Translations under genes and position numbers: made by a program
Assembly (NCBI GenBank): GCA_030699455.1
Contig: JAUYMN010000008.1
Location: 6,271 to 70,270, forward strand
Origin: Nanobdellota archaeon
GTDB taxonomy: Archaea > Nanobdellota > Nanobdellia > SCGC-AAA011-G17 > UBA489
Reading direction: 5' to 3'
Length of the DNA stretch: 64,000 bases
Notes under the pieces: generated by a model
Databases searched by the model: none
Told to the model about the DNA's origin: nothing
What the model saw: only the letters and a program-made list of their open reading frames with translations
Part shown: in pieces, positions 1 to 64,000 of the stretch
How the letters are laid out: every line of letters starts with the position of its first letter
Numbering within the stretch: position 1 is the first letter of the stretch

Positions 1-1
1 T

Positions 2-400
2 TTCGCTATTTAGTGTTCTTAACCTGTAATTTTTTGTGGCAATAATAAAGCTGTTTTTCCTTCTAAATTCCATTTCAGAAGACTTATGCTCGCTATGTAT
101 TGCCCGTATATCTTGTATCAGCCGGACAGTTTCACGCGGTATATTATGTCTGCTACAGCTATACCTTGTAAATATATCCAGTCTCGATGCAGGATCCTGC
201 GGAAACAGCTGAATTCTCTTAAAATAGTAATCATAATATAATATTGCAGATACGGCATTTTCTAAAGATTCATACAGGTGTGTTGCTGCCAAAAGCATGA
301 TTTTTGGGTCATGAACCACCTGATAGGTCATGTGAACCATATGATCTGCTGTAGTGTATGATTTTATTGCCTTATTAACATAATCATAAAATCTTTCCAT
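2..400 (-). CDS. hypothetical protein, N-terminal part only (ORF runs off left edge)
   Basis: ATG at 400 (minus) opens an uninterrupted frame to the window edge (MERFYDYVNKAIKSYTTADHMVH...). Absent from the ORF track because there is no stop in the window. No motif recognised. Confidence 0.4.
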   Translation of the reverse strand, partial: MERFYDYVNKAIKSYTTADHMVHMTYQVVHDPKIMLLAATHLYESLENAVSAILYYDYYFKRIQLFPQDPASRLDIFTRYSCSRHNIPRETVRLIQDIRAIHSEHKSSEMEFRRKNSFIIATKNYRLRTLNSE

Positions 401-459
401 GATTTGCACAAGGATAACGAAATATATAAATATTGCAGTAGTCCATATCTTCTGTTAAA

Positions 460-780
460 ATGGGTCTGTTTAAATATTTGGAGCTCAATGACGGGATGCG
501 CATATTTGGAGCCGACTTAGACGCCATCATTATAGCAAGGCATATTAGTGGCAGAGATCACAATCACAGAGAAGCTGTTTTTGAGATTGTCGGATTGGAT
601 GAAATGGATAGGCTGTATCTGAGCTATAAGGATAAACTCTTCCGATTAATTCCTGAGCGTAGCATTTCAATTGGAATAAGGGATAATGATTGCATGACCA
701 ATCCACCAAAAAGAGTTGTTGTTCCTATGCACTTTGTTGCACCAAGAAGTTACAGTCTTAATTGTCGAAGGTATCACTAA
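460..780 (+). CDS. hypothetical protein
   Basis: 106-aa ORF with no competing ORF; no motif recognised. Confidence 0.4.
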   Translation: MGLFKYLELNDGMRIFGADLDAIIIARHISGRDHNHREAVFEIVGLDEMDRLYLSYKDKLFRLIPERSISIGIRDNDCMTNPPKRVVVPMHFVAPRSYSLNCRRYH

Positions 781-782
781 TC

Positions 783-1433
783 TCACCATCGTTCAACATG
801 AACATTTTCTTTAGGCACATTAAGTTCTTCTAGGTGTGAAACTACTGATTTTACAAATTCAGGCAGACCACAAATATAAAAATCTGAATTCAGTTTTATA
901 TTTTTTAAAATCATCCCCTTACTGATTCTCCCTGTCTGACCATTCCATTTTTCTTGGGTAAGAGTTATTATTTTGTTTATGTTTAGTAATTCCAGCTTAT
1001 CCCTAAATAATATATCTTCCTGTTTTTTAACAGAGTAAATAAGTGTGATGTCTTTGTCTTTTAACGACTGCATCATCGTCATTAGGGGCGTTATTCCTGT
1101 GCCTGCGGCTATAAACACCACTGGATTTTGAGTTTCCTTGAGTGTAAAAAGACCAAAAGGACCCTCAATATCTATCGTGTCATTAATATTTTTGCAAAAG
1201 AGGAAACATGACATTTTACCATTTGGCACTTCATTTAATGTTATTGTAATTTCTTCTGTTGGCTGTTTAAACCAGTTGGATATAGAATATGCTCTTCTTA
1301 TAACAACTCCATCTTTTTTAGAAATTACTGTTATAAATTGTCCAGGTTTATAGGTAATTGATTTGTCTAGCTTTAATCTGAATGTTTTTGTGTATGGTGT
1401 TTCATTAATAATTTTGGTGATTCTAGCTTTCAT
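783..1433 (-). CDS. FAD/NAD(P)-binding oxidoreductase, ferredoxin-NADP reductase-like
   Basis: RAYSIS (RxYS FAD motif) and AAGTGITP (NAD(P) motif). Start moved to MKARITK at 1433 so it abuts the NAC stop rather than overlapping it. Confidence 0.7.
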   Translation of the reverse strand: MKARITKIINETPYTKTFRLKLDKSITYKPGQFITVISKKDGVVIRRAYSISNWFKQPTEEITITLNEVPNGKMSCFLFCKNINDTIDIEGPFGLFTLKETQNPVVFIAAGTGITPLMTMMQSLKDKDITLIYSVKKQEDILFRDKLELLNINKIITLTQEKWNGQTGRISKGMILKNIKLNSDFYICGLPEFVKSVVSHLEELNVPKENVHVERW

Positions 1434-1434
1434 T

Positions 1435-1767
1435 TTATTCCTGGAGCGATAAAATTGCTTCTGCCAAATCACCATTATATTTTTCTAATGCTTCTCTTGC
1501 TTTTTGTTCAGAAACATTTGCTTGTGTAGATACAGTCTTTACATCTTCTTCAGAAATCTTTGTTTGTGAAGATTCTTCTGAAATATCTCCAGTTATCTGA
1601 AAACTTTCCTGACCCATTGCATTTACTTTTACAACATTTGGATTGGATATAACTATGTTCTTATCAGGACATTTTATTACTACTTCTTCTGCTTCAATTT
1701 CATCTTGTTTTATACCCATTCTTTTCATTGCTTTGGCAATATCCTTTGGGTTCATTCCTGGAATCAT
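1435..1767 (-). CDS. nac: nascent polypeptide-associated complex protein (archaeal NAC)
   Basis: 110 aa with an NAC domain followed by a UBA-like C-terminus (AREALEKYNGDLAEAILSL). Confidence 0.85.
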   Translation of the reverse strand: MIPGMNPKDIAKAMKRMGIKQDEIEAEEVVIKCPDKNIVISNPNVVKVNAMGQESFQITGDISEESSQTKISEEDVKTVSTQANVSEQKAREALEKYNGDLAEAILSLQE

Positions 1768-1798
1768 AAGAAGGTCATAAAAAGATGATTAATAAATG

Positions 1799-2014
1799 TT
1801 ATTGTTTTTTAGTAGCATATGGTGCCTTGTAATCACACGGTGTTTCTGCTGTGTATTTTGGTTTTTCCTTGTATGTTACTGCATCGGTAGTTATATTAAT
1901 TGCCGCGCTAATTGCAAGCTCTTCCAGCCCCATGCACGAAGGAAATGCCAGCAATGATGCTAATCCACCAGCCTGCAATGTTTTTTTCATTGTTTTTTTC
2001 ATTCTTGCCAACAT
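1799..2014 (-). CDS. small secreted or lipobox-like hypothetical protein
   Basis: Basic N-terminus, hydrophobic stretch, then Cys (LLAFPSC). Confidence 0.35.
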   Translation of the reverse strand: MLARMKKTMKKTLQAGGLASLLAFPSCMGLEELAISAAINITTDAVTYKEKPKYTAETPCDYKAPYATKKQ

Positions 2015-2091
2015 ATATACTGTAGTATATAAATTATAAACCTTTCTGTTTTATGCCTTTAAATTAAGAAATATTTATTTTTGGTGAGCTG

Positions 2092-2802
2092 TTAAGTTAG
2101 CGTCTGGTATAACGTCAGGGCTATTTTTTCAGGAGAAACAATTTTCGGTCTTTTGCCTTGTTTAATCTCTTCTTCATAAAAATCAATTCGTTCTTCAATC
2201 ATTGGAGTTCTTGTAAGGTTTGGTGAAACAACTTTAATCTCAATTTCTCTTGATTTCCAGTAATCTGTTTTTTCTTGGACATATTTCTCTAACAATCCTT
2301 TTGATAAACAATAATCTTCTAAAAATGGGTGATGTTTTCCTGCTAAAACTGAACCAGTTAAAACAATCTTTCCTTTTATTCCATCATTATGCATTTTCTC
2401 TCCAATTCTTTCTATAAGAAACACAGGACAATAATAATTTACTTTCATTGTTGCTTCTTTTTCTTCTTCTGTTAGACCTTTTTTGTAAACTCTTAATCCA
2501 GCATTGTATACAAAAACCTCAGGCGTTCCGAATTCTTTTAGTATTGATTCTAAACTTTTCCAATACAACTCATAGTCTAAAGAATTAAATATTAAACAAT
2601 CAATTTCAAAACTAGGGTTTTCCGATTTGATACTTCTGACTAGTCTTCTTGCACCTTCTTGGCTTTTGTAATAAGTAAACAAAACTGAGAAGTCCTTTTG
2701 TTTTGCTAATCTTTCAACAAGACAAGTCCCAATACCTTTAATTGAGGGGTTTTTATGTGAATAACTTCCCGCACCAATTACTAAAACTCTTTTGTTTTCC
2801 AT
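2092..2802 (-). CDS. short-chain dehydrogenase/reductase family protein
   Basis: N-terminal glycine-rich Rossmann motif (VIGAGS) and YxxxK (YCLSK). Last gene of a 3-gene operon. Confidence 0.75.
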   Translation of the reverse strand: MENKRVLVIGAGSYSHKNPSIKGIGTCLVERLAKQKDFSVLFTYYKSQEGARRLVRSIKSENPSFEIDCLIFNSLDYELYWKSLESILKEFGTPEVFVYNAGLRVYKKGLTEEEKEATMKVNYYCPVFLIERIGEKMHNDGIKGKIVLTGSVLAGKHHPFLEDYCLSKGLLEKYVQEKTDYWKSREIEIKVVSPNLTRTPMIEERIDFYEEEIKQGKRPKIVSPEKIALTLYQTLT

Positions 2803-2810
2803 ATTGTCCC

Positions 2811-3449
2811 CTATAAAGAATTATTTTGAGAATTTGAAACATAATCTGAAAGAGAATTGTGTATTTTAGTTCCGTAGAGCATTTTAAGTTTTTCTAATTG
2901 TTTATCCTGTGGCCAGTAAAGGCTTGCTGTGCAATCGGCTATAATTTCTGTTGGGATTCCAATTCCTCTTTCTTCTGCCCTCATAGCAATAGCATCTATA
3001 CACACATCAGTAAAGAAGCCAACCAAAACAAGACTTGAAGCTGTTCTCTGAACATATTCTCTAAATTGTGTATCAGAAAAAGCGTCTAAACCTCCTTTAG
3101 TAAAAACTGGTTCTTCTCCAATAGGTTTAATTCTATAAAAGTCAGTGCTATTAGTTCCATCTTTCAAAAACTCTTGTTCATACATTTCCTTATATCTTTC
3201 AAATCTAGATGGAGATAAATATTGGGGATCTCCTACTCCTCTAACATAAGCAATTGGAAAACTTTCTTCTCTAAAATGAGCAATTGCACTTTCAATATTA
3301 TCCACAACCTTATCTATACTTTTGACAGATAATTTACCATCTCCAAAAAAACCTTCAGGATTACAGGTTAATTTGTTCATTGCGAAAAAACCATCTGGAT
3401 GACAAAATTCATTTTGAACATCAACTACAAGAATGGTTTTTTGTTTCAT
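2811..3449 (-). CDS. isochorismatase-family cysteine hydrolase
   Basis: ILVVDVQNEF at the N-terminus and FFTDVCIDA with a candidate catalytic Cys. Confidence 0.8.
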   Translation of the reverse strand: MKQKTILVVDVQNEFCHPDGFFAMNKLTCNPEGFFGDGKLSVKSIDKVVDNIESAIAHFREESFPIAYVRGVGDPQYLSPSRFERYKEMYEQEFLKDGTNSTDFYRIKPIGEEPVFTKGGLDAFSDTQFREYVQRTASSLVLVGFFTDVCIDAIAMRAEERGIGIPTEIIADCTASLYWPQDKQLEKLKMLYGTKIHNSLSDYVSNSQNNSL

Positions 3450-4393
3450 TTTCTTCTCTCCTCTACAAATTCCTTTAAAGAATCAACTTTAAACTGCTCA
3501 CCCATCCAAGTAGAATAAAGATTGCCATTTGGCATTATTACTAAATAAGGCAATTCTTCTGCCTTTTCCCTTCCTATCTCTAATTGAGAAGTATAAAAAG
3601 GAAAACCTGTTTTTGTTTCAAAAGCAAGTTCATTTTTTTCCCTACCTTGAAAATTGGCTCTCTGTCCAGTCTGAATTGCTCCGCTTTCTCTTAATCTTTC
3701 TATAACTGGTTTTAATGGAACAAAGTTAAAATCTATATATTCCAGATGACCTCTTATCGCTTCATTATTGGAATCAACATTATAAACTCTAAATAATTCT
3801 CTTAAATATACGTCCTTTGCCCCACACTCTTGAGCAAAATCAAGGTATCTTAAAACATCATCTGTAGTTTCAAGTCCACCTTTTTGCAAGGTTGCACAAA
3901 GTCTTAATGGCATACCTATATCAGACAGATGCTTACCAATAACGCGCGGATTTCCTGTATCTATTCCAAAAATTCTATTATTTTTTTCAGAATCATAATG
4001 ATGTGTACTTAAGTTGACATAATGCAAGCCACTTTGTTTTAATTTTTGGGCTAGTGTTTCCCCATCAGATTCTTTTAACAATCTAGAACCATTAGTATAC
4101 ATGGCTATCAAATCCCAATCAGGATATTTTGATAACTCTTCTAATGTAGAAGTTACTCTGCTCAGCCTAAGAGTAGGCTCTCCGCCAGTGATTATAACTT
4201 TTCTTCCGCCCAAATCATGGTATTCACTAATATAATCAGCAACCCCTCTAGTAAAAGGATCTTGCTCTCCTGTAGGCATTTTCCATGTAATTTCTTGAAT
4301 GCACATTTGGCATCTCGCATTACACTCCGAATTTACCATTACGTCTATTTGCTCTGGCACGGTTGATTTCTTCTCTTCCATGTTGTATCTCAT
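3446..4393 (-). CDS. radical SAM protein
   Basis: CNARCQMC (CxxxCxxC) and GGEPTL. ATGA overlap with the downstream hydrolase gene. Confidence 0.85.
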   Translation of the reverse strand: MRYNMEEKKSTVPEQIDVMVNSECNARCQMCIQEITWKMPTGEQDPFTRGVADYISEYHDLGGRKVIITGGEPTLRLSRVTSTLEELSKYPDWDLIAMYTNGSRLLKESDGETLAQKLKQSGLHYVNLSTHHYDSEKNNRIFGIDTGNPRVIGKHLSDIGMPLRLCATLQKGGLETTDDVLRYLDFAQECGAKDVYLRELFRVYNVDSNNEAIRGHLEYIDFNFVPLKPVIERLRESGAIQTGQRANFQGREKNELAFETKTGFPFYTSQLEIGREKAEELPYLVIMPNGNLYSTWMGEQFKVDSLKEFVEERRK

Positions 4394-4459
4394 TAGTAGT
4401 TATTATCCTAAGTATAATATAAATACTTCCCCCCTTATTGTGGGTGGTAAATAAGAAGT

Positions 4460-4468
4460 TTTATAAAG
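4460..4468 (+). promoter_or_regulatory. TATA box (TTTATAAAG) for the TrmB-like gene
   Basis: TTTATAAAG centred about 26 nt upstream of the ATG at 4490. The same 9-mer recurs upstream of cassette genes. Confidence 0.5.
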
Positions 4469-4489
4469 TTTAGAAATATTTGGTAATGT

Positions 4490-5233
4490 ATGGACACGGA
4501 AACACTAGAAAAAATTGGTTTGACTAAAAATGAGAGTATTGTATACCTAACTTTAGTTAAATCTGGAACAATAAAAACAGCAGAGATTCTCAAGAAATCG
4601 GGACTAAACTCAGGGAGAATTTATGACACCTTGGAATCGTTGAAGCATAAGGGATTAATCTCAGAATCTAATATCAATGGCGTAAAGCACTTTACTGCTT
4701 CGCCACCAAATCAATTAAAGAATTATTTTCAACAAAGATTAAACCAACTAAAACAAGAAGAACCTATAATTGAGAAAGCCATACCTCAATTAAACCTTAT
4801 CAGAAATACATCAATTGAAAGTTCAAGAGCTACAATTTACACAGGGCTAAGAGGATTAAAAACCGCTGTTGATGAAGCATTTGAAAAGGTAGGGAAAGAT
4901 GAAGAAATTTTAGCGATGGGCGTTACCTCATTAAAAGATGAAAAGATAAACCAATTTTGGGTAAATTGGTCACCAAAAAGAATAAACAAAAAACTTGTTG
5001 CAAAGCATTTGTTTTCTGAAAAAAGTGAATTCTATGACGAATTTAAGAAAATGAAATATACAGAAGCAAAATTTTTGGAAGGTATTACTCCTGTAACAGT
5101 TGATATATTTGGAACTAAAACAATTTTAATTATGAATTACAAAGAGCCAATTTCTTGCATTTTGATTCAGGACGAAAATACTGTTCAATCTTTTAGGCAA
5201 TTTTTCTATCAGTTATGGAAAATTGCAAAATAA
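4490..5233 (+). CDS. TrmB-family transcriptional regulator (paralog 1 of 3)
   Basis: N-terminal wHTH LEKIGLTKNESIVYLTLVKSG...GRIYDTLESLKHKGLI. C-terminal domain shared with ORFs 20854 and 22440. Confidence 0.8.
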   Translation: MDTETLEKIGLTKNESIVYLTLVKSGTIKTAEILKKSGLNSGRIYDTLESLKHKGLISESNINGVKHFTASPPNQLKNYFQQRLNQLKQEEPIIEKAIPQLNLIRNTSIESSRATIYTGLRGLKTAVDEAFEKVGKDEEILAMGVTSLKDEKINQFWVNWSPKRINKKLVAKHLFSEKSEFYDEFKKMKYTEAKFLEGITPVTVDIFGTKTILIMNYKEPISCILIQDENTVQSFRQFFYQLWKIAK

Positions 5234-5323
5234 ATTTCTTGCGTAGCAAGACTATCTGTCCTAAAGGAACGCGGGCAACTTCTCCTATCAAGGGCGGGTG
5301 GTTGGGGGACTGAAGGTACTTAC

Positions 5324-5386
5324 AATTACGCTTAATTGTTGTTATACACCCTTCGAAGAGGGTCGAAGCGACCAACGAGAGTGGAG
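5324..5386 (+). repeat. junction-core repeat, variant type (AATTACGCYTAA..TT-GTTATAC)
   Basis: aattacgcttaattgttGTTATACaccc is nearly identical to 22233-22262. Followed by gaagcgacc, an iteron-like sequence. Confidence 0.6.
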
Positions 5387-5404
5387 AAGTTTGGGGCAGA
5401 GATA

Positions 5405-5413
5405 TTTATAAAG
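5405..5413 (+). promoter_or_regulatory. TATA box (TTTATAAAG)
   Basis: About 27 nt upstream of the ATG at 5436, immediately after the left arm of the inverted repeat at 5390-5399. Confidence 0.45.
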
Positions 5414-5435
5414 CCTATTTATATTAATCTAATCT

Positions 5436-5564
5436 ATGAACAAAAAAGGTGAAACGTGGAAAATGATTTTAATTGTGATTATCTTTCTAATAATTTTAAT
5501 ATGGATGCTACTTACTGGTTTCTTTAGCGATCCACTTGGGTGGTTTAGGAATTTAGCACAATAA
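5436..5564 (+). CDS. small membrane protein (42 aa)
   Basis: MNKKGETWKMILIVIIFLIILIWMLLTGFF... has one TM helix. It has its own TATA box and is bracketed by the 10-bp inverted repeat 5390-5399/5565-5574. Confidence 0.35.
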   Translation: MNKKGETWKMILIVIIFLIILIWMLLTGFFSDPLGWFRNLAQ

Positions 5565-5573
5565 CTGCCCCAA

Positions 5574-5672
5574 ATTGCACATAAGCCCTGTTAAACTCTC
5601 CCGTTAGGGATTGAATTTTAGTGCAATGTTCCGTAGCGAAGCGGAGGAAAAATTCAAAGTAAAAAAATCGGC
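5574..5672 (+). repeat. junction-core repeat with conserved hairpin
   Basis: attgcacataagccctGTTAAACtctcccgttaggga, then stem ttgaatttt (5611-5619) / aaaattcaa (5649-5657). The loop begins agtgcaa, as in copy 30615-30722. Confidence 0.65.
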
Positions 5673-5723
5673 GTATCAAGGGCGTAACCCCATTGGTTAA
5701 AAGAATATTGGGTTTGGGTTATA

Positions 5724-5732
5724 TATATAAAG
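5724..5732 (+). promoter_or_regulatory. TATA box (TATATAAAG)
   Basis: About 26 nt upstream of the ATG at 5754; overlaps a GTTATAT motif at 5718-5724. Confidence 0.45.
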
Positions 5733-5753
5733 AATCAATTAAACCTCTAAAAT

Positions 5754-6278
5754 ATGTATACAGAACAAGAACTAAGAGTATTGAATGACTGTGGTAAAGA
5801 ACAGACTAAGATTCAAACATACTTAGATTCTATTCCATTTGATGGAAGAGTATATGATACTGGAGAATATGAAGCTAGATCATTTAGAAAAACTGTTAAA
5901 GATGGGCAAGGATTATGTCTATGTGCTGCATTAACCGCTGCCCACATCTTAGAGTATAATGGACAAGAGCCTTTATTACTTGATATTTGGAGTAGGCCTC
6001 TTGAGCATACAGTTGCGATTTATCAAAATGGAAAGGTTGGTTCTTTGGGGAAAAGTAGACAAGATGGCGCCGGAGGACAACCTTCAACTTTTGATTCTGT
6101 GGAAGAAGTAGCTCAATATTATGCTAATTTTTTTAGAGGTATAGGTTGGGAAGTTGAAGCTTTCGGAGTAATTGATTTATCAAAAATTGATGATATTGAT
6201 TGGAGATTTGAATTAAGAAATTTGGATGAATTGGGAATTTGTCAAAGAATAAATAAATTTCCACATTACAAAATATAA
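5754..6278 (+). CDS. hypothetical protein, possible Cys/His hydrolase fold
   Basis: 174 aa with GQGLCLCAALTAAHILE and a downstream EHTVAIY, a weak transglutaminase/papain-like pattern. Bracketed by nested inverted repeats. Confidence 0.5.
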   Translation: MYTEQELRVLNDCGKEQTKIQTYLDSIPFDGRVYDTGEYEARSFRKTVKDGQGLCLCAALTAAHILEYNGQEPLLLDIWSRPLEHTVAIYQNGKVGSLGKSRQDGAGGQPSTFDSVEEVAQYYANFFRGIGWEVEAFGVIDLSKIDDIDWRFELRNLDELGICQRINKFPHYKI

Positions 6279-6506
6279 TCCAAACCCTTTCTATATTTAG
6301 CCGATTTTTTTATTGAGTTTAATCCTTTTTATGAAAATAACTTAATAATTTGGGGTATTATTGTCTGAAATCATGAAATATGTCATAAACAGTTTTTTTG
6401 TATTCTTTGATTAGTAGTATTTATGCATTACTTATCTAGCTAACAAATCTTAGAAAGGCTTAAATATAAGATATACAGTATATATTCTATATTAATGGGG
6501 GTTAAT

Positions 6507-6638
6507 ATGTTTGAAGCTAGTTGTAATGGATGCGAAGCGGTTTATAGTATTGAGGACAGCAGTATGCCTCAGTCTTTTAAGTGCTTATGTGGTTCAGAAA
6601 AGTTCAGTGTCAAAGAAAATACATTAGTTGTTGCTTAA
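6507..6638 (+). CDS. small zinc-ribbon protein (43 aa)
   Basis: CNGC...CLC cysteine pairs. Below the ORF-track size cutoff. Confidence 0.3.
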   Translation: MFEASCNGCEAVYSIEDSSMPQSFKCLCGSEKFSVKENTLVVA

Positions 6639-6644
6639 ATCTTG

Positions 6645-7475
6645 TTATATTATTAGTATAATCAGATATGCTAGTAGGCACCCCGCCGTTATAAATGGCA
6701 TCGCCGGATAAAACTTATTCTTTTTACCGATATACATAAGATAAAATAATGCGCCTGCTGTGAAGAATGGAATTAAATATGCTAAATTTCCGTAGGTCTT
6801 CATTACCACCCCTGCAAATATTAATGGAAGCCCAATATCTCCACCCCCTAAAATTGCAAACTTGTTTTTTGAATATGGAATCATAATTCCAGGAAAAATA
6901 TTCAGTTTTGTGTGTGACTTTGCCATTTTTACCATATGTTTTGTTTTGTTGACAGCAATATAATCATATATTGAAATTATTATTAAAAAAATTGTAATGC
7001 TAGCCAAATTCATGATTGGAACAAATACTGCAGCAAGCCCGCCATAAATAAATAATTCGCTTATGTTTTGTGTTACTACATTGTTTTTGAATATTTTTGC
7101 ATATGATAATACTATTGATAAGATAATTGCTAGTTGACTTGATAAAAATGCTGCAAATGATATTAATAAACAGAAAACGACTGATAAAAAGAACCAAGCT
7201 TTCCATAACCATTGCACATTGAATTTTATTATTAATAAAATAAAAAAAGTAACTAACAATACCATAATCAACATTGGGATGTATGAAGTACCTTCTTCAA
7301 GATCTGGTCTTTCTATATCATATGGGAGGTCATTGTATTCTATTTCTTTTACTTCCTTACCATCTATTGTTTTTGTTTTTTCAATTGAATAAGAATCAAC
7401 TATAAATAATCCAATAAACTGTGATAAGATAAAAATTGTCAATAAAATTGCAGTAATCTTTGCTGAGTGTTTCAT
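6645..7475 (-). CDS. presenilin/signal-peptide-peptidase-like intramembrane aspartyl protease
   Basis: Polytopic membrane protein with YD (SIYDYIAV) and GxGD-like (LGGGDIGLP) motifs, as in the A22 family. Confidence 0.65.
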   Translation of the reverse strand: MKHSAKITAILLTIFILSQFIGLFIVDSYSIEKTKTIDGKEVKEIEYNDLPYDIERPDLEEGTSYIPMLIMVLLVTFFILLIIKFNVQWLWKAWFFLSVVFCLLISFAAFLSSQLAIILSIVLSYAKIFKNNVVTQNISELFIYGGLAAVFVPIMNLASITIFLIIISIYDYIAVNKTKHMVKMAKSHTKLNIFPGIMIPYSKNKFAILGGGDIGLPLIFAGVVMKTYGNLAYLIPFFTAGALFYLMYIGKKNKFYPAMPFITAGCLLAYLIILII

Positions 7476-7659
7476 TTATGATTTTAGAAACATATATAAA
7501 TTAAATATGTTTCTATTTTCGTATGAAAGTAATCAGACATGTTCTCTTTCTTGGGAAATAATTAGAGGTGGTTGTGGAACATGTCTGTACTTTTATCCCG
7601 AAACTACACTTGCTGAGTTTAAGGAGAGATTTTAAAAACAGGGTTAAGATTGCATTATT

Positions 7660-10600
7660 ATGACTGCCCAAGACAGAAGAATCGCCTACATGGATAAAGC
7701 ACACGACAAAAAGGAGATAGATAGAGTTCTAAATCCATTTGTTAAAAAATGGTTTTTTTCAAAATTTAAGGATTTTTCATTGCCACAGACTTATGCAGTT
7801 AAAGAAATTCACGACAGAAATAATATATTAGTTTCAGCCCCCACTGGTGGAACCAAGACACTAACTGCTTTCTTAAGCATACTAAATGAGCTTGTTAATC
7901 TCTCAATGTCAAACTCTTTGGAAGATAGGGTTTATGCAGTTTATATTTCTCCATTAAAAGCATTGAACAATGATATTCACAGAAATTTAGAAGAGCCATT
8001 GAATGAGATAAAAGAACTGGCTAGAAAAGAAGGTGTTGATTTGAATATTAGGATTGCAACCAGAACAGGTGATACCACACCTAGTGAAAGGCAAAAGATG
8101 TTAAGGAAGCCACCACATATATTGATTACAACGCCAGAATCGTTAGCCCTCATGCTTGGAAGCCTAAAATTTAAGGAATTAATGTTTGATGTTAACTGGT
8201 GCATAATTGATGAGATTCATGCATTGGCTGACAACAAAAGGGGCGTTCATATGGCTTTAAGCCTTGAAAGGCTGAATGTTCAGTCTCCAAACTTAACAAG
8301 AATTGGATTGAGTGCTACCGTCGAACCAATAGAGGAAGTTGCTAGATTTTTAGTTGGTAGTGGAAGAAACTGCAAAATAGCAAAAGTTGGTTTTGTTAAG
8401 AAGTTTGATCTGAAAGTTCTTAGCCCAATAAAAGATTTCTTTGATGTTACAGCTGAAAAGATGCAAAATAAATTGTATGATTTATTGGATAAACTAATAC
8501 AAGAACATAAGACTACATTAATATTTACCAATACTCGCGCAGGAACTGAAAGAGTGGTTCATCATCTGAAGGAAAGGTATCCATCTAATTATAGTGAGAA
8601 TATTGGCGCACATCATGGAAGTTTAAGCAAGAAATATAGAACAAATATAGAAAAAAGACTGAAAGAAGGTAAACTAAAAACAGTTGTTTGCTCCACAAGT
8701 TTGGAGTTGGGTATAGATATTGGTTATATTGACTTGGTTATTTGTTTGGGCAGTCCAAAGGGTGTTGCAAGGTTTCTTCAGAGATGTTTGCCTTATGAAT
8801 CAAGGGTCTTGCTTGCCGATGGCACTTATAAGGAAATTGGCGAGATTGTTGAAAAAAAGTTAGATGTTGAAATACTTTCATATGATATAAAAAAATGCAG
8901 GTTTGTTAGCAACAAAATTTCAAAATATCACAAAAATAAATCAAAAAATTTTTTAGAAATAAAGTTACATTCCGGGTCTAAAATCAGATGCACAGAGGAG
9001 CACCCCATTTTAACAAGAGATGGTTGGAAAAAATCAAAAAATCTTAAGAAAGGAGAGGATATAGCTGAAATTTTTGATTTTAAATATGATGACACCCCAT
9101 ATATTTACGAATTAATAAACAATAAGGATTTTTATGTGGAAAATAAGGAAGATTTTATTAAAGAATGTGTTGATAAATACATCATAGATAATAAAATTTC
9201 TTATTCTAAATTCGCCAAACTCATGGGGATAAATCAGAATAAATTACAGGATATTATGAGGAAAAAAGGAAGAAGAAAAAGCATTAGGCTTGATTTGTTC
9301 ATAAAAATAATGAATCTTTGCAATGTTCATAAAAATACCTATCATCCCTGCCTTAAGGGATTGAAGAGCCAGTCCCATCATAGAAAATTGTTGTCTTTAA
9401 AACCGGATAAAGCGCTAATGTGGCTGGCAGGCATAGTCGCCTCAGATGGGTGCATTACCAAACACAAAAAAACAGGAGAATACAAAATAAAGATTGGAAA
9501 CAAAGATTTGAATATATTAAAAAAATGTCAGTCTATTTTTAATAAGTATGGATTTTATCAAAAAATCAATACAAGAAAAAGAGATGGGATTATGTCTATT
9601 GAATGCGGATCTAAAATTTTATCCCAGATATTTATTTCTTTTGGCATAAAAACAAAAAATAAATCAATCGATTTGGAAGTTTCTAATGTTTTGTATAAGA
9701 TGCCAAAAAATCTTGTTATACCATTTATTGAAGGAGTTTTAGAGGGAGATGGCAATGTCTCACAGGATAGAATAAGAATTTTTTCTGCTAGTAGCAAGTT
9801 TATTTCAGGTTTGCATAACCTCCTTAACAGGCATGGAGTTCATAATTATTTTTGTGAGCAGGAGGCAAAAGTATCAAAAATTGTTCCAAAAATTAATTTT
9901 AAAAATATATATTGTCTTTATGTTTCAAGAAAAAGGCACCTGAGAAAATTCCTAAAATATTGTATTTTTAATGAAAAAAAAGTTAAATCTTTAAGAAGCT
10001 CTGTCGATTACCATTATAAATCAGATAAGGATATTGAAAAAAATATTCATTGGACAAAAATAAAGTCAATTAATTATGCCAAACACAATGGATACGCATA
10101 TAACTTAACTTTGGAAAATGAGCCCAACGATTATTTTGTTGAGAGTATCTTAACCCATAACTGTGGTAGATCGGGACACAAAATGCATGAAACAGTTAAA
10201 GGTAGATTAGTTGTTATGGACAGGGATGATTTGGTTGAGTGCAGTGTTTTATTAAAAAATGCAATGGATAAAAAAATTGACAGAATTGATATCCCAATGA
10301 ACTGTTTAGATGTTTTGGCTCAACAGATACATGGCATGGCCTGTACCGAAGTATGGGACAAGTGGAAGATGTATGAGACTATAAAAAAAAGTTATTGCTA
10401 TAGCAGTTTAACCATAAGTGATTTTGAAGAGATTCTTGATTATCTTGCCGGCAGTTTTGCAAGGCTTGAAGAAAGATATGTCTATGCAAAAATATGGTAT
10501 GATCCGGAAACAAATCAGATTGGAAAGAAAGGCAGGATGGGAAGGGTAATCCATATGACAAATATAGGAACTATTCCTGACACTACAAATGTCAAAGTTA

Positions 10601-11658
10601 AAATCAATGATGTGACTATTGGAACTATTGATGAAGGATTTTTAGAGAAATTGAAAAAAGGAGATATATTTGTTTTAGGTGGAAATACTTATGAATTTAG
10701 ATTTAGCCGTGGAACTGTCGCACAGGTGGTTGCTTCTATTGGTAAAAAGCCAACTGTTCCATCATGGTATTCTGAAATGTTGCCATTAAGCTATGATTTA
10801 GCCTCAAGCATCGGAAAATTCAGGAGGTATATGCTCGATTTGTTTGCCAACAAAAAAAGTAAGGAAGAAATAATTAATTATATTCATGAATACTTGTATG
10901 TCGATGAAAATTCTTCAAATGCCATTTACGAATATTTTTTAGAACAATTTTTATATGCCGATATACCACATGACAAAAAAATTATCGTTGAGTTTTATAA
11001 CTCTGGCGCAAAAGACGAGAAAAAATATTATGTGTTCCATTCACTTTTTGGAAGAAGAGTTAATGATGTTTTATCAAGAGCCATCGCATTTGCTGCTTCA
11101 AAGATACATCAAAGAGATATAGAGGTGGGGATTAATGATAATGGGTTTTATCTGGCCTGTCCACAGGATAGAAATATCAATGTGATGAAAGCAATAGAAT
11201 TGATTAATGTCAAGAATTTTGAAGATGTCATGAAGCAATCCATTGATGGCAGTGAGGTTTTAAAAAGAAGATTTAGGCATTGTGCAGGCAGAAGCATGAT
11301 GATACTTAGGAATTACAAAGATAACAGAAAGAGTGTTGGAAGACAACAAGTAAGCAGCATGATACTTATGAATGCTGTAAAGAGAATCAGCAATGATTTT
11401 TGCATATTAAAAGAAGCAAGAAGGGAAGTTCTGGAAGATTTAATGGATCAGAACAATGCAAAAGAGATTTTAAAAGAAATTAAATCTAAAGCAATATCCA
11501 TAGAAAAAATTGATACTAAAATTCCAAGCCCGTTTGCCTTTAATTTAGTTACTCAGGGCTATAATGATATCCTAAGAATGGAAGACAAAATCGAGTTCAT
11601 ACGAAGAATGCATCAGATGGTTTTGGCAAAAATTGGAAAATCCCACAAGATGGAGTGA
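7660..11658 (+). CDS. lhr: Lhr-type large ATP-dependent helicase, intein-containing
   Basis: Walker A APTGGTKT, DEIH, SAT, and a long Lhr-like C-terminal region. Motif VI (QR..GRSGH) is split by an intein. Confidence 0.9.
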   Translation: MTAQDRRIAYMDKAHDKKEIDRVLNPFVKKWFFSKFKDFSLPQTYAVKEIHDRNNILVSAPTGGTKTLTAFLSILNELVNLSMSNSLEDRVYAVYISPLKALNNDIHRNLEEPLNEIKELARKEGVDLNIRIATRTGDTTPSERQKMLRKPPHILITTPESLALMLGSLKFKELMFDVNWCIIDEIHALADNKRGVHMALSLERLNVQSPNLTRIGLSATVEPIEEVARFLVGSGRNCKIAKVGFVKKFDLKVLSPIKDFFDVTAEKMQNKLYDLLDKLIQEHKTTLIFTNTRAGTERVVHHLKERYPSNYSENIGAHHGSLSKKYRTNIEKRLKEGKLKTVVCSTSLELGIDIGYIDLVICLGSPKGVARFLQRCLPYESRVLLADGTYKEIGEIVEKKLDVEILSYDIKKCRFVSNKISKYHKNKSKNFLEIKLHSGSKIRCTEEHPILTRDGWKKSKNLKKGEDIAEIFDFKYDDTPYIYELINNKDFYVENKEDFIKECVDKYIIDNKISYSKFAKLMGINQNKLQDIMRKKGRRKSIRLDLFIKIMNLCNVHKNTYHPCLKGLKSQSHHRKLLSLKPDKALMWLAGIVASDGCITKHKKTGEYKIKIGNKDLNILKKCQSIFNKYGFYQKINTRKRDGIMSIECGSKILSQIFISFGIKTKNKSIDLEVSNVLYKMPKNLVIPFIEGVLEGDGNVSQDRIRIFSASSKFISGLHNLLNRHGVHNYFCEQEAKVSKIVPKINFKNIYCLYVSRKRHLRKFLKYCIFNEKKVKSLRSSVDYHYKSDKDIEKNIHWTKIKSINYAKHNGYAYNLTLENEPNDYFVESILTHNCGRSGHKMHETVKGRLVVMDRDDLVECSVLLKNAMDKKIDRIDIPMNCLDVLAQQIHGMACTEVWDKWKMYETIKKSYCYSSLTISDFEEILDYLAGSFARLEERYVYAKIWYDPETNQIGKKGRMGRVIHMTNIGTIPDTTNVKVKINDVTIGTIDEGFLEKLKKGDIFVLGGNTYEFRFSRGTVAQVVASIGKKPTVPSWYSEMLPLSYDLASSIGKFRRYMLDLFANKKSKEEIINYIHEYLYVDENSSNAIYEYFLEQFLYADIPHDKKIIVEFYNSGAKDEKKYYVFHSLFGRRVNDVLSRAIAFAASKIHQRDIEVGINDNGFYLACPQDRNINVMKAIELINVKNFEDVMKQSIDGSEVLKRRFRHCAGRSMMILRNYKDNRKSVGRQQVSSMILMNAVKRISNDFCILKEARREVLEDLMDQNNAKEILKEIKSKAISIEKIDTKIPSPFAFNLVTQGYNDILRMEDKIEFIRRMHQMVLAKIGKSHKME
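8785..10161 (+). other. intein (459 aa) with LAGLIDADG homing-endonuclease domain
   Basis: Starts with Cys (CLPYESRVLLADG) right after FLQR. Ends THN, followed by the +1 Cys of CGRSGH. Two LAGLIDADG motifs (WLAGIVASDGC, FIEGVLEGDGN). In frame with the host ORF. Confidence 0.85.
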
Positions 11659-11659
11659 A

Positions 11660-11899
11660 TTATTTTACATCAAGCAGTTTCTTCAGCTTGTCAACATCAA
11701 ATCCCACTATTATTTTTCCATCAATGTCTATGACCGGCACTCCTCTTTGCCCTGATTTTTCAATCATATCCCTTGCAGCATCCTGATTTTCTGCCACATT
11801 AACATCATCAAAGCTAAAATTATGCTCCTTTAGCCAATCTTTTGCCTTGTGACAATATGGACATGTTGGTGTGCTGTAAACTGTTATTTTATGTGTCAT
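11660..11899 (-). CDS. glutaredoxin-like protein
   Basis: 79 aa with CPYC and the GVPVIDIDGKIIVGFD pattern. Confidence 0.85.
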   Translation of the reverse strand: MTHKITVYSTPTCPYCHKAKDWLKEHNFSFDDVNVAENQDAARDMIEKSGQRGVPVIDIDGKIIVGFDVDKLKKLLDVK

Positions 11900-11954
11900 T
11901 TTGATACCTCATGATATCAGTTTATTTGTTGATATATAAATTTTATCTTTAACA

Positions 11955-12680
11955 TTACCACTGAAAATCCTGCTGACTTCGATCTTCTTTATCTTTGCCT
12001 TGTTTTTCTTTCTTTTCAAATTGCCATGATACTTGGTCTTGTTTTTCTTTCGGTCTGATAAACTCTAATGCTATTCCGATTACCATTAAAATTGCTGATA
12101 ACACTGTTGAAATTATTATTGATTTAGTGAGAAAATCAGTAAAAAACCTGCCGGAAAATACAGCTACTAATGCATCTTGTGATGGATCTAACTGCCAAAG
12201 GCTGTTTGTGAATATAATCCTATGCAATCCCGCCCAGAATGAGTTGAATGCAAACGTTATCAGTAGAAATATAACAACAGTTAATCCTATAGTCAGCATC
12301 GCCCCAAGAAAAATTGATTTAGGAATCATTTTATTTGATATCAGAATCAGAGTTATCAGCAGAAGTATCACTAGGACTGTCAGACCATAAAAAATATACA
12401 ATGACAAAGATCTTAATGATTTTACATCTTCCATATGCGTTGCTGCGGTTGAACCCACTATGCCGGGATTAATGTCTTCTTTGTTCTTGAAATAAAGGAC
12501 CACATTATTTGCTATGCTTTTTGCTGTTTCCTTATCAACATGCAGTCTGTCAATGACATCTGATTTTTCTATTTCCTTATTGAAGAAATCTATATCTGTG
12601 CTCATGTATAAAATTGGACCAGATATAAGCAATATTGGTATAATAATGGTTATTAACAACTGAATATACTTTCCATTCAT
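11955..12680 (-). CDS. integral membrane protein, DUF1461/TIGR01906-like (family that includes Lit)
   Basis: N-terminal TM, an extracytoplasmic segment with THMEDVKSL (recalled family motif E..HM.DVK), then 3-4 TMs. Assignment is from memory and needs an HMM check. Confidence 0.5.
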   Translation of the reverse strand: MNGKYIQLLITIIIPILLISGPILYMSTDIDFFNKEIEKSDVIDRLHVDKETAKSIANNVVLYFKNKEDINPGIVGSTAATHMEDVKSLRSLSLYIFYGLTVLVILLLITLILISNKMIPKSIFLGAMLTIGLTVVIFLLITFAFNSFWAGLHRIIFTNSLWQLDPSQDALVAVFSGRFFTDFLTKSIIISTVLSAILMVIGIALEFIRPKEKQDQVSWQFEKKEKQGKDKEDRSQQDFQW

Positions 12681-12689
12681 GTTTTGCCT

Positions 12690-13202
12690 TTAATTGTTTA
12701 CTTCTGCTATCAACTCATCAATAATCTTCCTGAATTCTTTCTCTTCTAATTCTAAACTACCCATCGCTTCATATCCATTGCCAAATCTTATGTATTTACA
12801 ACCAAATATAAATGTCGGAACAGATCCCTGCTTGTTAGTGTCTCTGAATATTTTCATCTCTGATTCTGGCACTTCTGTTTCTACATCTTCTGTCAATGCA
12901 TCGTCGCCTATGTCAACTTCCCATAAATATGCCGTTATCTTGCCTTCGTTAACATACTCATTAACAACTTTGGAATACGTCTCCTTAATCCACTGGCAGT
13001 GCGGACACCAGGTTGTTCCAAACTCTCTTATTATTGGTTTTCCGTCTTGCGTGCAAATATCATTACTTACTTTTATGAAAGTTTCTTTTTCCTGAGCAGG
13101 CGATGCCTCTATGTTTACCCTTCCGTTTACTTCCCTTTGCTTACAGGAAGCTACTAGCAATAATGTGAGCAGTAATATCAGTAGAATTGTTGATTTTTTC
13201 AT
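12690..13202 (-). CDS. thioredoxin-fold lipoprotein (thiol:disulfide oxidoreductase)
   Basis: Signal peptide with lipobox LVASC, and a WCPHC redox motif. Confidence 0.7.
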   Translation of the reverse strand: MKKSTILLILLLTLLLVASCKQREVNGRVNIEASPAQEKETFIKVSNDICTQDGKPIIREFGTTWCPHCQWIKETYSKVVNEYVNEGKITAYLWEVDIGDDALTEDVETEVPESEMKIFRDTNKQGSVPTFIFGCKYIRFGNGYEAMGSLELEEKEFRKIIDELIAEVNN

Positions 13203-13226
13203 AGTTTATTGAAATATTTGGGGTAT

Positions 13227-13979
13227 TTAAGATTTCTGTTGCACTGTTTTATAAATCCATATCCCCGCCACAAACATGGGGATGGACAGTATTTGTCCCA
13301 TTGTCAGAAACCCTATAACTATTTCCGGCTCCCTCACAAATTCTACTGCAAACCTCAGTGCAGAGTATAATATTAAAAATAAAGCAAATAACTCGCCTGT
13401 TTTGAAGTTCTTCGATTTAAAGTATAATACTATCAATATTAAGGAGTTTTTTAATGATTCATATAACTGTGATGGGTGCCTAAAACCATCTGAATCAGGA
13501 AATTTAACAGCCCACGGTACTGAAGTTATTCTCCCATATAATTCTCCATTGATGAAGTTGGCTATTCTTCCAAAGATTAATGATATTGCAAGGGGTATCA
13601 TTAAAATATCTGCTAACTCTAAGAATTTGTAGTTATGTTTTTTTGAAAAGTAATATACTGCTATCATAGCGCCTAAAATTCCCCCATGTATTGACATCCC
13701 TCCATGCCAGAATTTAATAATTTCAACCGGATTCGAAATATAAAAGCCAAAGTTATAAAAGACTATGTAAAATAGCCTTGCTGTTATTAAAGAGCCCAAT
13801 ATTAAGTAAAATATAAAATCTTCTGGGTATTCTTTTGAGTTGAATGTTTTTTTCCCTAATTTGCTTTTTTTAAGATACAGCAATGTTAGTAAAAATCCGA
13901 GAAAGTATACAATCCCATAATATCTTATCTCTATTGGTCCAAATGATAAAAATACAGGATTGATATTGTGTATGAACAT
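13227..13979 (-). CDS. lgt: prolipoprotein diacylglyceryl transferase
   Basis: HGGMSIHGG, GRIANFINGELYG, PWAVKF and RHPSQLYES are hallmark Lgt motifs. Confidence 0.85.
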   Translation of the reverse strand: MFIHNINPVFLSFGPIEIRYYGIVYFLGFLLTLLYLKKSKLGKKTFNSKEYPEDFIFYLILGSLITARLFYIVFYNFGFYISNPVEIIKFWHGGMSIHGGILGAMIAVYYFSKKHNYKFLELADILMIPLAISLIFGRIANFINGELYGRITSVPWAVKFPDSDGFRHPSQLYESLKNSLILIVLYFKSKNFKTGELFALFLILYSALRFAVEFVREPEIVIGFLTMGQILSIPMFVAGIWIYKTVQQKS

Positions 13980-14031
13980 GCTTGGTCTATATGACAGTAA
14001 TATTTAATAATAGTGGTTGTATTTTTGTGAT

Positions 14032-15690
14032 ATGCAGCTTACTTCAGACAATCATGATGAATTCAAGGAATGGGCTTTTAACACCGTAGAGGACATAAAA
14101 AAACTTGAAGGTGTAGAGCTGATAGAAAAATCTGAGGAATTTTTTGCCGATTATTATGACCAATATGCCGAATTACAGGTAAAACACACACAAAGAACCA
14201 ATGATGAAATTGTCGATAAAGAACTTTCTTTTATGAGGGACGAGATAAATCCCGTTCTTGCTGAAGCTGGAGCCAAAATAGCAGAAAAGGTTATTAAAAG
14301 AGATGATTATCCGGCACAATTCAAGGAATATGTCAAGTCTGCAAGGGTAACACATGAATTATTTCACCCGGATATTCCCGAGCTACAGAAAAGGGCTGCA
14401 AGGCTAGAAACAGATTATGAGAAAAAATATGGCTCTCTGACTATAGAGGTCAATGGCGAAAAATTTCCTGTTACTAAAGCCGGGAAGTTATTAGAATCGT
14501 TTGATAAAGATATAAGAAAAGAGGCATGGAATAGTTTGAAGAAAGCCTTTGTCGAAAATCAAGAATTCTTTGAAAAAAATTATATTGAACTTGTTAATTT
14601 AAGAAAAAAAATAGCTGAAAAAGCTGGATGCAAGGATTACATTGAATATATCTTCAAAGCTAAACTAAGAGAATATACCCCGCAAGACTGTTATGATTAT
14701 CATGAAGCTGTAAAAAAGTATGTTGTTCCAAGAATAAATGAATTTCAAAAAAAGAGGAAAAGTATATTGAATGTTGAAAGGTTATATCCCTATGATTGTG
14801 GGTTTTCCATCAATGCAAAGCACGAGTTGCATCCATTTGATCCGAAGGATGAGAAAAAATTTGTGAGTGGAATTAAAAATGCTATAAATAAAATAAGCCC
14901 TGATATAGCCAAACATTTTCAGGAGATGTACGATAATAAAAGATTTGATTTAATTGCAAGGGAAAACAAAGCCCCCGGCGGGTATAATATGCCGTTTGTA
15001 ACAAAACCTTATTCATTTATATTCATGAATGCAAATGGTACACACCGGGACTTGAATACATTATGTCATGAAGAAGGACATGCATGGCATGGTGGATTAA
15101 CCATGAAATATAAATATCCCTTTGAGAAGGATTATTCTGCTGAAGTTGCCGAAACTGCTTCTACATTTTTGGAGCACGTTTCATCTGAAAAACTAAATGA
15201 TTTTTACAGTGATGAAGAATTAAGATGGGCTCTGAAGGATCAATGGGCGAGTGAGATTGGACTTTTGTCGTGGGTTGCCACAATAGACAAATTCCAGCAT
15301 GAAGTTTTTAAAACCGACGTGCTTGATAATGAAAAATTAAGAGAGATATGGAAAAGTGTATCTAAGGAATTTAGGGGCGAAGTGGTTGATTGGGAAAATG
15401 ATCTTGATTTTGAGCAGATAAAATATGCCCAACAGCTACATCCATTTACACATCCTTTTTATTACATAGAATATGCTATTTGTTTTATTGCTTCCGCACA
15501 ATTGATGAAAATATTTAGTGAAAATCCAAAAGAGGCATTAGAAAGATACAACAAGGGGCTTTCATTAGGCGGGACTGTGAGCACTAAAGAGGTTTATGAA
15601 ACTGGTTTTGGGATACCTCTAAAGTTTGGCGAAGAACAGGTCAAACTAGCTGTTGAGCTTTATGAAAAAAAGTTAAAAGAATTAGAGTAA
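14032..15690 (+). CDS. pepF: M3-family oligoendopeptidase F
   Basis: HEEGHAWH zinc motif and a PepF-like length. ATG at 14032 preferred over the TTG at 14017. Confidence 0.85.
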   Translation: MQLTSDNHDEFKEWAFNTVEDIKKLEGVELIEKSEEFFADYYDQYAELQVKHTQRTNDEIVDKELSFMRDEINPVLAEAGAKIAEKVIKRDDYPAQFKEYVKSARVTHELFHPDIPELQKRAARLETDYEKKYGSLTIEVNGEKFPVTKAGKLLESFDKDIRKEAWNSLKKAFVENQEFFEKNYIELVNLRKKIAEKAGCKDYIEYIFKAKLREYTPQDCYDYHEAVKKYVVPRINEFQKKRKSILNVERLYPYDCGFSINAKHELHPFDPKDEKKFVSGIKNAINKISPDIAKHFQEMYDNKRFDLIARENKAPGGYNMPFVTKPYSFIFMNANGTHRDLNTLCHEEGHAWHGGLTMKYKYPFEKDYSAEVAETASTFLEHVSSEKLNDFYSDEELRWALKDQWASEIGLLSWVATIDKFQHEVFKTDVLDNEKLREIWKSVSKEFRGEVVDWENDLDFEQIKYAQQLHPFTHPFYYIEYAICFIASAQLMKIFSENPKEALERYNKGLSLGGTVSTKEVYETGFGIPLKFGEEQVKLAVELYEKKLKELE

Positions 15691-16425
15691 TACTCCTATG
15701 GGGCAATGATCGCTTCCCATTATTTTTGGAAGTATGAACGAATCTTTTACCTTTATCTTTGGTGATGTTAAAAAGTAGTCTATGCGCCACCCAATATTTT
15801 TTGCTCTCGCACTAAACATATAGGACCAGTATGTGTAATTTTTAGGTTCTTTATTAAATTCTCTAAATGTATCTATGAAACTTTCTGTTAAGTTGTTGAA
15901 TCCGTCTATTTCAATCTGCGTAAATCCTGCTGTTTTGTTGTAGTTTGATTTTGGATTTGCCAAATCTATTTCCTTATGTGCTACATTAAAATCTCCACAG
16001 ACTATTATTGGCTTTTTCTTTTCCAGACTTCTTATGAAATTAAGGAATTCTCTGTCCCACTCTTTCCTGTAATCCAGCCTCACTAACCCTCTTCGGGAAT
16101 TAGGGGCGTACACATTTATCAGAAAATATTTTTCAAATTCAAGAGTTATTATTCTTCCTTCTTTGTCATGTTTTTCAATATTCATGCCATATTTTACTGA
16201 TAAGGGTTTTATTCTTGAGAATACCGCAGTTCCAGAATATCCACTTTTTTCTGCTGAATTCCAATAATGGTGTTCATACTGGGAAAGTATCTTGTCTACC
16301 TGATCTGGATGTGCTTTTGTCTCCTGTATGCATAATATGTCTGGGTCTTCCATTTTTATGAAATTTAGAAAATCCTTCTTCAAAACAGCCCTTATCCCGT
16401 TGACATTCCATGATATTATCTTCAT
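15682..16425 (-). CDS. xth: exodeoxyribonuclease III
   Basis: MKIISWNVNGIRA, GDFNVAH and SDHCPI. Confidence 0.9.
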   Translation of the reverse strand: MKIISWNVNGIRAVLKKDFLNFIKMEDPDILCIQETKAHPDQVDKILSQYEHHYWNSAEKSGYSGTAVFSRIKPLSVKYGMNIEKHDKEGRIITLEFEKYFLINVYAPNSRRGLVRLDYRKEWDREFLNFIRSLEKKKPIIVCGDFNVAHKEIDLANPKSNYNKTAGFTQIEIDGFNNLTESFIDTFREFNKEPKNYTYWSYMFSARAKNIGWRIDYFLTSPKIKVKDSFILPKIMGSDHCPIGVLL

Positions 16426-16463
16426 TTTAATGATATTCTGTTAAGTGTTATAAGTTTATATGA

Positions 16464-17321
16464 TTGGCAGGGTATATGTTTTTTTTCTTGATAAAGAATA
16501 TAAGCGGTTTTATTAGCCATTCTAAAATGAATCCCTGGTTTTTTAAGAATAATCTGTATAGGTATGGCGTCTGGTTTGCTGTGATTATAATTATTTTTAT
16601 ACTAGGCATAATGATTGGGCAAGTCAGCAATAACCAAAAGAATGATTCAAAAGACCATAATAAACTCCTGGAGCTTGGTGACACAAAAAAAGTCACATCA
16701 ACAATATTAGCGCTGGATTCTTATGGCAACGGTGTTGCTGCTAAATTAGTCACAGAAATAAGGAAAGGTAATGGATTGGTGCTTGTGAATGTCAATGATA
16801 TTCTTGCTGATGTAAATGCGCAATATAGCGCAAGATTGGCAAAAATTGTTACTGAAAATCTAACAGGTCTTAAGCTGGATAATACCGATGTCATATTCAA
16901 CATACTCACTGATGCAAGTATTGTTGGTGGACAAAGTGCCGGAGGTGTAATGGCTCTCAGCTTGTTGAGCCTTGTTACCAACAATACAATAAATAACAGT
17001 GTTATGGCTACTGGTGCAATTGACAGCAACGGCACTTTTGTTAGCGTTGATGGCGTATTGGAAAAATCAAAAGCTGCCAAGAAGGAGGGTGGCAAAATGG
17101 TGCTTGTTCCGATTGGCAACAGTGGAGATGTTAGCGAGTACAACAAAATCAGAAAATGTGGAGAAATTGATGTAAAGAAGTTTGTGGGCATTGATTTTGA
17201 CGGAAAGGAATATTGTGAGACTATATTTGAGGAAAGAAAGATAAATATTGGAAGGGAGCTTAATATTGATGTAGTAGAAGTCAGCAACATACAGGAGGCA
17301 GAAAAATATTATTTTATATAA
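16464..17321 (+). CDS. membrane-anchored Lon-like S16 protease domain protein (no ATPase domain)
   Basis: N-terminal TM, a GGQSAGG candidate Ser and an EKSKAAKK candidate Lys dyad, with ATGAIDSNG between them. Confidence 0.65.
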   Translation: MAGYMFFFLIKNISGFISHSKMNPWFFKNNLYRYGVWFAVIIIIFILGIMIGQVSNNQKNDSKDHNKLLELGDTKKVTSTILALDSYGNGVAAKLVTEIRKGNGLVLVNVNDILADVNAQYSARLAKIVTENLTGLKLDNTDVIFNILTDASIVGGQSAGGVMALSLLSLVTNNTINNSVMATGAIDSNGTFVSVDGVLEKSKAAKKEGGKMVLVPIGNSGDVSEYNKIRKCGEIDVKKFVGIDFDGKEYCETIFEERKINIGRELNIDVVEVSNIQEAEKYYFI

Positions 17322-17394
17322 CTCTGTACATAAATGAAAATAAAAGGAGATAAAATCAAAAGTTTATTGTGCAGGCATATTGGTATAAGAACAA

Positions 17395-18009
17395 TTGTCC
17401 ATGATATTGATAGAAACAGATACAATGTACATTAGAAGAAAGACTAAAAAAATTGCATTAATTTTGATATTTATATTTGCAGCTATATACCTATTTTTTA
17501 TCTTATGGCATGCAGGCATAACTGGCAGTGTTGTAAACAATGAAAATAATATTATGCTCGATGAAGGCGAGCACTTCATTGAATACAGAGATTATAATTT
17601 TTCAGACAGAGAATATGACCTCAAAGATTACAGGAAAATGGATGTGTTTATATCTCCTGAAAGAGTGACAATGAGGGATGATTGCTATGTTCTTGCTGTT
17701 GCTACAAGCACAGAAAAGACTGAAAAGTTGATAAGGTCTTATGAAGGGGAATTTTTGGTAAGGCCGGGAGAACATGACCTCATAGAAGAAATAATGGATG
17801 TTTTTAAAATTGAACTTGACTATGTTGCCATTGATAACGTGGAAGAAGACATTTTTTATGGGCATATGGTCATGCACGATGATAATAAGGTGTTAAATCT
17901 TGATATCAAACCAAGTGATGGACTTGCCATTGCCTTAAGAACAGGCTCTCCAGTCTATATAAGTAATGAATTAATTGATAATCTTGCTGAGAATCGCTGT
18001 GGAGCATAA
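17395..18009 (+). CDS. bifunctional-nuclease (DUF151/BFN) domain protein with N-terminal TM
   Basis: RPGEHDL and KPSDGLAIALRTGSPVYI resemble the BFN family RP.thDl / RPSDAiAlAlr motifs. Confidence 0.6.
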   Translation: MSMILIETDTMYIRRKTKKIALILIFIFAAIYLFFILWHAGITGSVVNNENNIMLDEGEHFIEYRDYNFSDREYDLKDYRKMDVFISPERVTMRDDCYVLAVATSTEKTEKLIRSYEGEFLVRPGEHDLIEEIMDVFKIELDYVAIDNVEEDIFYGHMVMHDDNKVLNLDIKPSDGLAIALRTGSPVYISNELIDNLAENRCGA

Positions 18010-18070
18010 TCTAAAAGATTTCCTACTTTAATATGGAAATACTTTAAAGCTAGTTTATATTTAATTGAAA

Positions 18071-19900
18071 ATGGCGTGGTCTTTGAAAAAAAAGGATAAT
18101 TCTGAACTTAAGCCTCTGAGGTTTACTAATGGGAAAACTCAAGAAGATATTGTTGATGAGGTTATGGAAGCAATTGGGAAGGGCCATAGAGTAATATTTT
18201 TGAAAGGAATCTGTGGAAGTGGCAAAAGTGCAATTTCACTAAATATCGCAAAAGAATGTGGAAGGGCAAGTATTGTAGTGCCTGTGAAATACTTACAGGA
18301 GCAGTATAAAACAGATTACAGTGATAACATGTGTGTTATGAAAAATGGTATTCCAATGAAGATACAAAACCTTACAGGAAGAAATAACTTTGACTGCCTA
18401 TATGACGGAAATTCCAAGGCTGACGACAAGTTTTTACCATGTTCTATTGAACTAAGACAGGATAACTGGGATTTAATTAAAGCATACCTTAAGAACAACG
18501 AGGACGTTAATGTTGAAAATTTTACGGGTGTTGATGATGTCAGAAGATTGAGTGTTGCCGCTGCCTGTCCTTATTGGAGCCCCGTTATTGGCAAAGAATG
18601 GTTTGGAGATTATGGTTTAACAAGTGCAAAACAGTATACTTATACTGGGCTAAAGGGAAAGGAGTTTATAATCCATAAAAGAAAAGATGGATGCAAATAT
18701 TATGAGCAGTTTATGAGTTATTTAGACGCTGATGTTCTAATTTTTAACAGCAGAAAATATGAAATAGAAAATGCACTAGATAGGAAGCCTGCAACTGATG
18801 TTGAAATAATAGACGAATGTGATGAGTTTTTGGACAAGTTTAGTGATGAAAAGCACTTAAACTTGAATTTTATGCAGAAAAAGATTGATGAAGTTTTTAG
18901 GAGAAATACAACTCCAAGCGATGTAAAAGAAGTTTTGGGAGAGATTAATGGCATGTTAAGGGAGCTTATCGGGGCCAAATGGATGAAAAGCATGATTGAT
19001 GATGAAGAAATAATCGAGTTAAAAAATACTAAACTGAAAGATTTATTTGCCAAGATATTAACTAACGAATTTTTGATGGAATATGAGGAACTTGAGCCAT
19101 ACTATGCTTTGGCAAAGAATTTTGAAAATCTGATGGAAGATACTTATGCGGCTTTCGACCTAAATAAGAGGGAAGACATTATTGCCCATATCGTAAACAT
19201 AAATCTTAAGAGAAAATTTAACGAAATTTTGGATAAAAATAAAGTTTTTGTCATGATGTCCGGCACCTTACATAGCGATGAAGTCCTAAAAGATATCTTC
19301 GGTTTAACTGATTTTGTAGTTATTGAAGCTGAAACCGAACACAGGGGTATTGTAAGAAAAAACATAACCGGCAGAGAGAAGAACTGCAGATATAGGGATT
19401 TTCAGGAAGGAAGAATTACCAGGAAGGAATACTTGGAAATTTTGCAGGAGTGTATCATGTGCGCTGAAAAACCAATATTAATACATGTCAACAGTTATGC
19501 AGATATGCCTACTTGCGAAGAAAAAGAAAAATACAACCTAAACATCATGAGCCGTGAAAAACTGCAGGAACTGCAGGACAGATACAAGAAAGGCGAGTTG
19601 TTGCAGATGTTCAAGGATGGGAAAATTGATGTATTATACAGCACAAAATGTAACAGGGGTGTTGACCTTCCAGGTGATATGTGTAAAAGCATAATATTCA
19701 CAAAGTATCCATTTCCTGGTATGAAAGATATTTTCTGGAAAGTTTTGCAAAAAAAGAATCCTGAAGAATTCAGAAAATTTTATTTTGATAAAGCAAAAAG
19801 AGAATTTATTCAAAGAATTTACAGAGGACTTAGAAACCATGATGACATTGTTAACCTGCTAAGCCCTGACTTGAGAGTCATGAGATCAGGATTATCCTAA
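18071..19900 (+). CDS. XPD/Rad3/DinG-family helicase
   Basis: Walker A GICGSGKSA, IIDECDEF, clustered Cys (FDCLYD, LPCS, AACPYW), and a C-terminal RGVDLPG...IIFTKYPFP. Confidence 0.7.
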   Translation: MAWSLKKKDNSELKPLRFTNGKTQEDIVDEVMEAIGKGHRVIFLKGICGSGKSAISLNIAKECGRASIVVPVKYLQEQYKTDYSDNMCVMKNGIPMKIQNLTGRNNFDCLYDGNSKADDKFLPCSIELRQDNWDLIKAYLKNNEDVNVENFTGVDDVRRLSVAAACPYWSPVIGKEWFGDYGLTSAKQYTYTGLKGKEFIIHKRKDGCKYYEQFMSYLDADVLIFNSRKYEIENALDRKPATDVEIIDECDEFLDKFSDEKHLNLNFMQKKIDEVFRRNTTPSDVKEVLGEINGMLRELIGAKWMKSMIDDEEIIELKNTKLKDLFAKILTNEFLMEYEELEPYYALAKNFENLMEDTYAAFDLNKREDIIAHIVNINLKRKFNEILDKNKVFVMMSGTLHSDEVLKDIFGLTDFVVIEAETEHRGIVRKNITGREKNCRYRDFQEGRITRKEYLEILQECIMCAEKPILIHVNSYADMPTCEEKEKYNLNIMSREKLQELQDRYKKGELLQMFKDGKIDVLYSTKCNRGVDLPGDMCKSIIFTKYPFPGMKDIFWKVLQKKNPEEFRKFYFDKAKREFIQRIYRGLRNHDDIVNLLSPDLRVMRSGLS

Positions 19901-20047
19901 GAGGTGAATTGCCGCTTCTATTACTATAACTGCAACTATCATTGCGATTACTGTTTTTGGGCTTATCTCAAATTTAGTTTTATATTCATCAAAATACCTT
20001 ACTAATCCACCACCTGATTGGGGCATCTGAATTTTTTCTTGTACCAT
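19892..20047 (-). CDS. secG: preprotein translocase Sec61-beta (archaeal SecG)
   Basis: GGGLVRYFDE followed by a C-terminal TM. Start trimmed to MVQEK. Confidence 0.7.
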   Translation of the reverse strand: MVQEKIQMPQSGGGLVRYFDEYKTKFEISPKTVIAMIVAVIVIEAAIHLLG

Positions 20048-20085
20048 GATTATATGTTTTAGAGAGTATTTAAAAGGGTTTTGAT

Positions 20086-20193
20086 TCAAATTAAACCTAT
20101 TTCTGAACAGTCTATGCTATAGCCACAATTATCACAAACTCTTTTGCAGTGCCTATCCTTTAATTGATGATTGCAAACAATGCAGTTTTCCAT
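20086..20193 (-). CDS. small zinc-ribbon protein (35 aa)
   Basis: MENCIVCNHQ...CKRVCDNCGYSIDC with several CxxC pairs. Below the ORF-track cutoff. Confidence 0.3.
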   Translation of the reverse strand: MENCIVCNHQLKDRHCKRVCDNCGYSIDCSEIGLI

Positions 20194-20275
20194 TTTTATT
20201 GTTACATTATACAAATTTTATTAAGCTTTTGTTAGTCTTGATATGTGCCCATAGTTGTGTGAGCCTTGAAAAAAA

Positions 20276-20625
20276 GTTAGGAGTGAATAAGCCACCTTCT
20301 GTTGGTCTTCTTTTCACGAAGATAAGAGTAGACCATTCCAACATTCAACTTAGCGTCTTAATGACTTGCACCAACCAGGGCTCGTTGTTTCATCGTTTCC
20401 TTTGCAAACGCTCGACTGGTTATCTTATTGTTTTCACAAACAATGTCAGGTATCATTACATACCCATGGCTTTTAATCCATGCAATCTCTTTGCTTAACA
20501 AACAAAGGCCGTGTTGTTTCTGGACGGTTGCCATCCATTTCTGGATCTTCTCAAAGAGAAGTGGTTTTTAATGGTGGGCGGACTTTCCTCAGTGTAAACA
20601 CCGATAGTTGGATGACACTCCTAAC
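20276..20625 (-). ncRNA. rnpB: RNase P RNA
   Basis: CR-I GAGGAAAGTCCGCCC and CR-V ACAGAAGGTGGCTTA. P4 pairing AAGUCCGCC/GGUGGCUU has the bulged U. P1 is a perfect 10 bp, GTTAGGAGTG/CACTCCTAAC. TTTTTAAA lies about 27 nt upstream. Confidence 0.8.
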
Positions 20626-20733
20626 TATTGTATTGGTTTAAACTGCTTTAAAAAGGTATTGAAAAGGTCCGTAGGACGACGCCCCTCTCTCTTTTTGTTT
20701 CTTTTTTCTAAAAAGAAAAGTAAGCAATCAAAA

Positions 20734-20832
20734 AATTGAATATAATTTCTGTTATGCTCTCCGAACGAAGTGAGAACCTGCAAGGCGTGGCAAAATCTCT
20801 TCGAGATTTTGCGTTCAGAAGGTCGCTCGGTG
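20734..20832 (+). repeat. junction-core repeat, full unit (core + hairpin + right arm)
   Basis: aattgaatataatttctGTTATGCtctccgaacgaagtgag, then a 10-bp stem gcaaaatctc/gagattttgc (20790-20812), then right arm gttcagaaggtcgctcgg. Confidence 0.7.
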
Positions 20833-20853
20833 GTGGGACGGTGCGCGTTTTAT

Positions 20854-21609
20854 TTAATATGGACTCTTCCAAAAATAATTGAAATATTTCATGAAACTTT
20901 CTTTAATTCTGTCAGATTCTAATACAAATGCAAAAGATTGTTTTCCCCACAAAATTTGTACTACTTTATTTCCAAAAATAATTGCTACCATGGGCACATA
21001 CATATCTTTTGGGAGTGAGCAATATTTATAGTAAGCTTTCTTGTGTTGGCTTATTTTTTCTGGTTCTAAATCTTTCAAATAAGTACCATAACTAACTAAA
21101 TCATTCATCATATGCTTTTTTTTAATTCTTCGTTCCATCCAATGTTCAAACCATACTTGTAAATTTTCAGGAACTGTTTTGTAGTTTTCAAAGCTATTTC
21201 CTCCTAACCAAAATGATTCTTTATGCTCAAGTATCTCTTCAAAAAGCGTTTTGATTGCCTCATTGCCCCTAAAAATTTCTGCCATTATTTCAGGTTTGGA
21301 GAGTTCAAAAAGTTTTTTTATGTCGGGAATTTGTTCTTCTAGTTCCTTTAATCTTTTCTCTTTTCCCTTTATTTCTTCAAGAAGCTTATTTGGGTGTGTG
21401 CATTGGTAAGTTCTCTTGCCTTTTTCAATAGTATAAGAAACAAGCCCTGCTTCTATTAATTTATTCAGAATGTCATAAATATTTCTTCGTTCTATTCCTG
21501 TTTTTTCTTGTATTTTGTTAATAGTGGATATGCCCAATTCTAGAACTGCCGAATAAACTTTGATCTGCCCATCGCTTAAACCTAATTCCTTCAGATTTTT
21601 AAGTATCAT
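20854..21609 (-). CDS. TrmB-family transcriptional regulator (paralog 2)
   Basis: MILKNLKELGLSDGQIKVYSAVLELG...RRNIYDILNKLIEAGLV. Start trimmed to 21609. Confidence 0.75.
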   Translation of the reverse strand: MILKNLKELGLSDGQIKVYSAVLELGISTINKIQEKTGIERRNIYDILNKLIEAGLVSYTIEKGKRTYQCTHPNKLLEEIKGKEKRLKELEEQIPDIKKLFELSKPEIMAEIFRGNEAIKTLFEEILEHKESFWLGGNSFENYKTVPENLQVWFEHWMERRIKKKHMMNDLVSYGTYLKDLEPEKISQHKKAYYKYCSLPKDMYVPMVAIIFGNKVVQILWGKQSFAFVLESDRIKESFMKYFNYFWKSPY

Positions 21610-21697
21610 ATGGTGTTGTATAATACCACATATATTTAAATATTTAGTCATATCAATACTATTAACAAGTAACAACAAATGTAAGGAGGTAATCAAA

Positions 21698-22147
21698 ATG
21701 AACATAAAAAAAATTTATGAAGCAGGCAAAAAAGGATTGGCGGGAATTGTTTTAGCAGGTACTCTCGCGTTAAATGGTTGTGTAGATCACCAAGAGCATA
21801 CAACTCAAGAATTGCCTTATTTTGCAGTTAAAAACATAGAAACAGTTTTGGCAATGGATCATGGAGAACGACCAAGACATGTAGAAAATGGTGTGGTTTA
21901 CACGCCAATGGTAAGATTTGACACTCAATTTCCACAATTGGAAGGAGTAAAAGCACAACAAGGAGATAAAACATACATTTTTCGGTCAAGCATGTATGAT
22001 GGACGTTTAACTGAAATAAGCAACACAGAAGGCGAAGCATATCTAAGAGTTGGAATGCTACCGGAAGAATTTAATTCCTTTAACGACGGAGTAGGAAAAG
22101 GTGCTGACACAAGCTATGCCAAGTTTATAGAAGAATTTAACAAATAA
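21698..22147 (+). CDS. lipobox lipoprotein, hypothetical
   Basis: MNIKKIYEAGKKGLAGIVLAGTLALNGC has a signal peptide and lipobox Cys. SD-like aaggagg upstream; divergent from TrmB paralog 2. Confidence 0.6.
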   Translation: MNIKKIYEAGKKGLAGIVLAGTLALNGCVDHQEHTTQELPYFAVKNIETVLAMDHGERPRHVENGVVYTPMVRFDTQFPQLEGVKAQQGDKTYIFRSSMYDGRLTEISNTEGEAYLRVGMLPEEFNSFNDGVGKGADTSYAKFIEEFNK

Positions 22148-22190
22148 AGATAAATTTTTATTTTTTTATTTTTTAACGCGCCGTCCACGT

Positions 22191-22207
22191 GGGGGGGGGG
22201 GGGGGGG
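22191..22207 (+). repeat. G17 homopolymer
   Basis: 17 consecutive G in an AT-rich genome, directly after the right inverted-repeat arm 22175-22188. Confidence 0.9.
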
Positions 22208-22232
22208 TTGGTAGGGAGAAGAGTGACCTTCT

Positions 22233-22378
22233 GAATTACGCCTAACCCTTGTTATACAAGGGTGAGGAGCGAAGCGACGAAAGCGTAGCGTCCCCAAGTG
22301 AGCGAAGCGAACGCAGCGTAAGGCACAGGGACACGTTCCATCAAGTGAGCACAGCGAACCATCCAGAACAAGAATCAA
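22233..22378 (+). repeat. junction-core repeat (variant) plus GC-rich iteron block
   Basis: gaattacgcctaacccttGTTATACaagggt places GTTATAC in the loop of a 6-bp stem. Two 17-mers follow: aagtgagcgaagcgaac (22296-22312) and aagtgagcacagcgaac (22343-22359). Confidence 0.65.
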
Positions 22379-22442
22379 GGGGACACTCTCTTGATGGTGC
22401 TTACACACTTGTAACTTTTTATTGAGAAAACGGGGGCAACTA
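22379..22442 (+). repeat. left arm of 64-bp perfect inverted repeat
   Basis: Exact reverse complement of 24939-25002. Includes the TAG stop of the TrmB gene. Confidence 0.95.
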
Positions 22443-23162
22443 CAATGGCTTTGCTATACCCCACATCACATTAAAATAATTTGTAAATGCTTTAGCACTA
22501 TCTTCACTTATGATTTGTATTGTAGTAATCTCTTTCTCTTGAATGATACCAATAATAACAACATCTTCATAGATCATATAACCCACTCGTGCTATAAAAC
22601 TTTTTGGTAGAACACGAATATTATCTTTTTTCATTATTGAGAGAAGATCTTTTACTTCTGGAATATTAGGCTGCACTGTTTTCATTTTCATCTTTTTTGC
22701 TTTTTGCTCAATGAATTTTCTAGAAAATTTTAATGCTTTAAAGAAAAATAATCCCCCGCCAACCCAGTAAACATTCTTATTTGATTTTACTGCTTCTTCA
22801 ACTACTGCTTTTGCACCCTCTAATCCAACAAAAACGTTGATTTTTGGTGATTTTTCTTCTGATTCATAAAAACTTTTTAGGTTTGGAAGAGCATCATTGA
22901 GAATTTTGTTTTTTTCTTCAAGAAATATCTTAAGACTTTCTGGATTTGTGGCTTGAAAGTATTTCACTCCATTTTTTATTTTGAAATTGACAATTCCTCT
23001 GCGAAGAAGTATATTTAGGTTGTCATAGATTGTTCTTCGGTGTACTTCTGTTTCTTTAGATAATTGAACAGCAGTAGATTCTTTTTTCTTAAGAAGAGCG
23101 AGGTAAATTTTTGCTTCTGTTTCTGAAAGTCCAATTTTTCTTAGTGAGTCTTGTAAATCCAT
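22440..23162 (-). CDS. TrmB-family transcriptional regulator (paralog 3)
   Basis: LRKIGLSETEAKIYLALLKKK...HRRTIYDNLNILLRRGIV. Confidence 0.8.
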   Translation of the reverse strand: MDLQDSLRKIGLSETEAKIYLALLKKKESTAVQLSKETEVHRRTIYDNLNILLRRGIVNFKIKNGVKYFQATNPESLKIFLEEKNKILNDALPNLKSFYESEEKSPKINVFVGLEGAKAVVEEAVKSNKNVYWVGGGLFFFKALKFSRKFIEQKAKKMKMKTVQPNIPEVKDLLSIMKKDNIRVLPKSFIARVGYMIYEDVVIIGIIQEKEITTIQIISEDSAKAFTNYFNVMWGIAKPL

Positions 23163-23262
23163 TCTAACATATATTATTCTTAGTTTTATTTAAACTTTTC
23201 GTTATTGGTGTGGAAATCCCCACACATTGATTTATATTCTTAAATATGACTACTAAAGAATA

Positions 23263-23940
23263 ATGAACACCCAACTAGATAATCCATTTAGAGAAGAGCA
23301 AATTGCAGAGATTTATTCTAGGCATAGCCATAAATATCATGCTCATCAAAGAGCATTTGAAGCATTTAGGACACTTATCCCTCTAGATAGCCGAGTTTTA
23401 GAAATTGGCGTAGGCACAGGTGCTTTTACAGATTTATTGCTTTCTGTTGGATATGATGTTAAAGGTATTGATAGATCAGAAAAAATGCTGAAAAGAGCCT
23501 CTGAACGAGTTCGTGCTTTATCTGAACATTGCGATTTGTTGGATCATGATTCTTCCGGAAAATATGATGTTGTGGTTTCGCATAGTGGTGGATTTACATT
23601 CAAAAGAGGAAAATTTGAGACGTATTATCAAGATGAAGACAATTTAGAGAAAGCACTTCAAAAAGTTCATAATGTTCTTGTTGATGAAGGAAGATTTCTT
23701 GTAGATAAAGGAGAACATGAATCCGAGATAGATTTAGGAGATGGAACAATATTCTCCGTAGAACAAGAAGATAGAGAAAAATCTCGGATTTATACTTATA
23801 CTTTCAAGCAAGGAGATAGAGAGATTACGAAGCAACAAAGACGTTTAGTATTTTTTCCAGAAGAATTGCAAAGAATGAGTTCTCCGTATTTTAATTGGAA
23901 TTTTGCAAATAAACTTTGGATAATTGGTGAAAGGATATGA
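23263..23940 (+). CDS. class I SAM-dependent methyltransferase
   Basis: VLEIGVGTGAFT motif I and DVVVSH. Confidence 0.8.
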   Translation: MNTQLDNPFREEQIAEIYSRHSHKYHAHQRAFEAFRTLIPLDSRVLEIGVGTGAFTDLLLSVGYDVKGIDRSEKMLKRASERVRALSEHCDLLDHDSSGKYDVVVSHSGGFTFKRGKFETYYQDEDNLEKALQKVHNVLVDEGRFLVDKGEHESEIDLGDGTIFSVEQEDREKSRIYTYTFKQGDREITKQQRRLVFFPEELQRMSSPYFNWNFANKLWIIGERI

Positions 23941-24941
23941 TGAATCAATTAAGACAATCATTAAGAGAATTTAAGAGTGATTTTGATAGAAAAATTGTCG
24001 CATATTTTGATGCAAAAATTGGTGAACAAGCAAATCCGGAGTTGAAAGAAGTTTTTGGTCATCTGAAAGATTATGTTTTAGCAGGGGGGAAACGTCTTAG
24101 ACCGAATATTCTTTACAGAATAAATCAAGAATTCAAACAATTAGATGGAATTGATAATGTTCTTCTTGCTTTTGAGTTTCTTCATAATTCTACGTTAATT
24201 GATGATGATGTGATAGATGAACATGATACAAGAAGAAGCAGAGCAACTCTTCCAACAGTTTATGGTGATAGAAATTATAGAGGAGATTTTGCTGCTTTGT
24301 TAAGCGCTAACTTACTAAGAAATGCAGGAATTGATTTAATTGTAAATTCAGAATTATCAAGAGATTTTCAAAGAGAATGTGGGTTGGCGTATCAAGACAT
24401 AGGAAGAAGCATAGATTTAGCACAAATTCTCGATTTAGAATATAGGGGAAGATTGAATTTATTAGAAGAAGATTATATTGCTCAAGCAGATTTAGTGGCA
24501 GCAAGATTTATCGCTTATATGTTTCAACTCTGCACACCTGAAAAATACAAAGAAGAATTTTATCAAGTAGGAAGAAATTTAGGGATTGCATTTCAGTTAG
24601 CAGATGATTTAATGGATATAGATGCAACAAAGCAGAAAGGTCGTGGTCTTGGCTCAGATATTAGAGAAGGAACACCAACATTATTATCAATTTATGCTTC
24701 AGAAAGATTAGAGGGTGTAGATAGAGAAAAGTTTAGAGGATTATTTGGCAAAAAAGATTTAACAGAGGATGAATTACAATGGATTATTACTCAATATGAA
24801 AACAGTGCAGTCATAGAAGATTCAAGAGAAAGAGTTAGAGATTACATTAATAGAGCAAATCACATTTTATCAGATGTGGGAATTCCTCAAGATCATTGGA
24901 TAGTCGCATTTGGTGAGTATAGTTTACAGCGATCTCATTAG
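23937..24941 (+). CDS. polyprenyl (trans-isoprenyl) diphosphate synthase
   Basis: First DDxxD (LIDDDVID) and second DDxxD (LADDLMD). ATGA overlap with the methyltransferase gene. Confidence 0.85.
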   Translation: MMNQLRQSLREFKSDFDRKIVAYFDAKIGEQANPELKEVFGHLKDYVLAGGKRLRPNILYRINQEFKQLDGIDNVLLAFEFLHNSTLIDDDVIDEHDTRRSRATLPTVYGDRNYRGDFAALLSANLLRNAGIDLIVNSELSRDFQRECGLAYQDIGRSIDLAQILDLEYRGRLNLLEEDYIAQADLVAARFIAYMFQLCTPEKYKEEFYQVGRNLGIAFQLADDLMDIDATKQKGRGLGSDIREGTPTLLSIYASERLEGVDREKFRGLFGKKDLTEDELQWIITQYENSAVIEDSRERVRDYINRANHILSDVGIPQDHWIVAFGEYSLQRSH

Positions 24942-25002
24942 TTGCCCCCGTTTTCTCAATAAAAAGTTACAAGTGTGTAAGCACCATCAAGAGAGTGTCC
25001 CC
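24939..25002 (+). repeat. right arm of 64-bp perfect inverted repeat
   Basis: Exact reverse complement of 22379-22442. Includes the TAG stop of the prenyl synthase gene. Confidence 0.95.
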
Positions 25003-25027
25003 CATCATTTTTAGTGTCCCGAGTAAT

Positions 25028-25130
25028 ATGTCGTATAATCGCTGTTAAACTCCCCGAACGGAACGAAGTGAGGTGAAAGCGCAACGTGGTCGACCGAAGG
25101 GAGAGGTTCGGTGCTCGCCGAAAGTTTGTT
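25028..25130 (+). repeat. junction-core repeat, full unit without payload
   Basis: atgtcgtataatcgctGTTAAACtccccgaacggaacgaagtgag. ccgaac pairs with gttcgg and aaac with gttt. Ends at the next GTTATAG (25131). Confidence 0.65.
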
Positions 25131-25200
25131 GTTATAGTAGTTGTTGAAAAATATATTATTAACTTTCAAGTAGTAAAAGAAACGAAAGATTTATAAAGTA
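25117..25200 (+). repeat. cassette 5' flank repeat A, copy 1
   Basis: About 90 percent identical by eye to 30709-30792. Contains TTGTTGAAAAATA, AACGAAAGAT and the TTTATAAAG TATA box. Identity stops 3 nt after the TATA box. Confidence 0.85.
25190..25198 (+). promoter_or_regulatory. TATA box (TTTATAAAG)
   Basis: About 25 nt upstream of the ATG at 25219. Confidence 0.5.
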
Positions 25201-25218
25201 TAGCAAATAACTATCAAT

Positions 25219-25605
25219 ATGAAAATGAATAAAACTTTAACTAGCATCGTTTTGGCAGGAGCTTTAGCTCTTAGTGGCTGTAGTGGAAAAGTCGACGATT
25301 CTAGATATGATTTCAAGGGAAAACTTGGAGATGAACAGGTAGAATTTATACGACAAGGCAATTTTTTGGTCTCCTCTGTAGATGATGGGTTATATTTAAC
25401 AGTTACAAAAGCAGATGGAAAAACTATAACTTATATCGACAGAGGAAATGATTTGAAACTAGATGAAGTAATAATCGGATACGAAGTTTATATAAATGAT
25501 GCTGTTGGACAAAACGCATTAGAATTGGCACAACAACAATTTGATGGTTATTTGACAAAAATTCTTGAATATAAACAGCAAAAAGCTGTTGATGCAATCA
25601 AGTAA
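25219..25605 (+). CDS. lipobox lipoprotein, hypothetical
   Basis: MKMNKTLTSIVLAGALALSGC has a signal peptide and lipobox. Confidence 0.6.
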   Translation: MKMNKTLTSIVLAGALALSGCSGKVDDSRYDFKGKLGDEQVEFIRQGNFLVSSVDDGLYLTVTKADGKTITYIDRGNDLKLDEVIIGYEVYINDAVGQNALELAQQQFDGYLTKILEYKQQKAVDAIK

Positions 25606-25763
25606 ATCTTTCGTTCTATAATTTTTATTTTTCAACAATTTCATTAAAATTTTGTTAGGCAAAGTTACGAAGTAATTTTGTGAAAGTTTTCTGTTATGAT
25701 TTTAACGAAGATAACAACATTAGAATTTTTGGTTTTAACCTCTGTGAGGCGAGCCCCGAATTG
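25606..25763 (+). repeat. cassette 3' flank repeat B, copy 1
   Basis: Starts immediately after the stop codon and is near-identical to 31127-31283. ATCTTTCGTT and TATTTTTCAACAA are inverted copies of elements in repeat A. Contains a degenerate core at 25693. Confidence 0.85.
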
Positions 25764-25856
25764 AACTTAATGCCTGTTATATTCTTGAACGGAACGAAGT
25801 GTAATGAGACGAGCAAAGCGAAGAGTTTTGCGTTAGCAAGATTGTACATAATCGCT
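25759..25856 (+). repeat. junction-core repeat, full unit without payload
   Basis: aattgaacttaatgcctGTTATATtcttgaacggaacgaagtg, hairpin gcaaa/tttgc, and right arm gcgttagcaagattgtacataatcgct abutting the next GTTATAT. Confidence 0.65.
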
Positions 25857-25921
25857 GTTATATTCTTCGAATGAAATGAGGCCAAAATCTGAAGGATTTT
25901 GAGTTTCTGATGGCACAAATT
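25841..25921 (+). repeat. junction-core repeat, left arm of the hicBA cassette
   Basis: attgtacataatcgctGTTATATtcttcgaatgaaatgag, hairpin caaaatc/gattttg (25883-25901), then the left inverted-repeat arm tttctgatggcacaaatt (25904-25921). Confidence 0.65.
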
Positions 25922-25929
25922 ATATAAAT
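25921..25929 (+). promoter_or_regulatory. TATA box (TATATAAAT) for hicB
   Basis: About 26 nt upstream of the ATG at 25951, directly after the left inverted-repeat arm. Confidence 0.45.
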
Positions 25930-25950
25930 CATTACATATGGAATAATATT

Positions 25951-26163
25951 ATGAAATATAGAATAACAATGGAACAAGACGAAAAAGGCATTTATGTTGT
26001 AGAATGTCCAATTCTTCCTGGATGTATATCTGAAGGTTTAACTAGAAAGGAGGCCTTAGATAATATTAAAGATGCTATTAAAGGATATATAGACAGTCTA
26101 AAAAAGCATAATGAGCCAATACCTCTATCAATTGATGAGGAAATGGTGGAAGTAAATGCCTAA
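25951..26163 (+). CDS. hicB: HicB-family antitoxin
   Basis: 70 aa, YVVECPILPGCISEGLTRKEALDNIKDAI (UPF0150/HicB fold pattern). Overlaps the hicA start. Confidence 0.8.
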   Translation: MKYRITMEQDEKGIYVVECPILPGCISEGLTRKEALDNIKDAIKGYIDSLKKHNEPIPLSIDEEMVEVNA

Positions 26164-26385
26164 ACTTCTTTCGAATCTTTCTGGCTTAAAACTTGTAAAA
26201 TTATTTTCTAAATTAGATTATGAATAGATCATCAAACCGGCAGTCATATAATATTAAGACAGAATAAATATCCATTTAGAAGGTTAACTATACCAAAACA
26301 TAAGTCACTAGCAAAAGGCACATTAAGAGCAATTATAAAACAATCTGGACTAACAAAAGAGGAATTTTTAAAGTTTCTAACCTAA
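26156..26385 (+). pseudogene. hicA: hicA toxin, frameshifted
   Basis: MPKLLSNLSGLKLVKLFSKLDYE then TAG at 26225. The homologous remainder (GSHIILRQ...TIPKHKSLAKGTLRAIIKQSGLTKEEFLKFL) continues in the -1 frame from 26224 to 26385. Confidence 0.7.
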
Positions 26386-26459
26386 TTGTGCCATCAGAAA
26401 TTGTACATAACTTCTGCTATATTGTCTGGGGTTTATCCCCAGATTAACCCGTTAGGGTT
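26384..26459 (+). repeat. right arm of the hicBA cassette plus degenerate junction core
   Basis: aattgtgccatcagaaa is the inverted partner of 25904-25921. Then ttgtacataacttctGCTATAT, hairpin tctgggg/ccccaga (26425-26443), and aacccGTTAgggtt. Confidence 0.6.
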
Positions 26460-26661
26460 GAAGTATGACGCAAGAACCAACATTAAGGAGTTTTGAACAA
26501 ATTGACCGTAACTGATTAGCTGGCGAGACTAAGCCACAGTTGCTAATAGGTTGCCTTTCATAATGGGATGCTGTATGGCTTCAGAAAATTACAAGAGAAG
26601 CTATTGAAGGGAATAAGGAGAAAAGTACGAAGCCGAGATTGATTTAGACATCATCTTTTGG

Positions 26662-27588
26662 CTAATTCCATTTGAGCATCTCATTATAAAATGCTTCTGC
26701 TTGTTTTTGATCAAATTTATCTGGGTCTCCTAAACACCTTGTTTCAACAAAATTCTTGTTCTCATCGTAAATGTTCCATATAACATACTTGTAGGTCTTT
26801 CCTATATCTCCAGTTTCAGAAATTATTGTTTTTTCAATGTATGCATTAACATTGCCCATTCCAAAGAAATAAGTGTAACCTCCGCAGTAGTACTTGTTAA
26901 GGTTTTCACCTTCTTTAGTTCCCTTTCTACAATTAGCAGATCCTTTTATTGTCCATCCATCATAAGTTTTCCCACTTATATCTGTGGTTTCATAAGGTGT
27001 TCCTTCATTGTGAAATTTCATTTCCACATTAATCTGTGGGCAATTAGATTTAAGGGTTTTTGAAAATTTCTCAGTACCTTTTTTGAATATACCTTCAAAC
27101 TGGTTATTTGATTTTGTTGTCAGATTGGTTTCAAAATTAGAACTACTCCCATAATGAATTTCTTGTTGATCTGAATTGTGTATCAGGTATAATGTAATTG
27201 CAATCACAAAAATCCACAAAAATAAATTTGAATGATCCATTCTAGATATCCTTACAAGATATGCTACCAAAACCAGTCCAACAGCTGTAAAGATAATGCT
27301 TGCCACATAATCAATAATTCCAAGATAATTAGCAAGAATAAATAGCACCCATATCGCACCAGTATTTATTACTCCCCAAAACAAAAAGGATTTGTCAACA
27401 ATAAATTTTTGTTTTGTAGTAAATATCTTTGCAAATTTTGCTAATATTGTTAATCCAAAACCCATAAAAATCAGCTGAAAGAAACTGTTCTCAATGTTTA
27501 AGTAATTTAAGAGATAACCCAAAACATACAATGAAATAGAGTGAATGACAATCCAAATTAAAGACCATTTCAAACTAAAGTTTTTCAT
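26662..27588 (-). CDS. membrane protein with extracytoplasmic C-terminal domain, hypothetical
   Basis: 308 aa with about 5 N-terminal TM helices, then a soluble Cys-containing domain. Confidence 0.5.
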   Translation of the reverse strand: MKNFSLKWSLIWIVIHSISLYVLGYLLNYLNIENSFFQLIFMGFGLTILAKFAKIFTTKQKFIVDKSFLFWGVINTGAIWVLFILANYLGIIDYVASIIFTAVGLVLVAYLVRISRMDHSNLFLWIFVIAITLYLIHNSDQQEIHYGSSSNFETNLTTKSNNQFEGIFKKGTEKFSKTLKSNCPQINVEMKFHNEGTPYETTDISGKTYDGWTIKGSANCRKGTKEGENLNKYYCGGYTYFFGMGNVNAYIEKTIISETGDIGKTYKYVIWNIYDENKNFVETRCLGDPDKFDQKQAEAFYNEMLKWN

Positions 27589-27960
27589 TTTTGTTGCGTT
27601 TCATATTCTGGAATTCTTCTTTTCACTTGCTTCCGCCCACATGAACCCAATTTTTTTTGAAGATAGAAATCATCTTTTCTCTAGCTCCATAATCTGTCTT
27701 AATTAAGAGATATAAAAAGTTTGTCTATGGATATTTTGCAAAGTTAAAGAATGGTATCACCTTTTTTCTTAAGAAAAAGAGTGGAAATGGGAGCAAACTC
27801 CTAAAAGGAGGTACCCACCATGAATGGCATTTGAGACAGCAAATGCCATTCAAGAGATATAACAATTATTACTAGTAAATTATTCCGTTCACATGATTTC
27901 TAAGTTTTATTCTATCCATAATGCCAAAATTGATAGGACGTTCGTACTTCAATGTATGTA

Positions 27961-28509
27961 TCAAGTAAAAATTTCCATAATTTTTTCAATAGAAATTTCT
28001 TGGTTAATTATGGATAAAAGAATTATTAAAAAAATAATAACAATGATTGATAGAATTATTTTTGATGCTATGGTTTTTCTTTCATATTTTTCTTCATTCG
28101 GCTGGTTTTTTTGTTCTATAGTTGGTGTTGGTTTTATGTAATCTCCTTTTTTAAATTTCTTAGTAAATTTTTCAATATCCCTATCCAATTGTTCATTCTT
28201 AAATTTTTTTTCTATTGATACTTTTTTTCTTCTGTTTTTTATTTTATTTATTCTGCCATAATCTCCATTGCATCCATGTTCTTCTGGAAGTCTGCAATTT
28301 TCACAATGAGATTCATCACAGTAATTACACACAAAAGGTATATGATTTATTTCTTTTTCACAAGAATCACACTTATTTTTAGGTCTTGGTTTTCTTCTCC
28401 GCCCCATTCTTCTTTGGTTCCAAGCATGTTCATCAAAATCCTCTTCTTCATACTCTTCCCTATCATTCTCATCTTCTTCTCTATCCCATCTCTTAGAAAA
28501 AGTTCCCAT
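27961..28509 (-). CDS. AN1-like zinc-finger protein with C-terminal membrane anchor
   Basis: CDSCEKEINHIPFVCNYCDESHCENCRLPEEHGC is close to the AN1 pattern. Charged N-terminus and a C-terminal TM. Confidence 0.55.
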   Translation of the reverse strand: MGTFSKRWDREEDENDREEYEEEDFDEHAWNQRRMGRRRKPRPKNKCDSCEKEINHIPFVCNYCDESHCENCRLPEEHGCNGDYGRINKIKNRRKKVSIEKKFKNEQLDRDIEKFTKKFKKGDYIKPTPTIEQKNQPNEEKYERKTIASKIILSIIVIIFLIILLSIINQEISIEKIMEIFT

Positions 28510-28511
28510 TT

Positions 28512-29252
28512 TCAGCAGAAATTTTGTGTTACGTAGATATCATACCAATTTCCTTCTGAACTCTCAAGAACAGAAACTCCAATTCCATGGTTCCTATGGT
28601 GGGGAGTAAGTATATTTTCTCTATGTCCTGGGCTACTCATCCAACCATTGACTATATTTTCGGCTACTTCTCCCATTGTACAAGGATGGGAATGAGTAGC
28701 ACCTACAACGATCAGTTCTCTAGTGATGTCATAATAATCCAATGCAAGATTCTCAGCTCCCTCGGATAAATAGGTTTCGTATTGTTGTGTAGTAATTTCA
28801 TAAATGCCATATTCACCTTCTTCTATCTCAGTTTCTTCTGGATAGTATATTGTATCGATTGGAACTGAACAATAATAATTTGCTTGTTTGTATCTATAGT
28901 CAAATCTATTTCCTTCAAGATCTTCATGTTCAAAATGTTTGTTTTTGGCCATATAGTCACTATACTTTCTTGCAATTTGGTTTAATTCTTCATCCCATTT
29001 TAACATATTAAGTTTGGCATTCTTTCTTTCAACCCTTACCTTCCTATGTATCAACAATTCTAATTCTTCAACATTGATATCTTCACATTGAATATTGCTT
29101 TCAAAAGAGTTGGTTTCATCTTTATAGCTTTCTGTGCTAATATCATCAAAATCCAAAAAATAAATACCTACCAAAAAAATAGAACCAATAACTAAAAGTG
29201 GAATAATCCGGCTTGTTGGAATTATAACTAAAAAGCCTTTCTTTCTATACAT
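28512..29252 (-). CDS. CAP/SCP/PR-1-like domain protein, membrane-anchored
   Basis: N-terminal TM, with KWDEELNQIARKYSDYM, GAENLA and NGWMSSPGHRENIL motifs. Confidence 0.75.
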   Translation of the reverse strand: MYRKKGFLVIIPTSRIIPLLVIGSIFLVGIYFLDFDDISTESYKDETNSFESNIQCEDINVEELELLIHRKVRVERKNAKLNMLKWDEELNQIARKYSDYMAKNKHFEHEDLEGNRFDYRYKQANYYCSVPIDTIYYPEETEIEEGEYGIYEITTQQYETYLSEGAENLALDYYDITRELIVVGATHSHPCTMGEVAENIVNGWMSSPGHRENILTPHHRNHGIGVSVLESSEGNWYDIYVTQNFC

Positions 29253-29475
29253 TCTGCCATTGACGGGATATAGGTCTCTTTTAAATTTTTAGGTCCTGGG
29301 TAACTGATTAGCTACTTTTGAAACGGAGTTCAATTCAGCCTTCTTTTGTAGAATTTTTGTATTATACGGACAAAAAGGATGTTAAATTAGCCTCTATTTG
29401 ACATAGCTAATCAGTTACAATTGACCAAAAGATTTAAATATGTGTAATCACATTTCTACACATAGGTGATCAAAA

Positions 29476-29700
29476 ATGACTAATTTAACATTAGCAATTC
29501 CAGAAGATTTGCATGAAAAAATGAAACATCACTCTGAAATAAGATGGAGTGAAGTAGTGAGAAAATCAATCTCTCAGAAGATTGAATTATTAGATGCAAT
29601 GAATAAAATTGCAAGTAAAAGTAAGTTAACAAAGAAAGATGTAGATGAAATCTCAAAGAAAATTAAAGCAGAAACATTTGATGAGTTAAACAAAAAATGA
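29476..29700 (+). CDS. vapB: VapB-like antitoxin (ribbon-helix-helix-like)
   Basis: 74 aa, LTLAIPEDLHEKMK N-terminus. ATGA overlap with the PIN gene. SD-like GGTGAT upstream. Confidence 0.6.
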   Translation: MTNLTLAIPEDLHEKMKHHSEIRWSEVVRKSISQKIELLDAMNKIASKSKLTKKDVDEISKKIKAETFDELNKK

Positions 29701-30116
29701 TCATCATTATTGATGTTAATGTTTTTCTTTCTGCTTTAATTAAGGATTCAACTTCAAGAGAAATTTTGTTAACATACGAGCAAGAATTTTGTTTTCCAGA
29801 GAGATCATTGCAGAAAATACGAAAGCATAAATCTCTTATTCAAAAGAAGTCTGAACTTTCTGATTTAGATTTTCTGAAGTTGTTTCATTCTTTATTAAAG
29901 TTTATCAGAATCATTCCTGATGAAGAATTATTAGATCAATGGGATGAAGCGATGAAAATAATGGCACACATTGATGAAGAAGATGTGACTTTTATTGCAG
30001 CAGCATTGAGTCAGAATAATGCAGTAATCTGGTCTGATGATAAGCATTTTGAGAAACAGGATAAAGTGTTTACACTAAAAACAAAAGATTTGGTCAATTT
30101 ATTTGAGAATAACTAA
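29697..30116 (+). CDS. vapC: PIN-domain toxin
   Basis: IIIDVNVFLSALI N-terminal acidic residue, EEDVTFIAAA, and WSDDKHF. Confidence 0.75.
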   Translation: MIIIIDVNVFLSALIKDSTSREILLTYEQEFCFPERSLQKIRKHKSLIQKKSELSDLDFLKLFHSLLKFIRIIPDEELLDQWDEAMKIMAHIDEEDVTFIAAALSQNNAVIWSDDKHFEKQDKVFTLKTKDLVNLFENN

Positions 30117-30156
30117 TTTCAAAACGCCTCTCTTTTCTTTGTTGGTTCTGAGTAAT

Positions 30157-30235
30157 ATTCAATATAATGCCTGTTATGTTCTCCGAACGAAGTGAGGACA
30201 AGCGAACGAAGTGAGTGAAGAGTTCAAAAAAGACT
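30157..30235 (+). repeat. junction-core repeat with duplicated iteron
   Basis: attcaatataatgcctGTTATGTtctccgaacgaagtgag. cgaacgaagtgag occurs twice (30184-30196, 30203-30215). Then the left inverted-repeat arm ttcaaaaaagact (30223-30235). Confidence 0.65.
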
Positions 30236-30280
30236 TTCTATGTGGTAATATATCTCAAAAGATATAAACTCCTTAAAAAT

Positions 30281-30595
30281 TTATCTTGGAGAATAAGGTA
30301 ATTGTGGGACAGAATATCGTGTTTTAAATTCTCTATTTATTCTTTCGATCTTGTTATGAATGTACTCCATTTGACCATATAGCCGACAATCTGCGATACA
30401 GTTCTCTTTACCACCACTATCTTGAAACGATTGGTGTGCTTCTTTGAAATCATTATCTAACATTTCTATAAGGGCGTCTAAACCATGGGCTGATATTTTA
30501 TGTTTCATAACTACTAATAAGTTACAAATTATATATAAATCTAACGGTTTTTCTATGGTTCTGACGGGCTTTCTCATGATAATTGAGCTTATCAT
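30281..30595 (-). CDS. hypothetical protein
   Basis: 104-aa ORF bracketed by the 13-bp inverted repeat 30223-30235/30604-30616. On the minus strand, ATTATATTC from the core lies about 27 nt upstream of the start. Confidence 0.4.
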   Translation of the reverse strand: MISSIIMRKPVRTIEKPLDLYIICNLLVVMKHKISAHGLDALIEMLDNDFKEAHQSFQDSGGKENCIADCRLYGQMEYIHNKIERINREFKTRYSVPQLPYSPR

Positions 30596-30614
30596 GATGC
30601 TACAGTCTTTTTTG

Positions 30615-30722
30615 AATTGAATATAATTTCTGTTAGTTTCTCCGAATGAAATGAGAACGAGATTTTAGTGCAACGATGCTGAAGGCAAAAATCTCGAGTT
30701 CTGGGCTTGCCGAAAATTCGTT
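30615..30722 (+). repeat. junction-core repeat, full unit without payload
   Basis: aattgaatataatttctGTTAGTTtctccgaatgaaatgag. Stem cgagatttt (30658-30666) / aaaatctcg (30688-30696) with loop agtgcaacg... and an extrahelical ag. Right arm gcttgccgaaaattcgtt. Confidence 0.7.
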
Positions 30723-30792
30723 GTTATTGTAGTTGTTGAAAAATAAGTTATTAACTCTCAAGTGGTAAAAGAAACGAAAGATTTATAAAGTA
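30709..30792 (+). repeat. cassette 5' flank repeat A, copy 2
   Basis: Partner of 25117-25200. Confidence 0.85.
30782..30790 (+). promoter_or_regulatory. TATA box (TTTATAAAG)
   Basis: About 29 nt upstream of the ATG at 30815. Confidence 0.5.
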
Positions 30793-30814
30793 ATTAGTTT
30801 TCGTAAGTATTACA

Positions 30815-31126
30815 ATGAAACTATATCAAAAAATTGCAACATATACATTTATTGGTGCTGCAAGTTTAGGATTATTTGGTTGTGATAAAAAAGATTCACA
30901 ACGAGCAACTGAACAACCATTACCAGCTGAAATGAGAACATATGAAGTTAGCCCATATGTATTTGGTAAATCTAAAATTAATTATGACCATTTACCAAAT
31001 CTAGGATGGTCGGACATGATTGGGGTAACTTGCGGAGATTTAGATGGTGATGGAGATTTAGAAGTGATTGTTGCAACAAAAGATGGATTAACAATTTACG
31101 AAAACAGAACAGAACAAAAAAGATAA
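30815..31126 (+). CDS. lipobox lipoprotein with FG-GAP-like repeat
   Basis: IGAASLGLFGC signal and lipobox-like Cys, plus CGDLDGDGDLEVIVATKDG. Confidence 0.6.
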   Translation: MKLYQKIATYTFIGAASLGLFGCDKKDSQRATEQPLPAEMRTYEVSPYVFGKSKINYDHLPNLGWSDMIGVTCGDLDGDGDLEVIVATKDGLTIYENRTEQKR

Positions 31127-31283
31127 ATTCTTTCGTTCTATAATTTTTATTTTTCAACAATTTCTTTAAATTTTTGTTAGACAAAGTTACGAAGTAATTT
31201 TGTGAGTTTTCTTTTATGATTTTAACGAAGATAACAACATTAGAATTTTTGGTTTTAACCTCTGTGAGGTGAGCCCCGAATTG
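31127..31283 (+). repeat. cassette 3' flank repeat B, copy 2
   Basis: Partner of 25606-25763. Similarity ends at gagccccgaattg, the last recognisable array sequence. Confidence 0.85.
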
Positions 31284-31478
31284 TGTTGAACAATATATAT
31301 GCGAAGAAGCACGAATTCCTATATTTTAGACGTTATGAAGGCATTATTTGGAAGATTGAGTTAGAAAAACTGTTTTCTTTTATGTGTAGTAAAAACAACT
31401 TATTTTTGACTTTTAACCGCATTTTCTTCGATTTTTTTGAATTAAGTTTTTTTAAGAGTTTATAGTAACTGGTTTTAA

Positions 31479-32184
31479 TGGCTTTGGATGTGCTTTATAA
31501 CATGAAAAGAGAGTTGTTTAGGAGGAAGCTGTCTCCAAGAACTGTTAAAACATACCTGCTGTATGTTAGATTATTTCTTCGAGCAAATAAAGACATCAAG
31601 AAACTCGCGAATCTGCTTTAGGCTTCTTCGCAGTATTTACTACAATTCTTGATTAAATCTAACCATCAATTCTCACTTAAGTCTTTTTTATCAACCGCCA
31701 TCATAACTTTCATAAAATCATTAGGAACCAGAAGTTTATCAAACATAGATGACGTTAACTTTACAGCTGGTGAAAAGGCTTAAATAATTTTGCGGGATGG
31801 ATTGAGTACACTGAAGCGCTACAATAATGGTCTACTCAATTTTAATCTTTATGGGAGAAGAAATTCAGAATCAATACACTAGTGGGGTATGAACTTAAAA
31901 TTATTGCTAAAGGCAATGCGCCTGGAATTTGACAGGTTAATTCTACAACATATGCTCCTGACGAAATTGCAGTTTCTGCCATGAAGTATGTTTAAGATGC
32001 TATTGAAAATGATGGAGCATTAATGAGGCAGTCTGATAGAATTACTACAATAGACAGGCCTATGATTAAAATTGTTTGCTCTGATAGTTACACATTAGTG
32101 CACCCAGCAACTATTGAAGATATGTTAAAGTACAGAAGAGGGCATGGGACAATGGCAAGAAAGCTGGCTCCATCAAGACCATAA
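31479..32184 (+). pseudogene. tyrosine recombinase/integrase, heavily decayed
   Basis: N-terminal SAM-like domain signature KLSPRTVKTYLLYVRLFL, then an in-frame TAG at 31620-31622. The frame continues (FLIKSNHQFSLKSFLSTAIITFIKSLG) to a TAA at 31782. Downstream fragments in shifted frames resemble catalytic-domain blocks (LLNFNLYGRRNSES; LKIIAKGNAPG; RRGHGTMA). No ORF of 60 aa or more across 31.47-32.19 kb. Confidence 0.6.
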
Positions 32185-32189
32185 CAGGC

Positions 32190-32963
32190 TTAAACAAATT
32201 CTATGAATAACAGGAGATACATAATTGCTATGCCTAATAAAAATATTGACAATTCTGATAATGATTGTGTAATGCCTTTGTCTTTATGCAGATGTATCTG
32301 CGGTATTAAATCAGATGCAGCTATGTAAATAAATCCTCCAGATGTTATTGGTATAAGATAATTCGGCAGTGATGATAAATTTGAGCTTAATAACAAAGTT
32401 ATGACTGCTCCTAAAATTGCGGTCAATGCTGTTATAAAATTAAGAAATACTGCTCTTGTTTTTTTAAAGCCTGCATGCAATAATACTCCAAAATCTCCAA
32501 TTTCCTGCGGTATTTCGTGCAATATGACTGCTATTGTTGTTGCAATTCCAAGAGGAACGCTTACTATGAAACTTCCTGCAATCAATATTCCATCAATAAA
32601 ATTGTGCAATGAATCTCCAACAAGGTTCATTATGGCGTATGAAGGTGTTTGTTTTTTGTGATGGTGCAAGTGACAATGCCCCCAATGAACAAATTTTTCT
32701 AATATGAAAAATATTATGATCCCCAATAAAATAAATAATGAAATATTTAGTGTAAATCCTGATTCTGCTGCTTCAGGGATTAAGTGTATGAATGCATCTC
32801 CAAGCATAACTCCTGCTGAAAGACTTACTAATAAAATTATTGTCTTATCTAGATGATTTTTTTTGAATGAAATGCTTGCAAGACCAACAAGGGAAATTAA
32901 GCTTACTATAATCACGCTTAGTAAGGTATACCCCCAAATGTTCACCTCTTGAATACCAAACAT
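32190..32963 (-). CDS. ZIP-family metal transporter
   Basis: HNFIDG, HEIPQEIGDFG, a His-rich loop HCHLHHHK, and multiple TMs. Confidence 0.85.
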   Translation of the reverse strand: MFGIQEVNIWGYTLLSVIIVSLISLVGLASISFKKNHLDKTIILLVSLSAGVMLGDAFIHLIPEAAESGFTLNISLFILLGIIIFFILEKFVHWGHCHLHHHKKQTPSYAIMNLVGDSLHNFIDGILIAGSFIVSVPLGIATTIAVILHEIPQEIGDFGVLLHAGFKKTRAVFLNFITALTAILGAVITLLLSSNLSSLPNYLIPITSGGFIYIAASDLIPQIHLHKDKGITQSLSELSIFLLGIAIMYLLLFIEFV

Positions 32964-33035
32964 ATTGCTGATATATTAAATTCTTTTATAAACGTTTTGC
33001 CAAATGTTTTTATAGATGCATAATTTCCTAATCTT

Positions 33036-33500
33036 ATGGATGCTGGGAGAAGATTATCTGGATTGATAAAACCTTTTGTTTTTCTTGTGGGTTTAGCTTC
33101 GTGCAGTAATGAGAAGTCAGACCGGCACACCATTGATGAAATTTTACACAACGCAAAACCTGATGTTGTTTCTGTATGTTATGATAAAGAAGATAGAACA
33201 CTTAATGAGTTTATCTCAATCATTCATGAAGATCATGGGATAGCTGTTATTAGAAGGGATGTTGGAAAATTTAAAAACAGTTCCTATGCATTTTGGGGCG
33301 CACAGAATGACAGGAATACGGTTGATATCATATTCTGGTATGGGTCTGATAAAAAACTTGATAGAAACAATTTGGAAAGTATAAACCGAATATACTCAAG
33401 AAATAACAAAAATTATTTTGGCGTGTTTGGATTAAATCCTAATCTGTCCCTTAGAGCTATTGCAACAACAGAAATAGGCAATAAATTAGCTATTAGATAG
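33036..33500 (+). CDS. lipobox lipoprotein, hypothetical
   Basis: FVFLVGLASC signal and lipobox. Confidence 0.5.
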   Translation: MDAGRRLSGLIKPFVFLVGLASCSNEKSDRHTIDEILHNAKPDVVSVCYDKEDRTLNEFISIIHEDHGIAVIRRDVGKFKNSSYAFWGAQNDRNTVDIIFWYGSDKKLDRNNLESINRIYSRNNKNYFGVFGLNPNLSLRAIATTEIGNKLAIR

Positions 33501-33531
33501 TTTTATAATCTTTTGATTTTTTATTAAGTAT

Positions 33532-34563
33532 ATGAAACCGCAGGAAAAATTTGACTTGATTACCAGGAATCTGCAGGAAGTTATCGGAAAAGAGGAAATG
33601 CTGAAGATACTGTATGACAGGGATCTCAAAGTTTATATTGGATTGGCCACTACAGGCAGACCACACATAGGTTATTTTTTGCCGATGGTCAAAGTTTCTG
33701 ATTTCTTGCAGGCAGGATGCAAAGTCAAGATATTATTTGCAGATATGCATGCTTACCTCGATGACCAAAAATCCATGTGGGATCAATTAAGCCATAGGAT
33801 GGAATATTATGAGTTTGTTATTAAAGAATTATTAAAGTCAATAGGTGCACCGATAGAAAAACTAGAATTTGTAAAAGGTACTGACTATCAGCTTGACAGT
33901 GAATACACACTTGATGTATACAAACTCACTACAATTTCAACTGTCAGAGATTTGAAGAAAGCCGGAGCTGAAGTTGTCAAGCAGTCCGACAATCCAAAGA
34001 TGGGTTCTTTATTATATCCAATACTGCAGGCACTGGACGAACAATACTTAGGGGTGGATGCACAATTTGGTGGTGTAGACCAGAGAAAAATCTTTATGTT
34101 CGCAAGGGAATATTTGGAAAAAATAGGCTACAAAAAAAGAATACACCTCATGAATCCCATGCTACCAAGTCTAAGGGGGGATAAGATGAGCTCTTCAGTT
34201 TTGGGTGGAAAAATTGATTTGCTAGACAGCGATAAAGAAGTTATCAAAAAAATGAACAAATGTTATTGCCCTGAAGGCGAGATTGCTGGCAACGGTGTCT
34301 TAATGCTGATGAGAAATGTGATATTCCCCATACTAGAGAATAGCAAGAAGAAATTAGTGATTGAAAGATCTGAAAAATATGGCGGAAATATAGAATTCAA
34401 ACAATATCAGAATCTGGAAGATGCATATGTTGACAAAAAAATACATCCGGTTGATTTGAAAGGTGCAGTTGGAATAGAATTGAACAAGTTATTAGAGCCT
34501 ATTAGAAAAGCTTTTAATAAAAACAAAAAATTGCAAAGCAAAATGAGTTTTGCTTATCCTTAG
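33532..34563 (+). CDS. tyrS: tyrosyl-tRNA synthetase (archaeal type)
   Basis: GRPHIGY (HIGH-like) and KMSSS. Confidence 0.9.
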   Translation: MKPQEKFDLITRNLQEVIGKEEMLKILYDRDLKVYIGLATTGRPHIGYFLPMVKVSDFLQAGCKVKILFADMHAYLDDQKSMWDQLSHRMEYYEFVIKELLKSIGAPIEKLEFVKGTDYQLDSEYTLDVYKLTTISTVRDLKKAGAEVVKQSDNPKMGSLLYPILQALDEQYLGVDAQFGGVDQRKIFMFAREYLEKIGYKKRIHLMNPMLPSLRGDKMSSSVLGGKIDLLDSDKEVIKKMNKCYCPEGEIAGNGVLMLMRNVIFPILENSKKKLVIERSEKYGGNIEFKQYQNLEDAYVDKKIHPVDLKGAVGIELNKLLEPIRKAFNKNKKLQSKMSFAYP

Positions 34564-35438
34564 ACAGCAATATCAAATTTTATTTTTGGATGTGATTTAT
34601 AGTCTTTAATTTTAGTGTCGGTATACTTCCATTCAAACAGTGAAAAACACCCATCTGAAACTGTTTCTATTCTTGGTAATTCCATGGGTTCTCTCAAAAT
34701 TTGCTCTCTAGCACCATCAAGATGATTATGGTAAATATGAGTATCCCCTAAAAAACCAATAAGTTTTCCAGGTTCCAATTTGGATTGTTTTGCAAGCAAT
34801 TCTAATAATAAAGCATAACTTGCTATATTGAACGGAAGTCCAAGCATAGTATCAACAGATCTTTGATTCCATATAAGATCCAGCTTTCCTTCCCTCGATA
34901 ATACTTGGAAACTATAGTGGCAGGGAGGTAATGCCATTTTCCCAATATCTTTTGGATTCCATGATGTAACTACCATTCTTCTGCCCGTTGGATTATTTTT
35001 CAATCTGTCTACAATCATTTCCAACTGATCAAATCCTTCCCCTGTATAATCATGCTCCCCTGTATGCCCCACATAATCGGTATTAGAATGCCTCCATTGC
35101 CACCCATATATCGGTCCTAAATCTCTTTCTTCTGCCATTTTTTTTCTTGTTTCATCGTCGTGTCCATATGGTACTTTTTCTCGATTGCACCATTCATTCC
35201 ATATTGTATTATTCCTATCTTGTAGCCATTGTTTATCAGTGTACCCTTTAATAAAAAACTCCAGCTCGGATCTAATATTTTGATGTGATACTTTTTTTGT
35301 TGTTAATAATGGAAAACCTTTAGACATATCATGTTCGAACATGGCTCCTGTAATTGCTCTCGTATTTATGCCAGTCCTACTTGAAGTATCTGTTCCTTCA
35401 GAAAGAACTTTTTTGACAATATCTAGATAAGCTCTCAT
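34560..35438 (-). CDS. thyA: thymidylate synthase ThyA
   Basis: ALPPCH catalytic Cys, WNQRS and GDTHIY. Confidence 0.9.
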   Translation of the reverse strand: MRAYLDIVKKVLSEGTDTSSRTGINTRAITGAMFEHDMSKGFPLLTTKKVSHQNIRSELEFFIKGYTDKQWLQDRNNTIWNEWCNREKVPYGHDDETRKKMAEERDLGPIYGWQWRHSNTDYVGHTGEHDYTGEGFDQLEMIVDRLKNNPTGRRMVVTSWNPKDIGKMALPPCHYSFQVLSREGKLDLIWNQRSVDTMLGLPFNIASYALLLELLAKQSKLEPGKLIGFLGDTHIYHNHLDGAREQILREPMELPRIETVSDGCFSLFEWKYTDTKIKDYKSHPKIKFDIAV

Positions 35439-35548
35439 TAGTGATTATTATCAAAAACATTTTAAATAATTAATTAGCCTTTGTATTGTATTTTTGAAAT
35501 GTTATAATGCTTTTTGATAGTTTTTATAACTATGACTTATTTTTTGAC

Positions 35549-36187
35549 ATGATGGTAAAGGGAAAATTAATTACTTTTGAGGGTGGAGAAGGGTGCGGAA
35601 AAACTACGCATGCTAAGCTTCTTGGAAACTATTTAGATGATTTGGGCTATAAAGTCCATGTTACCAGAGAGCCTGGTGGAGTTGAAGTTGCTGAAGCAAT
35701 AAGGAAAATTATACTTAATCCTGATCTGAGCAAGTCTGCAATGACTGAACTGTTTCTTTATGAAGCAGCAAGAGCAGAATTTGTTAAAACCGTTGTAAGA
35801 CCACATATGGAAAATGGTGAAATTGTTATTTCTGACAGATTTTTTGATTCAACAACTGCATATCAGGGGTATGGCGGTAATATTCCCTTGGAAACTGTTA
35901 ATAGAATGAATCTTTTGGCAGCAGGGATTATTCCAGATTTAACATTTCTTATCGACATTGATGCCGAAGTTGGGTTAAGGAATATGAAGCATGGGGAGTT
36001 TGGAAATCAACCAGATTTTCAGGAGTCTAAAGGATTAGAATTTCATAGAAGGGTTAATCAGGGGTTTAGAGAAATAGCATCATATAACTCTAACAGATTT
36101 TGTGTTATCAGATATAGGCAAGGTGATATTGAAACAATTCAGACAGACATTAGAAATGCAGTAGATAATTACATTAATAGCAATTGA
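35549..36187 (+). CDS. tmk: thymidylate kinase
   Basis: P-loop FEGGEGCGKTT and DRF. Start trimmed to the Met just before the P-loop. Confidence 0.85.
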   Translation: MMVKGKLITFEGGEGCGKTTHAKLLGNYLDDLGYKVHVTREPGGVEVAEAIRKIILNPDLSKSAMTELFLYEAARAEFVKTVVRPHMENGEIVISDRFFDSTTAYQGYGGNIPLETVNRMNLLAAGIIPDLTFLIDIDAEVGLRNMKHGEFGNQPDFQESKGLEFHRRVNQGFREIASYNSNRFCVIRYRQGDIETIQTDIRNAVDNYINSN

Positions 36188-36221
36188 ATAAGTTTATATA
36201 TGTTTTTAGAATATTTAATTT

Positions 36222-37274
36222 ATGAAGAAATCACTTTTGGAAGACAATGAAAAACTAGTCAGGAAGTTTGGTGCCAAAAAGTTAAAAGATGCACCTAATT
36301 TTTATGCTTTCAATAGGGGTCTGGTATATTCTCACAGAGATTTTGACAAGTTTTATAATGCATTAAAAAATGGTGAAAAATGCGCCATTGTTTCTGGAGT
36401 CAATGCTTCTGGCACCCTCCACATAGGGCACAAAGTTGTTTTTGACATTAATTTATTTTTTCAAAAAGAGTTTGGGATTCCTGTATACATTCCAATATCT
36501 GATGATGAGAGTTATGTTGCCGGCAAGGTAGACAGTCAGGAAAAAGCATTGGAAAATTCAATAAAACTTGCAGGAGAATTATTGGCATATGGATTTGATC
36601 CTAAAAAAACATTCATCATCATTGACCAAATATACACAAATATCTACAATTTTGCAGTAAAATTATCAAAGAAAGTGACCCTATCTGAGATTATTGCCAG
36701 CTATGGATACAAAAAGGAAGACAACCCAGGTCTGTATTTTTATCCAGCCGTTCAGTCTGCACATGTATTGTTTCCGCAGATACATGCAGGAATAAAAAAT
36801 GTTTTAGTTCCAATTGGTCCTGATGAAGATTCACACTTAAGGATTGCGAGAGATATTGCATCAAGGGCAGGGTATACAAAGCCAAGCGTATTGCACGTAA
36901 CATTCCTGCCGGGATTAGATGGGGAAAAGATGTCAAAGTCAAGAAATAATATGATATCTTTTGAAGATGATGAGAAAACACTAAGAAAAAAGGCAAACAA
37001 GGCTATTTCCGGCGGTAGGGATACTGCAGAAGAACAGAGAAAACATGGAGGAGATCCTGAAAGGGATATGGCTTGCTTCTATCTTAGCAAATTGTTTTTG
37101 GATGAGAAGGATGGAAATAATTTACTCATAGATTATAGGAAAGGCAAACTGCTCAGCGGAGAAGTAAAGAAAATTTTTGGCGATGTGCTTGTGGATTTCA
37201 TTGGAGACTTTCAGAGAAGAATCAAAAAGATTTCCAAGAATGACATCAATAGCTGTCTGATGAAGAATAAATAG
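36222..37274 (+). CDS. trpS: tryptophanyl-tRNA synthetase (archaeal type)
   Basis: GTLHIGH and KMSKS. Confidence 0.9.
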   Translation: MKKSLLEDNEKLVRKFGAKKLKDAPNFYAFNRGLVYSHRDFDKFYNALKNGEKCAIVSGVNASGTLHIGHKVVFDINLFFQKEFGIPVYIPISDDESYVAGKVDSQEKALENSIKLAGELLAYGFDPKKTFIIIDQIYTNIYNFAVKLSKKVTLSEIIASYGYKKEDNPGLYFYPAVQSAHVLFPQIHAGIKNVLVPIGPDEDSHLRIARDIASRAGYTKPSVLHVTFLPGLDGEKMSKSRNNMISFEDDEKTLRKKANKAISGGRDTAEEQRKHGGDPERDMACFYLSKLFLDEKDGNNLLIDYRKGKLLSGEVKKIFGDVLVDFIGDFQRRIKKISKNDINSCLMKNK

Positions 37275-37482
37275 CCGGCATATACAAAAGTTTTTTATAT
37301 GTGCTCATCAATTAAAACTGATAATTTTTAGACCACAAAGAGGTGAAATGAAATGGCAGCAAGAAGAGCAGCTGGAAAAACTACAGCAGCTAGAAAAACT
37401 ACAGCAAGAAGAAGACGCTAAATGAATTCTTTGGAGCTTTGAACTCATTCTTTTTTATTATTTAACTTATGATTACGCAGGA

Positions 37483-37809
37483 TTATATGCAGATGTTTGT
37501 GCTGCCAGATTTTACACAAGCCTCATCAGGCCCTGAACAATACCCCATAAAATCCCTAGAGCATGATTGCCCCGATGGAATAAATTGACATATATTATCT
37601 TTCCAAGCACAGTTTGTTTTTCCTATTGGGTCTATACCATAACATAATTTTTCTCCGGATGGTTTAAATGTTATTAGCTTGCAATATTCATCTGAAACTG
37701 CCTTGCCAGTCGTCTGAACATTGCCTAATAAGAAACCAGTTACTATAAAAAGACCTGCAAATAGAAGTGTCATATTCTCTACCTTAGAATGCCCACCCTC
37801 TTTTTTCAT
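37483..37809 (-). CDS. secreted Cys-rich hypothetical protein
   Basis: TM/signal segment followed by 10 Cys. Confidence 0.4.
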   Translation of the reverse strand: MKKEGGHSKVENMTLLFAGLFIVTGFLLGNVQTTGKAVSDEYCKLITFKPSGEKLCYGIDPIGKTNCAWKDNICQFIPSGQSCSRDFMGYCSGPDEACVKSGSTNICI

Positions 37810-37883
37810 ATGATTTATAGTGTGATATGCTTATAAAAAGTTTTTGCAACAGATATTATTAAAAATAGCTTCGTTCTTATAGA

Positions 37884-38417
37884 ATGGTGGATGCAGAAAA
37901 AGAATTATTAAGGCCTGTTGAAGATCACGAAATAAAGGAAAAAGGCAGGATAAGAAGATTTGTATGGCTGTTGGTTGGATTTTTGTTGATTTTGCTAATT
38001 GCTAGTTACATCTTAAGCAGCTTTGCAGCAAGATCCATTGTTTCTAATAAAGTAAGCGGAAGTATAGTTAAATCACAGTTTGGTGATGTGGTATTCATAG
38101 ACAATACTTATGAAACAATTAAGGAGTTATATCACACAAATGAGAAAGAGTTTAGAGCCTGCTTAATTGGCAAATATCATAATGGCAATTATATGATTAA
38201 CGATGTTTTTTTGCCAAAAGTTCATTTTCAGGATTATGATAAAGTCATCAGCTCACCATGCCCAGAAGGAACTCTTTTGGATATGCACAGTCATCCACAG
38301 CAACACTGCATCTTCTCTGATGTGGACATAAACGGTTTTTCACCAGATGATAAGAATACCTTGTTGACCGTGATGTGTAATGATAATGAGTTTATATTCC
38401 ATAAGAAAAAAATATAA
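37884..38417 (+). CDS. membrane-anchored JAB/MPN (JAMM) metalloprotease
   Basis: EFRACLIG (Glu) and HSHPQQHCIFSDVD, matching HxHx7Sx2D. N-terminal TM. Confidence 0.7.
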   Translation: MVDAEKELLRPVEDHEIKEKGRIRRFVWLLVGFLLILLIASYILSSFAARSIVSNKVSGSIVKSQFGDVVFIDNTYETIKELYHTNEKEFRACLIGKYHNGNYMINDVFLPKVHFQDYDKVISSPCPEGTLLDMHSHPQQHCIFSDVDINGFSPDDKNTLLTVMCNDNEFIFHKKKI

Positions 38418-38439
38418 AGGTATTCTGGGAATAAATATC

Positions 38440-39330
38440 ATGAAAATGGCGTATTTGCTGGTGTTAATTTTATTATCCAGCAGTGTTTATGGAGCCCCAG
38501 AACGCAGCGTAACTCTTCTTGATTCTGGGGGGGAAGTTATCAGGGAAGTAGTTGTGCATCTAACTTACTTTGGAGAAGTAAGCAGAATGGTTCTTTCCAG
38601 AGATGGGATGCTGAATCTTGATGAGAGCCTATTGAATAAGCCGGTTAGAATTTTATTAGACAAGTCAAGAACAGATGGTATGGATTATTATTTTAATGGG
38701 GTTTTAGAAGACAATGCTGTTTTGTTTACTCCTATATCACAGATAAGAGGAGATGTCCATGATGAACTTGATAACTTGGTTGGAAATGCAAACCTTGGAT
38801 TTGATTGTGATCATATAAGTAGTATTAAATTTCCAGAAAAAACTGACAGGTATGGTTCATTTTCCTCTTACCTACCCACAGGAAAGTGTGTTATTTCTGC
38901 AACAGATGGAAAATTAATTGGACGTGTAGATATTGAAAACATGATTGGAGATTCTAAGGTTGTAAATTTGGTTTTAGATAAACAAGTCAGCTCAAGTTTC
39001 AATCCATATTACCTGTTAATATTTGTTGTAGTTTTTTTACTATTAGTTTATATGCTTAACAAGCCAAGAATAAAAAATAAGTCTACCAGAAAGAAAGAAA
39101 ATAAAAAATTAGGTGCTATTGTTAAAACATTAAATGATACCGAAAAGAGCATTGTAGATTACATTGTTGCCAACGGAAATAAAACTACTTCATCTGATAT
39201 TAGGCATTCATTGGGCATACCCAAAACAACTCTTTCAAGGGTATTAGACAGGATGGAATCTAAAAAAATGATTGAGATGGAGAGAGAGGGCAAATTAAAA
39301 AAGATTAAGTTATCCGATTGGCTCAAATAG
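38440..39330 (+). CDS. membrane-spanning protein with extracellular domain and C-terminal wHTH
   Basis: Signal peptide MKMAYLLVLILLSSSVYG, one TM near residue 200, and a C-terminal wHTH (TSSDIRHSLGIPKTTLSRVLDRMESKKMIE). Confidence 0.6.
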   Translation: MKMAYLLVLILLSSSVYGAPERSVTLLDSGGEVIREVVVHLTYFGEVSRMVLSRDGMLNLDESLLNKPVRILLDKSRTDGMDYYFNGVLEDNAVLFTPISQIRGDVHDELDNLVGNANLGFDCDHISSIKFPEKTDRYGSFSSYLPTGKCVISATDGKLIGRVDIENMIGDSKVVNLVLDKQVSSSFNPYYLLIFVVVFLLLVYMLNKPRIKNKSTRKKENKKLGAIVKTLNDTEKSIVDYIVANGNKTTSSDIRHSLGIPKTTLSRVLDRMESKKMIEMEREGKLKKIKLSDWLK

Positions 39331-39332
39331 AC

Positions 39333-39389
39333 AAATGGACTGATTTTTGTCGTTTTTTTTTAAAATGGACTGATTTTTGTCGTTTTTTT
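39333..39389 (+). terminator. tandem duplicated T-rich element (2 x about 30 nt)
   Basis: aaatggactgatttttgtcgttttttt occurs at 39333 and again at 39363, each ending in a T-run typical of archaeal terminators. Confidence 0.4.
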
Positions 39390-39463
39390 ATTTTTTCGAC
39401 CCTCTCAAGCATTATATATCATTTTTACAACACACTTGCAGGTGATAAATTACGGAGGAAAAA

Positions 39464-40591
39464 ATGAAAACAAAAAGTATTGCAGTATTGCTATCTTTGC
39501 TGTTGGTTTTACCAATGGTATTTGCAGATAGTAATGATCTATTAAGAACGGACATAGCCATTGGTGGAAGCGCCTCCTATGATTCTGGGGAACGTACCGA
39601 AACCATTGAAGTTATCAAGATTGATGAGTATAAAGACGCCTGTCTCATCAGAATCAGCAACAGTGAAGCCTTCTGGGTTTCTGATAAGTACCCCATCTAT
39701 ATTGACAATCTTGAATTGAGTGTTGACCTAGAAGAGAGGTATAGCACCTGCGAAGTTAGAGTTAAAACCATTGATGATAATGGTGATAGCATTGATGATG
39801 ACTATTATGTACACGATGGAAATTCCATAATAGCTAAGATATATGAAGGCGAAAGTGTAAACTTTAATTTTGACAAAGGCACTTCTTACGAGGTCGAAGT
39901 ATTAATTATTGAAGATAGAGAAGATACAGAAATCCCTAGAGTAACACTAATGGTTAATGGAAAGATTCTCAAACCACTCGGTGCAGGTGATAATTATGAG
40001 CTAGAAGATGAGGCAAGCCTTATCGTAGGTTACATTGATACATCTAGTGAAAGAGATTCTGTTAAGGTTACAATAAAGACATCTGGAACATACCTTGACA
40101 TGGATAATGACAATGATAAATTTGTATGGCCTATGGAGCCAATCGATGAAGACACTGATCCAAGAATTGCTTGTGAAAAAAGATTCCTTTCTTGCCTCGA
40201 TAAAGGAAATACAGATGACGATTGCTCAAAAATCCTTACTCAATGTAGAATTGACAATATCCGAAGCGGAGTAGGAGTGGATACAATAATTGCCGTACCA
40301 ATTGATGAGAAATACATGTCAACTGATGAATTTATTCCTGCTTCCGGATGCCGCATCAGCGATAGAAACATTGTTCCTGTTAGTACAAGAATGAGCTTTG
40401 ATGGTAAAGAATCCCAATATTGTGACGTAGACGGGAAAATGAAAACTCAGAAAGCCGACGGTGAAGCTGCAGAAAATAACTACGAGTGTAAAAGCAATAA
40501 CTCAGAATATGGGACTTGTGCGAATCTGAAGGAGCAAGCTTATATTCTACAAAAAATCTTCAGCTGGTTATCCAGAATATTTGGTGGATAA
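39464..40591 (+). CDS. secreted acidic protein, hypothetical
   Basis: Signal peptide; 375 aa, rich in D/E. Confidence 0.5.
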   Translation: MKTKSIAVLLSLLLVLPMVFADSNDLLRTDIAIGGSASYDSGERTETIEVIKIDEYKDACLIRISNSEAFWVSDKYPIYIDNLELSVDLEERYSTCEVRVKTIDDNGDSIDDDYYVHDGNSIIAKIYEGESVNFNFDKGTSYEVEVLIIEDREDTEIPRVTLMVNGKILKPLGAGDNYELEDEASLIVGYIDTSSERDSVKVTIKTSGTYLDMDNDNDKFVWPMEPIDEDTDPRIACEKRFLSCLDKGNTDDDCSKILTQCRIDNIRSGVGVDTIIAVPIDEKYMSTDEFIPASGCRISDRNIVPVSTRMSFDGKESQYCDVDGKMKTQKADGEAAENNYECKSNNSEYGTCANLKEQAYILQKIFSWLSRIFGG

Positions 40592-40598
40592 ATTCCAC

Positions 40599-41051
40599 CT
40601 ATTTTATTTTTATTGGAATTGCTATTAAACCCTTGCAATTAAGAGCACCACACCTGCATGGATGGTCATCTGGATCCTCTGTTTCCAAACAATAATCATA
40701 AGTTATTTCTTCTCCTGATTTTATGTCTCTCAGAGCAACAATCCATATGCGGTCGTTGTCATTTAATGATTCTGCATTCGGTGAACACGAATGGTTAATA
40801 TATTTAGCATCATTGTTTTTTACACTTCCACCATCCAGTGTGCGATTGTCATCAATTTCAAATAAGTATACAACACCATCTGAAACTTCTCTTTCAGATA
40901 TTTTATCTGCCTCATCATTAGAAATTATTCTTCCCTTGTATTCAATAATATAAGTTCCTTTAGAAATATCCCTCTTGGCAAATACACCATTGTTATGTAT
41001 CTGAGAAGTCCTTACCTCTATAAACTTATTACTTTGATTTGTTACTTTCAT
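40599..41051 (-). CDS. SET-domain protein methyltransferase
   Basis: NHSCSPN, EEITYDY and post-SET CRCGALNCKG. Confidence 0.85.
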   Translation of the reverse strand: MKVTNQSNKFIEVRTSQIHNNGVFAKRDISKGTYIIEYKGRIISNDEADKISEREVSDGVVYLFEIDDNRTLDGGSVKNNDAKYINHSCSPNAESLNDNDRIWIVALRDIKSGEEITYDYCLETEDPDDHPCRCGALNCKGLIAIPIKIK

Positions 41052-41189
41052 TGCTGTATATGTTGTCTCTTTTGGGTGTCTTTAAAAATAGAATTTTGTT
41101 TATAAATGTTTTTATCTGGATTTTATACTGTAAAGTTCAAATACTTTTTTGTAAAATGTCTGCAACATATTATGCAATAAAGAAAAAAT

Positions 41190-41208
41190 ACATAGGCAAA
41201 AGTCAAGA
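41190..41208 (-). other. 3' half of pre-23S processing stem
   Basis: acataggcaaaagtcaaga pairs with 44848-44866 (ccttgacttccgcctatgc), apart from a few mismatches. Confidence 0.55.
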
Positions 41209-42162
41209 TTAACGAAGTAAATAGATAAGTCGAGTTATTAGTAGTCGCGGGCTGAATACCTCGTTACCTCGGTACTTACACCCCGACCCTATCAAACCTG
41301 TATTCTTCAGGTACTCTTAGTCTATTTTCGCGGCGGGTTTCGAGCTTAGATGCTTTCAGCTCTTATCCCTTGGCGCGTAGCTGCCCAGCCTGCCCTGTCG
41401 GACAACTGGTAAACCAGTGGCGCCGAACCTTTGTTCCTCTCGTACTAAAAGATCCTTCCACTCAGACTTTGACACCCCCAGTAGATATCATACAAACTGT
41501 CTCACGACGTTCTTAACCCAGCTCACGATCCGCTTTAACCGGTGAACACCCGTACCCTTGGAAGCTTCTGCACTTCCAGGATGCGAAGAGCCGACAACGA
41601 AGTAGCAAGCAGCGCCGTCGATCTGAACTCTTAGGCGCTACAACTCAATTATCCCCGAGATAGCTTTTCTGTCATACCTAGCCCTCATCAATAAGGACAT
41701 AGGGGTTCGCTAGACCAGACTTTCGTCTCTGAGTACCTTAACGGTTGGAACTCAGTTAGGCAAGCTTTTGCTCTTGCACTCTACTTTGGATTTCTAAACC
41801 AAATGAGCTTACCTTTGGGCCCCACTGATACCTTTTCAGCGGGGTGCCGCCCCAGCCAAACTACCCACCAGTCGATGTCCTCGTATACGAGTTAGTGATA
41901 CAACACAAAGAAAGTGGTATTACACGGTCGCCTACGATTAGCTCTAACGAACTAACCATCAAACAGCTCCCACTTATACTATATACTAAGTATTATACCA
42001 CAACGACAAGCTGTAGTAAAGTTCTACGGGGTCTTCGCTTCCCACTGGAGGTCACTGGCCTTCACACCAGTATAGTATATTCAGAGGACACTAGTTTGGG
42101 ACAATGGGACCCTCGTTACACCATTCATGCAAGCCGACATTCAATCGGCAGGGTATTGCGCT

Positions 42163-42855
42163 CAATTTGTTACTACATTATTTCTAATGTGACTAAACCA
42201 TTTCTGTTTAGCTCCTTACATCGCTGCAAGGATCGGACTATATCATCACTTGTTACCAAGTGTTTGGCGTGTAGTCTCTGAGGATTCTAGATATTTGAGT
42301 CGCGGTCTGCGATTCATTTTAGAAATTAGGTTTGCTATTTTATCAAGCCCTTCTTTTGTTAAGTGTTCTTTATTGTTCATCATGTGAATTACGTCAGAAA
42401 AAACTTCAAAGTTATTTTTCTTTACTGTGTGTAAAGGATATTTCTTAAAAAAAGTTATTATTTTATTTAAGTTATTTAATCCTCTAACACGAAATTCTTT
42501 TCTGTCGTTGTTGTTAATTCCAACTGAACCAAATCCAAAATAAGATTTAATCTTATGGAGAACTTGTTCACTTCTTTCATGTTGAACAACCCTAAACTCT
42601 GGAAGTACTTGCCATCCGAGTGTCATTTTTTCAAGCTTATTGATTGCTATATGAAAACAACCCTCGCCGTCAACAAATCCTGATATCCAGTTTGCATCTA
42701 GTCTTTCCTGCTGATTGTCTGCACTCACCACATTTTCACCTTTTGTTTTTGATATTAATAAACATCATTACAAATTAATCGAAGTTAATTCGAAAGGTAG
42801 TGTGAGATACTCAGATGTTCCAGCATATAGCCAAATTTTACTAAGGCAACCTTTC
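42163..42855 (-). mobile_element. group I intron at 23S position about L1931 (E. coli numbering)
   Basis: Exons rejoin as CTCTTAAGGT|AGCGCAATACC. The 5' exon ends in U and the intron ends in G. P1 forms UAAGGU with GCCUUA, with a U-G wobble at the splice site. Contains a LAGLIDADG ORF. Confidence 0.75.
42246..42731 (-). CDS. LAGLIDADG homing endonuclease (single-motif)
   Basis: 161 aa, WISGFVDGEGCF. Lies inside the rRNA intron. Confidence 0.85.
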   Translation of the reverse strand: MVSADNQQERLDANWISGFVDGEGCFHIAINKLEKMTLGWQVLPEFRVVQHERSEQVLHKIKSYFGFGSVGINNNDRKEFRVRGLNNLNKIITFFKKYPLHTVKKNNFEVFSDVIHMMNNKEHLTKEGLDKIANLISKMNRRPRLKYLESSETTRQTLGNK

Positions 42856-43670
42856 ACCTTAAGAGAATCATAGTTATTCCCGCCGTTTACCTGTCCTTAG
42901 TTCCCTTGAAAGGGAGTTTGAGATACAGGCACTGGGCAGATGTCACGTTCCATACACATCCTTGCGGACTTGCGAAACGCTACGTTTTTATTAAACAGTC
43001 GGAGCCCCTTGATCTTTGAACCCTGTATCCGCATATTAAATATACAGACGCAGGGACCCTTTATACCGAAGGTACAGGGCTAATCTGTCGAATTCCCTAA
43101 ACTAGTTTAAACCTTCATGCCTTGGCTTTCTCTGCCAGCCCACCAGTGCTGGTTCTTGGTACGGATATATATGATCCTTGCACATTCCCTTTTCACTGAT
43201 TCCAGGCCTCTACCAAACGATCCACAGAACCGCCATTCCTCCTTTAATTCGGGTCTCATCATTACGATACTCACCGAATTTATAGAAGTTAGCAAGTACG
43301 ACGATACTTGTTGGTATAGCCTAAAATGTCAGAAATATGCCTTGCGTTGCCGCGCGTACATATATAGTACAGGAATCTTAACCTGTTTCCCCTTCCCACT
43401 AGACCAATTAGGACTTGGGTTAGGACCGACTTACTCTTCGCTGACGAACATTGCGAAGAAACCCTTGGGCTTTCGGCATTACGGATTCTCACCGTATATA
43501 GATCCTACTACTACCAGGATTCTCATCCCTACACGGTCCACCAATTCTTACGAAAAGGCTTCTGCCCATGCAAGGCGCCTGCCTACCTCACTCCTTACGG
43601 AGGACTATGGTATCGGTAATCCACTTAGCCCCGTCCATTTTCAGGGCACGTGACCTTGAATGGTGAGCTG

Positions 43671-43705
<35 letters not shown>

Positions 43706-44847
43706 TACCTCCCATCTGTCTCGGGTGACATACACCTTTCGCCCTTTAACACTTAGCGGATATTTTGGGACCTTAACCATAGAGGGGGTTGTTCCCCCAT
43801 AGAGACGCAAGTTTACCCCGCGCCCCTTTTTCCCGACTTCTACGATGCCTGCACATTCGGAGTTGAACAAGTGGGCGAGGAGTTTCCTCCCCAAACCCAC
43901 AAATCCGTGGCTCTACCTCACAGGCGACCTCCGTCGAGACTAAACTAAGGCTTATTTCGGCAGGAACCAGCTATTACCGATCTCGATTGGCTTTTCACCC
44001 CTAACCAACAGTCACACGAACGCATGCACACAGCACCGCTTCGGACTTCCACAAACCGTCAGGTTCACTTCATCCTGCTGTAGGTTAGATCGACCGGTTT
44101 CGGGTAACTTCCCTGTGACTTTTGGCGCATTAACACCATGTCCCTGACAAAAAGCTGCGGACAATTGCTTTAGCTATGGGTGCGTGATGATATCACTTAC
44201 CCTTGCCACAGAAAAGAACTCCCTGGCTCGTTATTCGAAACGCACGATACAACCCCGAAAGGCCGTATCTCTCAATAACTATTAGGTTTCAGGCTCTTTT
44301 GACTCCCTGTAATGGGTTCTTTTCAACGTTCCATCACTGTACTATACTCTATCGGACTTGGGTTATATTTAGAGTTAGGAGTTGATGCCTCCCAGATTCA
44401 GACGCAATTTCCAATGCATCCTACTCAGGATACTTGTACATCTTTTGTTCTACTTCTACGGGACTATCACCCTCTATGGTACTGCTTTCCAGCAGACTTT
44501 GAATCAAACAAATAAGACTAAAAACAAGTCCTGCAACACCACATCTCTTAACCATTTCTGGTAAGATTCAGTTTGCTCTCTGCTGTGTTCAATCGCCTTT
44601 ACTGACAGCATCTCAATTGATTTCTTTTCCTCCAGGTACTGTAACGCTTTACTTCCCTGGGTGAGTTTTCCTTTCGGAATGTCATAAGACAAGAAGTCTC
44701 ATTCAGGAATCTATGGTTCAATGGCTGCATGCGCCTCGCCATAGCATTTCGTAGCTTGCCACGCCCTTCATCACTACCCAAGCCAAGTCATCCACCTAAT
44801 AGTGTAATAGGTCTATTTACTTCTTTCATACTATAATTATATGAAAA

Positions 44848-44866
44848 CCTTGACTTCCGCCTATGC
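44848..44866 (-). other. 5' half of pre-23S processing stem
   Basis: Complement of 41190-41208. Confidence 0.55.
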
Positions 44867-45470
44867 ATTGTAAATATGAATTGGCTGTAGTGCAACCTTT
44901 CCAATAAATACACTTCACCCAAAAGCTTGGATATCTGCTTTAGAGCTGCATCTTGATATACTCAATGGCAATTGCTTCAGAAGCTGTGAAGATAACATCA
45001 ACAACATAGCTAAAGAATTGACCACATCATTGAAACGATATCATAACCTAGCTTTGAGAAATTTAGGTTTAAAAAGATTTTGGTTGTTTTTAGAGTGAAT
45101 ACTCATGGCATTTATGGTATACATTTGTGGATTTTCTTCATAACTTTTTGTTGCTCTCAGTAAATTTCTTTTTGAAACCAACTCTGGATTTGTTAGTGCC
45201 TCTGTAAAAAGGATTTTAAAATCCAAAAATCTTATTTTTTATTAGTTGTTTAATCCAGCTCTTGCTATGAAGTCGAGCTTATTTTTCTGGCTTATTCCTC
45301 TCACCCCATTAGTCTAGTCTGCATAAATTACAGCTTCTCTTATCTTAGAATATTTCTCTTTAAAATTTCCGATTTAAGTAAAAAACCATAAACAGATACA
45401 CCAAGCATTAAGGTAACTAACCCCCAATTATCACTTTTTGTCATATTAAAGATTAAAAAAGTGGGCGTGT

Positions 45471-45806
45471 TTAAACACACGCACCCATGAAACAAGATGT
45501 TCCGTTTATTGCTGTGCAGTTCTCACTTACTAGCGCTGCATATCCTGCTGGATAGCCTGCATTTTCACTGCATGCATATTCCCCAATTGTTATGTTATCA
45601 AAACAGGTATCAAATTTTGTCAATGTTACATTTGTTCCATTATTATCAAATGTAAATGTTATATTTCCTGCCGTGAAGAAATTCAATCCACCATCAGATT
45701 CAGTGCAACTGCTAACAGGGACATATGTAACTAACGTCCATGAATATACCCCAACAGCCAAAATAGCCATTGTTAAAACTAAACTTAAAATTAATTTTTT
45801 ATTCAT
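45471..45806 (-). CDS. small secreted Cys-containing protein, hypothetical
   Basis: Signal/TM segment, SCTESDGG...EYAC...GAC pattern and several NxT sequons. Confidence 0.45.
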   Translation of the reverse strand: MNKKLILSLVLTMAILAVGVYSWTLVTYVPVSSCTESDGGLNFFTAGNITFTFDNNGTNVTLTKFDTCFDNITIGEYACSENAGYPAGYAALVSENCTAINGTSCFMGACV

Positions 45807-45938
45807 TTATTACTGCCTCCATTTAATAAATTAAGCGTAAACCTTTAGGTCAACGTTATGTTACTTATATTTTTGTTTCGTTTAAATATATTTACTGTTT
45901 TGAGTATATTTGTTAAGTTAAGAGAAAAGACATTAATA

Positions 45939-46012
45939 TGGACCCGTCGGGATTCGAACCCGAGGCCTCCTGCTTGCAAGGCAGGCGTTCTACCAGGCTG
46001 AACTACAGGCCC
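45939..46012 (-). tRNA. tRNA-Ala (anticodon UGC)
   Basis: 74-nt cloverleaf GGGCCTG/TA/GTTC-AGCCTGGTA-GAAC/G/CCTGC-CTTGCAA-GCAGG/AGGCC/TCGGG-TTCGAAT-CCCGA/CGGGTCC/A. G3:U70 identity pair present. CCA not encoded. Confidence 0.9.
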
Positions 46013-46400
46013 ATGATTAAATTAGGTCAATGTTCTATTTTTAAATCTTTATTTTTATAAAATCCCACTTAAATCTTTTCCATGGCATATTAATATCTGC
46101 CACACATTATTAATCGCATTATGGCGTTTGAAGTATATGGTCAATAACCACCGGTCACATACCAATGGCATGAATCAGTAAGTAATTAATTTTAGTTGTA
46201 CTATTCCATTTACAGCATACTTCTGTTTCATAACATAATTTCTCATAAACTCCTTATTATTTCCTATGCTATCCATGTATGTTGCTGGACTCCACAATCC
46301 GCTTCCCAAAAAATATCTTTCCTTCAGCCACTATTCAGAGACTAGTAAAAATCGAAGGAATTATAAATAAATGAAATCACGCATACCATAAAAGGGGAAG

Positions 46401-46670
46401 ATGAAAAATAATAATTATCTAAAAAGAAGATTAATTAGCCATAAAAAATTAGCACAGGAAAGAACAATTTTGGCTAATGAACGAAATACTCTTGCCTATG
46501 TTAGAACTGGTTTTGGCTCCTTTGTTTTAGGTATTGCTTTAATAAAACTGTTTGAAGAACATATGAACTATGTTTATGCAGGATATACTGCACTTTTTGT
46601 CGGGATAATATTAATTCTTTTGGGGATTAGCTTTTATCCTTTAAGAAAAAAGAAAATATTATCATACTGA
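46401..46670 (+). CDS. DUF202 (YidH-like) membrane protein
   Basis: LANERNTLAYVRTG followed by two TMs. Confidence 0.7.
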   Translation: MKNNNYLKRRLISHKKLAQERTILANERNTLAYVRTGFGSFVLGIALIKLFEEHMNYVYAGYTALFVGIILILLGISFYPLRKKKILSY

Positions 46671-46777
46671 TTTATTAGTATAAGCAATTCCTCAACCAAA
46701 ATATAGACACAGCAACTCTTCAGCAAAAATAATTAAAATGAATCAAGATAAATTAAGATTGATTTTATGCTAAAATA

Positions 46778-47851
46778 TCATTCAGAAACCATGCCATCTA
46801 AAGTTGTTATTAAAGCCTTAGCCATCTCCTTCTGGTTAAAATCATCGGACAAAAGCATAACTCTTCTCCCATATGGCAATGCCTTATTTGCTAGCACATC
46901 TCTTAATAACAGATTATCTTCTTTTCTTGCAAGATTGTACCAGTACATAAATAATTCATTCTCTCTGGAAGCATCATGAATTGGCTCTGTTTCCAGGCTT
47001 AGGACAAGATTCTTAATACGCATTTGTTCCATTGACATATCATCGCTGTCTATAAGTCCATTTTTATCTGCACCCATAAATTTTACACGCCTTGATTCAA
47101 TAATTTGTTTGTTGACAGCTGCAAAATCAAATGCCTCAAAAGAAGCATTAAATAATTTAACATATTCATTATTCTCAGGGTTAAGAATTTCCTCAACACT
47201 ATTAATAAAATTATGAGCCTCTTCCTGACCTTTTTCTTTTTTCAGCGAAACAACTCTCTTGCCCATAGGATTGTCCAAAAATACAGCAGTATCCATCAAA
47301 GTTATTGCACTGTCCATCATATTTGATAATGCTCCAAATCTCATTCTTTCACCAAGTCTTGCTCTAATTAGTCTTTTTTCTCTGTCAGTTACTCCATAAG
47401 TTACACCATCATATGTGAATGAGTAGGGCTTACTGTCCATTACTCCAGCCAGACGGACAGACTTATCAAACAAATCAGGCAATGTAATCCTGGATTCGGC
47501 TAGAACATTATCATGTATCAGCTTGTTTAATGTATATGCTTCAACTCTAAATCTGCGGTCAGTAAACATATCTCCGACTATTTGATTGCTTAATTGTTGT
47601 CTTAATGAATATTTTCCAGCCTCAAAGTTTCCCCACGGAGTCTCATTTCCTGAGCCGGATGACAAAAAAGAAGTGTAGCCTCTTTCAGTCGCATATTCTA
47701 AAGCATCAGATTTTTTATGCTGAAGCCTGCCATTAAGTTGTATTACAGACTCATAATCAGCATGTGCATTTTTTACAAATGGTATCCCACTAGCCACAGC
47801 TACTCCAGCAATAATTGCCACCTTTTCCAGAAACTCCCTCCTTGAATGCAT
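46778..47851 (-). CDS. Tat-signal-bearing secreted protein, hypothetical
   Basis: MHSRREFLEKVAIIAGVAVASG contains the twin-arginine motif SRREFL. Start trimmed to 47851. Confidence 0.5.
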   Translation of the reverse strand: MHSRREFLEKVAIIAGVAVASGIPFVKNAHADYESVIQLNGRLQHKKSDALEYATERGYTSFLSSGSGNETPWGNFEAGKYSLRQQLSNQIVGDMFTDRRFRVEAYTLNKLIHDNVLAESRITLPDLFDKSVRLAGVMDSKPYSFTYDGVTYGVTDREKRLIRARLGERMRFGALSNMMDSAITLMDTAVFLDNPMGKRVVSLKKEKGQEEAHNFINSVEEILNPENNEYVKLFNASFEAFDFAAVNKQIIESRRVKFMGADKNGLIDSDDMSMEQMRIKNLVLSLETEPIHDASRENELFMYWYNLARKEDNLLLRDVLANKALPYGRRVMLLSDDFNQKEMAKALITTLDGMVSE

Positions 47852-48091
47852 TTTTCCAAATAAAATTTTGTGTGTTTTTCTGGAGCATAGGTTATATAAA
47901 TATCTTTTGTAATGATAAGTCATAGAGCAGAATAGTTTACTACATAACAAAGTCATTGAACAGTAAAATTAATCTCGTGGATTTTTTCGATACCAATATT
48001 TTACTTTATCTCCCACTACAATCTTAGATCCAACACACAGCCAAATCATATCATCCAAAGATTTAAAACTATAACAAGTCCACACAAAATC

Positions 48092-48295
48092 ATGAAGATA
48101 AAAGCATTCATAGAAAGAGAAAAAAGAACAGTGGAAACATCCATAAATAACCCTACAATTAAGTCATTATTAGAAGAACTGAAAATAAACCCTGTAACTG
48201 TTATAGTAACAATAAATGGTGAAGTTTGCACCGAAGAGGAGAAAATATGTTCAAAAGACAAGGTAAATATACTATCGGTTGTTTCTGGAGGATAA
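48092..48295 (+). CDS. ubiquitin-like small protein (ThiS/MoaD/SAMP family)
   Basis: 67 aa ending ...VVSGG-stop. Confidence 0.7.
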   Translation: MKIKAFIEREKRTVETSINNPTIKSLLEELKINPVTVIVTINGEVCTEEEKICSKDKVNILSVVSGG

Positions 48296-49178
48296 ATTGA
48301 ACACAGTTTACATAGACCAGAGTAAAAAGAAATACAGCAAATCCCAATTCATAAAATATTTTGAAGCAAAAGTTATGAGGACAATTAGAAAGTATGATAT
48401 GCTTGGCAAAGATAAGATAATAGTGGCTATATCGGGCGGAAAAGACTCTTTAACAACAGCCCATATTCTTAACAAGATACTTTCAAAACAAGGGAGGATA
48501 TTAGAGGCTATTCTAATAGATGAAGGGATAGAAGGGTATAGAAAGCCAACAATAGAGGATGCAAAGAGATTCTGTAAAAAGGAGAGTATCAAGCTGCACA
48601 TAATATCAACAAAGAAGGAATTCAAATTTGGGGTTGATGAAGCATTAAAAAAACTAAGAATAAATCCATGCACTATATGTGGTACAATGAGAAGGTATCT
48701 GCTTAATAAGTATGCCAGAAAATTAAAAGCAGATAAAATTGCAACAGGGCACAATCTTGATGATGAAGCACAAACAATAATGATGAACCAGTACAAGGGA
48801 AACATTCAGTTATCAGCAAAACTCGGCCCGGTCACAGGGGCAATAGAAAATAAAAAATTTATAAAAAGAATAAAGCCATTATATTTTGTAACAGAAAAAG
48901 AGGTTACTATTTATACAACATTAAAGAATTTTGGCGTAAGCTACAATGAATGCCCAAATTCAAAAGATAATTTTAGATCATTAGTAAGAGACCAGCTGAA
49001 TGAATTAGAAAATAGGTATCCTGGAGTAAAAAGCGGAATAATTAATTCGTTCTTAGAACAGCTGCCTAGCCTGAGAAATGCACCAAAAAATAAGATAGTA
49101 GAATGTAAATCTTGTCGGGAGCCATCATCAAGGCAGGTGTGTTCAATGTGCGAACTGCTGGAAAAATACAGAAAATGA
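48279..49178 (+). CDS. ncsA: tRNA 2-thiolation PP-loop ATPase (NcsA/TtuA family)
   Basis: SGGKDS PP-loop, CTICGTMRR, and a C-terminal CKSC...CSMC. Apparent TTG start overlaps the SAMP-like gene by 17 nt. Confidence 0.85.
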   Translation: MFLEDKLNTVYIDQSKKKYSKSQFIKYFEAKVMRTIRKYDMLGKDKIIVAISGGKDSLTTAHILNKILSKQGRILEAILIDEGIEGYRKPTIEDAKRFCKKESIKLHIISTKKEFKFGVDEALKKLRINPCTICGTMRRYLLNKYARKLKADKIATGHNLDDEAQTIMMNQYKGNIQLSAKLGPVTGAIENKKFIKRIKPLYFVTEKEVTIYTTLKNFGVSYNECPNSKDNFRSLVRDQLNELENRYPGVKSGIINSFLEQLPSLRNAPKNKIVECKSCREPSSRQVCSMCELLEKYRK

Positions 49179-49273
49179 TGCAACCATTGTCAAGAGAAGA
49201 GCTTGTATTGCATGGTGAATGTTGTGGCAACTGTTGTCTAAACTGCCCATACACTCCAAAACATCAAAAAGGT

Positions 49274-49696
49274 TCAAAAGTTATTGATACGGCCGAGCCT
49301 AAGCTTTGATGACTTATACACATCTGGTTTAAGACCGTTTGGAAGTCTAATCATCTCAATATTTAATCCTCTTTTAGATAATATATCTTTAATATTTTTA
49401 GTGAATGCATTTTGATCATATCCAAAAACTATTACATCTGGATTTATCTCTTCAATAATTCTGTACTTATCATCTTCATAGCCTAGATAAGCACCATCAA
49501 CATACTTAAGGGATTTTATATTATCAAGCCTTTTTGCCTCATCATTTAGTGGCTTTTTCCCCTTTACTTCATAGACAGTCTTATCTCTGGCAACAACAAC
49601 ATATAGCATACTGCCATGCTTCTTAGCTTCTTTCAGATAATGTTCATGTCCTAGATGAAGCACGTCAAAAGTTCCAAAAGTTAATACTTTTTTCAT
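49274..49696 (-). CDS. ribL: FAD synthase, cytidylyltransferase-like (RibL type)
   Basis: FGTFDVLHLGH nucleotidyltransferase motif. Start trimmed to MKKVLTF. Confidence 0.8.
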   Translation of the reverse strand: MKKVLTFGTFDVLHLGHEHYLKEAKKHGSMLYVVVARDKTVYEVKGKKPLNDEAKRLDNIKSLKYVDGAYLGYEDDKYRIIEEINPDVIVFGYDQNAFTKNIKDILSKRGLNIEMIRLPNGLKPDVYKSSKLRLGRINNF

Positions 49697-49746
49697 AAAC
49701 GGCAAAAAACTATACTGCTTATAAACTTTATTCATAACAGCAAAAT

Positions 49747-50238
49747 ATGGATGATTATTACAATAAAACAGCTTTATCCTATAATGAACTGCATAGAGAA
49801 GAGCAGGTAGCAAAAGCAAAAATAATCCTCAATGAAATATTAAAGAAAAAATCAAACGGGATTTTGTTGGATATTGGCGGAGGAACTGGAATCTCTACAG
49901 AAATATTCACAAAAAACTTTGAATGTGTCTTAGTTGATCCATCTGAAAGATTATTAGAACAGGCACCTTCTAACATAGTAAAGATACTGGCAGAAGCAGA
50001 AGAGTTGCCTTTCACAAACAAAAAATTTGATGTAATAATATCAATAACAGCGCTCCATCATGCAGATCTAGAAAAGTCATTAAAGGAAATAAAGAGGGTT
50101 TCAAAAGAAAATACATTAGTTGCCATCACCTTCTTAAAAAAATCAAAAAAATTAGAAGAGTTTAGAAGATTATTCAAAAAAATTTACAATTCAAGAGAAA
50201 TAGAAGAATCAAAAGACATTATCTTTTTCAACTTTTAA
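49747..50238 (+). CDS. class I SAM-dependent methyltransferase
   Basis: LLDIGGGTGIST and DVIISITALHH. Confidence 0.75.
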   Translation: MDDYYNKTALSYNELHREEQVAKAKIILNEILKKKSNGILLDIGGGTGISTEIFTKNFECVLVDPSERLLEQAPSNIVKILAEAEELPFTNKKFDVIISITALHHADLEKSLKEIKRVSKENTLVAITFLKKSKKLEEFRRLFKKIYNSREIEESKDIIFFNF

Positions 50239-50399
50239 AACAGAGGATTTATATATTTCTGTAAATTTGATTTTTATGTGATATGAATGTCGCTCTATGA
50301 TGCAATCATCCTGCCATAAGTGCAACATGTCCTTAAGACATAATAACTCATCTATGTGCATAATTTAAAGATTAGCAAAAATTAACCGGTATAAAATGT

Positions 50400-52193
50400 G
50401 TGCCAAAAATGGAAAGACCAAATAAGGAAAATATCAATTTCAGGTACAATTTAAAGGCATATCTGAGTTTTTTAAAGAGATATAAGCTACTGTTCATATC
50501 TGTCTTGCTCCTTGTGTTATACATAGAGGCAGGCCATGCAATAGTAAAATTTTTCTTTAAGATCGTAGTAGACAGGGGCGGAGAATTTTTTGCAGGAGCA
50601 ATTTCAAAATCTGCATTCGTAAAGATTGTGTCTTTAGTGGGTTTTGCATATTTGTTAGTAATAATATTAAGCTCTGTGGCAAGTTTTTTTAGCCAATATC
50701 TTCTAACCAAATTAGAAACAGGAATTATATACGACCTGAAAAAAAAATATTTTAATCATGTGATTCACCTTTCGCATAACTTTCACACTACACACAGAAC
50801 TGGAACAATGATATCAAGGTTGATAAGGGGGGGAAAGGCTATGGAAGGGTTCACAGATGTAATCGTATTTAATTTTTCACCCTTAGTGATACAGCTTTTT
50901 ATTGTCAGTGGTGCATTACTGCTTATCAGCTGGGTGCCTGCACTAATATCACTGCTTACAGTCATATCATTTCTGACATTTAGTTTTTTGATGCAGTCTA
51001 TACAGAAGAAATCAAATATTGAGGCAGTAATGCAGGATGATTTTGAAAAAGGCAATATATCAGACATTTTTACAAATATTGATTCAATAAAATATTTTGG
51101 CAAGGAAAATTTCATAAAAAGAAAGTTTGATGCAATATCAAATAAAACAAAAGAAAAATTCAGAATTCATTGGAATTATCATAATTGGGTATCAGCAGGC
51201 CAAAGCCTGATTCTGAGCATAGGCTTAATTGCAGCCATATACTTTCCAATGGTAGACTTAATAAATGGAAGCCTGACGCTCGGAGAATTTGTGTTCATAT
51301 ACACCATCTATGGAAATTTGATCGGCCCAATGTTTTCATTTGTGCACGGAATTAGAAATTATTACAGGCTGATGGCCGATTTTGAGGCATTGTTTGAGTA
51401 TGGGAAGATAGAAAATGAGATTAAAGACGCAAAAGATGCAAAAAATCTAGAGATAGGGCATGGAAATATTGAATTTAATAATATATCATTTAAATATCTC
51501 AAGAGGGGCATATTCTCAAGCTTTAATTTAAAAATAAACAAAAATGAAAAAGTTGCATTAGTGGGACATTCAGGATGTGGCAAGTCAACTTTAATAAAAT
51601 TATTATATCGCCTTTATGACATTGAATCAGGAGAGATATTAATTGACAATAAAAACATCATGGATGTAAAGCAGGAATCATTGCGTTCAGAACTAAGTAT
51701 TGTTCCCCAGGAGTGTGTTCTGTTTGATGACACCATTTACAACAACATAAAATTTTCAAATCCTAAAGCATCAAGAAAACAGGTATTAAATGCCATTAAA
51801 TTTGCCCAGCTGGATTATGTAATTAAAGAAATGCCTAACAAAGAAAACACTATTGTTGGTGAAAGGGGTGTGAGATTATCAGGAGGAGAGAAACAGCGCG
51901 TATCAATAGCAAGGGCTGTTCTGGCAAATAAGAAAATACTTGTGTTGGATGAAGCAACATCTTCTCTGGATTCAAAGACAGAGTATGAAATACAAAAGGA
52001 TTTAAAAAAGTTAATGAAAAATCGCACTTCAATCATAATAGCTCACAGGCTATCGACAATAATGCATGCTGATAAGATAGTTGTAATGTCAAAAGGAAAA
52101 ATAGTACAGATTGGCAGTCACAAAGACCTGATAAACAAAAAAGGGGAATACAAAAAGCTATGGAATCTCCAGAAGGGTGGTTATATCAAATAA
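50400..52193 (+). CDS. ABC exporter, fused permease/ATPase
   Basis: Six N-terminal TMs, Walker A GHSGCGKST, signature LSGGEKQR and Walker B ILVLDEATS. Confidence 0.9.
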   Translation: MPKMERPNKENINFRYNLKAYLSFLKRYKLLFISVLLLVLYIEAGHAIVKFFFKIVVDRGGEFFAGAISKSAFVKIVSLVGFAYLLVIILSSVASFFSQYLLTKLETGIIYDLKKKYFNHVIHLSHNFHTTHRTGTMISRLIRGGKAMEGFTDVIVFNFSPLVIQLFIVSGALLLISWVPALISLLTVISFLTFSFLMQSIQKKSNIEAVMQDDFEKGNISDIFTNIDSIKYFGKENFIKRKFDAISNKTKEKFRIHWNYHNWVSAGQSLILSIGLIAAIYFPMVDLINGSLTLGEFVFIYTIYGNLIGPMFSFVHGIRNYYRLMADFEALFEYGKIENEIKDAKDAKNLEIGHGNIEFNNISFKYLKRGIFSSFNLKINKNEKVALVGHSGCGKSTLIKLLYRLYDIESGEILIDNKNIMDVKQESLRSELSIVPQECVLFDDTIYNNIKFSNPKASRKQVLNAIKFAQLDYVIKEMPNKENTIVGERGVRLSGGEKQRVSIARAVLANKKILVLDEATSSLDSKTEYEIQKDLKKLMKNRTSIIIAHRLSTIMHADKIVVMSKGKIVQIGSHKDLINKKGEYKKLWNLQKGGYIK

Positions 52194-54155
52194 TCAAATG
52201 TCAAAAAAGCCAAACATATTTCCTGTGTTTCCCCCATCATCCTTTTTCTTTTTATCATCTTTTTTCTCGCCCCTTACTTCATCTTTGCTGTCTTCCCTAA
52301 CCCATTCAGCTTTAACACCAGAATAAACATTGCTAATGTCCAAATCTTCATTGATATGCTCTAAATTTTTTCTCTCACCTTTATTTACAAAGCTGAAAAA
52401 TGTTCCGTCATTTCTGTCAGCCTTTTTCCTCTCACCAAATGAAGCGACTCTTGTCATATAATCATTATATTTTCTTACATGGTCTTTGTCATCTTTTACC
52501 CTGTTAATTGAGGCTCCACCGTATTCCCCATGCTTTCTATTTGGATGTACAACGCGATTATGTTTGATTGTGCGGTTAATTTTAAATTTTTTCCTGTTTT
52601 TAGCATATATGTAACCAAGCAGAATGATTATTAATGCAATCAGTATATAGATAAGCCATTTGTAGCCTATGTTTGCATCTCCAATAACAGGAACATCTTC
52701 AAAAACATTGTCATTTACTGTTACCATATAACTTCCCGTAACAACTTCTTTCCCAATATCAATTCTTGTTTCCTGTCCAATACCTAGATTTATTTTTTTG
52801 GATATACTAAAATCACTTTCAATACCATCAGCATCAACCTGCAGAGAGCCCTCATATGGCACATTACCAACATTTGTTACAACCAATACCTGTCCATCCA
52901 TTTTGTAGTCAAGTTTGACAACCTTTCCGACAGAAAAAATCTTCTCCCCATCGATGGTATCATAGCGTGCAGTCATGAAATAATTTCCAGGCACAACATC
53001 CTCGGCGATATTAACTTCAAATTGTTCACCTGATTTTTTGACATTGTTATAGAAAACATCGCCTTTATCATTGATAACCTTAACAACTAAATCCTCCTCG
53101 ATTATGTCTCCTGCCTGATCATTTAAGAAAGCCTTTACCAATATCTTTCCACCAGGATTAATTGACTCAGCATCCATTACCACAGTTATTTTTGAAGGTA
53201 TGGCATCAACAATAATAGAAAATCCATAAGTCCCATAATTTCCACTCTCATCCTCAACTCTTATGTTTATGTTATGTTTTCCGCTTGTAATAGTATTCAA
53301 AAGATAAAATGAAAAATCAAAATCACCACCACGAACATCTGTCTCATATTTCTGGTCATCAAAAGTAAGATAAGCCATTCCTTTCTTTAATTTGCCGTCA
53401 AAGGTACTTGAAGTTCCTGTAACTTTAATTTTTTCTTTTGGAAAATAGTGCACTTTGGAAGAATGAGCATTAACTTCAATTTTATTGACTAGTAAAAATT
53501 TTCCGGCAGTTACTATTAGATTGTTGCCAAAGTTATCCATTACATTTACATTCACGGAATACTCCCCCCCTGGCAAGTCGTTTGTGACAATATCATAATC
53601 AAGAACACCATTTTTTATCCCAACATTATTAGTAAAATAAGATTCACCATCTTTTTTCAAATCTATAATTGCAAAACCTTCCAACGTGCCACCATTCTGT
53701 TTAAACACTGTTCCAGCAACATTTACTTTTTCTCCAGCCCTAACAGTATCTTCATTTAAAGAAAAACTGCCAACAAGAACTTTAGTGACTTCAAACAAAG
53801 AAGAAGTCTTGCTCTCTAAGACATTTCCATCACTTTCAAGCAGCACTTTTACAGAGCATGTTTCTTCATTAGGCGTTGTAACTGCAAACATCTCCAAAAA
53901 ATCCTTTTTTATTCCAGCCTTAAGACTTATAGTTTTTGTGCTTAGTATACTGCTGTAAGCTGTGCACTTCAGTTCAAATTTCAGCAATCCCAAAACATCA
54001 TCCCCTCTTAAAACATAACCGCTAAGGGATATATCATCACCAACGTTGACTTTTGCCTGGTTTGGCCCATTGACAATAAGCTCGGCATTAACAAAAGTAA
54101 AAGAAAAGACCATAACTAGAATAAATCCAGCAACACCCCTATATAATCCCCTCAT
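52194..54155 (-). CDS. large surface protein with repeated beta-rich domains, C-terminal TM and K/D-rich tail
   Basis: Signal peptide, about 500 aa of Ig-like repetitive sequence, TM LIYILIALIIILLGYIY, and a charged tail. Confidence 0.55.
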   Translation of the reverse strand: MRGLYRGVAGFILVMVFSFTFVNAELIVNGPNQAKVNVGDDISLSGYVLRGDDVLGLLKFELKCTAYSSILSTKTISLKAGIKKDFLEMFAVTTPNEETCSVKVLLESDGNVLESKTSSLFEVTKVLVGSFSLNEDTVRAGEKVNVAGTVFKQNGGTLEGFAIIDLKKDGESYFTNNVGIKNGVLDYDIVTNDLPGGEYSVNVNVMDNFGNNLIVTAGKFLLVNKIEVNAHSSKVHYFPKEKIKVTGTSSTFDGKLKKGMAYLTFDDQKYETDVRGGDFDFSFYLLNTITSGKHNINIRVEDESGNYGTYGFSIIVDAIPSKITVVMDAESINPGGKILVKAFLNDQAGDIIEEDLVVKVINDKGDVFYNNVKKSGEQFEVNIAEDVVPGNYFMTARYDTIDGEKIFSVGKVVKLDYKMDGQVLVVTNVGNVPYEGSLQVDADGIESDFSISKKINLGIGQETRIDIGKEVVTGSYMVTVNDNVFEDVPVIGDANIGYKWLIYILIALIIILLGYIYAKNRKKFKINRTIKHNRVVHPNRKHGEYGGASINRVKDDKDHVRKYNDYMTRVASFGERKKADRNDGTFFSFVNKGERKNLEHINEDLDISNVYSGVKAEWVREDSKDEVRGEKKDDKKKKDDGGNTGNMFGFFDI

Positions 54156-54189
54156 GTAAAAAACAAGATATTAGAATTTATAATGGTTT

Positions 54190-54783
54190 TTATTCGATTA
54201 AGAGGATGTTGACCTTATAAGTAAGGTCATGCCCTACCAATGGATGATTTAAATCAAGTAAGACTGTCTGCTCATCGATATCAAGTATCCTTGCAATTCC
54301 AATCCTTCCATCTTCCATTTGTATGTATATTATATCTTCAACAGCAACATCCATATCATCAGGAATGCTACTCCTTGGGTAGCTACCTATCTTGTTTGGA
54401 TCATGGTTCCCATAGGCATTATCCTTAAGAACAACAAAACTTTTTTCATCACCTTTTTTCATGCCAATTATCTCATCTTCAAATCCTTTTATAACACTTC
54501 CAGCACCTACAATAAAATTAATTGGATCCTTATCAAAAGAACTGTCAAAAACAGTGCCATCCTCTAGTATACCAGTATAATGAAGCGTAACATTGCTACC
54601 GGATTCTATTGCACTGCCACCGCCTCCAAATATAATCAGTATAAGAACAACCACAACAACAGCAAGCAATACTTTAAGCCAACTACCAATATATTTGCCT
54701 GCTTCCTCAACAGAACCATTCACAGCATCAACCCTCTTTTTTGAAACTTTCTTTCTGGCCACCATACCAATATGTAAAACCAA
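54190..54783 (-). CDS. FKBP-type peptidyl-prolyl isomerase, membrane-anchored
   Basis: VTLHYTGILEDGTVFDSS, VIKGFEDEIIGMKKGD, and an N-terminal TM. Confidence 0.8.
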   Translation of the reverse strand: MVLHIGMVARKKVSKKRVDAVNGSVEEAGKYIGSWLKVLLAVVVVVLILIIFGGGGSAIESGSNVTLHYTGILEDGTVFDSSFDKDPINFIVGAGSVIKGFEDEIIGMKKGDEKSFVVLKDNAYGNHDPNKIGSYPRSSIPDDMDVAVEDIIYIQMEDGRIGIARILDIDEQTVLLDLNHPLVGHDLTYKVNILLIE

Positions 54784-54820
54784 TGTAACATTTATAAAGA
54801 TATAGCCAGTTTATTACAAC

Positions 54821-56305
54821 ATGAAAAATCTGGGTTTGGTAATAGAATCCCTGCATCCGCTCGAAAGACAAGTTCTCAAACATATAAAAAATAACGCTAC
54901 AGCGAATCAGATAGCAAATTTATCTGGAATGAAAGATGTTGAAGTGATGCGTGCATTACAGTGGCTTGAAGAAAAAAATATTATTGCCATGGAATTAAAA
55001 ACAGCGGAAATAGCAGAAATTGATAAGAATGGCGAATCATACCTGAAAGAAGGATTCCCCGAAAAAAGATTTTTGAATGTACTGGTCAGTAGCCCATTAA
55101 CATTAAATCAAATAAAGGAAAATGCAAATCTAAATGAGGATGAGTTAAAATTTTCACTTGGCTTCCTAAAGAACAAAAAATATATACAAATGGGAAAGGA
55201 AGTCTCAATAACGGCTGAAGGAAAAAAATTTCTAAATTCAAAGTATGGCATATTGGGAAAATTGCCAAAATATATTTCAGAATTAAATAGAGATGACCTG
55301 CTTTTAATAGAAGAACTGAAAAAAAGGAAGAATATCATAAAAATTGACTCAGAAAAGATATACACTGTAAAGTTAAAGGAAATAGCAGAACAATTATTAA
55401 AATCAAATCTTGATGTAAGCCTCATTGATGCATTAACACCCAATATGATAAAATCCGGCTCATGGAAAAATAAAAAGTTTAGGAGATATAACCTAAATGC
55501 ACCGGTAGGGGAGGCATATGGTGCAAAAAGGCACATAGTCCCACAGGCATTAAACTATGCAAGAAGGATATGGTTGGATATGGGATTTAAAGAGATGACT
55601 GGGCCAATGATTGAGTCCTCTTTTTGGAATTTTGATGCATTATTTACTCCGCAAGATCATCCTGGGAGAGAAATGCAGGATACTTTCTTCATTGATGAAA
55701 CCTCCAAACTGCCTGATGGAAAAATAGTTTCAAAGGTAAAAAAATCACATGAAAAAGGTTGGCAATACAAATGGGATGAAAAAACTGCAAAAGAGACTGT
55801 ATTAAGAACACATACTACTGCAATATCAGCCAGAACATTATCAAGATTAAAGCCTTCAGATCTTCCTGCCAAGTTCTTTGCAATAGGAAAATGCTTTAGG
55901 AATGAAGCACTAGACTGGAATCACCATTTTGAATTTAACCAGACAGAAGGCATAGTCATAGACCCAGAAGCAAATTTTAAACACCTTTTGGGATATCTGA
56001 AAATCTTTGCAAATAAGATGGGATTTCAAAAAGTAAGATTCAGACCTGCATATTTCCCATACACAGAGCCATCAATTGAAGGTGATGTTTATGACACAGT
56101 AAGGAAAAAATGGGTAGAGTTTATTGCAGCAGGAATTCTCAGGCCAGAGGTTGTTAAGCCATTGTTAGGTACGGACATACCAGTTCTTGCATGGGGTCCT
56201 GGAATTGACAGGATGATAGCATCAGTTTACAAGCTCACAGATATAAGAGACCTTTATAGAAACGATCTAAAAAAACTAAGAACCTCAGAAATATGGACAA
56301 GATAA
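54821..56305 (+). CDS. pheS: phenylalanyl-tRNA synthetase alpha subunit (archaeal type)
   Basis: N-terminal wHTH repeats, class II core with FRNE and GPGIDRM. Confidence 0.9.
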   Translation: MKNLGLVIESLHPLERQVLKHIKNNATANQIANLSGMKDVEVMRALQWLEEKNIIAMELKTAEIAEIDKNGESYLKEGFPEKRFLNVLVSSPLTLNQIKENANLNEDELKFSLGFLKNKKYIQMGKEVSITAEGKKFLNSKYGILGKLPKYISELNRDDLLLIEELKKRKNIIKIDSEKIYTVKLKEIAEQLLKSNLDVSLIDALTPNMIKSGSWKNKKFRRYNLNAPVGEAYGAKRHIVPQALNYARRIWLDMGFKEMTGPMIESSFWNFDALFTPQDHPGREMQDTFFIDETSKLPDGKIVSKVKKSHEKGWQYKWDEKTAKETVLRTHTTAISARTLSRLKPSDLPAKFFAIGKCFRNEALDWNHHFEFNQTEGIVIDPEANFKHLLGYLKIFANKMGFQKVRFRPAYFPYTEPSIEGDVYDTVRKKWVEFIAAGILRPEVVKPLLGTDIPVLAWGPGIDRMIASVYKLTDIRDLYRNDLKKLRTSEIWTR

Positions 56306-56306
56306 C

Positions 56307-57926
56307 ATGCCAAAAATAACAATAAACAAGAAAGATGTATTAAAATTAGTAGGCAGTAATATTCCTGATGAAAAATTAAAAGACAGAATTTCAATGCTTG
56401 GAACGGATCTAGAATATGTAAGCAAAGATGAAATATGTGTGGAAATATTTCCTAACAGGCCAGATTTATTGACAGCAGAAGGATTCTCAAGGGCATTATC
56501 TTCATTTGCAAAAATAAAGACAGGTCTAAGAAGTTACAAAGTAAACAAATCTGGTTATACTTTCAAGGTAGACGCCAAAACAAAAAAGGTTCGCCCCGCA
56601 GTTGCAGCCGCAGTTGTAAAGGGAATAAAAACAGACGACATAATAATCAAATCAATAATGGATATGCAGGACAAGCTAACATTAACACATGGAAGAAACA
56701 GAAAAAAGGTTGCCATTGGAATACACGACTTATCATCAATAAAATTCCCACTTACATACACTACAAAACAAAAATCATTCAGATTCACCCCGCTGGATAA
56801 ATCCAATGAACATACACTAGATGAAATTCTGGAAACGCATCCAAAAGGAAAAGAATTTGCGCATCTGCTTAAAGATTTCAAGGAGTATCCGGTATGGATA
56901 GATTCAAACAATCAAGTTCTTTCCATGCCACCAATAATAAACTCAGAGGAGACTAAGCTAAAGCCTGGCACAAAAGACCTTTTTATTGATATAACCGGAA
57001 CAAGTCAGTTAGCAGTAGAGCAAGCGCTGAATATAATAGTGACAAGTTTAGCAGACAGAAATGGAAAAATATACAGCGTAAATAGTTTTCCAAATCTAAA
57101 CCCAAAAAAGATAAAAATAGACATAAAAAAAGTTAACAAAATTCTGGGATTAAACCTTTCAAGTCAACAGATAAAGAAATTATTGGAAATGATGGGCATG
57201 ACAATGATTGGTAGCAATGTCATTTATCCTGCATATAGGACAGATATCTTAGACCATGCTGACATAATAGAAGATATTGCGATAGCATATGGCTATGAAA
57301 ATTTCACGCATGAAATACCAAACATATCAACTATTGCAGAAGAAGATTCTATGCATATTTTCAAAGAAAAAATAGCAGATATTTGCATTGGTCTAGGACT
57401 GCAGGAAACATTAAGTTTGCACCTATCAAATAAGGAGGATGAAATTGTAAAAACAAATGCATCCATGGATATCATCAAAATAAAAAATGCATTAAGCAGG
57501 GAATATAATACAATGCGTTCATGGATTGTGCCATCATTGCTGAAAGTGTTAAAAACAAACAAGCACAATGAATATCCCCAAAATATATTTGAAATAGGAA
57601 AAGTGTTCATAAAAAAAGGAAACAACATAGCAGAGCCAGTAAGATTGGGCATTGCATTATGTCATAACAAGGCAGATTACACCGAAGCGAGAAAGATATT
57701 AGACTCTATTATATCCAGCATTGGATTAACTTCAATGTATAAAGAAGCTGAACACAAGACATTCATCAAAGGTCGTGTAGCAAGAGTTTCTGTTGAAAAT
57801 AAGGAAGTAGCATACATTGGAGAAATTCACCCAGAAGTATTAAACAATTTTGAAATAGATAATCCTGTTTCCATAATTGAATTAAACCTAACAGACCTTT
57901 TTGTAATTAAATCAAAAGCTAAATAA
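56307..57926 (+). CDS. pheT: phenylalanyl-tRNA synthetase beta subunit (archaeal type)
   Basis: Immediately downstream of pheS. FPNRPDLL and the length are typical of the archaeal beta subunit. Confidence 0.9.
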   Translation: MPKITINKKDVLKLVGSNIPDEKLKDRISMLGTDLEYVSKDEICVEIFPNRPDLLTAEGFSRALSSFAKIKTGLRSYKVNKSGYTFKVDAKTKKVRPAVAAAVVKGIKTDDIIIKSIMDMQDKLTLTHGRNRKKVAIGIHDLSSIKFPLTYTTKQKSFRFTPLDKSNEHTLDEILETHPKGKEFAHLLKDFKEYPVWIDSNNQVLSMPPIINSEETKLKPGTKDLFIDITGTSQLAVEQALNIIVTSLADRNGKIYSVNSFPNLNPKKIKIDIKKVNKILGLNLSSQQIKKLLEMMGMTMIGSNVIYPAYRTDILDHADIIEDIAIAYGYENFTHEIPNISTIAEEDSMHIFKEKIADICIGLGLQETLSLHLSNKEDEIVKTNASMDIIKIKNALSREYNTMRSWIVPSLLKVLKTNKHNEYPQNIFEIGKVFIKKGNNIAEPVRLGIALCHNKADYTEARKILDSIISSIGLTSMYKEAEHKTFIKGRVARVSVENKEVAYIGEIHPEVLNNFEIDNPVSIIELNLTDLFVIKSKAK

Positions 57927-57946
57927 ACCCCACAAAGCTTATTCTA

Positions 57947-59278
57947 ATGATGAAACCAGAACTATTAGCACCAGTTGGCGGATGGGATACTCTCAGAACT
58001 GCAATAAAAGCAGGGGCAGATGCAGTCTATTTTGGCATACAAGGGGTTAATATGAGAGCTTCATCAGCCAAAAATTTTAAGACATCTGACCTAAAAAAAA
58101 TCATGAAAGAACTGCATTCCAACAAAGTTAAGGGATTTCTGGCATTAAACACTTTAGTATTTGACCACGAAGTTGGCAATATCAATAAGATAATAAATGA
58201 GGCAAAAAAAGCAAAGGTTGATGCAATAATAGCAGCCGATATGTCAATAGTCCAGTTATGCAATGAAAAAAACATAGAAGTCCATATTAGCACACAGGAA
58301 TCAGTTTCAAATTATGAAGCAGTAAAATTCTTTTCAAAGTTTTCACCAAGAATAGTTTTAGCAAGAGAATGCACTCTGGAGCAAATCAAAAACATAAAGA
58401 AAAAAATAAAGAAAGATAAGCTAAATTATAATGGAAGGGAAATAGAATTAGAGGCATTTGTCCATGGCTCATTATGTGTTGCATATTCTGGAAGGTGTTT
58501 TATGTCACAGCACCACAACAGGTTATCGGCAAACAGAGGGATGTGTTTGCAGGAATGCAGAAAAAAATACAAGATAATTGATATCGAAGATCCGAAAAGG
58601 GAATTTTTAGTCGATGAAAATTATATAATGTCCCCAAAAGATTTATGCACTTTGCCAATTTTAGACCAGTTAGTAAAGGCAGGCATATCGGTATTCAAGA
58701 TAGAGGGCAGGGCAAAAGGTCCGGAATATGTTTATACAGTAACAAAAGCCTACAGGGAAGCTATAGACCTAATAGAAAAAAACAAGTTTACTCAAAAAGA
58801 AGCATTAAGGCTGGTAAAAGAACTGGAAAAAGTATTCAATAGGGGGTTCAGTACAAACTTCTATCTTGGTGTCCCTACAAATGACTCTTGGGCAAAATTT
58901 TATGGTTCAAATGCAAAAGAAAGTAAAATCAGGCTGGGAAAAGTCACCAATTATTTTGTTAAAAATAAGGTTGTATCGGTAAGAATAGAACAAGACACAT
59001 TAAAGATTGGAGACAAAGTTTTTTTCACGGGACCGACAACAGGATACTATGAATTAACAATAAAGGAAATGCTACTCGATAACAAAAAAATAATATCTGC
59101 AAAAAAAGGCGATGAAGTAACTTTTAAGGTAAAGGAGCGTCTAAGAACACCCGACGTGTTATATAAAGTAACTAAAAGAGATATAAACAAAGAGGAAGAA
59201 AAGATAAAAAAACAATATGAAAAAGTTGGCATACACAAACCATTCAAATTCTTGGGCAAAGATAGAGGCATGAAATAG
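57947..59278 (+). CDS. peptidase U32 family protein
   Basis: KPELLAPVGG...AGADAVYFG N-terminus and EGRAKG. Confidence 0.85.
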   Translation: MMKPELLAPVGGWDTLRTAIKAGADAVYFGIQGVNMRASSAKNFKTSDLKKIMKELHSNKVKGFLALNTLVFDHEVGNINKIINEAKKAKVDAIIAADMSIVQLCNEKNIEVHISTQESVSNYEAVKFFSKFSPRIVLARECTLEQIKNIKKKIKKDKLNYNGREIELEAFVHGSLCVAYSGRCFMSQHHNRLSANRGMCLQECRKKYKIIDIEDPKREFLVDENYIMSPKDLCTLPILDQLVKAGISVFKIEGRAKGPEYVYTVTKAYREAIDLIEKNKFTQKEALRLVKELEKVFNRGFSTNFYLGVPTNDSWAKFYGSNAKESKIRLGKVTNYFVKNKVVSVRIEQDTLKIGDKVFFTGPTTGYYELTIKEMLLDNKKIISAKKGDEVTFKVKERLRTPDVLYKVTKRDINKEEEKIKKQYEKVGIHKPFKFLGKDRGMK

Positions 59279-59611
59279 TTGGCTACAGCAGTATAATCAG
59301 ATAATATTGCCAAATAAAATCATTTTTATTACAACAACGAGCATTATTTTTTTATCCAAATGGTCAGAGAAAGGAACCAAAAGTAAGCCTATTTGTTTGA
59401 CCATACATAAGCACTCAAAGCACAATCATCTTGTTTGTTATCCCAACACTTTCTTCAGAGACTGCTCAGCAAGTGCAAGCCACACTTGTTTTTCTTTTAT
59501 AGCCTCTTCCATCTTTTCTCGTATTAAATAACAAGGAAATTAGTTTACAGAATCAGAAATAGTTAGATTTATTAATATCATAAACAAAGTAAAAAGCCAA
59601 CTTGGGGGGTT

Positions 59612-60190
59612 ATGATTATGAAATATAAAACAGTTATTATTATGAGTTTGTTATTTGCTGTCCTGCTTGTAGGAATTAAAGGTGTGACAGCTGAAGAGGA
59701 TATAGAAGTTATTATTGGATGGGATCCGCACATGGACAGACCAGTTGTCAAGTCGCATCCAGACATTCCAACATTGGAACCCACTATAACACTGGATTAT
59801 GTGAAGTCAAAAATTAAGTACCATTTTCTCTTTGATAATGGAGAGCAGACTTTAGAAGTTAATCTAAAGGAATCAGAAAATAGGATAAGAAAAGATGGAA
59901 GAGAAAGCAGAAAGATGGTATACACTGTCATGAACACAAAACGAGATGGAAAAAAAGAGCCAAATTCTGCAGTGAAGAAAGAGCTCCACATAAGAATTTC
60001 GGACAGAAAGGCTGTGCAAAAATTAGTAAATCAGGAAACTGGAAAGACAGAAATAAAGTATAAATACAACAGAGAGACTGGAAAAACAAAAGTCTGGAAA
60101 AATGGAAAAGTAATAAAAGTTTACAATGGTTATGCAGCACTTCTTCTGGAATCAAACGAAGGCAACATTAAATGGTATGGTTTAGAGTAA
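59612..60190 (+). CDS. secreted hypothetical protein
   Basis: Signal peptide; K/E-rich; SD-like gggggt upstream. Confidence 0.45.
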   Translation: MIMKYKTVIIMSLLFAVLLVGIKGVTAEEDIEVIIGWDPHMDRPVVKSHPDIPTLEPTITLDYVKSKIKYHFLFDNGEQTLEVNLKESENRIRKDGRESRKMVYTVMNTKRDGKKEPNSAVKKELHIRISDRKAVQKLVNQETGKTEIKYKYNRETGKTKVWKNGKVIKVYNGYAALLLESNEGNIKWYGLE

Positions 60191-60205
60191 TTCTAGACCA
60201 TCTAA

Positions 60206-60412
60206 TTATTTTTTCTTGATAATTATATCCCACTTGGTGTCTTTCTTGATGACATCCTTCACCCTAAATTGCTCGGGCTTATCAAACATCGCCATCAGTA
60301 GATTATCTCTGTCAATAACAGTGTAAACCCTAATGCCAACAATTATTTCAACACCAGGAACTATAGCTGTCCCATACATATTCATAAAATCAAAAATGCC
60401 CCTGTATGCCAT
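60206..60412 (-). CDS. hypothetical small protein
   Basis: 68-aa ORF with no motif recognised. Confidence 0.3.
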   Translation of the reverse strand: MAYRGIFDFMNMYGTAIVPGVEIIVGIRVYTVIDRDNLLMAMFDKPEQFRVKDVIKKDTKWDIIIKKK

Positions 60413-60485
60413 GACATCAAAAACCGTGCAGTCTATTTATAGCTTTCCCCAAAAGATAATTAAAGGATAAACTTATAAAAAAATT

Positions 60486-61139
60486 ATGTTTTCAGAGTTT
60501 TTTAATGGGTTTGTTGTATTTTTGACAAATACCATTGGAGCATGGGGCTATCTTGGAATACTTATCCTCATGATTGTAGAAAGTTCTTTTATCCCTTTCC
60601 CAAGCGAAGTTGTTCTCATACCCGCAGGAATCCTAATTGCTAACGGGGAAATGTCTTGGTTACCAGTTATAACCATGGCAATCATGGGTAGCATCATTGG
60701 GGCATTGATAAACTATTATATTGCATTATCATTAGGCAGAAGGCTTACAAACAGATTAGTTTCCAGATACGGTAAAATCTTTATGGTAAACAAAGATACT
60801 ATTCTAAAATCAGAAAAATATTTTGACAGTCATGGAGAGATAACAATATTAGCTGGCAGGTTGATTCCGGGAATAAGGCAGATAATATCCTTGCCGGCAG
60901 GATTCTCAAGAATGAATATTTTCAAATTTATTTTGTTCACCACAATTGGGGCATTAATCTGGTCTGGATTTCTTACATATGCGGGCTATTTAATTGGAGC
61001 AAATCTTTCCAGCCAGGAACCAAATTTGAAAATGTTATCCTTGATTGGAATAATAATCGCCATAGCACTAATAGGTAGTTATGTAATGTTTAGAAAGAAG
61101 ATTCAAAACACAGGTTTTAATAAGTTAGACCGTATGTAA
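60486..61139 (+). CDS. dedA: DedA-family membrane protein
   Basis: FIPFPSEVVLIPAG and GRLIPGIRQIISLPAG. Confidence 0.85.
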   Translation: MFSEFFNGFVVFLTNTIGAWGYLGILILMIVESSFIPFPSEVVLIPAGILIANGEMSWLPVITMAIMGSIIGALINYYIALSLGRRLTNRLVSRYGKIFMVNKDTILKSEKYFDSHGEITILAGRLIPGIRQIISLPAGFSRMNIFKFILFTTIGALIWSGFLTYAGYLIGANLSSQEPNLKMLSLIGIIIAIALIGSYVMFRKKIQNTGFNKLDRM

Positions 61140-61144
61140 GATAT

Positions 61145-61543
61145 ATGTCAGATTCAACAAAATCGTCCCTAAAGTTCAGAATTAATAATATATACCGAAG
61201 TCACATGGTATTAAATTATTATTCTTCAAGACTGTTAAGAAATTCATTGCCAACAGAAGAGAATCTAAAAAAATTAAATGATACAAAGATTTCAATTATT
61301 AATAAAACAGAATCTTCTGTAACAATACTATCATCAATAACTGGAAGGAGATTTGAGGTTATAGATTACATAGACCCATTAAAAGTATGCGCAGATATAT
61401 TAACCTCTGAGCATTTTTTTGATTCACAGGAAATAATTAGTGATATCTTGAAGATATATGAAAACAATTTAAACAGATTTATTAGGGAATATCAGATAAG
61501 CCCCATAGACCAGGCAAAATTATCCAGAATAGATTTTATTTGA
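61145..61543 (+). CDS. hypothetical protein
   Basis: 132-aa ORF with no motif recognised. Confidence 0.4.
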   Translation: MSDSTKSSLKFRINNIYRSHMVLNYYSSRLLRNSLPTEENLKKLNDTKISIINKTESSVTILSSITGRRFEVIDYIDPLKVCADILTSEHFFDSQEIISDILKIYENNLNRFIREYQISPIDQAKLSRIDFI

Positions 61544-61999
61544 TTAATAGTAAAACGAATTAGACCCATAAAAGTCCTGTGCATTTGAAGCAAACCCATA
61601 GGCAAAAGGATTTCCTCTGCTTGCAAAATTATAAGTGTTCATCTGTGATTGTGAGGCATAATTAATAAAATTATTATTGCCCAATTGTGTTCTGGCTAAA
61701 TCATAACCCTGATAATTCTGATAAGCATCTTTATAGCTGTCTCTAGGGCAATAGCTGTAGCTCCCATAGTAACCATCACATCTTCCATAGCCACCATAAT
61801 ATGGGTAACCACCACCATAAAAATTAACACCCATACCGAATCCGCCATATCCATAGTTGTTGTAACCATAGTTATTATAGCCATAGCCTGGCCAGGTTTC
61901 ATCCATATTGAAAAAAGATGCATCTGCATCACTAATATTCATGATACCAACAAGCAATAAAAATCCGAACAACACTAATAGTTTTTTCATTTTTACCAA
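61544..61999 (-). CDS. secreted Gly/Tyr/Asn-rich low-complexity protein
   Basis: Signal peptide followed by YGYNNYGYNNYGYGGFGMGVNFYGGGYPYYGGYG. Confidence 0.5.
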   Translation of the reverse strand: MVKMKKLLVLFGFLLLVGIMNISDADASFFNMDETWPGYGYNNYGYNNYGYGGFGMGVNFYGGGYPYYGGYGRCDGYYGSYSYCPRDSYKDAYQNYQGYDLARTQLGNNNFINYASQSQMNTYNFASRGNPFAYGFASNAQDFYGSNSFYY

Positions 62000-62289
62000 T
62001 CAACTCTCCTCTTGATTTCAAGCTCACCTATTTTTCTGCTGTATTCATCTGGAGCATTATTTTTTAAATATGTGTCCAATGAAACGTATCTGGAAGCATT
62101 ATTGGAATCCTCAACAAGCAACACATCACTGCCAGAACTTCTATAAATCCTCATTACAGTAGGTTTGCCACTCTCCCTAAATATCTTAACACTCTCAGCA
62201 TTAATATCTTGTGTAGCTCCAATCGCAAGACCTGCAATTAAAAAAGCACCAGCAGTGCCACAACACAAAACCCTATCAGTAACATCCAT
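61993..62289 (-). CDS. small membrane-associated hypothetical protein
   Basis: 98 aa. Has a 7-nt overlap with the downstream G/Y-rich gene, suggesting an operon. Confidence 0.4.
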   Translation of the reverse strand: MDVTDRVLCCGTAGAFLIAGLAIGATQDINAESVKIFRESGKPTVMRIYRSSGSDVLLVEDSNNASRYVSLDTYLKNNAPDEYSRKIGELEIKRRVDW

Positions 62290-62465
62290 TTTCTTATGCC
62301 TCCAAAAGCACTATTAAAAACACCTATTTCCATATATAAATCTTTCTGTTTGTAATCACTATAACATAGCAAATAAAGCTTGATAGTTGCATATAGCCTA
62401 TGGATTCATTTTTTCAACACAAAAACCTCAAAAACTATATAAACTCTGTAAAATCAGAACAACTA

Positions 62466-64000
62466 ATGGAAAAAGAGCAATTTAAAGACTACTCCTTAAA
62501 ACACAGCACTTCCCACTTGCTGGCATCAGCAATTAAAAGTTTATATCCCATGGCAAGGCTGGCAATAGGCCCGCCAACACATGATGGATTCTATTACGAT
62601 TTTGATAATCTAGAAATAACAGATGATGACCTGAAAAAGATAGAAAAAAAGATGAGGCAGATTTCAGAATCAAACCACGAGTTCAAATATAGTGAAGCAT
62701 CCAAAGAAGAAGCAAAAAAATTGCTTAAAGATGAACCATACAAACTAGAAATTTTAAAAAATTTAAAAGGGAAAATTACATTCTATACTCATGAAAAATT
62801 CACAGACCTATGTGAAGGACCACATATAAATTCTACAAAAGAAATCAGGCACTTTAAGCTTACTAAATTGGCAGGTGCATACTGGAGGGGTGACTCAAAA
62901 AACAAGATGCTCACCAGAATTTATGGGGTAGTATTTAATACAGAAAAAGAACTAAAGGAATACCTGAACAGAATTGAAGAAGCAAAAAAAAGAGACCATA
63001 AAAAATTAGGAAAGGAATTAAAATTATTTACCTTCTCGGATTTGGTTGGTTCTGGTTTGCCATTATGGACACCAAAAGGGACTATACTAAGAAACCTGCT
63101 GGATGATTTTGTCTGGGAGCTAAGAAAGAAAAATAATTATAAAAAAGTATTCATCCCACACATAACAAAAAAAGAGTTATATCAAACAAGTGGGCACTGG
63201 GATAAATTTAAGGATGAATTATTTAAGATAAAAACGCGTGAAGGACATGAGTTTGCTATGAAGCCGATGAATTGCCCGCATCACACACAGATATTTGCTT
63301 CTGAACAAAGATCCTACAGGGATTTGCCACAGAGATACTGTGAAACAACTCTTGTATACAGAGATGAACAAAGTGGAGAGCTACAGGGGATATCAAGAGT
63401 GCGTAGCATAACACAGGATGATGCGCATGTATTCTGCCAAGAAGGGAAAGTAGAACAAGAAATAGAAATCATTTGGGGCATTATAAATAAATTTTATTCA
63501 AGCTTCGGATTCAAGCTGGATGTACGTTTATCAACACATGATCCAGATAATTTTAAAGCATATTTAGGGACTCCTGAAAGTTGGAAAAAATCAGAAACAC
63601 AGTTGCTCAGCGTAATAAAAAAACACAAAGTAAATTACACAGTTGGAGAAGGAGAGGCAACATTCTACGGTCCAAAGATTGATTTTATGGCCTATGACTC
63701 TCTTGGCAGGGAATGGCAGGTTGCAACAATACAATTAGACTCAAATATGCCGGAAAGATTCAAGTTAAACTTCACAAATGAAAAAGGAAACATAGAGCAG
63801 GTTGTTATGATACATGCTGCAATCATGGGGTCTATTGAAAGATTCCTTAGCATCCTCATAGAGCACTATGCAGGAAAATTCCCATTATGGTTGAATCCAG
63901 TTCAGATAAAAATATTGCCGATTACAGATAAAAACAATAAATATGCAGAAAAAATAGCAAAAGAGCTGGAAAAAAACAATATTAGATATGAGCTGGACAC
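62466..64000 (+). CDS. thrS: threonyl-tRNA synthetase, bacterial-like, partial (runs off right edge)
   Basis: HSTSHLLA (HxxxH of the N2 editing domain) at residue about 13, RDHRKLG and FAMKPMNCPHH. No TGS domain upstream. The frame stays open to 64000. Confidence 0.9.
   Translation, partial: MEKEQFKDYSLKHSTSHLLASAIKSLYPMARLAIGPPTHDGFYYDFDNLEITDDDLKKIEKKMRQISESNHEFKYSEASKEEAKKLLKDEPYKLEILKNLKGKITFYTHEKFTDLCEGPHINSTKEIRHFKLTKLAGAYWRGDSKNKMLTRIYGVVFNTEKELKEYLNRIEEAKKRDHKKLGKELKLFTFSDLVGSGLPLWTPKGTILRNLLDDFVWELRKKNNYKKVFIPHITKKELYQTSGHWDKFKDELFKIKTREGHEFAMKPMNCPHHTQIFASEQRSYRDLPQRYCETTLVYRDEQSGELQGISRVRSITQDDAHVFCQEGKVEQEIEIIWGIINKFYSSFGFKLDVRLSTHDPDNFKAYLGTPESWKKSETQLLSVIKKHKVNYTVGEGEATFYGPKIDFMAYDSLGREWQVATIQLDSNMPERFKLNFTNEKGNIEQVVMIHAAIMGSIERFLSILIEHYAGKFPLWLNPVQIKILPITDKNNKYAEKIAKELEKNNIRYELD

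Follow-up and report, generated by a model that had tools for sequence, protein, structure and literature searches.

The region at 5.23–6.42 kb of our window (the whole 64,000-nt stretch of DNA analyzed) raises the question of whether one cassette system has left two arrays in the same archaeal genome, and how its cassettes might move. The first-pass annotation proposed a second, smaller copy of the architecture at 20–31 kb, and our covariance model (CM) and PWM indeed recover one family, on the same strand and with the same clamp geometry. The region is probably an array without a recombinase that belongs to the cassette system of the 20–31 kb island. Its order is variant core, 42-aa peptide cassette, junction unit, protease cassette, and hybrid terminal site. 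The two cassettes carry genes for a putative 42-aa membrane peptide and a predicted 174-aa CPR-C4/vasohibin-like cysteine protease and bear their own promoters, with TATA boxes, as read from the sequence, ~28 nt upstream of both ATGs. Each is clamped by a private inverted repeat, and the two are joined through the junction unit. The source genome is a MAG, and the relevant copies are 76–91% identical rather than identical, which makes assembly chimeras at repeats unlikely.

The junction unit at 5574–5663/5672 (+ strand) carries the family assignment. The CM was built from eight other copies, with the 5574 copy excluded, and returned this unit as its top match in the window (77.1 bits, E = 2.2e-14); the full unit claimed at this position is thus confirmed, and its similarity to the island units holds in a formal comparison. 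All CM matches with E < 0.1 were on the + strand and were family members. The 28-bp core of the unit (5574–5601, ATTGCACATAA-GCCCTG-TTAAACTCTCC) scored 32.0 bits on a PWM built without it, and a cut-off of ≥18 bits returned 21 sites on seven contigs of the genome against at most one in random Markov genomes. Downstream follow a right-arm hairpin (CCC-gtta-GGG) and a stem, TTGAATTTT/AAAATTCAA, that covaries in 9 of 12 pairs and encloses the conserved TAGTGCAAYGTTCC. C23:1661–1751 is 85% identical to 5574–5663. Across the cores, ATTGnAyATAA in the left arm and TTAT in the inner part of the right arm are conserved and correctly spaced; the outer part of the right arm does not complement the left arm and pairs with bases downstream, usually in a hairpin. 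With its right arm degenerate and held in a hairpin, the site is therefore not a plain symmetric dif. A helix between the ATTGCAC left arm and a downstream GTGCAAT was considered and rejected, as it showed no covariation across units.

The variant core upstream (5325–5352, + strand, ATTACGCTTAA-TTGTTG-TTATACACCCT) is real but more diverged than first described. It scored 19.2 bits on the PWM with a CM E-value of 0.028, and the local alignment of 5292–5375 with 22198–22281 beat 300 of 300 shuffles; "almost identical" overstated the resemblance, as the core matches at 20 of 25 positions. It has no junction element and is followed by a GC-rich mini-hairpin tail to ~5383, and a 9-bp repeat (5277–5285/5383–5391) brackets it. 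No partner for the sequence preceding it (TTGTAAGTACCTTCAGT) was found in the window. Further upstream, gcgtagcaagac at 5241–5252 had been likened to the right arm of an island unit. It does contain a 5-bp mini-hairpin like that before core 25841, but no core follows (best PWM score −9.5).

Both cassettes lie on the + strand and show the clamps that had been reported for them. Cassette 1 (5390–5574) is bounded by TTTGGGGCAG/CTGCCCCAAA at 5390–5399/5565–5574, which pairs at 10 of 10 positions and extends to 23 nt at 74%; its right arm reaches as far as the first base of the core that follows. Between the arms lie a TATA box (5405–5412) and an ORF for a 42-aa peptide with a single TM segment (5436–5564). 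The ORF has no homolog in its own genome or in the loci compared, so its coding status is putative. Cassette 2 (5660–6312) has nested clamps. The outer one, TAAAAAAATCGGC/GCCGATTTTTTTA, pairs at 13 of 13 positions (5660–5672/6300–6312), and its right arm ends in a run of seven T; the inner one, GGGTTTGG/CCAAACCC (5710–5717/6280–6287), lies inside a 33-nt pair at 73%. Between the left arms is a GTATCAAG-hairpin motif (5673–5693), and a TATA box (5720–5732) precedes the ORF at 5754–6278. Across 16 cassettes of this genome, complementarity is far higher between matched than between mismatched ends (Mann–Whitney p = 2e-7). For 9 of 11 cassettes, the ...AG of the junction is followed at once by the left arm; the last base of the right arm is the A of the core that comes next. 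The private repeats flank the gene, 139–627 nt apart, and differ in every cassette. Cassettes of the main island lie in both orientations, and their cargo includes toxin–antitoxin pairs.

The array lies within an insertion between native genes. To the left, the native flank is a NAC gene (1435–1767, − strand; Pfam NAC, E = 1.4e-13); to the right (6447–7475), it consists of a Zn-ribbon gene with its promoter (ORF 6495–6638, + strand) and a signal-peptide peptidase gene (6645–7475, − strand), whose adjacency is conserved across the family. NAC and the Zn-ribbon gene are syntenic in seven of eight same-genus genomes, and these seven keep the slot at 133–738 nt compared with 4728 nt here. Judged by this synteny, ~1.8–6.44 kb is a ~4.65-kb strain-specific insertion in a hypervariable NAC/Zn-ribbon slot, and the variable presence anticipated for the region among relatives is borne out. 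In G002, G003, G007, and G008, the slot is occupied by unrelated single genes with no cores, which makes it a hot spot independent of core sites.

The first gene of the insertion is a 71-aa lipoprotein-like orphan ORF (1799–2014, − strand; TATA region 2015–2050), which is missing from the relatives' slot and has no homolog in its own genome or in the loci compared. It is followed by an SDR/isochorismatase/radical-SAM operon (2092–4393, − strand), with Pfam scores above gathering (Radical_SAM 49.7 against a cut-off of 29.5, Isochorismatase 81.4, adh_short 72.6), and by a divergent TrmB-family regulator (4490–5233, + strand; Pfam TrmB, E = 3.9e-15, 55.9 bits against a cut-off of 25.6). The operon has no ortholog in 24 relatives, and the TrmB/radical-SAM block is missing from the slot in all eight same-genus genomes. 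The radical-SAM protein is 83–94% identical to copies in other contexts, the TrmB protein is 87–88% identical to the radical-SAM-adjacent TrmB in loci L038 and L039, where housekeeping genes reach 33–57%, and DNA homology of 2120–5236 to L038 is 79%. TrmB is only 25–27% identical to its two main-island paralogs. Since the block shares 85–88% protein identity with distant Woesearchaeota copies against 33–57% for housekeeping genes, these comparisons indicate that it was clearly acquired horizontally. A 3' flank travels with the module (5234–5300, + strand; CTTGC-gta-GCAAG at 5238–5250, AACTTCTCC at 5277–5285, and TATCAAGGGCG at 5286–5296): it is homologous to the 75 nt downstream of TrmB in L088 and diverges at ~5300. 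The motif TATCAAGGGCG recurs at 5674–5684.

The block had also been proposed, as a speculation, to be a large payload itself, bounded by a degenerate core at 2030–2056. Absence from the relatives' slot and horizontal acquisition support this proposal, but the boundary is not supported: the supposed core scored −2.4 bits on the PWM, which is chance level, and partly coincides with the TATA region in front of the 71-aa ORF. Neither here nor in five other genomes is the TrmB/radical-SAM module flanked by dif-like cores, and a comparison of 1768–2100 with 5230–5400 yielded no inverted repeat clamping it (205 of 300 shuffles were as good). A 16/18 match between 1775–1792 and 6319–6334 was set aside as a clamp; it is marginal (13 of 300 shuffles) and overlaps the NAC TATA box.

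Beyond the end of the array as first annotated, a terminal site (6312–6339) and 82 nt of recombinase-upstream sequence extend to 6421. The terminal site (+ strand, ATTGAGTTTAA-TCCTTT-TTATGAAAATA by alignment) is hybrid, with a left arm from cassette 2 and a spacer and right arm of the recombinase-proximal (attI-like) class. By similarity to contig C28 of the same genome, 6340–6421 (+ strand) is a remnant of the region upstream of a XerA paralog, with the gene missing: window 6312–6420 is 91% identical to C28:1109–1222, which precedes an intact 271-aa recombinase gene (start 1295). A DNA search with 6300–6425 against 200 genomes gave short AT-rich matches only, which pointed to loci in G066, G112, and G046. 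G112 and G046, which come from other families of the order, both have the paralog (XerA2), and in each of them one cassette shares the 5' and 3' end modules of cassette 2 but has a different payload. Similarity to cassette 2 starts on the left at the right arm TTAAACTCTCC and stops on the right after the left arm ATTGAGTTTAA; from the 6312 spacer onward, the window continues as the recombinase-proximal sequence of its own C28. On both sides, the switch falls within the 6 nt of spacer that separate the arms of the 28-bp core, and this pattern supports an Xer/dif-type crossover, which predicts it. Payload breakpoints lie at the inner repeat in cassettes with identical end modules, so a single-crossover model falls short. 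In the main island, the similarity between the two lipoprotein cassettes begins only at ~+78 relative to the core before them, which is a poor fit to simple spacer-to-spacer inheritance.

The candidate enzyme is a second XerA. XerA2 (C28:1295–2110) scored 223.3 bits on NF040815 recomb_XerA_Arch (cut-off 220) compared with 259.7 for the canonical XerA on C14 (10560–11429), to which it is 38% identical, and orthologs with 48–64% identity occur in ~65 of 201 genomes of the order. Its genes are linked to the sites in several ways. A recombinase-proximal site lies 125–235 nt upstream of XerA-paralog genes at 15 of 26 loci (~2 expected; binomial p = 6e-11), junction units are upstream of and co-oriented with XerA2 in the genome's own C28, G025, and G035, and presence of the units is associated with presence of XerA2 (Fisher p = 4e-4). 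The distribution is patchy, with 12 junction units in this genome, none in the eight same-genus genomes, and copies in 12 more distant genomes. From these genomic patterns, we infer the recombination itself, XerA2 as its catalyst, the circular intermediates, and continuing activity of the array.

In the proposed mechanism, a cassette would span the interval between the spacers of two successive 28-bp dif-like cores. The unit would comprise the core right arm with its short hairpin, the structured ~50-nt element with TAGTGCAAYGTTCC in its covarying stem, the private left repeat, the promoter and gene, the private right repeat, and the left arm of the next core. Upon circularization, the private repeats would pair to form a stem enclosing one complete core, and the joint would take the form ...GCCGATTTTTTT-ATTGAGTTTAA-spacer-TTAAACTCTCC.... 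XerA2, intact on C28 beside its own array, may exchange strands in the 6-nt spacer, so that cassettes would be inserted at the recombinase-proximal site and stacked upstream of its gene. The array at 5.2–6.4 kb kept this site plus 82 nt and lost the recombinase gene, and further movement would need XerA2 in trans. It is the proximal end of the ~4.65-kb insertion, with the TrmB/radical-SAM/isochorismatase/SDR module and the small lipoprotein gene as the distal part. The standard 5' and 3' end modules may serve as reusable vehicles whose genes are swapped at the inner repeat, and the NAC/Zn-ribbon slot may be one of several secondary landing places. We are evenly divided on this full reading, i.e., integron-independent capture in DPANN (Woesearchaeales-type) archaea by a XerA paralog, with spacer-to-spacer cassettes, swappable end modules, service in trans, and secondary landing in the slot.

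The strongest alternative, though an unlikely one, is that a single event, mediated by an integrative element or by homologous recombination, brought the ~4.65-kb block into a hot spot, where it is now an inert relic whose cores are dead scars. The missing recombinase gene, the variant core without a junction element, the left 3.5 kb without flanking cores, and the core-free fillings of the slot in four relatives all agree with it. However, the core and junction at 5574 rank with the best-preserved copies of the genome, both clamps of cassette 2 are perfect, and an intact XerA2 is encoded elsewhere in the genome. The relic explanation concerns present activity, not origin, and is compatible with the cassette array.

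A role at the RNA level is quite improbable as the sole explanation. The junction units would then be small structured RNAs or processing or termination signals, the private repeats would be processing stems round each mRNA, and the array would be no platform for recombination. Runs of seven T are typical archaeal termination signals, and stems flank archaeal rRNAs for processing; the T7 run at the right clamp of cassette 2, the covariation of the junction stem with changes on both sides in 9 of 12 pairs, several G-U-compatible single changes on the + strand, and some clamp mismatches that are G:T on that strand would suit such a role. On the other hand, the cores are all direct repeats on the + strand, whatever the direction of the genes, and match the recombinase gene in orientation, which is more in keeping with a site in DNA than with a signal in a transcript. 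The units likewise run one way and the intervening genes both ways, so the units cannot all be sense-strand signals. They are also tied to the recombinase gene by position, orientation, and presence or absence, and similarity switches in the spacer of an 11-6-11 site. No Rfam family matched 5.2–6.4 kb at gathering thresholds, and the folding energy is unexceptional (single-strand folding of 5545–5725 on both strands was no better than shuffles, z = −0.5 and 0.05). A role in RNA could nevertheless coexist with the role as a DNA site.

Integrons are the closest known parallel to the cassette array, and archaeal integrons and CALINs have been described, including some in Nanoarchaeota (Ghaly et al. 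2022, PMC9668308). In the corresponding explanation, the region is an ordinary integron fragment (CALIN), and the junction units are attC sites of an IntI integrase. The features in common with integrons, CALINs, and sedentary chromosomal integrons are a tyrosine recombinase gene beside a putative dedicated proximal site, a stack of discrete cassettes whose genes are small and mostly uncharacterized (toxin–antitoxin pairs among them in the main island), structured sites between them with private stems and conserved core positions, arrays without a recombinase, and a patchy distribution. The core motif GTTAAAC also fits the R' consensus GTTRRRY. However, XerA2 falls below the cut-offs of the IntI models (197 bits against 265 for TIGR02249; 117 against 435 for NF011946/PRK15417), and it matches the IntI profile in two pieces that leave positions ~179–247, the IntI-specific additional domain, unmatched. 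Whereas attC is described as a palindrome of 57–141 nt 3' of the gene, the private repeats here enclose the gene and would enclose a core only after circularization. The cassettes have their own TATA boxes and may face either direction, the array precedes the recombinase gene in the same orientation, and exchange apparently maps to the 6-nt spacer between 11-nt arms of a dif-like core rather than between G and TT at a hairpin edge. The proximal site may be likened to attI in position, with an unrelated sequence. With no IntI domain in its recombinase and no attC topology in its sites, the cassette system is not an integron, and we consider it very improbable that the region is an ordinary CALIN. 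Hardly credible is an origin from transposon- or MITE-like elements inserted by a transposase into the junction unit as a preferred target, for although the terminal inverted repeats begin TTY..., end ...RAA, and hold a fixed position relative to the junction, they differ in every cassette, so that no sequence-specific transposase could recognize them, target-site duplications are absent, the linked gene encodes a tyrosine recombinase and no transposase, and similarity with foreign copies runs past the repeats into half-cores.

The cassette array combines features of Xer/dif with features of its own. Archaeal XerA and Xer/dif chromosome dimer resolution (PMC2958812, PMC8371274), as well as mobile elements that exploit Xer (IMEX), share with it a XerA-family recombinase, a 28-bp core that divides, at least in outline, into two 11-nt arms and a 6-nt spacer, and an exchange that, here, is presumed to occur in the spacer. 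Unlike the single terminus site of Xer/dif, ~21 sites per genome bound accessory gene cassettes, a second, dedicated XerA paralog is linked to the arrays, and the degenerate, hairpin-held right arm is followed by a conserved structured element. In Acinetobacter pdif modules, XerC/XerD sites flank discrete plasmid gene modules (PMC11705084). There too, multiple dif-like sites delimit discrete modules, including regulators and toxin–antitoxin pairs, that are shuffled between replicons. The pdif modules are plasmid-borne, depend on the two housekeeping Xer proteins of the host (XerC/XerD), and are not known to have a dedicated recombinase, a proximal site, or private clamps; the system here is linked to a dedicated paralog, and our array sits in a chromosomal context with syntenic flanks. 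In published descriptions, pdif sites alternate in orientation round each module; all cores here are direct repeats.

Little is known about how accessory genes come and go in DPANN archaea, which have tiny genomes and depend on hosts. Our comparisons support a putative, previously undescribed, integron-like route of gene collection in these archaea. The locus is a clean equivalent of a CALIN, in which the recombinase-proximal site was kept and the recombinase lost, and the comparative evidence places the likely exchange point in the dif-like core spacer, turning a resemblance into a testable mechanism. Moreover, the slot that contains the array is hypervariable throughout the genus, and the array's neighbor there is a regulator-plus-radical-SAM module that has clearly moved between distant lineages. 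If this mechanism is correct, Xer-family enzymes would have been recruited at least two times for cassette platforms (IntI in bacteria and XerA2 here), and the conserved cores and end modules would offer a handle for mining the mobile genes of uncultured archaea.

Pfam gave no match for the cargo of related cassettes, and an exact look-up of the 174-aa protein of cassette 2 found none. One homolog with 44% identity lies on an unrelated 1.2-kb contig without cassette features. A profile of 30 homologs matches PDB 7ob6/7pjo (CPR-C4) with E = 1.1e-53 and vasohibins at ~1e-9, with C55 and H85 invariant, and 11 of the 30 match Pfam Vasohibin; ORF 5754–6278 is a predicted CPR-C4/vasohibin-like cysteine protease.

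The small cassette array at 5.23-6.42 kb is real, carries no recombinase gene and lies inside a strain-specific insertion. As the first-pass annotation had proposed, it is a second copy of the architecture of the main island (the cassette array at 20-31 kb); the covariance model, the position weight matrix (PWM) and the clamps, i.e., the private inverted repeats round each cassette, agree on this. The array starts directly 3' of the stop of a TrmB-family gene (4490-5233, + strand), from which an SDR/isochorismatase/radical-SAM operon (2092-4393, - strand) diverges. The MAG is archaeal (770 kb, 28 contigs, 34% G+C), the window, which spans C24:6271-70270, encodes archaeal LSU rRNA and RNase P RNA, and close homologs of its genes carry the label Candidatus Woesearchaeota.

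A whole-window repeat search grouped 5574-5600 with sequences at 20735, 25760, 25841, 26400, 30157 and 30616 into one direct-repeat family, all on the + strand. The covariance model was built from eight units (seven on other contigs, the eighth in the main island), with the 5574 unit excluded. In an unfiltered search, the junction unit at 5574-5663, annotated earlier as a full one, was its top match in the window (77.1 bits, E 2.2e-14), and all matches with E<0.1 were + strand family members, including 5325-5400 (E 0.028). The PWM of the 28-bp core, trained without the 5574 copy, gave that core 32.0 bits and the variant core at 5325 19.2 bits; the real genome holds 21 sites of >=18 bits vs 0-1 per genome in five second-order Markov genomes. 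The likeness of the variant core to the copy at ~22233 stands, as the alignment of 5292-5375 with 22198-22281 beats 300 of 300 shuffles, but the cores are identical at 20 of 25 positions and not almost identical, as had been stated. The variant core has no structured element and is flanked by a 9-bp repeat (5277-5285/5383-5391), the left copy of which travels with the TrmB module in the related locus L088. Just after the TrmB stop, the hairpin at 5238-5250 does resemble that in front of core 25841 but has no core after it. The supposed degenerate core at 2030-2056 falls away: it scores -2.4 PWM bits, no better than chance, and shares bases with the TATA region of a 71-aa ORF.

The conserved core, ATTGnAyATAA-N6-TTATnn..., has the 11-6-11 geometry of Xer/dif sites (PMC2958812, PMC8371274). 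The outer half of its right arm is not conserved and mostly pairs with bases just downstream, forming hairpins such as TCTGGGG-ttta-CCCCAGA (26400) and CCC-gtta-GGG (5598-5608). Units of the long form have, after this hairpin, a stem around the invariant TAGTGCAAYGTTCC; the stem of the window's junction unit is TTGAATTTT/AAAATTCAA, and both sides are changed in 9 of 12 pairs across copies. Several cassettes share, immediately within their left clamp, the motif (T)ATCAAG followed by a GC mini-hairpin, frequently of the GCGAAGC type with GAA as its loop; the motif is also present where the TrmB module ends on the right (window 5286-5296, 5674-5684 and ~22340; C4:4408 and C23 on other contigs of the MAG). 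GCGAAGC-like mini-hairpins are common throughout the junction tails.

Both cassettes carry the clamps described for them. The inverted repeat round the 42-aa ORF of cassette 1 (5390-5574) pairs at 10/10 positions, and the 174-aa ORF of cassette 2 (5660-6312) has an outer clamp of 13/13 and an inner clamp of 8/8, the latter inside a 33-nt pair at 73%. Among 16 own-genome cassettes, each bounded by successive cores, the two ends of a cassette were far more complementary to each other (mean score 23.4) than ends of different cassettes (15.4; Mann-Whitney p 2e-7). In 9 of 11 cassettes, the left clamp arm follows the junction's ...AG without a gap, at a distance of 63-86 nt from where the core starts, and the right arm finishes with the initial A of the following core; both cassettes of the small array follow this rule. 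The TATA box noted for the 42-aa ORF (5405-5412) has a counterpart before the 174-aa ORF (5720-5732), each ~28 nt 5' of the ATG, which at the usual archaeal promoter spacing would imply leaderless transcripts.

The 174-aa ORF alone has no Pfam match. Its family comprises 162 proteins in a library of 1.8 billion. A 30-member profile matches the CPR-C4 protease structure (7ob6; E 1e-53) and, at ~1e-9, vasohibin tubulin carboxypeptidases, with one Cys (C55) and one His (H85) invariant. The 42-aa ORF would encode a single-helix peptide; no homologs were found, and its coding status is therefore only putative.

The array does not end at 6311, as first drawn, because a 28-bp site, ATTGAGTTTAA-TCCTTT-TTATGAAAATA, directly follows at 6312-6339. 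It has 11-6-11 geometry and belongs to another class than the cores (3.4 PWM bits). The region 6312-6420 matches C28:1109-1222, on another contig of the MAG, at 91% identity. There, a junction unit and a clamped cassette precede this region, which lies 186 nt ahead of the intact gene for a tyrosine recombinase of 271 aa, XerA2. The homology ends at 6421, and the native Zn-ribbon promoter restarts at ~6447. Since the gene itself is missing from the window, the small array corresponds to a complete array minus its recombinase gene.

XerA2 passes the NCBI archaeal XerA model (223 bits, cut-off 220) and shares 38% identity with the MAG's other, canonical XerA, encoded on C14. It stays below the cut-offs of the integron-integrase models, matching in two pieces with the IntI additional domain skipped. 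Its orthologs (48-64% identity) form a class apart from canonical XerA (35-44%) and were found in ~65 of 201 genomes from the order, frequently at the ends of contigs. A site ATT[GTA]N4TAA[CT] lies 125-235 nt before the XerA2 start in 15 of the 26 loci with enough upstream sequence (ATTGAGTTTAACTCTTTTTATG at -177 in G066, for example), where ~2 would be expected (p 6e-11). Junction units stand upstream of XerA2 in the same orientation in C28 and two relatives, G025 and G035, the latter with 4 cores and 3 cassettes between a core gene and XerA2. Units and XerA2 co-occur among the 37 relatives scored for both (10/2/5/20; Fisher p 4e-4). XerA2 adjoins RtcB and archease at a conserved chromosomal position in two genera (C28:1295-5685; L087, G020), which suggests a long-resident primary array; RtcB in our genome is interrupted by an intein.

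We infer recombination in this system from comparative patterns. A search among the fetched loci found one cassette each with the end modules of cassette 2 in G112 (L045) and G046 (L046), genomes of other families that both have XerA2. The shared 5' module comprises right arm TTAAACTCTCC, hairpin, structured element, TAAAAAAATCGGC, GTATCAAG-hairpin and GGGTTTGG; the shared 3' module runs from CCCAAACC...TTTAGCCGATTTTTTT into left arm ATTGAGTTTAA. The payload of both is a 225-aa ORF unrelated to the cassette 2 gene, and the cargo of these related cassettes has no Pfam match. On the left side, the window and G046 show no relationship through left arm and spacer (ATTGCACATAA-GCCC vs ATTGAAACTAA-TCGG), and near-identity starts at TGTTAAACTCTCC. 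At the right junction, all three are identical through ATTGAGTTTAA and split in the spacer; from CCTTT-TTATGA on, the window equals C28, whose left arm differs (ATTGAATATAA). Because similarity switches at both junctions, 6312 is a hybrid site, and the transferable unit would run from spacer to spacer. Strand exchange at the edges of the central region in an Xer-type site would produce this pattern; the switch is placed only between about positions 11 and 17, as every copy keeps the same innermost core bases. With 76-91% identity among the compared copies, chimeric assembly at identical repeats would not account for the pattern.

Cassettes with near-identical 5' and 3' modules hold unrelated genes, with breakpoints at the inner repeat (5710-5719/6279-6287); in the window, L045 and L046 these payload-swap borders fall on the inverted repeat of the inner clamp, GGGTTTGG/CCAAACCC, a pattern that one spacer-to-spacer crossover would not produce. 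A further cassette of the MAG (C26:42955-43848) matches window 5612-5718 in its 5' module (85%) and has the promoter seen in G112/G046, but its 125-aa gene is a third, different one. A 29-bp direct repeat, TCTGCAGTATTAGATnTnCCGTAA, stands at its flanks in place of cores, as would be expected after integration at a secondary site. The two lipoprotein cassettes of the main island have common sequence only from ~+78 of the preceding core, which does not match simple inheritance from spacer to spacer.

The small array belongs to an apparently undescribed Xer-type cassette system; a full-text literature search of incomplete coverage found no description of DPANN arrays of such cassettes. The system resembles integrons in its recombinase gene, putative proximal site, stacked cassettes and recombinase-less arrays, but its recombinase lacks the IntI additional domain and its sites do not have the topology of attC. 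It is like Xer/dif in the family of its enzyme, in the 11-6-11 layout of the site (the outer right arm apart) and in the inferred point of exchange, but differs in copy number, dedicated paralog and role. The orientation of its sites, its chromosomal setting and its dedicated recombinase set it apart from Acinetobacter pdif modules.

The NAC/Zn-ribbon intergenic region (1768-6447) is, judging from the relatives' loci L021-L023, L028 and L090-L093, a genus-wide hypervariable slot, empty in two species. NAC start to Zn-ribbon start spans 4728 nt in our genome; the gap is 133-135 nt in G004 and G006, 360 in G001, 536 in G003 and 706-738 in G002, G007 and G008, and in G005 the NAC gene has another context. 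The check for variable presence suggested earlier came out positive: the window's inserted genes are absent from all 8 same-genus genomes. The slot's single gene differs between species: G003 has a NUDIX hydrolase, G002 a 172-aa ORF, and G007 and G008 carry related ORFs of 171/176 aa. These four insertions contain no recognisable dif-like core. In G001, ~260 bp in the slot (L021, 6055-6325) are bracketed by an 11-nt direct repeat, TTATTGTGCAA, and may be a remnant of another insertion.

The TrmB/radical-SAM/isochorismatase module (plus or minus SDR; 2092-5300) is, on comparative grounds, clearly foreign. For its TrmB and radical-SAM proteins, identity to the counterparts on contigs L038 and L039 is 85-88%, whereas the housekeeping genes of these contigs (aminoacyl-tRNA synthetases, proteasome subunit, Cdc6, others) reach only 33-57% identity with ours. 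The module shows 83-94% protein identity among Woesearchaeota (L038-L043, L088, L089), with different neighbours in each genome. DNA homology covers 2120-5236 at 79%, ending at gene ends in L038 and ~65 nt beyond the TrmB stop in the closer L088. The speculation that this block is a large payload is thus right in substance, as the module is foreign and horizontally moved, but no cores or clamps were found at its borders. In some sources the radical-SAM enzyme is labelled MoaA-like. Elsewhere in the window, an Lhr-type helicase gene (7660-11658; 1332 aa in total) has an in-frame, intein-like insertion with a homing-endonuclease part, and 39333-39389 holds an exact 27-nt repeat, AAATGGACTGATTTTTGTCGTTTTTTT, at 30-nt spacing.

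Follow-up and report, generated by a model that had tools for sequence, protein, structure and literature searches.

Genes for bacterial-type lipoprotein maturation (Lgt, LspA and a Lit-family protein) in a Woesearchaeota-type DPANN archaeon

The lgt–lit cluster and its archaeal contig

The window analyzed here is a stretch of 64,000 nucleotides from the genome of an uncultured Woesearchaeota-type DPANN archaeon (770 kb, 1.2% contamination). Four tightly packed genes were found on its minus strand, namely lgt, a gene for a thioredoxin-fold lipoprotein, a Lit-family gene and a glutaredoxin gene. The ORFs which an earlier note, made from the sequence alone, had placed here on a common strand were all present. 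The features of the cluster, starting from its upstream side, are as follows:

13980..14031, no strand: short intergenic region separating lgt from a divergently oriented M3 peptidase gene (sequence inspection)
13227..13979, minus strand: lgt, encoding a prolipoprotein diacylglyceryl transferase homologue of 250 aa (PF01790, TIGR00544)
12690..13202, minus strand: thioredoxin-fold (DsbA/StoA-like, CPHC) lipoprotein with the lipobox LVAS/C (PF13462, PF00085)
11955..12680, minus strand: Lit-family membrane protein of 241 aa, a candidate lipoprotein intramolecular transacylase (PF07314)
11660..11899, minus strand: glutaredoxin-like protein of the YruB family with CPYC, encoded by the final gene of the cluster (PF00462, TIGR02196)

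A TATA-like element, TTATTAAATA, occupies positions 14001–14010, 22–31 nt upstream of the lgt ATG, its assignment being a matter of resemblance to the consensus in AT-rich DNA only. The product of the second gene matched both PF13462 and PF00085 (E of about 5e-6), carries a CPHC active site and begins with MKKSTILLILLLTLLLVASC, a strict lipobox match; thus, the thioredoxin-fold neighbor with an LVASC lipobox described in the earlier note was borne out by both the profile search and the motif scan. This gene adjoins the lit-like gene in every genome of the genus and the family examined, and its product is likely an in-operon substrate of the pathway discussed below. The glutaredoxin matched PF00462 (E 9e-21) and TIGR02196 (98 bits against a cut-off of 88.55). 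It is co-linear with lgt, the thioredoxin gene and lit in the seven genomes of the genus examined and, in family f8, with lgt and lit.

Since the gene families of this cluster are typically bacterial and the genome is a MAG in 28 contigs with 82.7% completeness, it might be proposed that the cluster is not archaeal DNA at all, but a product of bacterial contamination or of a chimeric assembly or bin. However, the cluster is internal to a contig of 76.8 kb and is bounded by the gene for an intein-bearing Lhr helicase on one side and an archaeal RNase P RNA on the other, and the window also encodes an archaeal LSU (23S) rRNA (2431 bits). The GC content is even across the window, so that the cluster does not differ from its flanks. 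The same gene order beside Lhr was repeated in six of the seven genomes of the genus examined, and both Lgt and LspA occur in genomes of the order and the class that consist of a single contig (G025, G112 and G149). In addition, the closest homologues belong exclusively to Woesearchaeota or Nanoarchaeota MAGs originating from many studies. The uniform GC content, the archaeal RNAs on the contig and the gene order recurring in the genus led us to reject contamination, which can be regarded as effectively refuted, and the contig is taken as archaeal.

Lgt, LspA and the lipobox proteins

The identification of ORF 13227–13979 as Lgt, proposed previously from its motifs, was confirmed at several levels. 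The protein matched PF01790 over almost the entire profile (positions 1–238 of 240) with an E-value of 2.7e-72 and 243.4 bits (cut-off 24.9), and it exceeded the cut-off of the TIGR00544 equivalog (206.8 against 118.9 bits). In a phmmer comparison with E. coli Lgt (5AZB), the E-value was 3.7e-41. All nine residues that are essential or important in the E. coli enzyme were found in the window protein: Y26, H103, R143, N146 and E151 correspond to Y21, H98, R138, N141 and E146, while G154, Y235, R239 and E243 correspond to G149, Y205, R209 and E213. Among the archaeal homologues, Y26, N146, E151, G154 and R239 (E. coli numbering) are invariant in 54 of 54 sequences, whereas E243 is variable, being a glutamate in only 33 of them.

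Thus, the archaeal protein shares with E. coli Lgt (5AZB/5AZC; PF01790, TIGR00544) full-length homology, the key residues and the presence of cognate lipobox substrates. It differs in its periplasmic head, which is shorter by approximately 25 residues (window residues 163–167 take the place of residues 170–196 of the E. coli chain), and in its host, an archaeon without phospholipid synthesis genes, where the donor lipid must be scavenged.

The gene for LspA was located on a separate contig (G000:C20:58849-59229, minus strand), amid several lipoprotein genes. Its product matched PF01252 with 92.6 bits (cut-off 25), and the motifs GNLIDR and FNVAD, which hold the two catalytic aspartates, could be aligned with those of S. 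aureus LspA (6RYO). Both Asp motifs are therefore shared with bacterial signal peptidase II (MEROPS A8; S. aureus 6RYO, P. aeruginosa 5DIR); in contrast to the bacterial enzymes, the archaeal protein is compact (126 aa) and is encoded away from the lgt cluster. Lnt (TIGR00546) was above its cut-off in none of 41 genomes, which gave just weak matches of the generic nitrilase fold.

A genome-wide scan of 960 ORFs, in which a strict lipobox was defined as a signal-peptide-like segment followed by [LVI][ASTVI][GAS]C, yielded 14 strict and 20 loose candidates. Cysteine at the +1 position was enriched 10.8-fold over the frequency-normalized rate, no other residue exceeding 3.4-fold, which indicates a signal beyond chance. 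Besides the thioredoxin-fold protein, the predicted lipoproteins of the genome include an extracytoplasmic cyclophilin, MsrB, a nuclease, a cupredoxin and a rhodanese, whose functions are typically extracytoplasmic. Elsewhere in the window, the following candidates were noted:

1799..2014, minus strand: weak lipoprotein candidate of 71 aa, FPS/C (loose G+LPP-type pattern only)
21698..22147, plus strand: predicted lipoprotein, LNG/C, looser lipobox (translation)
25219..25605, plus strand: predicted lipoprotein, LSG/C (strict lipobox match)
30815..31126, plus strand: predicted lipoprotein, LFG/C, looser lipobox (translation)
33036..33500, plus strand: predicted lipoprotein, LAS/C (strict lipobox match)

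Hence, the four lipobox ORFs listed in the earlier note are real, two of them by the strict definition, and its "possibly" for the ORF at 1799 was well chosen.

The Lit-family protein

The ORF at 11955–12680 had been assigned in the earlier note to the DUF1461/TIGR01906 family, which contains Lit. At the Pfam level this was right: the protein matched PF07314 "Lit" (formerly DUF1461) with an E-value of 2.2e-25 and 90.1 bits (cut-off 24) over profile positions 2–176 of 176. The membership in TIGR01906 did not hold, since the score of 59.4 bits fell short of the cut-off (74.8), and the protein was also far below the cut-off of the NCBIfam Lit equivalog NF051877 (34.3 against 400 bits). Judged by these scores, the protein is a distant member of the Lit family rather than a demonstrated orthologue.

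A direct phmmer comparison with B. cereus Lit (7B0O) gave an E-value of 1.6e-7, and the THMEDVKSL motif aligned with the region of the catalytic His85. Based on the residue roles described for B. cereus Lit (PMC8275575), the catalytic pair His85–His153 is represented by H82 and H153 in the window protein. V86 (V89 in B. cereus), F145 and F157 are conserved too, and all five of these residues are invariant in 25 of 25 archaeal Lit-like homologues. An AlphaFold2 model, built from a shallow alignment of eight sequences, reached a pLDDT of 87.3 and displayed a four-TM fold with an extracytoplasmic cap. The only significant PDB matches of this model were the B. cereus Lit structures 7B0O, 7B0P, 7B0Q and 7B0R (TM 0.71–0.88 over the four entries, with values of 0.78/0.84–0.88 at an rmsd of 2.2–2.7 Å), the next match having an E-value of 0.8. 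A word-indexed protein search with the same protein returned four proteins.

In comparison with B. cereus Lit, the fold is shared, and the His85–His153 dyad, Asp88, Val89, Lys90, Phe157, Asn159 and Trp162 are conserved, but the archaeal protein ends in a charged C-terminal tail, a feature missing from the B. cereus enzyme. The two proteins have 18% identity; given this value and the scores below the equivalog and TIGR01906 cut-offs, the exact reaction of the archaeal protein could differ. As for the pathway as a whole, the archaeon has the same enzymes as the Firmicute lyso-form pathway (Lgt, LspA and Lit, as in B. cereus 7B0O and Enterococcus faecalis Lit, with Lnt absent), whereas its lit gene shares an operon with lgt and with the genes for a thioredoxin lipoprotein and a glutaredoxin.

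Distribution, ancestry and lipid supply

Of the 61 genomes of the order, 58 had Lgt and 59 had LspA. Among the 35 high-quality genomes, these counts were 34 and 35, respectively, and the positives included single-contig genomes. Within the class, all 37 LspA-positive genomes were also Lgt-positive, and 111 genomes had neither. Lgt and LspA are thus a lineage trait, core genes of the whole order and not an oddity of a single genome. This lowers the novelty that the earlier note saw in one lgt-bearing archaeon; with both genes near-universal in the order, the interest lies in the lineage and not in this organism or its cassettes. The Lit-like gene was present in 41 of the 61 genomes and, being missing from the other 20, is not obligatory. 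In at least four families it is a direct neighbor of lgt or lspA, being beside lgt in the genus of this archaeon and in G031, and beside lspA in G029 and G049.

It is conceivable that these genes are kept as relics or have been recruited to tasks outside lipoprotein maturation, the lipobox proteins being lipidated by an AliA-type enzyme; AliA (arCOG02177) has been reported in DPANN "with some gaps" (PMC12462473). Nevertheless, strict conservation of the catalytic residues extends over dozens of divergent genomes, each only 0.5–1.6 Mb in size, the co-occurrence of Lgt and LspA is almost perfect, the Lgt, LspA and Lit-like genes are linked, and there are cognate lipobox substrates, one being encoded in the operon. 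In genomes reduced so extremely, this combination points to selection on the canonical function, and we regard the loss or change of that function as highly improbable.

A bacterial origin of the cluster, as suggested earlier, is plausible. In the free Lgt tree, three long-stemmed bacterial clades were interleaved with the archaeal groups on a weakly supported backbone. When the archaeal sequences were constrained to one clade, the likelihood was above that of the free tree (+24.95 lnL, p-AU 0.84), and the interleaving was therefore not read as a sign of multiple transfers. The archaeal sequences, including the one studied here, fit a clade of their own, set off from the bacterial clades by long stems. 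The bacterial sampling was skewed to near relatives, and the tree gives neither the donor nor the direction of transfer. Probably, the genes were gained from bacteria once, early in the lineage, with vertical inheritance as core genes thereafter. The idea that the cluster moved as a unit did not find support, since lspA is unlinked and the lgt–lit linkage loosens outside the genus.

The enzyme families themselves are known, and the new part is the archaeal host lineage. Specialist papers of 2025–2026 describe archaea as being without Lgt and Lsp (PMC12462473, PMC13251419), just as the earlier note had it, and our searches of literature and supplements found, within the literature searched, no paper tying Lgt, LspA or lipoproteins to DPANN or Woesearchaeota. 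The occurrence of canonical Lgt and LspA across a large DPANN order corrects the published statement of their absence. Because the enzymes are ordinary and could be named by any annotation pipeline, it is their phylogenetic distribution, with what this implies, that gives the finding its value, and not a new mechanism. The only archaeal components of lipoprotein lipidation with experimental support are AliA and AliB of Haloferax volcanii (arCOG02177/arCOG02178), with which the enzymes described here share the task of lipidating a lipobox cysteine in an archaeon. In the work on AliA/AliB, Hong et al. left unexplained the archaeal genomes that have many lipoproteins and neither AliA nor AliB; the Lgt–LspA pathway may account for some of these.

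Based on the above results, we consider it probable that the window encodes some of the components of a functional lipoprotein maturation pathway of the bacterial type, belonging to a Woesearchaeota (DPANN) archaeon. The first step would be carried out by Lgt, lipidating the cysteine thiol of Sec-exported lipobox precursors. Then, LspA, encoded on the other contig, would cut the signal peptide ahead of the lipidated cysteine. In the family of this archaeon, a Lit-type enzyme may subsequently transfer the acyl chain from sn-2 onto the free alpha-amino group, with a lyso-form lipoprotein as the product, as in Enterococcus and Bacillus cereus, and with no involvement of Lnt. Approximately 14–20 proteins are predicted to pass through this pathway, including the CPHC thioredoxin lipoprotein encoded between lgt and lit.

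The source of the lipid deserves separate consideration. GGGP synthase was found in none of the 41 genomes of the order sampled, and neither a PlsC-type acyltransferase nor a CDP-alcohol phosphatidyltransferase was found in the genome studied here and its genus. Since phospholipid synthesis genes of both the archaeal and the bacterial type are missing, the lipid donor must be scavenged, presumably as phospholipid taken from a host. Lit chemistry requires an ester-linked acyl chain, which is why the link to Lit matters: it hints at bacterial-type lipids. If the scavenged lipids were archaeal ether lipids, Lit chemistry would be impossible, and Lgt would face the opposite glycerol stereochemistry.

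Alternatively, a genuine pathway may have been retooled to work with ether lipids of the archaeal type. In that case, scavenged archaetidylglycerol would supply Lgt with an archaeol-type moiety, the precursors so modified would be processed by LspA, and the Lit-like protein would have a role other than O-to-N acyl migration, for example in an acid–base reaction at the membrane interface. The organism is, after all, an archaeon, the DPANN characterized in the literature draw their lipids from archaeal hosts, and haloarchaeal lipoproteins bear thioether-linked archaeol (PMC12462473); the scores of the Lit-like protein below the equivalog cut-offs, its absence from a third of the order and the variability of Lgt E243 would also fit. 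On the other hand, the Lit catalytic histidine pair and F157, V89 and F145 are invariant in the archaeal sequences, the linkage of lit to lgt or lspA in several families is hard to explain without an ester bond in the substrate, and the phosphate-binding arginines and other key residues of Lgt are canonical. In addition, a full-length cyclopropane-fatty-acyl-phospholipid synthase (PF02353) was found in 5 of the 61 genomes of the order; in the genome studied here, the match was partial (37.8 bits) and was dismissed as a generic methyltransferase match. As an independent marker of fatty-acyl lipids, this family offers weak support at best. On balance, retooling for ether lipids appears rather unlikely.

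Returning to the bacterial-type reading of the pathway, we tentatively suggest, as a possibility short of an even chance, that the Woesearchaeales envelope consists partly of bacterial-type ester phospholipids from bacterial partners, which would supply the diacylglyceryl group and, with Lit, permit lyso-form lipoproteins. A handling of bacterial lipids by Woesearchaeia has been suspected in the literature before. If the suggestion is true, the Lgt–LspA–Lit module would be a genomic marker of living with bacterial lipids, probably those of bacterial hosts, and a natural breach of the lipid divide through scavenging. Through the link to Lit, both the membrane composition of Woesearchaeota and the question of whether their hosts are bacteria become testable.

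The lgt cluster and its enzymes

Four closely packed minus-strand genes were found at 11660-13979, with gaps of 24, 9 and 55 bp between them:

13227-13979, minus strand: lgt (PF01790, E 2.7e-72; NCBIfam equivalog TIGR00544, 206.8 bits against a cut-off of 118.9)
12690-13202, minus strand: second gene, thioredoxin-fold lipoprotein with the redox motif CPHC and a predicted signal peptide and lipobox
11955-12680, minus strand: third gene, Lit-like protein (PF07314, E 2.2e-25)
11660-11899, minus strand: fourth gene, YruB-type glutaredoxin (grx; family match)

The product of the second gene begins with MKKSTILLILLLTLLLVASC, a signal peptide followed by the lipobox. An earlier note had described a grouping of lgt, a Lit-like gene and a lipobox thioredoxin here; its coordinates and motifs were right, and the one correction is that all features lie on the minus strand.

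The Lgt motifs read in ORF 13227-13979 were borne out by the profile scores and by alignment with E. coli Lgt (5AZB, E 3.7e-41), in which all nine key residues were present (Y26, H103, R143, N146, E151, G154, Y235, R239 and E243, E. coli numbering). Y26, N146, E151, G154 and R239 are invariant in 54 archaeal Lgt homologues, R143 is found in 53/54, and H103 and Y235 in 51/54.

PF07314, the family 'Lipoprotein intramolecular transacylase Lit', previously DUF1461, agrees at Pfam level with the assignment proposed for ORF 11955 (DUF1461/TIGR01906); the TIGR01906 cut-off was not reached, and the score for the NCBIfam Lit equivalog was far under its cut-off (34 against 400). The protein aligned with B. 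cereus Lit (7B0O, E 1.6e-7), whose catalytic His85 and His153, plus Phe157, map to H82, H153 and F157. In all 25 distinct archaeal Lit-like homologues, the equivalents of these three residues, and likewise of V89 and F145, are unchanged. For the AlphaFold2 model (pLDDT 87.3, pTM 0.78), Lit structures were the only significant PDB matches (TM 0.78/0.84-0.88, rmsd 2.2-2.7 A; next E ~0.8), in line with a predicted Lit fold. The protein is a distant Lit family member and is not proven to be an orthologue.

The LspA gene was found on C20, another contig of the same genome (PF01252, 92.6 bits), and its two catalytic-Asp motifs can be aligned with those of S. aureus LspA. In a profile search, Lnt was above cut-off in 0/41 genomes. 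Since Lgt, LspA and the Lit-like protein are present and Lnt is absent, the predicted enzyme set mirrors the Firmicute lyso-form pathway.

An M3 peptidase ORF, 14017-15690(+), is listed with a TTG start at 14017; the ATG at 14032 (MQLTSDNHDEF...) is more likely, and would leave a 52-bp divergent promoter region common to lgt and the peptidase gene. Convergent with the end of the cluster lies an Lhr-type helicase ORF, 7660-11658(+), of 1332 aa, which carries a large insertion, in frame and LAGLIDADG-like in sequence, that is probably an intein. In genus relatives the Lhr copies beside the cluster have only ~880 aa, so not all members of the genus share the insertion.

Archaeal setting, distribution and descent

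The lgt-lit cluster sits on archaeal DNA. The same window holds archaeal LSU rRNA (2431 bits) and archaeal RNase P RNA, the Lhr helicase gene with its probable intein adjoins the cluster, and GC content stays level along the cluster. The contig that contains the window is 76.8 kb long and belongs to a genome of 770 kb (completeness 82.7%, contamination 1.2%). The order lgt, trx-lipoprotein, lit, grx is kept in 7/7 genus genomes examined, with Lhr alongside in six, and the closest Lgt homologues in named genomes come nearly all from 'Candidatus Woesearchaeota' or Nanoarchaeota MAGs of many independent studies. A chimeric bin had been a concern; the archaeal RNAs on the contig, flat GC, recurrent gene order and archaeal-MAG homologues effectively exclude contamination as the source of the cluster.

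The LSU rRNA match (41218-44819, minus strand) covers ~3.6 kb against a 2987-position model, with ORFs at 41844-42281, 42246-42731 and 43117-43653 and GC up to 0.40-0.43, which suggests an intron or insertion.

Lgt was found in 58/61 order genomes (42/44 genera, 34/35 high-quality genomes), LspA in 59/61 (35/35 high-quality) and the Lit-like gene in 41/61. Among 151 genomes sampled evenly across the class, Lgt was present in 40 and LspA in 37, and every one of the 37 LspA-positive genomes was Lgt-positive as well; of the three Lgt-only genomes, two have only weak Lgt matches. Both genes occur in the single-contig genomes G025, G112 and G149. The pair is therefore found throughout the order and in a subset of other class families, and is missing from the rest; its co-occurrence points to inheritance as a unit. 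The earlier note had foreseen that a wide spread of Lgt would lower the novelty of this locus, as it does. Four Lgt-family matches were seen in G042, which belongs to family f19 of the same order: a canonical one at 243 bits and three paralogues that have diverged (73-77 bits), on separate contigs; an additional copy with a weaker score is present in each of G088, G122 and G167.

In all genomes of the genus and family that were examined, the gene for the trx-lipoprotein is next to lit, with lgt 0-10 kb away. In G031, of a different family, lgt, lit and grx stand side by side, and in G029 and G049, of two further families, lit abuts lspA. Such repeated proximity links the Lit-like gene functionally to the lipoprotein pathway.

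The Lgt tree comprised 54 archaeal and 36 bacterial sequences, the latter forming three long-stemmed clades with a weak backbone. Constraining archaeal Lgt to one clade improved the likelihood (+24.95) and was not rejected (p-AU 0.84), which is consistent with a single ancient acquisition and vertical inheritance thereafter. The bacterial ancestry proposed earlier is plausible; because the bacterial sequences were chosen for their similarity, the tree fixes neither the donor nor even the direction. The nearest bacterial Lgt (L045, L047, L056, L058; 42-43% identity), from gut/rumen 'Alphaproteobacteria' MAGs, group tightly at the end of a long stem beside the archaeal sequences and may represent a donor lineage, reverse transfer or artefact. 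Sequences from 'uncultured Methanosarcinales archaeon' MAGs (L025, L026, L028, L034, L041, L043, L049, L055, L061, L085) and 'Euryarchaeota archaeon SM23-78' (L042) are nested among Woesearchaeota/Nanoarchaeota Lgt; these NCBI labels probably reflect placeholder or mistaken taxonomy, not Lgt in methanogens.

The earlier observation is thus confirmed and its interpretation supported: canonical bacterial enzymes occur in an unexpected, lineage-wide archaeal setting. This contradicts current specialist statements, such as Lgt being 'absent from archaea' (PMC13251419, 2026, based on RefSeq as scanned in February 2021). A full-text and supplement literature search found no paper tying Lgt, LspA or lipoproteins to DPANN/Woesearchaeota. 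Public annotation almost certainly already names these canonical proteins, which pass automatic naming thresholds; added here are the predicted lgt-lipoprotein-lit-grx operon, the argument for Lit from residues and fold, the finding of lit next to lspA in other families, the almost perfect co-occurrence of Lgt with LspA and an explicit record that lipid synthesis genes are absent.

Lipid donor and predicted substrates

GGGP synthase, the enzyme of the committed step in making archaeal ether lipids, was found in 0/41 sampled order genomes, while archaeal control genomes scored. Neither PlsC-type acyltransferase nor CDP-alcohol phosphatidyltransferase was found in the window's genome or its genus; some sister genera do have them. 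Judging from gene content, the lineage appears incapable of making any glycerophospholipid, in agreement with the published view that Woesearchaeota are unable to synthesise membrane lipids (PMC8421398). The Lgt lipid donor would then have to be scavenged.

Lit catalysis shifts an ester-linked sn-2 acyl chain, and ether-linked archaeol cannot undergo such transfer. The conserved, pathway-linked Lit-like gene therefore points to ester-type, bacterial-like lipids, and one possible reading is that lyso-form lipoproteins are made from them; the rival reading, an Lgt retooled for ether lipids, seems somewhat less likely. The ester-lipid reading agrees with published speculation that Woesearchaeia modify lipids acquired from bacterial hosts (PMC11868695) and possibly have such hosts (PMC8204110). 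Full-length cyclopropane-fatty-acyl-phospholipid synthase homologues (~304-309 bits, whole PF02353 profile) were found in five of 61 order genomes (G051, G042, G009, G023, G037) and, by PF02353 search, not in the window's genome. The substrates of this synthase are unsaturated fatty-acyl phospholipids; its rarity makes it weak support for ester lipids. Through the pathway genes, the composition of Woesearchaeal membranes and the identity of the hosts become open to testing.

Among 960 non-overlapping ORFs scanned across the genome, 14 strict and 20 looser lipobox N-termini were found; Cys at +1 was 10.8-fold over its frequency, and any other residue <=3.4-fold. Of the other lipobox ORFs proposed earlier, 25219 and 33036 were strict, 21698 and 30815 looser, and 1799-2014(-) weak. 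The predicted lipoproteins include cyclophilin, MsrB, staphylococcal-type nuclease, cupredoxin, rhodanese with DUF1573, SIMPL, DUF192 and alpha/beta hydrolase, functions typical of extracytoplasmic proteins. Contig C20, with lspA at 58849-59229(-) (within 45000-66000), has many predicted lipoprotein genes: seven ORFs with a lipobox are located from 21.5 to 65.7 kb, and their products include cyclophilin, MsrB and a cupredoxin.

What the first reader, a model, noticed from the sequence alone, without database searches (positions are those of the whole stretch)
20626..32184. Cassette-style accessory island between RNase P RNA and a dead tyrosine recombinase, punctuated by a conserved ~40-nt junction core
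Housekeeping content stops at rnpB (20276-20625) and resumes at the ZIP transporter gene (32190).

The ~11.5 kb in between holds only small self-contained modules:
- two TrmB-like regulators
- three lipobox proteins
- hicBA and vapBC
- a methyltransferase plus prenyl synthase
- a CAP/AN1/membrane-protein trio
- one orphan ORF

The DNA between modules is visibly GC-richer than the rest of the window. It is built from one recurring core: AATTG-N-A-YATAAT-NN-CT / GTTAYNN / TCTCCGAACGAAGTGAG.
- Core copies start at 20734, 22233 (variant), 25028, 25759, 25841, 26399 (degenerate), 30157 and 30615.
- Half copies lie at 25131, 25693 and 30723.

The series ends at 31283, about 200 bp before a decayed tyrosine recombinase (31479-32184) that points away from the array.

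A recombinase next to a run of structured, imperfectly palindromic sites separating promoter-bearing accessory genes is the logic of an integron or CALIN. Integrons have been reported in archaeal MAGs (Ghaly et al. 2022, recalled from memory). My manual check could not fit these sites to the canonical R''(RYYYAAC)...R'(GTTRRRY) geometry. The GTTA box sits in the middle of a block conserved on both sides, and unit ends are direct rather than inverted. The region may therefore be a divergent attC class or a different cassette system.
Basis: partly seen in the sequence, partly recalled or inferred. Interest (0 to 1): 0.88.

Follow-up and report, generated by a model that had tools for sequence, protein, structure and literature searches.

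The report
Archaeal Xer-site gene cassette array
An 11.5-kb insertion in a tiny DPANN archaeon's genome is a stack of small gene modules separated by 28-bp Xer (dif-like) recombination sites, ending at a dead xerA recombinase gene. The same layout with an intact xerA recurs in many related archaea, which suggests an undescribed way these organisms collect accessory genes.

Summary
Window 20660-32197 is a true insertion: in three relatives the RNase P RNA gene lies 35 nt from the ZIP gene stop. The repeated core is real (7 matches against 0.28 expected) and always on the + strand.

It is not an integron attC site. It reads as a 28-bp Xer-type core site ('A-site'): arm ATTGnnnATAA, spacer TnnCTG, then a weaker inverted arm TTAnnnTC running into a hairpin. 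The array ends at 31280 in a different, near-palindromic 'B-site', 204 nt before the first 58 codons of a XerA-type recombinase gene.

The layout [A-site + module]n, B-site, about 200 nt, xerA recurs with intact xerA in at least 12 other Woesearchaeota/Pacearchaeota loci. These recombinases match archaeal XerA best and lack the IntI-specific insertion.

Two related genomes (L031 empty, L016 occupied) differ by a 1.68-kb, two-module insertion at the B-site. The breakpoint lies at the left-arm/spacer border, where tyrosine recombinases cut.

Best reading: XerA-driven module capture. It works like an integron and like bacterial IMEX and pdif modules, but belongs to none of them. The window's copy is decayed. 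A covarying, strand-biased hairpin element beside each A-site remains unexplained. I found no prior description.

The parts
20660..32197 (.). Inserted island, between the rnpB promoter (…TTTAAAAAGGTAT|) and the ZIP stop codon
   Evidence: In relatives L022 and L028 rnpB and ZIP are 35-36 nt apart; L025 carries only hicBA at this junction
20735..20762 (+). A-site 1: ATTGAATATAA TTTCTG TTATGCTCTCC
   Evidence: PWM score 37.3; highest score in shuffles 20
20854..22147 (.). Module 1 cargo: TrmB-like regulator (20854-21651, minus strand) and a lipoprotein (21698-22147, plus strand)
22233..22260 (+). A-site 2, variant class: ATTACGCCTAA CCCTTG TTATACAAGGG. The spacer and right arm form the hairpin ACCCTTG/CAAGGGT.
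   Evidence: same class as L008:4603, L016:2587 and L031:567
22379..25002 (.). Module 2 cargo: TrmB-like regulator (22440-23162, minus strand), methyltransferase (23263-23940) and polyprenyl synthase (23937-24941). Bracketed by a perfect 64-nt inverted repeat (22379-22442 and 24939-25002).
25028..25055 (+). A-site 3: ATGTCGTATAA TCGCTG TTAAACTCCCC
   Evidence: score 27.2
25219..25605 (+). Module 3 cargo: 128-aa lipoprotein, set in flanks shared with module 8 and with L009
25760..25787 (+). A-site 4, heading an empty 81-nt unit (25760-25840)
   Evidence: compare the 87-nt empty units in L050
25841..25868 (+). A-site 5: ATTGTACATAA TCGCTG TTATATTCTTC. Arms match as inverted repeats at 8 of 11 positions.
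25951..26386 (+). Module 5 cargo: hicB (25951-26163) and hicA (26156-26386, frameshifted near 26222)
26400..26427 (+). A-site 6, degenerate: ATTGTACATAA CTTCTG CTATATTGTCT
26662..30116 (.). Module 6 cargo: membrane protein, zf-AN1 protein and CAP protein (all minus strand), then a small ORF plus a PIN toxin (29476-30116, plus strand)
30157..30184 (+). A-site 7: ATTCAATATAA TGCCTG TTATGTTCTCC. Its module holds the orphan ORF 30281-30595 (minus strand).
30616..30643 (+). A-site 8: ATTGAATATAA TTTCTG TTAGTTTCTCC. Its module holds a 103-aa lipoprotein (30815-31126).
   Evidence: 30615-30792 is 95% identical to L009 962-1139
30644..30700 (+). Structured right flank: hairpin H1, then a 9-bp stem enclosing the invariant TTTAGTGCAAC and a CCGAAGG-type hairpin. 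A second copy lies at 5602-5665.
   Evidence: Covariation; covariance-model hits of 91.5 and 89.9 bits
31280..31307 (+). B-site, degenerate: ATTGTGTTGAA CAATAT ATATGCGAAGA. This is the terminal, recombinase-proximal site.
   Evidence: 20 of 28 positions match the B consensus. It sits at the same relative position (175-242 nt upstream of xerA) as in 11 other loci.
31484..31663 (+). xerA remnant: the first ~58 codons, with an in-frame stop. No similarity is detectable downstream as far as 32184.
   Evidence: tblastn gives 62% identity to the L019 XerA N-terminus, E 8e-7; weak Phage_int_SAM_4 match
5325..6339 (+). Second mini-array with no recombinase gene: variant A-site 5325-5352, 42-aa ORF, A-site 5574-5601, 174-aa ORF, weak site 6312-6339. 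A third TrmB-like gene (4490-5233) lies just to its left.

Best explanation
The island is a decayed XerA-dependent cassette array.

**Anatomy**
- Each module is bounded by directly repeated 28-bp Xer-type core sites (A-sites).
- An A-site has a conserved 11-bp arm (ATTGnnnATAA), a 6-bp spacer (TnnCTG) and a weaker inverted arm (TTAnnnTC) that runs into a hairpin.
- The array ends in a distinct, nearly palindromic B-site (consensus ATTGnnTATAA CAACAT ATATACGCATT), about 200 bp upstream of xerA.

**Proposed mechanism** (inferred, not shown)
- XerA bound to the conserved left arm exchanges the top strand at the left-arm/spacer border. The partners are an A-site on a module and the B-site, or another A-site.
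- The module is thereby inserted next to xerA. Its spacer and right arm travel with its 5' end, and its left arm with its 3' end.
- Because the A and B spacers differ, a single strand exchange resolved by replication is more likely than a full double exchange. This is how CTX phage and integron cassettes integrate.
- Unequal A x A exchange would then duplicate, delete or reorder modules.
- Modules carry their own promoters and can face either way.

**State in this window**
- xerA is reduced to 58 codons and the B-site is degenerate. The array is fossil unless a XerA is supplied in trans.
- Several A-sites are still near consensus.

**Not resolved**
- Whether B is also the chromosome's dif site.
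For: 1. **Geometry.**
   - The core parses as 11-6-11 with inverted inner arms. At 25841 the reverse complement of the right arm, GAAGAATATAA, matches the left-arm consensus ATTGAATATAA at 8 of 11 positions.
   - In a single in-register comparison the left-arm consensus equals the in-vitro-tested P. abyssi dif arm ATTGGATATAA at 10 of 11 positions (PMC2958812; p about 6e-5).
2. **Lineage conservation.** The strict 28-nt pattern hits 19 loci among 185,579 species genomes. Eighteen of these are DPANN MAGs, with more co-oriented sites nearby.
3. **Linkage to xerA.** Five of those 18 blocks of at most 8 kb also hold a XerA-type gene (p about 5e-7).
4. **Recombinase family.** NF040815 XerA scores 216-233 bits against a cut-off of 220. 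PDB XerA structures are the top hits.
5. **Fixed architecture.**
   - The B-site lies 175-242 nt upstream of xerA in L004, L009, L016, L019, L031, L038, L039, L040, L049, L050, L051 and the window.
   - In long contigs the A-sites lie only upstream of xerA: L049 has 5, L050 has 4-5 and L051 has 2, with none in the 10 kb downstream.
6. **Empty against occupied platform.**
   - L031: X-ATTGTATATAA|CTGTTT|ATATACGCAGT-xerA.
   - L016: X-ATTGTATATAA|TTCCTG|TTATGCTCTCC-[1.68 kb, two lipoprotein modules]-ATTGAATATAA|CTGTTT|ATATACGCATT-xerA.
   - The left flank is 96% identical between them. There is no target-site duplication.
7. **Module boundaries.** A module shared by L016 and L031 at 96% identity starts exactly at its spacer. 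Its left arm and left neighbour differ between the two genomes.
8. **Horizontal spread.** Module flanks are 88-95% identical between the window and L009, while no coding DNA is alignable between them.
9. **Island status.** Synteny in relatives confirms the insertion. The covariance model gives no hit in 63 kb of syntenic relatives.
Against: - No XerA binding, cleavage or circular intermediate has been observed. Catalysis by XerA is inferred from linkage and breakpoints.
- In the window itself xerA is dead and no intact copy lies in the 64 kb.
- Whole-site identity to P. abyssi dif (18 of 28) is no better than a scan of a shuffled window gives (18-21).
- The A and B spacers are unrelated, which would block a classical two-strand exchange.
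- A-site clusters also occur with no xerA nearby (window 5.3-6.3 kb; L020).
- Empty units of 81-120 nt are too small to have inserted as double-stranded circles.
- The relatives' rnpB|ZIP junction holds no site, so how the island arrived there is unexplained.
- The right flank shows covariation and a 47:2 strand bias of CGAAG. A purely double-strand site model does not predict this.
- All related sequences are MAG or metagenome contigs. Repeats can mis-order modules in such assemblies.
Confidence: 0.7

Rival explanations
1. A divergent integron or CALIN: the repeats are attC sites, recombined as folded single strands by an IntI-type integrase.
For: - The layout is a cassette array beside a tyrosine recombinase.
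- The recombinases share an IntI-like C-terminal ...SPLD tail. TIGR02249 (integron integrase) is their second-best family.
- The G|TTA motif resembles the R-box GTTRRRY.
- The strand-biased hairpins next to the sites hint at a single-stranded stage.
- Integrons do exist in archaeal MAGs, Nanoarchaeota included (PMC9668308).
Against: - TIGR02249 scores 201-208 bits, below its cut-off of 265.
- The IntI-specific insertion is absent: the match to 2A3V splits in two with about 40 residues missing.
- The sites are 28-bp core sites whose inverted arms lie 6 nt apart. There is no R''...R' pairing over 60-120 nt, and ssDNA folding z-scores run from -2.1 to +0.9.
- Genes face both ways and carry their own promoters.
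- xerA is co-oriented with the sites and lies downstream of them, not divergent from them at an attI end.
- The breakpoint is at the left-arm/spacer border, not at G|TT.
Confidence: 0.03
2. A family of small structured non-coding RNA genes, or cis-regulatory RNAs. The AT-rich 'core' would be their promoter or 5' end, and clustering near xerA would be incidental.
For: - The right flank has a covarying secondary structure: 94% of cells paired, and 26 cells with a change on both sides against 9.5 in shuffles.
- It contains an invariant loop, TTTAGTGCAAC.
- Strand asymmetry is strong: CGAAG occurs 47 times on the top strand and twice on the bottom.
- The core contains a TATA-like ATATAA.
Against: - No Rfam family matches.
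- A TATA box at core positions 5-12 would place the transcription start near position 35. That lies downstream of the 5' strand of hairpin H1 (positions 24-28), which itself covaries.
- Local gene promoters look different (TTTATAAAG).
- This model does not explain the B-site, the fixed polarity relative to xerA, or the exact exchange of site halves between L016 and L031.
- C-GAA-G is the loop-closing signature of very stable DNA mini-hairpins (PMC13037366), not of common RNA loops. That last comparison is from my own knowledge.
Confidence: 0.08
3. A generic intergenic repeat (MITE, REP or PATE-like) spread by a transposase encoded elsewhere, which merely accumulates in accessory regions.
For: - The units are short, hairpin-rich and multi-copy. 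Empty units of 81-120 nt occur in tandem (window 25760; L006, L021, L050).
- Clusters occur without xerA (window 5.3 kb; L020).
- Contigs often break at these units.
Against: - Sites are co-oriented within every multi-hit locus of the first covariance-model search. One inverted hit was seen later in L049.
- None lie in the other roughly 51 kb of the window or in 63 kb of syntenic relatives.
- There are no target-site duplications and no terminal inverted repeats.
- The L016/L031 difference is a gene-bearing 1.68-kb segment with reciprocal exchange of site halves. That is the signature of conservative site-specific recombination.
- No transposase is associated with the arrays.
Confidence: 0.1
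4. Ordinary chromosomal dif/xerA locus with passively accumulated Xer-exploiting elements (IMEX). No dedicated capture function. The window copy is a translocated or redundant locus.
For: - The XerA proteins reach or nearly reach the equivalog threshold.
- There is one B-site per xerA. A dif site beside the recombinase gene is known for the single-recombinase XerS and XerH systems (from my own knowledge; review PMC5357621).
- IMEX arrays at dif are known in bacteria (PMC4246890).
Against: - This differs from the best explanation mainly in emphasis.
- Typical IMEX are phages or plasmids of several kb. Here the units are single genes or empty, number up to 8 or more, and share 'expression-vector' flanks around unrelated ORFs.
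- The terminus location could not be tested.
- The window's island lies at a place where relatives have no site.
Confidence: 0.3

Closest known systems
Integrons (IntI, attI, attC cassette arrays), including those reported in archaeal MAGs (PMC9668308)
   Same: - A tyrosine recombinase gene lies next to a primary site (B, like attI).
- An array of small accessory cassettes is separated by a second, cassette-borne site class (A, like attC).
- Insertion occurs at the recombinase-proximal site.
- Clusters lacking the recombinase exist, like CALINs.
- A single-strand exchange is probable.
   Different: - The recombinase is XerA-type and lacks the IntI insertion.
- The sites are 28-bp double-strand core sites, not folded attC hairpins.
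- Cassettes have their own promoters and either orientation.
- The recombinase gene is co-oriented with the sites and downstream of them.
- The crossover is at the arm/spacer border.
IMEX: integrative mobile elements exploiting Xer at dif (CTX, TLC and VGJ phages; gonococcal island). PMC4246890, PMC9226527.
   Same: - The elements have no recombinase of their own and integrate at a Xer site.
- They stack in tandem, flanked by direct dif-like hybrid sites.
- One arm is degenerate.
- A one-strand exchange tolerates spacer heterology.
   Different: - This is archaeal, with a single XerA, rather than bacterial XerC/XerD.
- The modules are single genes or even empty 81-120-nt units, not phages or plasmids.
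- Unrelated ORFs share conserved flanks.
- Whether B is the chromosomal dif is untested.
Acinetobacter pdif (Xer) modules (PMC11705084, PMC12907356)
   Same: Small one- or two-gene modules, toxin-antitoxin pairs included, bounded by 28-bp Xer sites and shuffled between replicons.
   Different: - pdif modules are flanked by inverted sites (alternating C/D and D/C) and sit mostly on plasmids.
- Here the sites are direct, chromosomal, polar towards xerA, and exist as two classes (A and B).
Archaeal XerA/dif chromosome-dimer resolution (P. abyssi: PMC2958812, PMC3646895)
   Same: - Recombinase family.
- 11-6-11 site geometry.
- The left arm matches at 10 of 11 positions.
   Different: - The canonical dif is a single site at the terminus and, in Thermococcales, not next to xerA.
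- Here there are many sites in arrays with cargo, and one site lies adjacent to xerA.

Membership tests
Integron / CALIN | IntI integrase carrying the IntI-specific additional domain | tested here: not met
   The match to IntI4 (2A3V) splits into two stretches: query 10-170 and 194-271 against chain 12-175 and 240-317. TIGR02249 scores 201-208 bits against a cut-off of 265. The window copy is only a 58-codon remnant.
Integron / CALIN | attC sites: imperfect palindromes of 60-130 nt with R''/L''...L'/R' boxes that fold as single strands | tested here: not met
   The inverted arms are 6 nt apart. DNA folds of six units on both strands show no unit-spanning hairpin (z from -2.1 to +0.9). The IntegronFinder attC covariance model itself was not available.
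Integron / CALIN | Mostly promoterless cassettes, co-oriented and read from Pc | tested here: not met
   Cargo genes lie on both strands, and TTTATAAAG-type promoters sit inside the modules.
Xer/dif site-specific recombination (archaeal XerA) | XerA-family tyrosine recombinase | tested here: met
   Met for the related loci: NF040815 at 216-233 bits (cut-off 220), and 5HXY/4A8E at E about 1e-41. In the window only an N-terminal remnant survives.
Xer/dif site-specific recombination (archaeal XerA) | 28-bp site: two roughly 11-bp inverted arms around a 6-bp spacer | tested here: met
   Both A-sites and B-sites parse this way. The B-site arms are nearly perfect inverted repeats. The left arm matches the P. 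abyssi dif arm at 10 of 11 positions.
Xer/dif site-specific recombination (archaeal XerA) | Single site per chromosome, in the replication terminus | tested here: inconclusive
   The strict pattern hits once in each of two complete genomes, but looser co-oriented copies surround those hits. The terminus position could not be determined from 8-kb blocks.
Xer/dif site-specific recombination (archaeal XerA) | XerA binds and recombines the site | not testable with these tools
   Needs biochemistry or genetics.
IMEX (elements exploiting Xer) | Element lacks its own recombinase and is flanked by direct hybrid Xer sites | tested here: met
   All modules are bounded by co-oriented sites and none encodes a recombinase.
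IMEX (elements exploiting Xer) | Empty and occupied alleles with the breakpoint inside the site | tested here: met
   L031 against L016.
IMEX (elements exploiting Xer) | Integration at the host's functional dif; an extrachromosomal circular or replicative form exists | not testable with these tools
   The strict site has no hit in viral contigs. Read-level data were not available.
Acinetobacter-type pdif modules | Modules flanked by inversely oriented Xer sites, on plasmids | tested here: not met
   The sites are direct repeats in a chromosomal context.

The most novel reading that the evidence does not exclude
Woesearchaeota and Pacearchaeota may carry a dedicated, integron-like gene-capture platform built from the XerA recombinase.
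- It would have a primary site (B) beside xerA and a cassette-borne site class (A).
- The A-site's adjacent, strand-specific DNA hairpin element would take part in a single-strand exchange.

This would be a third, independently evolved cassette system beside integrons and pdif modules. It would also be a main route of accessory-gene flow in genome-reduced DPANN archaea.
Probability: 0.4. Interest if true: 0.9.

Novelty: new variant of a known kind. Interest (0 to 1): 0.8.

Why it matters
- **Gene flow in DPANN archaea.** These organisms have tiny genomes, few recognisable mobile elements and obligate symbiotic lifestyles. How they gain and exchange accessory genes (surface lipoproteins, toxin-antitoxin pairs, regulators) is poorly understood.
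- **A concrete, testable mechanism.** A XerA-anchored cassette array would show that the housekeeping Xer machinery has been co-opted for gene capture in archaea as well as bacteria.
- **Origin of integrons.** It would offer a possible evolutionary intermediate between Xer/dif and integrons, since IntI is a Xer relative.
- **Practical use.** The 28-bp A and B sites plus a 270-aa recombinase are a compact, experimentally tractable recombination system. The site models also give an annotation handle for hypervariable regions that currently fragment DPANN assemblies.

Tried and rejected
- **Known RNA families.** Rfam at gathering and at E-value thresholds found nothing on the units, in the window or in five related loci. 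tRNA or split-tRNA readings are excluded: the window holds only one tRNA-Ala.
- **attC geometry.** Rejected by DNA folding on both strands.
- **Core as an archaeal promoter.** Rejected, because the predicted transcription start would fall downstream of the covarying hairpin H1 and local promoters look different.
- **Intact xerA in the window.** None found by motif search or tblastn. The two Logan contigs that reach the window's ends (L047, L048) hold no A-sites, and none of their called genes is a recombinase.
- **Strain-level polymorphism of this island.**
  - Exact-protein look-ups return only fragments from the same sample, SRR13727534.
  - The nearest relatives share only 69% TyrRS identity.
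  - Cassette polymorphism therefore had to be shown in another pair, L016 and L031.
- **Viral contigs.** Zero hits for the strict site.
- **Similarity to P. abyssi dif as scan evidence.** Rejected: shuffled windows reach 18-21 of 28. It is kept only as a single in-register comparison.
- **att-like repeats at the island ends and a pseudo-site at the rnpB|ZIP junction.** Nothing convincing was found by eye.
- **K-turn, C/D-box, H/ACA or ribozyme readings of the flank.** No matching motifs by inspection.
- **Literature.** Searches for archaeal IMEX, Xer modules, or DPANN tyrosine recombinases with dif found no prior description.

Full report
**Context.** The window is from a roughly 33% G+C archaeon.
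- Its TyrRS is 100% identical to a protein of an NCBI MAG labelled 'Nanoarchaeota archaeon', on a 76,777-bp contig.
- The nearest relatives are Woesearchaeota-type genomes with only 69% TyrRS identity.
- rnpB lies at 20276-20625 on the minus strand.

**Is the island real?** Yes.
- Three sets of relatives (L022; L025-27; L028-30) keep the order helicase, rnpB(-), ZIP(-), TyrRS(+).
- In L022 and L028 the rnpB 5' end is 35-36 nt from the ZIP stop. The rnpB promoter (TTTAAAWAGGTRT) abuts the stop codon.
- In the window the same promoter ends at 20659 and ZIP resumes at about 32197. ZIP has an altered C-terminus (...IEFV* instead of ...IE*).
- So 11.5 kb has been inserted exactly at that junction. 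L025 carries an unrelated 642-nt hicBA insertion at the same junction.
- None of the relatives' 63 kb contains the repeat or a xerA gene.
One correction: hicA is frameshifted.

**Is the repeat real?** Yes.
- The 17-mer TCTCCGAACGAAGTGAG gives 4 hits against 0.03 expected.
- The 5' core ATTGNAYATAANNNCTGTTA (up to 2 mismatches) gives 7 hits against 0.28 expected.
- Copies lie at 20735, 22233 (variant), 25028, 25760, 25841, 26400, 30157 and 30616. Further copies are at 5325 and 5574, with a weak one at 6312. All are on the + strand.
- The reported 'half copies' are not sites. They lie inside paralogous module flanks.

**What is the core?**
- It parses as 11-6-11: ATTGnAyATAA | TnnCTG | TTAnnnTCTCC.
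- The inner arms are inverted repeats. At 25841 the reverse complement of the right arm, GAAGAATATAA, matches the left-arm consensus at 8 of 11 positions.
- The in-vitro-validated P. abyssi dif is ATTGGATATAA TCGGCC TTATATCTAAA (PMC2958812). The left arm matches at 10 of 11 positions.
- This is meaningful only as a single in-register comparison (p about 6e-5 for the arm and 3e-4 for 18 of 28 overall). A scan of shuffled windows reaches 18-21 of 28 against the P. abyssi site. The dif resemblance is therefore a lead, not proof.

**Distribution.**
- The strict 28-nt pattern hits 19 loci in one genome per species across 185,579 species. Eighteen are Woesearchaeota, Pacearchaeota or other DPANN MAGs, including two complete genomes with one strict hit each.
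- A weight matrix finds further looser sites beside these hits, always in the same orientation. Examples are L006 with 5 sites in 1.5 kb, L020 with 5 in 4.3 kb and L021 with 4 in 0.9 kb.
- Viral contigs give no hit.

**Link to a recombinase.**
- Five of the 18 DPANN blocks (each at most 8 kb) also encode a 268-279-aa tyrosine recombinase just to the right of the sites and in the same orientation. Chance expectation is about 5e-7.
- These proteins match NCBIfam recomb_XerA_Arch best (216-233 bits, cut-off 220). Their top PDB hits are the XerA structures 5HXY and 4A8E (E about 1e-41).
- The integron integrase family scores below its cut-off. The IntI4 alignment splits where the IntI-specific insertion would be.
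- Window 31484-31663 encodes the first ~58 residues of this family (62% identity to L019, E 8e-7) with an in-frame stop. The rest is unrecognisable.

**A second site type.**
- A distinct, nearly palindromic 28-mer lies 175-242 nt upstream of the xerA start. Its consensus is ATTGnnTATAA CAACAT ATATACGCATT.
- It occurs once per locus, in L004, L009, L016, L019/L037, L031, L038, L039, L040, L049, L050 and L051. In L036 it is inverted and just downstream of xerA.
- The window has a degenerate copy at 31280-31307 (20 of 28), 204 nt before the xerA remnant.
- In three long contigs (426-857 kb) the A-sites lie only on the upstream side of xerA, with none in the 10 kb downstream.
- The conserved architecture is therefore [A-site + module]n, B-site, about 200 nt, xerA.

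**Direct evidence for site-specific insertion.**
- L031 and L016 have XerA proteins 88% identical. They differ as an empty and an occupied platform.
  - L031 reads X-ATTGTATATAA|CTGTTT|ATATACGCAGT-xerA.
  - L016 reads X-ATTGTATATAA|TTCCTG|TTATGCTCTCC-[1.68 kb with two lipoprotein genes and an inner A-site]-ATTGAATATAA|CTGTTT|ATATACGCATT-xerA.
- The 200 nt to the left are 96% identical. There is no target-site duplication, and the site halves are exchanged reciprocally.
- The crossover lies between left-arm position 5 and spacer position 1. The spacer travels with the right arm.
- A second module shared by the two genomes at 96% identity starts exactly at its spacer. Its left arm and left neighbour differ between them.
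- This is the signature of conservative tyrosine-recombinase exchange of the top strand at the left-arm/spacer border.
- Because the A and B spacers differ, I infer a one-strand exchange resolved by replication, as in CTX phage and integron cassette insertion. That step is an inference.

**Mobility between genomes.**
- By blastn, the only DNA the window shares with any of the fetched site-bearing loci is the inter-gene units.
- For example, 30615-30792 is 95% identical to L009 962-1139, and 31123-31249 is 88% identical to L009 1380-1504.
- Three modules (window 25028, window 30616 and L009 963) share a 5' flank running from the A-site through the structured element to the TATA box. They also share a 3' flank running from the stop codon to the next ATTG.
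- Yet they carry unrelated ORFs: 128-aa and 103-aa lipoproteins and a 74-aa membrane protein. Homology stops just after the TATA box and resumes at the stop codon.
- How unrelated ORFs come to sit in the same 'expression vector' is not explained.

**The structured flank.**
- To the right of many A-sites a hairpin (H1) starts at core positions 24-28. Stems of at least 5 bp occur in 30% of units against 14% in shuffled controls, and no shuffle reaches the observed value.
- One subfamily adds a 9-bp stem enclosing the invariant TTTAGTGCAAC and a CCGAAGG-type hairpin.
- Covariation is strong: 94.4% of cells are paired, and 26 cells change on both sides against 9.5 in shuffles. Versions with the partners slid by a few columns score far lower.
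- A covariance model finds 53 hits in 347 kb, co-oriented within each locus. One inverted hit was seen later in L049.
- The flanks are strand-asymmetric. CGAAG occurs 47 times on the top strand against 2 on the bottom. GCGAAGC/CCGAAGG-type motifs occur 24 times against 0. GCGAAGC is the classic extraordinarily stable DNA mini-hairpin (PMC13037366).
- This points to a function for the top strand as single-stranded DNA or as RNA. I cannot say which.
- It is the main feature the double-strand Xer model does not predict, and it keeps an integron-like single-strand mechanism open.
- Empty units of 81-120 nt consist of little more than this element (window 25760-25840; three identical 87-nt units in L050). 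They are too small to have inserted as double-stranded circles. Unequal A x A exchange between sister chromosomes is a simple alternative.

**Verdict.**
Integron membership fails on each defining feature tested.
- The system works like an integron (primary site beside the recombinase gene, cassette-borne secondary sites, polar growth). It also works like IMEX and pdif modules (Xer sites, no element-encoded recombinase). It is a member of none of them.
- I found no description of it in the searchable literature.
- The window's own copy is a decayed example: xerA is dead, the B-site is degenerate and hicA is frameshifted. It sits at a junction where relatives have no site, and its arrival there is unexplained.

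**Caveats.**
- All comparative loci are MAG or metagenome contigs.
- Many contigs end at these units. That fits repeat-induced or population-level heterogeneity, but it also limits certainty about module order.

Noticed in passing
window 22379-22442 and 24939-25002: A perfect 64-nt inverted repeat starts exactly at the stop codons of the outward-facing TrmB-like and polyprenyl-synthase genes. It brackets a 2.5-kb three-gene unit inside one module. It could be an invertible or transposed segment, a shared 3' element, or an assembly artefact. The independent Logan contig L002 lies within this segment.
   Followed up: partly
window 41218-44819 (LSU rRNA, minus strand); ORF 42246-42731 (minus strand): The 23S rRNA gene is about 600 nt longer than the Rfam model. 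Its AT-rich insert holds a 161-aa ORF with a LAGLIDADG-like motif (…WISGFVDGEGCF…), so it probably carries an rRNA intron with a homing endonuclease. No SSU rRNA gene lies next to it in the window.
   Followed up: partly
window 22191-22207: A run of 17 G sits in the GC-rich junction after the lipoprotein gene. It follows the motif CGCGCCGTCCAC, which also occurs in reverse complement at 20836-20850, after the TrmB-like gene. This may be a shared element at gene 3' ends, or a sequencing poly-G artefact.
   Followed up: no
window 25028-25200 / 30616-30792 and 25604-25763 / 31126-31283; L009 963-1544: Unrelated ORFs sit in the same conserved flanks. Homology stops just after the TATA box and resumes at the stop codon. 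This implies ORF replacement inside a fixed promoter/terminator frame, by an unknown route.
   Followed up: partly
L025 8510-9150 (also L026, L027): In a relative, a hicBA pair is inserted at exactly the rnpB|ZIP junction that holds the island in the window. A short imperfect duplicate of the ZIP 3' end (CTATTGAGCTTAGAAT against TTATTCCAAGAAT) lies at its left edge. The junction may be a recurrent insertion hot spot.
   Followed up: partly
window 26508, 29298 (+) and 29404-29418 (-): The motif GTAACTGATTAGCT occurs three times. Two copies form a 35-nt inverted repeat (29280-29314 and 29404-29438) between the divergent CAP gene and the small ORF upstream of the PIN toxin. It is possibly an operator.
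   Followed up: no
window 4490-5233, 20854-21651, 22440-23162: Three TrmB-like regulator genes each end within 100-200 nt of an A-site. This may be coincidence, or these regulators may be frequent cargo or partners of the arrays.
   Followed up: no
window 20666-20684; L009 909-927: The motif GTCCGTAGGACGACGCCCC precedes the first A-site of the array both in the window and in L009. A conserved G-rich motif (TTTGGGGTTTTGAGGG-like) follows the B-site in many loci. Both are possible accessory or promoter elements of the platform.
   Followed up: no
L025/L026 2633-5812: In one relative, the helicase that flanks the locus carries an intein with a LAGLIDADG domain. The window's orthologue (18065-19900) does not.
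   Followed up: no
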